DNA of 27,596 nt from Chiloscyllium plagiosum. Taxonomy: Eukaryota. The DNA is taken from the NCBI RefSeq assembly GCF_004010195.1, contig NC_057751.1, positions 18,863,543 through 18,891,138 on the forward strand. Direction: 5' to 3'. The notes under the pieces are model-generated. The model worked only from the letters and a program-made list of their open reading frames with translations. It had not been told where the DNA came from and searched no databases. Every line of letters begins with the position of its first letter. Position 1 is the first letter of the stretch. This document shows, one piece after another, positions 1 to 27,596 of the stretch. The position numbers and the translations under genes were made by a program.

Positions 1-2670
1 TGCGGGGCAGTAATGAACACCTGTTTCTCCAATGTTTTCTCTCGAGTATGATACGCTTCCAACATGTTCACATGACATACCCAATACTTTTGTCTTCTAT
101 CTGGCATCTTTAATAGCTAGTTCACCCCACTCAACTTTTTCTGTATTTCACTGGGGCCACTGAACCTGGCTTTGAAGCGATCACCTATCACTGGTAACAG
201 GACTAACACATTATCCCTTCTGGAAAATGTCTGAGTCTCTGATCATTTAGCTACCACCTGCTTCATTGTCTCTGTGTCCTATTTTGGTGCAGTTTATCAA
301 ACTCACCTGCTCGATTTAATCTCTCCCTTACCTCCGATACATAAATTATGTGTGAGATCTCCGATTGTGGTCCTGTCACTATTTTTTCCAATAAATTTCA
401 ATTCATGATCGATTATTAACTCAAAGGGAGTGAAATGAGTTGATTATTTAGGGACATCTCTAATGGCCAATAATGCGAATGGGATACCATCATCCCAATC
501 ATTCGGGTAGTCCTGACAGTATGCGCTCAACATGTTCTTCAGGCTCTGTTGCTAACTTTCCAAAGCACTATGAGATTCAGAATGATACTCCGTGGATTTA
601 AAGTGCTTTGTACTTAAGCTATCCATAACCTCCTTCAATAACCTAGCAGTAAACGTTGACCCTTGGTCTGACTGAATCTCTCTGGTTAGCTCATACCGTG
701 TGAAGAAAGCTGCTAACTCCTTTACCATTTTTTTGCCTTGATACTCCGCAATGGAGATGCCTCCAGAAATCTGGTAGGCACATGTATTATAGTTAACAAG
801 TAGTGGTCCCCACTTTTAGTTCTCGGGAAGGGACCTCTACGCTTGAAAGGTTCTTCAAATGTATGAATTGGCAACAAAGGTTCTGGTTTTATAACTGCAT
901 GTGGCTTAACTACTATTTGGCATGTATGACACGGACAGCAAAAGTTAACAATATTCCAGGCCAATAGAATGTTTCTGTACCATTGTCTGAGTCTTTTGTA
1001 GCCCGAAATGAACTACTCCAGGTAGTTCATGTGCGATCCATAACAGCTTCGGTCTGTATGCTGCCAGCAACACAATCTGATGCACTTTGGCCCAGTTCCT
1101 CTCTGCACTGACAAACTGTGGTCTCCATATCCATTTTAAGACTCTCTATTGCAGATAATAACCCTCCTGAGTATTCTTTGCCTCATTTTCAGAGTATGCA
1201 ATCACATATATTTATTTTATCATCTTGTTTTGCTGTTGCAAAACTCTGACCCTTCCAGGACTGAACACTTTTGTCTGTTCGCGGTTTTTCTTGCAACATT
1301 ACGTAAAATAGGGTATCTACTGACTGAACCTCAACTCCTTAATCTTTGTCTTTATTTCTCGCTTCGGGCTAGGACTTAGGATAGTGGGATTGGTATATCG
1401 CAAAGTCTGGGAAAATATCAGGATATTTCTGTTCTAACTCCTCAGTTTCTAGGACATCCTTAAGGTACTCCACAAGAATGGATGCCACTCCCACCTTCGA
1501 CCCTGCCAAATCATTCCCAAGAACAAACTGAATTTCTGGAACTATCACTCTTTCAATCAGTCACACTGTATCTTCGCCAGTCTTGATTTGGCACTTCAAC
1601 CTGATTTTATATAGGCAAAAGCTAAATTATATCCATATAATCCCACAAATTTACACACTCTCATGTAATATATCAGAAAGAGTACATATTTTGTCATCTG
1701 TTACTGTCAGCGACAGGTCAGATCCTGTATCTCTCAAAATTATAACTTGTTATCCTTCTTCCCCTGTTTTTTTCTGAGTAACGTTTAGCCAGATAGGCGA
1801 GTTTTTCCATATCCAGCACCTACCAAAGCTGTGCAATCTCCTCGGATCTTCTTGTGTCTACTTTACAACCTCCATTAAGGTCACGGGCTTAAATTCTACC
1901 ACATCTTTTACAACACCACCCTTCTTTAACAATCAGCACTGTGAATTTACGTTTCCCACTTTAAGACAGTGGAAACACCTGCCGCCTTTTACCTTCTTGC
2001 AAACCTCTTGGATTTATTTTTTTATCCGGATGTAAGTTCTTACCAGTGCGACAAATACCTCATTCGCTATGCCTTCCAGTTCAATCTGAACTAGCATTAC
2101 CCATAAATCCATGGTCTACATCTTCTGCTGAGTCTTTTTTTTTCAAGTGAAATAAAGAAGGCTTCAACGTATTTCTCAACAAAATGTGACAGAACTTTGA
2201 CGTTTCTGCCAAATCACTACCTTCTCTTTTTATCTCCATTCTGTGAACTAAAATGTGCTGATTAAGTCGCAACTTCTGAAGATCAATTACTCTCTCTTTT
2301 TGCTCAGCCATGAACTTTCTGTCTCTTTGTTTTCCTCTCTCTCTCCACTTCTCCCCCCTCCCTCTTTCGTCTCTCTTTTTTCTCTTCCTTTCTTTACATT
2401 CTCTTTTTTTCATCTCTCTCTCTCCTTTCTCTCTCTTTTGCTTTCTTCGCCCTCCTTCCCTTTCTGTCTCCCTCTCTCATTCCTCTCTCTCTCGCTTTAT
2501 TTATCTTTGAAGACCATGTTCCTCAATAGTAATTTAATCTTTTCTACCTCTACTGCACTTGTCTGTTTCTGTGACACGCTTAAGTTTTTGAGTAATCCCC
2601 TGATAAGTTCAGCTTTTTCTTTTGTCCTTGGTTAAATCCAAATCTAACGTATTTGTTAATTCGAAAAGAC
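1..2670 (-). mobile_element. Decayed Ty3/Gypsy LTR retrotransposon, Gmr1-like (gag - protease - integrase order), running off the left edge
   Basis: Minus-strand translation gives, in order: E/R/K-rich coiled-coil gag (2290-2660), zinc knuckle remnant RCFHCLKVGNVNSQC (~1934-1980), aspartic protease VIILRDTGSD (~1717-1746), integrase HHCC (IAHELPGVVHFG ~1000-1040; CHTCQ ~918-935), core IQSDQGSTF (~650-680) and C-terminal ARFSGP...CHVNML (~60-170). Many stops and frameshifts. Confidence 0.88.
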
Positions 2671-4030
2671 TGTTATGACACGGATTAAAATTCCTGCTTT
2701 TTTAAACCCAGCAACACAGAAAAGATTTATTCAGTGTATTCCTGCTCAATCTTGCAATCAACCCTCTCCATTTCTTATCCACGTCTCGATAATGCATATT
2801 TTCTCATCCTGCCACAGGCAGTATTTTTAAATTGAATGGCTGCAAGAACAAGTGCCATCTAAGTAGTCAGGGATTTTTATTCTTAATTTCCTCCAAACAG
2901 TTCAATGGGTTAGGAATAGTATATATGGTTGCCTCTGATACATTATTCGCAACATTTATGATGAAATGTAACGTCAATTCCAACCTCAAATTCTCCCTCA
3001 CAACTGTCGAATCTTTATGCTGATGAAGGTTCAGTTTCCTGGCGAAGTACCCGATAGGCCTTCAAATTTTCTCATTGTCTTCCTGTAACAGTATAGCAGG
3101 GACACCCACATCTCTCACACGGATAATCACTTTGAACGGTTTCACGGAATTAGGTGTGGCTTGTACTGGGGCAGTGGTTAACACAACTTTCAGGCTGTAA
3201 AGTGCCTTCTGGCAGCCCACTGTTCAATGAAACGCCTTGCCTTTATTTATTAATTCAGAGGTTGCTAATATTCTATAATAATTTCCTACAAAATTTCCTA
3301 GAAAACGTACATTTTTTCCAGGAATTGTAGAGTGGCTTGTTATTGTCGATGGTATGGGAAACTCTCCAGTAACAGTTGTTTTTGCATTCCTGCTCTCTGG
3401 GTTGTACCTAACAACACATTTTCATTGTGCGTTTTTCCCAGTCAAAATACTTTTACAGTATATTCAAATGACACACTCTGTGAGATATCTTTGTCACCGG
3501 ACTCCTTATCAAATAGTTCACATCACTCAACCTCGTTTCGACTTGGAAAAGTCGACAAGACCTTGCTTTTCAAGGTTCATCTATCACGGTAAGTAAATTG
3601 AACTTTATTTACAGCAAAATTGTGAGTTTTTGAATTCTTGTTTGATTCCTGTTTCATTGTTAGCTGTGACACTTTTAAGTGCTGTCTAGCCAACTCCCCC
3701 TCTCTATTTAATCATTCCATAAAATCTGTCACATAGTCCAAGTATGTGGTCTCTGCATTCAGATCCACCAGTTTCTGCTCAATCAATTTTAGTGATCCTC
3801 TCACTTCAAAATCTAATTCAAATAGACGGAATTTGATCGATTCAATTGACGCATCTCTGATCACAAAAAACACAAAAGGAATTCCTTCATCACAGTCATC
3901 TGGATAGTCTTAACTATAAGTCCTTAACATGTTTTTTACTGTCTGATGCCACCTTGACCAGCGCTCCATGCCATTCTGAATGGTATAAAGAAACTTTGAA
4001 TAGCTGTATCCCTAAGCTGTCCATATATTT
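2671..4030 (-). mobile_element. Second, internally deleted Gmr1-like Gypsy remnant (integrase fragment, then RT thumb/RNase H, possible 3' LTR end)
   Basis: Minus strand ~3830-4025 reads MDSLGIQLFK..YHSE..RWHQTVKNMLRTY..YPDDCDEGIPFV (integrase, similar to 440-630). ~2960-3385 reads LKVVLTTAPV..PFKV..AILLQED..RPIGYFARKLN (RT/RNase H). TGTTATGACA at 2671 resembles an LTR terminus (..TAACA on the minus strand). Confidence 0.75.
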
Positions 4031-4684
4031 GTTTCAGTGGTTCTGCTATCTGTCAAGCTTTTATTTTAATTTCTGTCTTATATTTCTTAGCAGTAAAACT
4101 TTTAATTTTGTTTCATTTTCAACAGGTTTTTGAAATCATTTGGTATTCTCCACGCTATATGCCTAATTCGTAGAATTTCTCTTGAATTTACTTGTAAACC
4201 TAATTCATGCATATTAAATGTACACTATTAATGTCCTGGATTGAAAGGTCCAGTGCGAGTCAATCTGTTAAACTGCCTAATTCTTTAAAGTATCAACATA
4301 TCTAGCACATTTAATGTGCGAACTGAATTATCTCAATAAAAGAACACTTGCATCCTATAACACGAGAATCTTGTCCTGTCAGCGTAATTTCAATTGGGCA
4401 AACCTTTGCTTTCAGAATCTACACAAAATAATGTCAAATCAGAAACAGATTCGATGTTGCTTGAAACATCAAAAACATCTTCGGAGACAATGCATCTTCG
4501 ATCCTACATTATTTTCCATAACGAGAATTGGCAGTTTTGGGGATTTTACAATTCATAACATGTTTCATGACAGAAATTTCACTAAGATTTTTCAATCTGT
4601 TTTCTTTTTCAAACGCAAAACAAATATATTGTTAATTAACTTGAAGGATGCCGCAACTTCAAAATCCCCCTGGAGATCCCACCA

Positions 4685-4692
4685 TTTATAAT
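4685..4692 (+). promoter_or_regulatory. Possible TATA-like box upstream of GPCR exon 1
   Basis: TTTATAAT about 90 nt upstream of the ATG at 4778; the paralogue has a variant TTTATTAT at the aligned position (~24197-24204, minus). Motif only, in AT-rich DNA. Confidence 0.25.
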
Positions 4693-4777
4693 TACAGGAC
4701 TCTCGAATATGCAATTCAGAGTTTTATACGAATGCATTGTCTTCAGGACCAGTCGACAAGCAAGTACGCTAAAAGAA

Positions 4778-4844
4778 ATGCTCGACTTTTTTTATAGTAT
4801 CCGGAAAGTATGGTATTTGCTGCTTGCAGTTATTGGAGTGCCTG
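4778..4844 (+). CDS. GPR139-like: GPR139-like class A GPCR, coding exon 1 (MLDFFYSIRKVWYLLLAVIGVP + 1 nt)
   Basis: ATG at 4778 (A at -3), 67 nt encoding the N-terminus and first half of TM1, ending CCTG|GTAAGT (consensus donor, phase 1). Joins in frame to exon 2 giving IGVPVNLV. A homologous exon is present in the inverted paralogue. Confidence 0.9.
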
Positions 4845-5656
4845 GTAAGTGTTTATCTGTACTGCTCATCTCCTCAACGTTCTGTCTTGCCTGAGTTCTG
4901 TTGATATATGTGTCAAGATGGTCACCAAGATCTCGCACTGATGAGAGAACTGAACTGTGCGTCTCCGGAACAGCTCAACATACCGTGTAAATCAATTTTG
5001 GACTTAATATGTTTTCTTGTAATTTGATTGGCGAAGTAACATTATGTCGCTTATCATTTCAACTTCATCTTTGTTTCTTAAAATAAATCTGCGCTTTTAT
5101 ACCAATATCGAAAGACAAATTGTACTTTCTTTCCCTGAGTTTTCAGTGTTAATAAATTGCCATTCACTATTTTGCCGAATATCCTGCATTCTCAAATCAG
5201 ATGCATAATTCATTACGGGTCGGTCAAACAATGGGTCTTTGTAGATTTGTTTTGACTGGGTGAACCAGGATGAACATGTCCAAATGGGTTTAAACTGAAT
5301 GCATTCAACCAATCGAAATGGAATATCAGAGAATTCCCTCTACAGTAAATTTCGATCGAAGTATGACAGTAATCAGTGTGGATGCAACTAAGCAATCCTG
5401 CTAAACATTCAAATGATTATTTCAGGAAACTGAATCCTCCACTCTATTTACTTCGTTTCTTTTGTTTCTAAAAGACTCAACTGCTGTCAAAGACACAGTT
5501 TTTTTTAACCAGTCATGAAGATATTTGACAATGTGTGCAGAGAGTGATGTTGTTCAGTGTGGATTGAATTGAACCAATAGAATGCAACATGCACAATTCA
5601 AAGATGGTTGAGGAGCAGAACTGAGCTGCAACGATGTGAAAGAACAACTTGAAACG

Positions 5657-6040
5657 ATCACAGAGTCTTTGAGTCCTGCAGCATGGAGACAGGCCCATTG
5701 GCTCAAACTGAAACATGAAAAACAAAATGTCTATCAACGCTAACATTATTTCCATGCACTTGGCCCGTATCCTTATATTCCTTTCCTATCCATGCATTTT
5801 TCCAAATGCCCCATAAATATTGTTAAAATACACGCTTTAACTACTTCCACTGGCAGCTCATTCCATATTCTTACCATACTCTGTATTTAAAAAGCCCCTC
5901 AAGTTCCCTTTTATTCTGACCTTTCTAACGTTAAACTGATGCCCTCTAGGCCTCGATTCCCCAACACTGGTAAAAAGATGGGAGTACATTGACCCTATCC
6001 ATGCTTCTCATGATCTTACACACCTCAATCTCCTATGCCT
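5657..6040 (-). mobile_element. CR1 LINE 3' fragment in the GPCR intron (antisense to gene)
   Basis: Same motifs as other CR1 3' ends here (acagagtc..gagtc tail, acaggccc, ccactggcagctcattccat, ctatccatgcttctcatgat). Absent at the aligned position of the paralogue (~23240). Confidence 0.75.
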
Positions 6041-7562
6041 GAAAGAGAAAAGGAAAAGAAAATGAAATTGATGAAAATCTTAGCAGGTCTGGCTGGCACC
6101 ATTGGGAATAGAAAAAGCTCAGTTAACATTTTGAGGTAAAGATGAATCGAATATCTTCTCTCTCCTTGCCAGTGAAAGAACTTTGCAATCATTAAGATTT
6201 CATGTTAAATGATATACATTCAGAGAATAATTTTTGTCCTTCATCTCATTTACTATGCCATCCATCCACTGCATATTCTTTGTGTCTTATGATATTGCTC
6301 TGCAGCAAAAGTTTATTTATTAATTTTCACACCTGTCTAACAAGCCTTACACACCTTTTCCTCCTTTTCTCATTCCTCAGGTATCATCATATCTGTTCCA
6401 CTCCTCACCGATGAGAATAGAGGTTTATTTAACATTGAAAATACATTCATCCAATATTACATATTCTCCTTTGTGCTATTACATTGTAAACAGCTCTTCA
6501 ATGGATGGTTTCAATTACTTTTTCTCTGGAACTGATTTGCTTTGTTTCCATGTTCATGCTATCATGTACTGTTTGTTGTTGTCAATGATCTGTGAGCCTG
6601 CATACTTGGAGCATTGTTTTGACATAACAAAACATTTAAGGGGTGAAAAGAATTTTCATTTCATTCTTCATCTCGTAAGCCAGCATTGCATGGCTCGCTT
6701 TATTTCAATCCATGTTTTGGAATCATACTTTCGGAAATTGCATTTGCATTTTCTGTGTTTCACCTGTGATTTAACTTTCTCACGTACTCTTTACATTTTT
6801 TAATTTTTGTAATTGTGCATCTACGTCCCTGAACTATGCTGTGGATCTTACTGATGAGCAATCGTGATCGCGTGGATTTTCCTTTGTATGCAATATGGCT
6901 TCTACCTTTCCACCAATCTGCGGTAAATGTTGGAACTGGTTAGCAATGGTGGATTATGTCATGCAAATCCTCTTGCTCTGAGATTAGTATGAAATCTTTA
7001 TGTAAAATTCTGTTGAAGTTCTTCAGCAAATTTATTTATTTATGTTGCAACCACTCTTTTAAAGGATGCTTAAGATGAATGCATAAGAACTCCTCTTAAC
7101 TACTTGTTGTAGTTCGAGATGGTGTTTCTTAAAGATGCCTGCAAGAATTGCAAAATCTATAATTATTGATAATGCTATTTCAAATCTAGGTATAATGTCA
7201 GCTGTTCTTTAGTCTGTGGACACTATTCAACTTTTACTATCGTTGTTTATCAACATAATGATAGTTCTGCTCAATCCAACAACTTCGTTTTGCATGAATG
7301 GAATTTTTCTGAATTAGAATTCTTGTCATTTCTTTTACGTTAAAAGTTGTCTTCCACATAAAACGTTGCCAAGTTTTTTTGGTGCATGTAAGTAAGTATA
7401 ATTTAGCGGTTTGTTTTTTTCTCTCAACATTTTTCACACTGAAATCTTATCCTTTTTTTAATACTAGCATTAGTTTTACACAGCCAGCGTACCTGCCTTC
7501 CTTCTGTCCGCTTATGCCCACTCATAATTTTAACTACCACGGCAGAGTTTATCATATTCTTT

Positions 7563-7889
7563 AGGGAGTTTAGATCAGAGTGGTGCTGGAAAAGCACTGC
7601 ATGTCAGGCAGCATCCGAGGAGCGGGAATATCGACGTTTCGGGCAAAAGCCCTTCAACAGGAATAGAGGCACGTATCCTCCAGGGTGGAGAGATAAATTG
7701 GGGGGGGGGGGGAGATGCTGGGAAGCAGGTAGCAAAGAGTGCAAATCGGTGAATGGGGATCGGGATTGAGGTGATAGTTCCAGAAGGGAGTGTGGAACGG
7801 ATAGGTGGGAAGGGAGATTCGCAGATAGGACAGTGCTGATCTGGAAGGTTGCAACTGAGGCAAGGTGGGGTGTGGGGAAATGAGGGGAA
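7563..7889 (-). mobile_element. Penelope-like element 3' terminal-repeat fragment in the GPCR intron with 7-bp target site duplication
   Basis: Reverse complement matches 26056-26360. Flanked by ATTCTTT (7556-7562 and 7890-7896); the paralogue has the empty site (ATTCCTT, minus strand ~20762-20768). Confidence 0.88.
7629..7664 (-). ncRNA. Degenerate minimal type I hammerhead ribozyme motif (core CUGUUGA instead of CUGAUGA)
   Basis: Minus strand ATTC-CTGTTGA-A-GGGC-TTTT-GCCC-GAAAC-GTC-GATA; the conserved core A is substituted, so it is probably inactive. Confidence 0.55.
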
Positions 7890-8042
7890 ATTCTTTGTCA
7901 AATGAAAAGATCATTATAATTAAAATGGGTTGAATCCTTCATGCATATAAGCAAAATGGTTTTCAGAATGGGCAGTCATGTCTTTAGTGTGGCGGATGTT
8001 TAGTTACTAATTCCCAGCGTTGCTTTTCCCCTTGTTTTGCAG

Positions 8043-8953
8043 TTAATTTGGTGGCTGTTGTCATTCTCTCTCGTGGTAAGTGCGGACTCTCTACCTGTAC
8101 CACGCAGTATCTGGTGGCCATGGCAGTGGCAGATCTATTGATTATTATATTTGATGTCATGATGAAGCGACTCAATTTTTACTATTTCCCAGGATCTTGG
8201 CTGAATGTCACCTACGTCTGTACTGTATTTAGGGTTCTTACTCATGTATCCACAGACTGGTCAGTCTGGTTCACTGTCACTTTCACTTTTGATCGATTTG
8301 TGGCAATTTGTTGCCAGAAGTTTAAAAGTAAGTACTGCACTGACAAAAGTGCTGCCATGGTGCTTTCAACAACTGGCGTCCTGCTAGGTTTAAAGAATGT
8401 TCCAATCTACTTCTTATTTGAACCAGGAGAAATAATCAACAAAGTACCATGGTTCTGTAAGATAAAACCAAGCTGTTATACTGAGTCCGGGTGGGTGGGA
8501 TATGACTGGTTTGACACAGTATTAAACCCATTGCTGCCATTTGTATTAATTCTCCTGCTGAATGCTCTGACAGTCAGATATATTTTACTAGCTAGTCGAG
8601 TCCGTAAGGGACTGAAAGGCCAGAGCAATGGAATGAATCGCAGTGACCCAGAGATGGAGACAAGAAGGAAATCTTTGGTGTTACTTTTCACGATATCCAG
8701 CAGCTTCATACTATTATGGTTGACATATGTTCTGCATTTCTTATATTATACCATTACAGGAATGAATCCGAGATATTATAGCAATAACATTTATGTTTTT
8801 AAAGAAGTTGGATTTATGTTACGGATTTTAAGTTGTTGCACAAACACGTTTATTTATGGAGTGACTCAGTCCAAATTCAGGGAGCAGCTTACAAAAGCAG
8901 CGGTTTATCCATTTAAATCAATTATTCAGCACATTGACGATAAAAACAAATGA
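8043..8953 (+). CDS. GPR139-like: GPR139-like class A (rhodopsin family) GPCR, coding exon 2; spliced product 325 aa
   Basis: Polypyrimidine tract plus TTGCAG acceptor (AG 8041-8042). Open frame to TGA at 8951-8953 with seven-TM motifs: TM1 N, TM2 MAVADLL, TM3 Cys and TFDRFVAIC, ECL2 WFC, TM5 PLLPF, TM6 FILLWLT, TM7 SCCTNTFIY. Matches the shark family commonly annotated 'probable G-protein coupled receptor 139'; orthology to GPR139 itself is not established. Confidence 0.93.
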
Positions 8954-9207
8954 ACACACGCCATATCAATGTCTGCATGCTTCCAGTGGTTGATGTAATA
9001 TTAGAACTATTCTTCGATCAAACGAACGGTGTCACATATGGAATGGCTGAGTGAATGACCTAACAACCACAGTAAATAGGATGCGACAACATTTTGAAAT
9101 CTGACAATTAGTTTGGAAGAGTGTCATTCATTTGTTTTCCACTGGAGTTATTCCGTGCATGTCGAGTACAATTTTTAAAGACAACATGCGTGTTCTAGTT
9201 GCAAAGA

Positions 9208-9213
9208 AATAAA
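9208..9213 (+). terminator. Candidate polyadenylation signal of the GPCR gene (second AATAAA at 9267-9272)
   Basis: First AATAAA hexamers seen downstream of the stop codon, about 255 and 315 nt after it. Confidence 0.45.
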
Positions 9214-9859
9214 CTTGCATGAGCCAATGAATAGAGCTGTTTGTTAATTGAATACATCACATGTTAAATAAATTAGCTGACCATTCGACTGGCTTTCAGC
9301 ACATTCCTGTGGTTGCCTAATTCACATTTTAACTACATACTGAGAAAAACATATTCCTGCATCAGGACTCTTCAGAATGCATTCTATCTCCAAAACCCTA
9401 GTTTTGGCTTTTACCTCAGTGAGAAAAAACCCCCTCCATATCATCCATGTACAAACCACTCTTAACTTGAAGGAAATTTCTTACGTTGACTCGCCATGCT
9501 GTATTTGTATAAAGTAAAATAGTCAAACACTTTCCATTTTTCTGAAAGCTACGTTTTCTAACTGCTGACAAAATATATCATCAAAACATTTCTCAAGAGG
9601 CACTCAGTTCTTCATTTATCAACGCAACCCTCTTCCCTGCCAAATTTCAGAGTTTGAACCATGACTGTAGCTCTGTCTTTGGATTGTGGTACACAAAGCA
9701 TAAGTACCACCGGCCAAATGTGACATGAGTTCAAATATGTAAACTATTAACTTTGGTTTGACAAATATAATGAATCTGCGCTTTCAAAACGTGTTTGTAG
9801 TTATCTGGTTCCCTTGCAGGAGGATGTAGGCAATTTATGTAAAAGTGTCCAATTTAAGC

Positions 9860-10260
9860 ATGCAGTTGCAAACAGCTCTCTGCGTGACTGGGTGGATTCT
9901 AGCTCACCCAGATTCAGGGTTCTTTAGTTTTGCTTTCAGTTCAGTTGATTTGGATTTGGTTGACTCGCTGCTTGAGCTAAAAGTTGAATTCTCTGTTGCT
10001 TGTGTGAAGTCTTAGTCGGAAACTCTTCCACTTAGGAATCAAAAGAGAGACGTTTTGGGGCTTTTTTCCCTTGTTTACTATAAGTGAGCTGGAGAGAAAT
10101 AGCTCGTGAGAATAAAACAGTTTTACTGAATTGTCGTTACCAAAGGTTTCTTTGGTGGGTGCTGCTATAATGAAACAGCTGATTTGTGCTTAACTAACAC
10201 CTTAACTTGTCAAGTAAGAAAAGTGTTAAGAATAAGCCAAGTAGCCTTTGACGAATGAGC
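9860..10260. mobile_element. Possible decayed LTR fragment
   Basis: Starts where paralogue homology ends; T-rich with AATAAA (~10111) and wording reminiscent of shark Gypsy LTRs. Recollection only; no termini found. Confidence 0.3.
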
Positions 10261-10264
10261 CTGA

Positions 10265-10545
10265 CATCAGTGGTTTGTAAGTTGCTGATGGGGATTCTGA
10301 GGGATAGGATTTACTTGTATTTGGAAAGTGAAGGACTGACTAGGGATATTCAACATGACTTTCTGCACGTAAAATCATGCCTCGAAAAATTGAGATTTTC
10401 GAAGAAGTTGTGAAAAAGGTTGGTAAATGCAGAGTGTTAGATGTTGTATATATGACCTCAGCAAGGTGTTCCACAGAGGTCCACATGGTGGAATGGTTGG
10501 TAAAGTTAGGTCACGTGGAATACAGGGAAAACAAGACATTTGAAT
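10265..10545 (+). mobile_element. Old CR1 RT N-terminal fragment
   Basis: Translates as ILRDRIYLYLESEGLTRDIQHDF..KSCL..FEEV..DVVYM..VPHG..KVRSRGIQG with frameshifts; homologous to ORF 15292-15960. Confidence 0.75.
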
Positions 10546-10860
10546 GAGTTCAATTTTTTTAAGACAACATGCGTGTTCTTGTTGCAAAGAAATAAACTTT
10601 CTATGAGCCAATGAATAGAGCTGCTTGAGAATTGAATACACCACATGTTAAATAAATGAGCTTACCATTCGGCTGGCTTTCTGCACATTCCTGTGGTTGC
10701 CAAATTCATATTTTAACTACATACTGAGAAAAACATATTCCTGCATCAGGACTCTTGGGAATACATTCTATCCCCAAAACCCCAGTTTTGGCTTTTACCT
10801 CAGTGAGAAAATTCCCCTCTGTATCATCTATGTGCAATCCACTCTTAACTGTAAGGAAAT
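10546..10860 (+). repeat. Direct duplicate of the GPCR 3' UTR/polyA region 9164-9477
   Basis: Near-continuous match, e.g. AAGACAACATGCGTGTTCT, GCAAAGAAATAAACTT, TTTTAACTACATACTGAGAAAAACATATTCCTGCATCAGGACTCTT. Confidence 0.92.
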
Positions 10861-10887
10861 AGTCAGCTGGAAATTGAGAAGCAAATC

Positions 10888-13800
10888 GAGTCACAGAGTC
10901 ATAGAGGTGTACAGCCTCGGTCCAACTCGTCCATATTGACAGGTATCCCAACACAATCTAGTACCACCTGCGAGCACCCAGCCCATATCACTCAAAACCC
11001 TTCCTATTCATATACCCATTAAGATGCCTTTTAAATGTTGCAATGGTACTAGCCTCTACCACTCCCTCTGGCTACTCATTCCATATATGTGCCACTCTCT
11101 GCGTGGAAAATTTGCCCCTTAGGAATCTTTTATATCTTTCCCCTCTCACCCTGAACCTATGCCTTCTAGTTCTGGACTCCCCCATCTTCAGGAAGAGATT
11201 TTGTCTATATATCCTATCCATGCTCCTCATGATTTTATAAACCTCTATATGGTCACCCCTCAGCCTCTGACCCTGCCGGGAAAACAACCTTATTCAACCT
11301 CTCCCTGAAGCTCAAATCCTCCTGTTGTAATCTAAGGTACCCTTCCTCACTGTCCACTACACCTCCAATTTTAGTGACATCTGCAAACTTACTTGTTATT
11401 CTCACATCCAAATAATTTTATGTAAATGATGAAAAGTAGTGGACACAGCATCGATCCTTGTGGCACTCCACTGGTCACAGGCCTCCAGTCTGCAAAATAA
11501 CCCTACACCACCACTCTCTGTCTTCTTCATTTGCGCCAGTTCTGTATCCAAATGTCTAGTTCACTCTGTATTCCATGAGATCTAAACTTGCTAACCAGAC
11601 CCCTATGGGGAATCTTGTTGAACGCTTTACTAAACTTCATATTGATCACGTCCACCATTCTGCCCTCATCAATCCTCTTTATTAGCTCTTCAAAAAAACT
11701 CAATCAACTTTGTGAAACATGATTTCTACCGCGCAAAGCCATGTTGACTACCCTTAATTTGTCATTGCCTTTCCAAATACATGTACATCCTGTCTGTCAC
11801 TCCAACAACTTGCCCACCACCGACGTCAGGCTCACTGATATATAGTTCCCTAGTATGCCCTTACCATCTTTCTTAAGCAGAGGCACCACATTAGACAACC
11901 TCCAGTCTTCCAGCACCTCACCTGTGACTATCGATTATGCAAATATCTCAGCAAGTGGCCCAGCAATCACTTCCAGAGCTTCCCACAGCGTTCTAGAGTG
12001 CACCTAATCAGGTCCTGGCAATTCATCCATTTTCATGTGTTTCAAGACATGCAGCATTCCCTACTCTGTGAATGGACATTTTTCAAGATGTCACCATCTA
12101 TTTCCTTACATTCTATACCTTCTGTGTCATTTTCCACAGCAAACACTAATGCAAAATGCTCGTTTAGTATCTCCCCCATCTCCTGTGGCTCCACACAAAT
12201 GCCACCTTGCTAAATCATTGAGGGGCCCTGTTCTCCCCCACGTTTGTCTTTTGAACTTCATCTATTTGTAAAAACCCTTTGGATTCTCCTTAACTCTAAT
12301 TTCCAAAGCTATCTCATGTCCACTTTTTGCCCTCCTGATTTCTCTGTTAAGTATACTCCTACTACCTTTATTCAATCTACCTTGTCTACCTGACAGATGC
12401 TTCCTTCTTTTTCCAAACGAAACGTTCATTTTATTTTAGTCCTCCAGCATTCCCTACACCGACCAGCCTTTCCTTCCACCCGAACAGAAATCTATTCTCT
12501 CTGGACTCTCGTTACCTCATTTTTGAGGGCTTCCCCTTTTCCAGCCATCCCTCTACCTGTGAACATTTGCCCAAAAATCAACTTTTGAAAATTCTCGCCT
12601 AATCCCGTTAAAATTTCTCCAGTTTAGAACTTAAACTTTTATATCTGGTCTGTCCTCTTCCATCTCTATTTTAAATCAAATAGAGTTGTAGTCGCTGGCC
12701 CCAAAGTGCTTCCTCAGTGACATCTCAATCACCTGCCCAAACTTATTTCCCAAGAGTTGGTCAGGTTTTGCACCTTCTGTAGTAGGTACATCCAAAGTTG
12801 AATCAGAAAATTTTCTTGTATGGCAGTCCCAGTCTATGCCTGTAAAGTTAAAATCCCCTGCCATAACCACGCTATTATTTTTTCTAGATACCTGAGATCT
12901 CCTTACAAATCTGTTTCTCAATTTTCCTCTGACTATTAGGGGGTTCATAATACACTACCAATAAGGTGATCATGCCTTTCTTATTTCTCAATTCAAACCA
13001 AATACCTTCCCTGGATCTATTTCTAGGAATATCCTCCCTCTGTACAACTGTAATGCTATCCCTTCTTTAAAAGAAAGCTACTCCCCTATCTCTCTTGCTT
13101 CCCTTTCTATCCCTTCTGTATGATTTGTATCCTGGAATATTAAGATGCCAGTCCTGCCGATCCCTGATTCACGTTTCTGTAAACCCAGTCCCATGTTACT
13201 CACCATGATCTGAGTTAGTCTGCCTAACGTGTTAGCCCTCTTGCATTGACATAAATGCAGTTTAATTTATCAGTTCTACCTTATTCTCCGTTTTGTTCCT
13301 GCCTGCCCTGACTGTTTGACTCGCTTCTTTAGTCAACACTACCAGTCTCAGATTGATCTCTTTCCTCACTACTTCCCTGGGTTCCACCCCCCACCTTAAT
13401 CGTTTAAATCCTCTTGAGCAGCTCTGGCAAATCTCCCTGCCAGTATATTAGTCTCCTTCCAATTCAGATGCCACCCAACATTCTTTTGCAGGTCACTTCT
13501 ACGCTATAAGAAATCGCAATGATCCATACACTAGCTCCTCAGCCATGCATTCATCTGCTCTATTCTCCTATTCCTACTCTCACTAGCTCGCAGCACCTGC
13601 AGTAATCCAGAGATTACTACTCTCGAGGATCTCCATTATAAATTCTTGCCTAACTATCGAGAGTACCTACAGTGTGCAAACAGGCCCTTCAGCCCAACAA
13701 GTCCACACCAACCCTCCGAAGAGCAACCCACCCACCTATTCACCTACATTTACCCCTTCACCTAACATTAGGGGAAACTTAGCATGGCCAATTCATCTAA

Positions 13801-14215
13801 CCTGAACATTTTTGGACTGTGGGAGGAAACCGGAGCACTTGGAAGAAACCCACGCAGACACAGGGTGAATGTGCAAACTCCACACAGACAATTACCTGAG
13901 GCGGGAATTGAACCTGGCGCTGTGAGGCAGCAGTGCTAACCACTGTGCCACCGTGCCACCCACAAATTCTGTATTCTCCCTTCACAATGTCATCCTTTTC
14001 CCATTGATTCAAATGTTTACAATGACATTCTGCTCGTCCCTCTCCCCCTTGAGAACATTCTGCAACCTCCCTGAGACACTCTTGATCCTTCTACCAGGGT
14101 GGCAACGCACCATTCTGATTTTTCACTGCTGGCCACAGAAACGTCAGTCGATGCCTCGGTCCAGAGAGTCCCCGAACACAATTGATCTCTTGGAACCTGA
14201 CGTCCCCCTCATTGC
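10888..14215 (-). mobile_element. Long decayed CR1 LINE (ORF1 esterase region, APE endonuclease, RT, 3' tail), interrupted by a SINE
   Basis: (ACTCTATG)-type tail at ~10888-10905; C-terminal GDHIEVYKIM..FSTQRVAHIWN (11072-11287); KFADVTK (~11370-11390); endonuclease GDFNF..IDW (12676-12948); ORF1 IVFGDSL (~14163-14185). Many stops. Confidence 0.9.
13661..13957 (-). mobile_element. tRNA-derived SINE, HE1/V-SINE-like, nested in CR1
   Basis: Minus strand GGCACGGTGGCACAGTGGTTAGCACTG (A box), GGTTCAATTCC (B box), GTGTGGAGTTTGCAC..GCGTGGGTTTC core and CR1-like tail; close copy at 25741-26047. Confidence 0.88.
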
Positions 14216-14269
14216 ATATGTAGGCTGATCACAGATACCTATAAGAGTTATAGAGTTATGAAAGGTAAC

Positions 14270-14370
14270 AGGGGATTTTAACTTTCCAATGATAGGCTGG
14301 GACTGCCATCGTGTTACAATTCAATGGGGAGGAATTTAAGAGTTCAAGAACACTCTCTCAGTCAGTATAT
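14270..14370 (+). mobile_element. Short CR1 endonuclease fragment
   Basis: GGGGATTTTAACTTTCCA..TGGGACTGCCAT (GDFNFP..WDCH), matching the reverse complement of ~12820-12860. Confidence 0.6.
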
Positions 14371-14560
14371 TTCCTGCACATCTAAACAGCTCATCTATTG
14401 TTTCCGTTGCACTCAATGTGGTCTCCTCTACTTTGGGGAGACAGAACGCCAACACAACAACATCTCTGAGGGGCACGCAGAAAAAAACCCACCACCTGTG
14501 GCCGGCCACTTCAATTCTTCTTCCCTCTTCGCCACGAAAATGTAGGTCCTTTTTTTCCAC
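14371..14560 (+). mobile_element. Penelope-like GIY-YIG endonuclease fragment
   Basis: SCTSKQLIYCFRCTQCGLLYFGETER..PVAGHFNS, homologous to 25635-25740. Confidence 0.8.
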
Positions 14561-14949
14561 ATACCAAATGGTGTCTCAACATCTAATTCAGGGATTAGTG
14601 TCTGGTGCCTCTAGGAAAGTTAACTGAAAATGCTGCAGGTCCACATGCAATCAGAAAGATTGATTTTCATCTGACTCAATATCATTTGCCTGGGAATAAA
14701 ATCGCATTCTTTCCAAGTACTGGGCCCAGTTCTTGACAGCTACATCAATTGAGTCAATCTTCCCAAATAGAGGCATAATGCCAGAGATCCTTACCCCAAC
14801 TCCAAGATGACAGTTGTAAGCCAACCTTCTTCGGGTCGGTCTTGTTTTCTCCCGCGTGCAGTTATGTCAGTGCCAGAGGCCAGGTCCCGTCATTAAGTTA
14901 CCCTATATTTACTTGTGTACATGTGAGGTGGTCCCCAAATGAGGAGATT

Positions 14950-16318
14950 ATAAGACCATTAGACCAGAAGACATAGGAGTGAAAGTAAGGCCATTCGGCC
15001 CATCGAGTCCACTCCGCCATTTAATCATGGCTGATGGGCATTTCAACACCACTTTCCCGCATTCTCCCCGTAGCCCTTAATTCCTTGTGACATCAAGAAT
15101 TTATCAATCTCTGCCTTAAAGACATTTAGTCTCCTCCCCTAACGGAAACAATTTCTTAGCGTCCACCCTTTCCAAGCCATGTATTATCTTGTAAGTTTCT
15201 ATTAGATCTCCCCTTAACCTTCTCAACTCCAATGAGTACAATCCCAGGATCCTCAGCTGCTCCTCGTATGTTAGACCTACCATTCCAGGGATCATCCGTG
15301 TGAATCTCCGCTAGACACGGTCCAGTGCCAGTATGTCCCTCCTGAGGTGTAGGGCCCAAAACTGGACACAGTATTCCAAATGGGGCCTAACCAGAGTTTT
15401 ATAAAGTCCTCAGTACTACCTGCCTGTCCACTTATCTTCGTATCATTAGCAAACTTCGCTAGAATGCCCCCAGTCCCTTCATCCAGATCATTAATATATA
15501 ACGTGAACAGCTGCGGCCCCAACACTGAACCCTGTGGGACACCGCTTGTCACCGGCTGCCATTCCAAAAAAGAACCTCTTATCCCAACTCTCTGCCTTCT
15601 GTCAGACAGCCAATCCTCAATCCATGCCAGTCGCCCACCTCGAACACCATGCGCCCTCACGTTACTCAGCAGCCTCCCGTGTGGCACCTTATCCAAGGCC
15701 TTTTGGAAGTCTAGATAGACCACATCCACTGGGTTTCCCTGGTCTAACCTACTTGTCACGTCTTCAAAGAATTCTAGCAGGTTTGTCAGGTTCGACCTCC
15801 CCTTACTAAATCCATATTGACTTGTTCTAATTTGACCCTGCTCTTCCAAGAATTTAGAAACCTCATCCTTAACGATGGATTCTAGAATTTTGCCAACAAC
15901 TGAGGTTAGGCTAATTGGACTATAATTTTCCATCTTTTGTCTTGATCCTTTCTTGAACAATGGGGTTACAACAGCGGTCTTCCAATCATCCGGACTTTTC
16001 CTGACTCCAGTGACTTTTGAAAGATCTCAACCAACGCCTCCGCTATTTCCTCAGCCACTTCCCTCAGAACTCTAGGATGTAGCCCATCGGGGCCAGGAGA
16101 TTTGTCAATTTTAAGACCTTTTAGCTTTTCTAGCACTATCTCTTTTGTAATGGCAACCATATTCAATTCAGCCCCCTGACTCCCTTTAATTGTTGGGATA
16201 TTACTCATGTCTTCCACTATGAAGACTGACGCAAAGTACTTATTAAGTTATCCAGCTATTTCCTTATCTCCCATCACTAGGCTTCCAGCATCAGTTTGAA
16301 GTGGCTCAATGTCTACTT
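14950..16318 (-). mobile_element. Younger 5'-truncated CR1 LINE with internal deletions (RT domain)
   Basis: ORFs 15966-16217 (KSPGPDGLHPRVL) and 15292-15960 (PISLTSVVGKILE, YLDFQKALDKVPH, GVPQGSVLGP, KFANDTK with mutated catalytic DD); repeat tail ataagacc/attagacc/agaagac at 14950. Confidence 0.93.
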
Positions 16319-16324
16319 TTTCCT

Positions 16325-17150
16325 ATCGTTTGTTCCATTTGTATTGAAAGAAATACAGAATCAGACCTTGCGTTTCCAAACGCATGTACGTGCTATCTCT
16401 CAGAATCTTCCTACCTACTACAGATACGAGACCTCTTGGTATTTTGTTCCCAGGTTTCTCTTCACAGCCCTTCTTTGATAATGTCACAATGTTCGCTATA
16501 ATCCAGTCCACTGGGTTCTCACTCGGAGCTACTGATGGTGCAAATCATCCTGGGCCCTCGCAATTGCTTCTGCCAACTCTTGCTGTATTTTTGGAAATAT
16601 CTAGTCGTGACCAGGCTATCTATCCACCTTAATACATTCTAATACGTCCAAAAGCTCCTCTACTGCGATATGAACTCTCCCTAAGATATCACTTCCAACT
16701 TCCCCAAGTTCACAGGTCTTCATGTCCCTCTCCATGGTAAACACGAAGGAGAAATATTCATTAATGGGCTCACCCATTTGCTGTGGTTCTTCCAGGCATG
16801 TTCACTTCGGAGCTGTAGGGTTTCCATTCTCTCCCCAGTTATTCTTTTTTTCCTTTTATATACTGAAAGCATCTCCTTATATTCAGCCTAATTTTCTCAA
16901 CCAAGTCTATTTCGTGCCCCCTTTACGCCATACTGTTTCTTTTTTTTTCAGTACCTTCAGATTCCCATGATCCCAGAAGCCTGTATCTGAGCCATTCCTC
17001 TTTTTTTCTGATCGAAAGTTTAATATCGATTGTCATCCTTCCTACTCTGCCCTTCACCCTCCCAAGAACATATGCGCCTTCAAATCCAGCTATCAAACAT
17101 TTAAAGGCCTCCTGCTTCCTTGAGGTCCCTTTGCCTTCAAAGAAGCTATG
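16325..17150 (-). mobile_element. Old CR1 ORF2 fragment (linker to RT N-terminus)
   Basis: ORF 16323-16511 DWIIANIVTLSKKG..PGN..SVVGRKILRD; upstream NEYFSFVFTME (~16733-16765). Confidence 0.7.
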
Positions 17151-17164
17151 AAAGAGTGAATATT

Positions 17165-17525
17165 AAGATGCCTGGGATCTGAGATAAAAAGTTTGGTGCT
17201 GGAAAAGCACAGCCGGTTAATCAACATCAGAGGAGCAGGAGAAGCTCTTAATCAGGAATGTGGGGATTTGGAGGTTTTGCCAAGGAGGATCCGAGATAAA
17301 TGGCCAGAGGTTCAGGCTCGTGGGGGGAGCTGTGGGAGAGAGACTTACTGAGATCCTTGAGGGAGGAGGAGATCTTCGTCAAGGTGTGTATCCTTGGAAG
17401 ATAAATTCCTGATGAAGAGCTTATGCTCGAAACATCGACATTCATGTTCCATGAATGCTGCCTGATTGGCTGTATTTTGTTCCAGCGCCATATTTTGACT
17501 CTAATATCCAGCATCTGTAGCTCTG
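17165..17525. mobile_element. Penelope-derived element with inverted terminal-repeat fragments
   Basis: 17165-17260 (TGGTGCTGGAAAAGCACAGC..GAGGAGCAGG..ATCAGGAAT) is the reverse complement of the repeat at 17405-17525 (ATTCCTGATGA..TTCCAGCGCCA..CCAGCATCTG); both match 26269-26385. Confidence 0.72.
17405..17440 (+). ncRNA. Minimal type I hammerhead ribozyme motif
   Basis: ATTC-CTGATGA(17409-17415)-A-GAGC-TTAT-GCTC-GAAAC-ATC-GA; intact core boxes and 4-bp stem II. Confidence 0.62.
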
Positions 17526-17559
17526 AGTTTCTCGTAGTTGAATATAAACTTACTGCAAT

Positions 17560-18480
17560 GCACTTTCCAACGATGCCCACTTCGAAAATGTTTTGTGATA
17601 AAGTTATCCCTTCATTACTCCTTTTAAAAGCTTTCCCCTCTCACCATAAACCTGTTACCTCCACATTTGCACTCCCCTGTCCTTGGGAAAAGAACTTGAC
17701 AATTCACTGTAACCGTGCTCCTCATAAGTTCACCCCTCATTCTCCGACCAACAGAGAAAACAAACACACAGTATTCATCCTCTCCCTACAGCTCATAACC
17801 AGCAAAAGTGGCAACATCCTTGTAAATCTTCTCGAAGTCGTTTCATGTTTCACAACATCTTCCTGTTAGGAGGGGGACCGGACTATTCCAGAAGTGACCT
17901 CAACAATGCCCTGCTTCGCTATAACATAACTTGTGAACAGCTATACTAAATGTAGTGATCAATAACGTCAAGCGTATCAAATGTCTTCTTCACTACCCTG
18001 TCGACCCACTAGTCCACTTTCAAGGAACTATGAGCCTGCACCCCAAGGTTTCTTTGCTCGTCAACACTCCGCAGAAACTTACTATTAAGTATATAACCGC
18101 TGCCCTGATTTATCTTCCAAAATTCAGCACTTCACATTTATTTAAATTAAACGCCAACTGCCAGTCATCGGCCATTTGAGGTATCTGATCAAGGTCCCAG
18201 TACACTCTGCAGTAACCTTCTTTGTTGTCCGCTGCGCGACCAATTTTGGTCTCATCTGTAAACTTGTGAACTTCTTGCATTCACATCCAAATCATTTAAT
18301 TCGATTTTAAAAACCGGTGTCCCAGCACCGAACCTAGCATCACTCTGCTGGACACTGGCTTCCAGTCTGAAAAACAATCCTTCACCACCATTTTCTATCT
18401 TCCATCTTTGAGCCAATTGTATATCCAAATTTGTAGTTTTCCCTGTATTTGATGTGATCTAGCCTTATTAATCTTCAGCT
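17560..18480 (-). mobile_element. Old CR1 3' fragment (RT C-terminal part)
   Basis: CR1 motifs ggcaacatccttgtaaatctt, accaattttggtctcatctgtaaactt (KFTDETKIG on minus), ggtgtcccagcaccgaacc; heavily decayed. Confidence 0.7.
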
Positions 18481-19417
18481 ATTAGCTCCAACCGCCAGTC
18501 ATCAGACTCCAACTCAACAGAACTTTGACAACACGCCCAAGCGAGGAAAGCCGCATACCACACACCTCTGAAAGTTACAGAATTATCACGCATGTCAGAT
18601 CAAAGTTAATGGTCTGTGGATTTCTACTTAGATCACATTGGTTGTGCAGTATTTATGCAGTCAGTTGCACAATTCAAACACAGCGTTACGTACAGTCATG
18701 CTTCAATCTTTTGAAATTTATCAGGGAAGGGGATTTCTGTTGATGAATGTAGAACTGGGCCCCTAGTGGGTAAAGCAGCTGTAGTTTTGCTGTTATTGTT
18801 TCGATGGAATTTATCAGAAATTGGAAAACCCAACTGTCAAAAGATGGAAAAAGTTTGACTACTTTTTAGTTCTTAATTGTACAACATGTGAAGTAATTGT
18901 ACGAAATTTCCTTCAAGCTAAGAGGAGATTGTACGTGGATGATTATGGAGCAAAACTTGCCAATGAGGTAAAAGCCAAAGGTGGGGTTTGGGAGAATAAG
19001 AATCTAGATGCGTGAATATGCTTTTCTCAGTATGCAATTAAAGTGTGGAACAGGCTACCACAGAAAGGTGCTGAAATCAGGCGGAATGGTCAGATCAAAA
19101 ATATACTAAGTAGTGCATTCAATTCTCCAGCACCTTTATTTATTATCTCCTGGCAAGTTTACTTATTTGCAGCAAAAGCATGTATTTTGTCTTAAACATT
19201 TGAACTGAATCTCCTCTGAGTAGCTTTGGGGGAATGCACATGAATAGCACTTCCCCAATCTAATTGTCAGAACACTGATTTCAAAATAGTGCCGCATCAC
19301 ATTTACAGTGCTGGCGACGTCATTTGTTCAGCTATTCCACATGCCATACTGTTCATTTGATGGAAATCTTAAATCCAACCACTGGACATATGCAGACGAG
19401 GATATTGAGTATGCTTA

Positions 19418-20621
19418 TTAATTTTTATCTTTAATGTTTTGAATAATTGATTTAAGTGGATATACCATTGCTTTCATAAGCTGATCCGTGAATTTGGACT
19501 GAGTCACTGCATAAATCACCTCGTTTGCACAACAGCTTAAAATCCATAGTATCAATCTCACATCCATAAAAACATAAGCGTTATTGATATTGTACCTGGG
19601 ACTAATTCCTGTAATGGTATAATATAAGAAATGCAGAGTATGCGTCAATCATAAAAGTGTGAAACTGCCAAGCATAGTAAGACTAACACCATGGCCTTCC
19701 TTCTCATCTGCATCTCTGACTCACCGCGATTTGATCACAGGTTCTGACTTTTCAGTATCTTACGGACTCAGCTAGCCAATTAAATATCATTGACTGTCAC
19801 AGCACTCAGCACCATAACTAATACGAATGTTTTTAATGGTTTAAAAACTTCGAACCAGTCATATCACATTCATCCTGGCTTCGTGTAACAGCTTTCAGAG
19901 GCATGGTAGAACATAGAACGTAGAACAGTACAGCACAGAACAGGCCCTTCAGCCCACGATGTTGTGCCGACCACTGATCCTCATGTATGCACCCTCAAAT
20001 TTCTGTGACCATATGCATGTCCAGTCGTCTCTTAAATGTCCTCAATGACCTTGCTTCCACAGCTGCTGCTGGCAGCGCATTCCATGCTCTCACAACTCTC
20101 TGTGTAAAGAACCCGCCTCTGACATCCCCTTTATACTTTCCTCCAACCAGCCTAAAACTGGGAAATAGTCTCTGGCTATCGACTCTATCTATGCCTCTCA
20201 TCATCTTGATAAGTGGTAGCGTGTTGATTTTTTTTCTCCTGTTCCAAATTAAAACTACATCAGAACATTCTTTATTCAGAGCACAATGCCAATTGCGGGA
20301 AGCAAGATGGCTACGCTTTTGTCAGTGCAGCATTTAATTTTCAGCTTCTGGCAAAAAATTCCCACAAATAGATGAAAAGTGAAAGTGACAGTGAAACAGT
20401 CTGACCAGTCTGCGGATACATGAATAAGAACAGTAAATCCAGTGCAGACATAAGGTCTAATTAGTAAAATCCTGGGTGATAGTAAACATTGATTCGCCTC
20501 ATCATGACATCAAATATAATAATCAGGAGTTCTGTCACTGTTATGGCCACCAAGTATCGAGTGATAAAAGTCGTGAGTCCGCACTCACCATGGAAGAGAA
20601 TGACAAAGGCCACCAAATTTG
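19418..20621 (-). pseudogene. GPR139-like pseudogene, exon 2
   Basis: Aligns to 8043-8953 (C-terminal ORF 19418-19648: LHFLYYTITG..ILSCCANEVIYAVTQSKF). Acceptor AG changed to AA (20622-20623), DRF changed to HLF, TGA stops at 19864-19866 and 19870-19872, indels and a CR1 insertion. Confidence 0.93.
19910..20213 (-). mobile_element. Short CR1 3' end inserted in the pseudogene coding exon with 6-bp TSD
   Basis: ORF 19995-20204 RGIDRVDSQRLFP..FFTQRVVRAWNALP; (TTCTATG)-type tail; TGGTAG at 19904-19909 and 20214-20219. Confidence 0.92.
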
Positions 20622-21399
20622 TTGCAAGACAAGGGGAAGTAATGCTGAGAATTGCTATTTAAATCCACCTGTTGCGAAATGCATGGCTTTACATTCTGAA
20701 TGCCTTTTTTTGTTCAGGAGGGATTCAATCGATTTTAATTTTAACCCTCTGTTTATTCAACAAGGAATATGATAAAACTGCTGCAGGAGGTAGAAATGAG
20801 AATGGGCATAAGCGGGCAGAAGAAAGTGATCTCACCCAACCCTGTAAAGCTAACGATAGAATTGAAGAATGGATAAGAATTCAGCGTGAAAAATGCTGGG
20901 AGACAAAGACAAAATGCCAAATAATACGTGCTTTCATTCACCAGAAAACGCTGAAACACTTTGCGTGGAAGAGTCAGATAACTGATTAAAAATAACAAAA
21001 ATGACAAACAAAAGTTCTAATTCATAAATATTCCATTCCTGCATAACAAAATCGGTGGGGTACCGACACCATTATTAGATATTGATCAACAGTGGTATTA
21101 GTTTCAACAGACAAGAGACTTGTTGACATGATACCTAGATTTGAAATGGCTTTATAGGTAACTATAGCACAAGACTGTAGAAACCTTGACCAGATCTTAA
21201 ACAGCAATCCATCAAAAACTACAAGTTGCATGACTTTAACATTTAGAGATGTATTCAACGTGTGACTGCATTTGAAGCACAGGTGAAACACAGAAAATGC
21301 ACATGGAATTTGAGAGAAAAAATGACTGGAAACATGGATTAAACTGAATCGAACCATATAATGCTGGCTTCTGCGAGGAAGAATGAAGTGGAATTGTCT

Positions 21400-22365
21400 T
21401 CATAGAGTGGGAGAGTAACACAGCTTGGAAACGGGCCCTTCGCCACAAACTGGTCCATGCTGGCCATGGTGCCCGTGCAGTTAGTTTCAATTGCCAGGGT
21501 TTGATTCATATACCACTAAATCCTTGACATCCTCGGACCTATCAAAATGCCTTTTTAGATGCTCCAATTGTATCAGCCTCAACCACTTTCTCTGGTAGCC
21601 CATTCCATATACACACCAATCTCTGCATGGAGAACTTTCCCCTTAGGTCCTTTCTAAATATTTCCCCTCTCACCTTAGTTTTCATTTCATATCCCTGGGG
21701 GAAAAAAGAACTACCTGCATTCATCCTATCAGTACCGTCATCATTTGACACATCTCAATTATGCTATGCCTCATTCTCCTACGTTCCAAGGAATATAGTC
21801 CTATTCTGACTGAACTCTCCAATTAAACGAGGCACACTAGTTCTGGTAACATTATTGTAATTTTTCCTTGCACTCTTCCCAGTTTTACTATGCCTTTCCC
21901 ATAACAAGGTGAACAATACTCCAAGTGCGTCCTCAACAATGACTTATGCAACTGGAACCTAATTTCCCAACTACTCGACCTCGTCAATGCGTCGATCAAT
22001 GACGGTTCGCATGCCAAATGCGTTATTGACCAACCTGTCAATCTGTGACACTGCTTTCACTGAACTATGTGCTTGTTCTTCTCATACCCTTTGTTCCAAA
22101 ACATTACTCAGGACCTTAGCAGTTACTGCAGAAGTCCTACTTTGGTTTTACTTCCAAAGTGCGTTAACTCACACGTCTCTGTATTGAGTTCTATTTTCAA
22201 ATCCCCAACCCTTTTCCCTATCTGTTCAATTTGCCTCTGTAATTTTGAATAATGTTCCTCACTATCAATGATACTTTGAATTTTGTATGATTCACAAATG
22301 TATAAAATCTGCCTTGTACATTCTCATCCAGATCATTTATGTAAATAACAAATAACAAAGGTCTC
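21400..22365 (-). mobile_element. CR1 3' fragment in the pseudogene intron
   Basis: ORFs 21542-21751 (FSMQRLVCIWNGLP) and 21823-22041 (RTHLEYC..LGRVQ); absent at the aligned site (~6640) of the intact gene. Confidence 0.85.
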
Positions 22366-22734
22366 GGCGCCATCGATCTTTTGATATTGCAAAATAATAT
22401 TTAAGGTATGCACGCGAACAGATCATTAACAACAACAAACAGGTGATGAAAGCATTAAAATGCAAACAAAGCAAACGAGTTCGAGATCAAAAGTAATTGA
22501 AACCATACATTGAAGAGTTGTTAAATAATTTAATATGTGATAATATAGTAGAAAATATGTAATATTGGATGCAGTGCATTTTCCATTTTCAAACAAAATG
22601 TCTTTTCATGTATTCCTGTCAGGTAACATCAATATATTTTTCTCCGTTCCCTCACAGTTACCATTTGAATAATGTTTTCATGTCGTCATTCTTGCAATGA
22701 TTCACACAAAGAAAACTAAAATTAAAATACAATA

Positions 22735-22850
22735 CCAACGATGCTTGAAACCTGAATCAAGAACGGAAAGTCTAAAATAAATACATAGTATTTCACGCTG
22801 CATCAGTGAAGAAAGAAACAGAGTTCACGTTCAGATATCACCCGGTTTTG
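22735..22850 (-). mobile_element. Highly decayed Penelope-type terminal-repeat fragment
   Basis: atgcttgaaacctgaa..gcatcagtgaagaaagaaacagagttcacgtt resembles the common shark repeat related to 17165-17260; a similar relic lies at ~6075-6135. Confidence 0.35.
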
Positions 22851-24044
22851 AAGGAGACTTTTATTTTTCACGATGACAGACGGGAAGGACTGAAACATAT
22901 TGGAGGGTGCACAGAGAGAAAAGAGAAAAAGGACTAAACATTTTGACAGACTTGTAAGATCGGTGTGAAAATACGTTACTGCATCTTTGCTAAGTGAAAA
23001 GTCAACCAGACACAAATGGAAGAGATGGCAGTGTAAAGGACACGAAGGACAAAGCTTATTCTCTGAAAATGCAGTGTTTAAGACGATTTCCTAACGGCTG
23101 CAATTTGTTTTCAAACGCAGTGAGATGAAAGATATTTGAATCATATCAGGCTCAGAATCTTAATTGTGCTTTTACCTTTTCCGATGTACCATGCTTGCTG
23201 AGATTCTCCATCTTTTTTCTATTTTTAAAGATGGCTTTCCTTTCTTCTTTCATATGTCAACCATTCCGTTCTGCTACTAAACTCTCCATGAATAGTTAAC
23301 GTTTGATTCTGTTTGGTTCAATGTAATCTGTACTGAACAACATCACTCTCTGCACCTGTTGTGAATATCTTCAGGACTTACAAAAAAGGCACTGCCAATT
23401 TGAAATCAATTGTTTTTTTTAATAAATGGGTAAACAAATACAGTTGAGGGCACACTTGCCTGAAATTATCATTTGAACGTTTAACAGAATATTTTCAATG
23501 CTCTCACACCGAGTAACATCACTCAGACGAACGTCATTGAGATTCCATTTCGACTGGTTGCCCGCTTTGCAACCCCATTAAGATATGGTCACTCTGATTC
23601 ACACTGTCAACACAATTCTACAATGACCCGTTGTTTGGGCCTTACCTCAGTGAATTGTCCATCATGAAGTCTGATTTGACGATGCAGGATATTCCGGCAA
23701 ATAATGAATGGGTAGGTTACTAACCGTGTAAAGTCAAGTATGTCAACATTTTTGCTTTTGACATTGGTACAAGAGCCCTGAATTCTAATAAATTAAGCAC
23801 CAAAGATGTAGCATCAGCTGTTGTTGAAACAGCGCAAGGTCAGCATGTCCCATTGCCAATAAATGTACGAAAACACAGACCAAGTCACAAATCGATTTAG
23901 ACAGAAAGTTAGCCTGGTTCTGGAGACCTTCAGTCCTTTTCTGTCACCGTTGAGAGAACTTGGTGGCCATCATAACCTTAGTATGACCACAGCTCAGCGA
24001 AAGTGCAAGGTGGAGGAGGTGGGCAATGTGGAAAAAAAACGTAC

Positions 24045-24112
24045 TAGGCACGCCAATAGCTACAAGCGTCTTGTGACGTGTTTTTTCGGATGCTATGAAA
24101 CATTTCTAGCAT
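24045..24112 (-). pseudogene. GPR139-like pseudogene, exon 1
   Basis: ATGCTAGAAATGTTTCATAGCATCCGA..CTTGTAGCTATTGGCGTGCCTA|GTACGT aligns with 4778-4844; 68 nt versus 67 nt, a +1 frameshift in an A run. Confidence 0.88.
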
Positions 24113-25740
24113 TTTTGTCGTGCATACTGTTTTGTCGCTCGGTCTTGAACATAATATTAACGCAATAAACTCTGAATCATACATGCAGACTCCGGTAATA
24201 ATAAAGGGTGCAATCTTCACGATGTTATTGAAGTTGCAACACCCTTCAAGTTAATTACCAATCCTTTTGTTTTACGTTTCAAAAAGAAAACAGATTGCAG
24301 AAGCCTAGTGAAAATCATGTTAGAAAACATAATATATAGTGGAAAGTTTGAAGCACTATCAATTCTAATCATGGAAAATGAATTAGAATCGAAGTTGAAT
24401 TTTCTCTGATGATTTCTTTTCTTGTTTCAAACAACATAAAAACTGTTTCAGATTTCAAATTGTTTTGCATAAATTCTGAAGGCAAGCAGTTGTACACTCG
24501 GAAGCACACTGACAGTACCAAATCCTCGCATTATGGGTATGAAGCTGCAATTTTCGCTGAGGTCAGATAGTTAGCTAACATAGATATGCTTATACTTCAA
24601 AGAATTAGACGCTTTAACAAAGTGTCAAACTCCAGGTTGGATATTTATCATGTACAAATGCTTTGCATTAATGAGGTTTCAAAATAAACTCAAGACAAAT
24701 TAAATAAATTTGGCAGATGGCCTGCAGTATTACCAATGATTTCGGACGTCTTTTAGATCTTAAAGAAAACTCCATTAGTTGTACTGCCAAACCACGATGT
24801 AATATAAGTTTGAATCTGAAATAAGCTCTACAAAAAGCAGATCTCCTGAAATGAAAGTAGTCAGTGAAACAACACTAACTCTTCAAATATTCCTTGTCCA
24901 GTAATTGGCGCCACCTCGTTCTCCCGTGAGGAGCTTGAGCAATTCATCAACTTCACCAACACATTCCACCCTGACCTTAAATTTATCTGGACCATTTCTG
25001 ACACCTCCCTCCCCTTCCTGGACCTCTCCATCTCCATTAATGAAGACCGACTTGACACCGACATTTTTTACAAAACCGACTCCCACAGCTACCTGGATTA
25101 CACCTCTTCCCACCATACCTCCTGCAAAAATGCCATCCCCTATTCCCAATTCCTCCGCCTCCGCCGTGTCTGCTCCCAGGAGGACCTTTTCCACCACAAA
25201 ACAGACCAGATGGCCTCCTTCTTTAGAGACCGCAATTTCCCTTCCCACGTGGTTAAAGATGCCCTCCAACGCATCTCGTCCACATCTGCACTTGCGCCAT
25301 CAGACCCCACCCCTCCAACCGTAACAAGGACAGAACGCCCCGGTGCTCACCTTCCACGCTACCAACCTTCACATAAACCAAATCGTCCGCCGACATTTCC
25401 ACCACGTCCAAACGGACCCCACCACCAGGGATATATTTCCCTCCCCACCCCTTCCCTCCTTTCGCAAAGACCATTCCCTCCGTGACAACCTGGTCAGGTC
25501 CACGCCCCCCTACAACTCACCCTCCCATCCTGGCACCTTCCGTGCCACTGCAGGAATTGCAAAACCTGCGCCCACACCTCCTCCCTCACCTCAATCCAAG
25601 GCCTTGAAGGAGTCTTCCACATCCATCAAAGTTTTACCTTCACATCCACCAATATCATTTATTGTATCCGTTGCTCCCAATGCGGTCTCCTCTACACTGG
25701 GGAGACTGGACACCTCCTAGAAGAGCGCTTTAGGGAACAT

Positions 25741-26047
25741 TAGATTAGATTACTTACAGTGTGGAAACAGGCCCTTCGGCCCAACAAGTCCACACTGACC
25801 CGCTGAAGCGCAACCCACCCATACCCCTACATTTACCCCTTACCTAACACTATGGGCAATTTAGCATGGCCAATTCACCTGACCTGCACATTTTTGGACT
25901 GTGGGAGGACACCTGAGCACCCGGAGGAAACCCACGCAGGCACAGGGAGAACGTGCAAACTCCACACAGACAGTCGCCTGAGGCGGGAATTGAACCCAGG
26001 TCTCTGGCTCTGTGAGGCCTCAGTGCTAACCACTGCGCCACCATGCC
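25741..26047 (-). mobile_element. tRNA-derived SINE, HE1/V-SINE-like, nested in the Penelope element
   Basis: A box TGGCGCAGTGG (26030-26040), B box GGTTCAATTCC (25986-25996), conserved core, LINE-like 3' end and (TCTAA)n tail at 25741. Confidence 0.92.
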
Positions 26048-26268
26048 ACTTCAACAGTTTCCTCATTTCCCCTTCCCCCACCTCACCCCAGTTCCAAACT
26101 TCCAGTTCCCATGACTTGTCTTCCCTGCCTATCTTCTTTCCCACCCATCCACTCCTCCCAACCTATCACCTTCATCCCTTCCCCCACTCACCTATTGTAC
26201 TCTGTGCTACTTTCTCCCCACCCACCCTCCTTTCACTTATCTCTCCACCCTTCAGGCTCTCTGCCTTT

Positions 26269-26305
26269 ATTCCTGATGAAGGGCTTTTGCCCGAAACGTC
26301 AAATT
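26269..26305 (+). ncRNA. Minimal type I hammerhead ribozyme motif in Penelope terminal repeat
   Basis: ATTC-CTGATGA(26273-26279)-A-GGGC-TTTT-GCCC-GAAAC-GTC(26298-26300); palindromic ACGT in place of stem III. Confidence 0.7.
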
Positions 26306-27022
26306 TACTGCTCCTCGGATGCTGCTTGAACTGCTGTGCTTTTCCAGCACCACTCTAATCTAGACTCTGGTTTCCAGCATCTGCAGTCATTGTTTTTACC
26401 TGGTCCAGGAATTGACACAAACGCTCAAATTCAGTTAAACGTATCTTTAATAAATACATCCACTATGAAAACAGAACATGTCAAACTGATACAGCAAACC
26501 ACGGTAATTCAACAACTAAAGATACGATCATCCACCAAATGAAATTTCGCCAATATTATAATTTGATGTCACAACTCAAACCAAAACAGCATTTCAGATC
26601 ATGATTCCCCATGTGGCCTATTTAAGTATGTGGCCTACCAAACGAATAGAAATGATGTAATGCTACAATTAATAGATCCTTAAGGCGGTAGGTGCCGTTT
26701 TTTTTGAGTAAGCACGGTTGTATTCAGTTTGGTAGCAATTCGAGCCATGCACCAGCATGAGATGATTCTCACTCTATTTTCTGAAACTCGCGTCTCGAAT
26801 TGCAATTTCAAGCTCGCAAACACTAATCACGTTTCTAACTCATCTTCTCAAGTACCTTTTCCAAAACATCTCACCAGGTATTCAAGCATTCACCAGCATC
26901 CATTGCGAGAGATAAAAGTTGATCATTGGATAGGAATTGACATTCTGGGGTTGCCATTTTCCTCGCATCTATCACGGACATCGCAGACTGAGGAACTCAG
27001 CAGCCTATTGCGTGACCATGAT

Positions 27023-27596
27023 TATAGAACATAGAACATAGAGGAATACAGCGCAGTACAGGCCCTTTGGCCCTCGATGTTGCGCCGATCCAAGCCCACC
27101 TAACCTACACTAGCCCTCTATCCTCCATTTGCATATCTAATGCCAGCTTAAATGCCCATAAAGAGGGAGAGTCCACCACTGCTACTGGCAGGGCATTCCA
27201 TGAACTCACGACTCGCTGAGTAAAGAACCTACACCTAACATCTGTCCTATACCTACCACCCCTTAATTTAAAGCTATGCCTCCTCGTAATAGCTGACTCC
27301 ATACGTGGAAAAACGTTCTCACGGTCAACCCTATCTAAACCCCTAATCATCTTGTACACCTCTACCAAGTCACCCCTAAACCTTCTTTTCTCCAATGAAA
27401 ACAACCCCAAGTGCCCCAGCCTCTCCTCATACGATCTTCCTACCATACAAGGCAACATCCTGGTAAACCTCCTCCAGTGCCTCCACATCCTTCCTATAAT
27501 ATGGCGACCAAAACTGCACACAATACTCCAAATGCGGCCGCACCAGAGTCTTATACAACTGCAACATGACCTCAATACTCCGGAACTCAATTCCTC
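27023..27596 (-). mobile_element. Young CR1 LINE 3' end, running off the right edge
   Basis: ORF 27105-27590 [46 protein letters not shown]; tail atagaac/atagaac/atagag at 27023. Confidence 0.93.

Follow-up and report, generated by a model that had tools for sequence, protein, structure and literature searches.

A GPR139-like gene of Chiloscyllium plagiosum belongs to a very large, apparently undescribed receptor family of cartilaginous fishes that may serve chemosensation

In this part of the genome of the shark Chiloscyllium plagiosum, a short receptor gene lies opposite a decayed copy of itself, and nearly all of its homologues in RefSeq and UniRef bear the automatic label 'probable GPR139'. 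Is the gene simply the shark version of a known receptor, or does it belong to something larger, and what might such a set of receptors be for? In what follows, the window is the whole stretch of 27,596 nucleotides that was analyzed; its features are collected in Table 1.

Table 1. Features of the receptor locus, in positions of the window
Feature	Positions	Strand	Description
Upstream block	4593..4662	+	Gene-pseudogene conservation above that of the surrounding DNA; a TATA-like word comes next (4685-4692)
Coding exon 1	4778..4844	+	Start codon, extracellular N-terminus of about 10 residues, first half of TM1; 22 codons plus 1 base; GT donor
Single phase-1 intron	4845..8042	+	3198 bp, inside TM1; from splice sites and self-BLAST
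Coding exon 2	8043..8953	+	Remainder of TM1 through TM7, helix 8, stop
3' flank, common to gene and pseudogene	8954..9763	+	AATAAA at 9208 and 9267
316-bp non-coding duplicate of 9164-9477	10546..10860	+	285 of 313 ungapped columns identical (90%)
Inverted duplicate of the entire gene region	18593..24851	-	Upstream part, exons, intron and 3' flank; 66-79% identical by segment; from self-BLAST
Pseudogene exon 2	19415..20620	-	Stops, frameshifts, acceptor AG lost, LINE-like insertion at about 20213-19900
Pseudogene exon 1	24045..24112	-	One-base frameshift; GT donor retained

The gene itself is intact. With the splice sites read from the sequence (GT donor, AG acceptor), the two exons form an open frame for a 325-aa class A GPCR, and the complete seven-TM gene claimed in a sequence-only reading of this DNA stands. 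Exon 2 by itself offers no ATG ahead of TM2 in the ORF list; exon 1 is matched by the N-terminus of a zebra shark protein of the same length, XP_048407419.1, which differs at 52 of 325 positions (84% identity). The product of exon 2 matches Pfam 7tm_1 at E=1.7e-21, above the curated cut-off, and has DRF at positions 3.49-3.51, a C82/C161 pair and W6.48, with no P6.50 and with NTFIY replacing NPxxY; of the class A motif residues, N24, D53, P188, W248 and N290/Y294 are also present, and P6.50 and P7.50 are missing in most members of the family to which the gene belongs. The AlphaFold model of the zebra shark counterpart (pLDDT 86, pTM 0.85) comprises seven long helices and helix 8, with a peptide-receptor-like ECL2 hairpin (strands 148-154 and 157-163), and the top Foldseek matches of this modeled fold are class A GPCRs throughout. 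By its domain and its predicted seven-helix bundle with helix 8, the product is a class A (rhodopsin-like) GPCR.

The non-coding surroundings can be read in part. Self-BLAST and read depth reveal short fragments of high-copy repeats in the intron, at about 5780-6000 and 7566-7885. The common 3' flank is probably the 3' UTR, with an inferred transcript end. The upstream block, in which gene and pseudogene are identical in 61 of 70 columns, compared with 69% across their 819-column alignment (a level reached in 131 of 5000 shuffles), is a candidate promoter element. An EBF/Olf-type site at 4665-4674 was discarded as a chance occurrence (two matches to the consensus vs 7.25 expected). Among 22 tandem-repeat rows there was no 26-bp satellite period upstream, and near both promoters only two-copy chance families were seen. 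Neither the ORF list together with a Pfam scan of nine proteins revealed another intact host gene in the window, nor were tRNA genes found in it.

The neighboring paralogue is dead, as had been noticed from the letters. Self-BLAST pairs 4032-9763 with 24851-18593, tail-to-tail, and the inverted copy, in which 738 of 950 aligned coding bases are identical to the intact gene, combines 11 in-register stops (one of which is the last codon) and nine indels with the lost acceptor; the insertion of about 300 bp in its exon 2 resembles LINE fragments elsewhere in the window. Over 311 aligned codons, with stop codons left out, the Nei-Gojobori comparison of this exon with the intact gene yields dS 0.42, dN 0.22 and dN/dS 0.52. 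The supposed third remnant of a gene at 10546-10860 had to be abandoned: it is a non-coding duplicate only, and a six-frame scan of the window with the family profile recovered no third coding segment (best stray match E=0.078, nothing at 10546-10860).

Beyond the window, the relatives of the gene are exceedingly numerous. Of 3962 candidate protein clusters, 2346 pass E<=1e-5, and the best 120 of these come from sharks or rays throughout, 73 of them from the horn shark, at 60-85% identity to the intact protein. This one shark thus has at least 73 distinct receptors (under 90% identical), and its 120 member sequences are spread over 23 scaffolds of distinct length, two of which carry 21 and 13 rows. 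At the 50% identity level, 109 clusters pass E<1e-30. Eight of nine divergent representatives that were looked up carry names, and all eight are from cartilaginous fishes, the chimaera Callorhinchus included; the family is present in chimaeras as well as in rays and sharks. In a literature search judged from listings, with bioRxiv supplements and subscription journals outside its scope, no paper describing the family was found, and its names are absent from the supplements of the little skate genome (searchable files), the whale shark genome (12 of 24 files), the elephant shark genome and a nurse shark spleen paper (one small file). The elephant shark supplement does list two unplaced 7-TM rows, without an established tie to the family. 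The intact gene is a member of a very large and apparently undescribed receptor family of cartilaginous fishes.

Reads over the locus, aligned to 4201-10200 at 85% likeness in 4 of 16 runs, offer a further view. A DNA run from the same species matches 8290-8670 with one difference in 381 positions, and the contig depth of DNA (one run, summed) is 349-32,663 across five coding bins vs 0-20 in the non-repeat flanks, which, depth not being copy number, is consistent with many copies. In a single-cell RNA run of unspecified tissue (about 2 in 100 sampled, 2115 records, nearly all on repeats), the reads at 8201-8400 are only partial and paralogue-like, on both strands; in this same sample, exon 1 and the 3' flank have no depth and there is no spliced joint. 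In another run, one listed piece falls in the exon and differs at 17 positions over 8250-8364.

The database name calls for separate scrutiny. Human GPR139 (PDB 7VUG, 9M42) is the best solved match of the intact protein by sequence (phmmer E=7e-9) and structure (Foldseek rank 1, E=4e-11), and under the family profile it scores E=1e-27, ahead of the next solved structure at 4e-21. The two proteins have W6.48, P5.50 and the DR motif in TM3 in common, and GPR139, too, has a phase-1 intron in TM1. The Atlas neighbors include clusters named GPR139 and FMRFamide-receptor-like, and GPR139/142 have been traced to a common origin with the MIP/sex-peptide, FMRFamide, proctolin and myosuppressin receptors (PMC8514136). 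By sequence and predicted fold, then, GPR139 is the nearest characterized relative. The step from there to a plain shark orthologue of GPR139 (or GPR142), which the names of nearly all homologues and the top PDB match would seem to invite, has next to no chance of being correct: identity to human GPR139 is 24%, 120 closer shark or ray clusters stand among the best listed and closer paralogues number in the hundreds, two further vertebrate gene lineages lie closer (31-33%), and, unlike GPR139, the protein has lost P6.50, has a very short N-terminus and comes in many copies per genome instead of as one conserved gene. On sequence comparison, the RefSeq 'GPR139' labels are misnomers for this family, in more than 100 entries. 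The gene is not the single GPR139 orthologue and its family is not small, so that neither of the sequence-level objections foreseen in the sequence-only reading applies.

The same reading had also drawn on the aromatic amino-acid sensing of GPR139 and GPR142, and an extension of it to the shark gene fares poorly. F109, H187, W241 and N271 of GPR139 are essential for activation by L-Trp and L-Phe (PMC5430874). By hand mapping, GPR139 F109(3x33), H187(5x43), W241(6x48), N271(7x38) and R244(6x51) correspond to H90, D180, W248, F280 and Y251 here, so that one of the five is kept, the Trp. All 51 proteins of a conserved single-copy relative have Arg at position 6.51, where the family is mixed, and hundreds of different pockets would not be needed for a single ligand class. 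Although no solved structure matches better than human GPR139 in sequence, profile or fold, amino-acid sensing of the GPR139/GPR142 kind is very unlikely.

In trees without true GPR139 or GPR142 (none was present among 312 proteins by motif check), the family is grouped with an amphibian/sturgeon gene (support 100/98), and a conserved non-mammalian GPR139/142-like gene is the next branch out (94/91); the shark family by itself is weakly supported as monophyletic (88/59). The amphibian/sturgeon gene, by these trees, is the sister group of the shark family. Named 'probable GPR139' in RefSeq (for example, Pleurodeles XP_069092602.1; also Xenopus, a caecilian and Acipenser), it is 30-33% identical to the family and shares with it the DR-x-x-x-x-CC motif in ICL2 and the DPE-RR-S motif before TM6, but it is apparently single-copy, each of 20 amphibian species and sturgeon being represented by a single row. 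Its nearly invariant pocket (0.97) suggests one fixed ligand; the literature search found no paper characterizing it. The conserved gene of the type of coelacanth XP_005988539.1 resembles the family in size and layout at 24-33% identity, but has about one row per species and retains R6.51 and D7.36, as in GPR139; because it has its own shark orthologues (three rows), the gene in the window is not of this type. It may correspond to GPR210A/B of Rinne et al. 2019 (PMC6504862), whose distribution, as given there, agrees with that of the conserved relative or of the amphibian/sturgeon gene and not with the shark expansion; the word 'shark' is absent from the main text of that paper, and the coelacanth Ensembl ids do not occur in the supplement searched.

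The most telling evidence on function comes from the predicted ligand pocket, defined as 25 positions from generic numbering (with TM6 and TM7 lacking the reference prolines) and compared by mean pairwise identity, a measure that ignores phylogeny and, for the top-120 set, applies to proteins picked by similarity to the query. Among horn shark paralogues, this identity is 0.49 in the pocket vs 0.63 at other outer-half and 0.85 at inner-half (cytoplasmic) TM positions; among 45 divergent representatives, the respective values are 0.26, 0.35 and 0.63. Two single-copy controls behave otherwise, with 0.97, 0.80 and 0.79 in 23 amphibian/sturgeon proteins and 0.76, 0.62 and 0.74 in 51 proteins of the conserved gene. 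The 120 proteins have 117 different pocket strings. Between species, three mutual-nearest pairs (putative orthologues) at 0.84-0.85 non-pocket identity have pocket identities of 0.96-1.0, compared with 0.50 in 918 same-species pairs at 0.80-0.85 non-pocket identity, and none of the 52 differences between the intact gene and its zebra shark counterpart falls in the pocket (25 of 25 identical; hypergeometric P=0.01). The 18 sawshark paralogues show no pocket excess over other outer-half positions (0.64 vs 0.67, p=0.56), and no excess pocket change was found in any of seven comparisons of very recent copies. A pocket that varies among paralogues and is conserved among orthologues is the repertoire signature known from the OR literature, and the pattern seen here appears to be such a signature, of receptors for many ligands with shared signaling. 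The proposal of repertoire-like evolution is borne out in this respect; that of rapid turnover holds in part, fitting the family but not the intact gene, whose pocket looks stable, or the third remnant, which is no gene.

Could the family instead be largely the product of non-adaptive, repeat-driven duplication of a small two-exon gene, its copies mostly redundant and its pocket variation a matter of relaxed constraint? The repeat-rich locus, the dead inverted duplicate, the local 3' duplication, the dN/dS against the dead copy and the missing pocket excess in very recent copies all agree with this. Against it, C36, C82, C112, C113, C121, C161, D106, R107, P188, W248, N290 and Y294 are retained by 141-164 of the 165 proteins of the family, the pocket hardly changes between putative orthologues, and the family occurs in chimaeras, rays and sharks alike, so that we consider such an origin highly improbable.

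The explanation that we favor, at roughly an even chance, is that the gene is a working member of a class A GPCR repertoire with which cartilaginous fishes detect many outside chemicals, most likely in chemosensory cells. For it count the large clustered family with its pseudogene, the very short N-terminus, the variable pocket and the conserved cytoplasmic half; the Srw domain in Atlas neighbors outside chordates, a domain listed for nematode and mollusc chemoreceptors (PMC3963977); and the few OR, TAAR and ORA genes of sharks (PMC10116579). Against it counts a catshark library from brain and olfactory epithelium, with no GPCR among its 50 most abundant, specific genes (PMC11979771). As most shark OR genes peak outside the nose, according to the same source, repertoire-like genes need not be olfactory.

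The hallmarks just named are, however, shared by the main rival, immune or barrier sensing, in which the receptors would sit on granulocytes, macrophages or epithelia and, in the manner of the mammalian FPRs and MRGPRs, immune families that can show the same pattern, recognize peptides and metabolites from microbes, parasites or damage. Peptide and chemokine receptors make up most of the closest relatives with solved structures, vertebrate immune cells express chemoreceptor-type genes (PMC13113109), and shark ORs are expressed in spleen (PMC11979771). The near-identity of pockets in the three putative orthologue pairs, however, suits fixed ligands better than an arms race with pathogens, conserved microbial ligands still being compatible, and we judge this role unlikely. 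Less probable again are receptors for endogenous or conspecific peptides, in the reproductive tract, sperm, the neuroendocrine system or as pheromone receptors: ancestry among neuropeptide receptors (PMC8514136), the ECL2 hairpin of the model and the acidic residues D94, D177 and D180 of the predicted pocket would fit, but the diversity of pocket strings requires an equally large ligand family. We know of no endogenous ligand family of such size.

Under the chemosensory explanation, the repertoire would be the amplification of one ancestral gnathostome gene, surviving apparently singly in amphibians and sturgeon. Each duplicate might either die, like the inverted neighbor, or shift its pocket and then stay fixed on a new ligand. 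The ligands, many different small molecules or short peptides, would bind in the outer half of the helix bundle, beneath the disulfide-tethered ECL2 hairpin, and all members would signal through one G protein, by analogy with GPR139 probably Gq/11 or Gi/o, in the olfactory epithelium, taste or solitary chemosensory cells. Taken further, and with somewhat less than an even chance, this would make the family a seventh vertebrate chemoreceptor family, possessed by cartilaginous fishes, derived independently from a neuropeptide-type (GPR139-related) receptor, and numbering well over 100, perhaps many hundreds, of genes per genome, with sparse expression in olfactory or other chemosensory cells.

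If so, it would far outnumber the ORs, TAARs, ORAs and V2Rs of sharks and overturn the view that shark smell relies on a small repertoire, with bony vertebrates having kept at most one copy (amphibians, sturgeon). The small OR/TAAR/ORA set has been explained as sensitivity traded for discrimination (PMC10116579), and V2Rs number a few dozen in sharks, with 32 canonical v2r genes in the catshark (PMC11979771); with the diversity found in the horn shark and pockets diversifying in the manner of sensory receptors, this puzzle becomes directly testable. Were the role immune instead, the family would be a large, unrecognized set of innate sensors in the oldest lineage with adaptive immunity. In either case, the single amphibian copy (Xenopus, axolotl) provides a laboratory route to the ancestral ligand.

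Compared with the known chemoreceptors, the family has much that is familiar. OR, TAAR, V1R/ORA, V2R/OlfC, T1R and T2R genes likewise form clusters with pseudogenes, are compact, and have pockets that vary among paralogues and are conserved among orthologues. Yet the intact protein belongs to none of these families: Pfam returns only 7tm_1 at E<=0.001, no OR, TAAR, V1R, V2R, T1R or T2R is named among the top sequence, Atlas and profile matches, and the nearest relatives of the family are neuropeptide-type receptors. A parallel is also seen in the Srw-bearing clusters among the nearest Atlas neighbors (features 0.96-0.98, structure TM 0.85); in Aplysia, Srw genes make up 29 of 90 chemosensory-like genes (PMC3963977). 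The Srw expansions, though, are separate invertebrate events, at 24-32% identity at best, and the intact protein has no Srw match.

The window gene, a two-exon class A GPCR, is a genuine member of a receptor repertoire of cartilaginous fishes that is large, misnamed and apparently undescribed. The predicted splice joins its exons in phase 1 within TM1 into an open 325-aa protein with a 7tm_1 domain (Pfam, E=1.7e-21), so that the intact seven-TM gene claimed in the sequence-only reading stands. This exon structure is based on the splice signals and on a zebra-shark model of the same length, XP_048407419.1, which differs at 52 of 325 positions and for which a structure model (pLDDT 86) predicts seven helices together with helix 8 and an ECL2 hairpin, the N-terminal domain being nearly absent; no sequencing read was found to cross the exon junction. 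A same-species DNA run matches the window-gene exon with one difference in 381 bases, synonymous by hand count. Judged by the best match, the host would be a shark related to the carpet sharks. In X1, the DNA sequencing run compared with positions 4201-10200, contig depth is 2-20 in most other non-repeat bins and absent at 4601-5200 (exon 1 and surroundings), a kind of hole that proves nothing. The stretch 4593-4692 opens with a conserved upstream block (4593-4662) that contains TTAATTAA and is identical to the pseudogene at 61 of 70 positions; a TATA-like word comes after it, 93 bp short of the ATG, and the two make up a candidate family promoter. Within 8043-8953, family-wide cysteines in ICL1, ICL2 and TM7 (C36, C41, C112-C113, C121, C287-C288) are unusually numerous; additional to the usual TM3-ECL2 pair and kept in 137-164 of 165 family proteins, they possibly serve lipidation or additional disulfides.

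The dead paralogue reported next to this gene is also confirmed: it shares 738 of 950 coding bases with the window gene, has lost its splice acceptor, contains a LINE-like insertion and carries 9 indels and 11 in-register stops, one of them at its final codon. The divergence of the two copies (dS 0.42, dN/dS 0.52) suggests that the pseudogene functioned for some time before its death. The supposed third 3' gene remnant, however, is a non-coding duplicate, and a family profile search of the window found no third coding segment, which leaves the intact gene and the dead paralogue of the original observation. Exon 2 of the pseudogene carries an inserted short piece resembling 27025-27242, and a Pfam RVT_1 reverse transcriptase match lies at 15292-16023. 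The decayed element, whose RT followed by a GIY-YIG-like motif gives it a Penelope-like look, has no Pfam match at E<=0.001 and starts where the upstream similarity of the pseudogene stops (24851); the broken frames near the start of the window, similar in look to an LTR-retrotransposon integrase, have no Pfam match.

Features of the window gene, its copies and the neighbouring mobile elements
Feature	Positions	Strand	Remark
Window gene, exon 1	4778-4844	+	GT donor
Window gene, exon 2	8043-8953	+	AG acceptor
Inverted copy, entire gene region	24851-18593	-	about 10.5 kb downstream of window gene
Non-coding duplicate	10546-10860		316 bp; 90% identical to window gene's own 3' flank
LINE fragment	15292-16247	-	
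LINE fragments	27025-27596, 11546-11834, 19900-20213		
Decayed element	24868-25743 and 14282-14545	+	Penelope-like look
Short broken reading frames	552-1012	-	resemblance to LTR-retrotransposon integrase

Candidate relatives were clustered at 90% identity, and 2346 of 3962 clusters passed E<=1e-5; we examined the best 120, the other 2226 possibly including non-family proteins. The best 120 of 2346 come without exception from sharks or rays (73 horn shark, 18 sawshark, 11 basking shark, 5 sevengill, 5 smooth-hound, 3 cloudy catshark, 2 manta, and one each from zebra shark, small-spotted catshark and bamboo shark), which upholds the expanded receptor family that had been proposed and indicates that the window gene belongs to a very large one. 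Among these 120, the horn-shark clusters comprise 120 member sequences on 23 scaffolds of distinct length, two of which carry 21 and 13 rows; same-species membership was verified for one cluster (9 of 9). Without filtering, the search yielded 109 clusters at 50% identity that reach E<1e-30, many being fragments. Eight of nine divergent representatives looked up have names, all of cartilaginous fishes, and these include skate, stingray and Callorhinchus milii, indicating that the lineage is older than the chimaera-elasmobranch split. Many family models (300-526 aa) have odd N-terminal extensions. None of the 120 best rows of 2346 comes from Logan sequencing-run assemblies, the source of many rows of the conserved single-copy gene described below; scant RNA support in the tissues most often sequenced, or assembly collapse, may account for this.

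The pattern of divergence within the family points to the ligand pocket, scored here as mean pairwise identity at 25 generic class A positions against 54 outer-half and 84 inner-half TM positions; the numbering is generic, the TM6 and TM7 reference prolines being absent in most of the family, and the identities are uncorrected for phylogeny. For the 73 horn-shark paralogues among the best 120 of 2346, identity is 0.49 in the pocket, 0.63 in the other outer half (p=0.035) and 0.85 in the inner half, and for 45 divergent representatives 0.26, 0.35 (p=0.011) and 0.63; single-copy controls reverse the order (0.97/0.80/0.79 for 23 proteins, 0.76/0.62/0.74 for 51), and 18 sawshark paralogues show no difference between pocket and other outer half (0.64 vs 0.67). 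Across the best 120 of 2346 matches, 117 pocket strings are distinct and charges are swapped at 2.61, 3.33, 7.35 and 7.42, while structural cysteines and signalling residues are retained in 141-164 of 165 family proteins. Once formed, pockets seem to persist: all 25 pocket residues of the window gene recur in the zebra-shark counterpart, the 52 differences lying elsewhere (P=0.01), the next best pocket among the best 120 sharing 56%, and the evidence from putative orthologues, three cross-species mutual-nearest pairs, gives pocket identities of 0.96-1.0 vs 0.84-0.85 elsewhere. Same-species mutual-nearest pairs (n=24) average 0.78 in the pocket at 0.90 elsewhere, and same-species pairs at 0.80-0.85 (n=918) average 0.50; among very recent copies, none of 7 comparisons gives an excess of change in the pocket. 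Taken together, the family bears a signature of ligand diversification, with the single-copy genes as controls; drift as the explanation is highly improbable.

Family members are about 35-85% identical to the window gene, and two further vertebrate genes about 30%. One, found once per species in 20 amphibians and sturgeon (21 of 25 matches; P0260, P0297-P0300, P0431-P0450), is apparently single-copy and a good target for an ancestral-ligand search; its pocket is basic and hardly varies (R2.61, K6.51, K6.55 and R7.35 in 23 of 23 proteins). The other, a conserved GPR139/142-like gene (P0261, P0313-P0430), is represented by roughly one row per species over a range that reaches from sharks to squamates, the best 120 of 145 rows covering sharks, ray-finned fishes, coelacanth, amphibians, turtles and squamates and naming no mammal or bird. 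It keeps R6.51 and D7.36, as in GPR139, and is possibly the gene that Rinne et al. 2019 (PMC6504862) call GPR210A/B; two models named 'TMEM183A isoform' suggest a position in or adjoining TMEM183A. In an IQ-TREE tree of 50 proteins (26 family rows, no true GPR139 or GPR142), the family joins the amphibian/sturgeon gene (100/98), the conserved gene branches next (94/91) and amphioxus proteins fall outside, a topology with which FastTree on 98 rows agrees; monophyly of the family by itself is weak (88/59). The placement of the amphibian/sturgeon single copy as sister gene is new. On the simplest reading, cartilaginous fishes would have amplified a single ancestral gnathostome gene that bony vertebrates either retained as one copy or lost.

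With an outer pocket that varies and a cytoplasmic half that is constant, each receptor would bind its own ligand within the helix bundle and all would couple to a single G-protein pathway, for which GPR139 makes Gq/11 or Gi/o probable (PMC12208981, PMC8807744); duplicate copies would either die or gain a new pocket that is subsequently preserved. We give roughly even chances to chemosensation of outside chemicals, favoured because OR, TAAR and ORA genes are very scarce in sharks (PMC10116579) and the broad clade of these receptors neighbours invertebrate Srw chemoreceptors (PMC3963977, PMC8514136), and somewhat less than even to a sensory family as such. Against chemosensation, PMC11979771 reports that shark ORs are expressed mostly outside the nose and that a catshark brain-and-nose library had no GPCR among its 50 top genes. 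Immune cells, too, make use of chemoreceptor-type genes (PMC13113109), and immune or barrier sensing, although unlikely, is the main rival; that the ligands are endogenous or conspecific peptides is decidedly unlikely.

The proteins are already in RefSeq, wrongly named. No description of the expansion was found in the literature searched (outside subscription journals), nor any match to the family names in the accessible supplements of PMC10115646, PMC8455134 (12 of 24 files), PMC3964593 and PMC10529500; the main text of the zebra-shark genome paper (PMC10620051) contains neither 'receptor' nor 'GPCR', and the vertebrate chemoreceptor survey PMC10869828, in its accessible part, names six families. 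The database name 'GPR139' was assigned automatically from the nearest neighbour. Among solved structures, human GPR139 ranks first by sequence, profile and fold, yet at E=7e-9, 24% identity and one of five activation residues kept, the window gene is, as far as sequence can tell, not GPR139, a candidate identity that we rejected and to which we assign next to no probability. The earlier interpretation holds for membership in a large GPCR repertoire and lacks support for aromatic amino acids, and Trp/Phe nutrient sensing is very unlikely. Activation of GPR139 by L-Trp and L-Phe needs F109, H187, W241 and N271 (PMC5430874) and likewise R244 (PMC8807744); by hand mapping, the pocket tryptophan alone is common to both receptors (W241/W248), whereas F109 is replaced by H90, H187 by D180, N271 by F280 and R244 by Y251.
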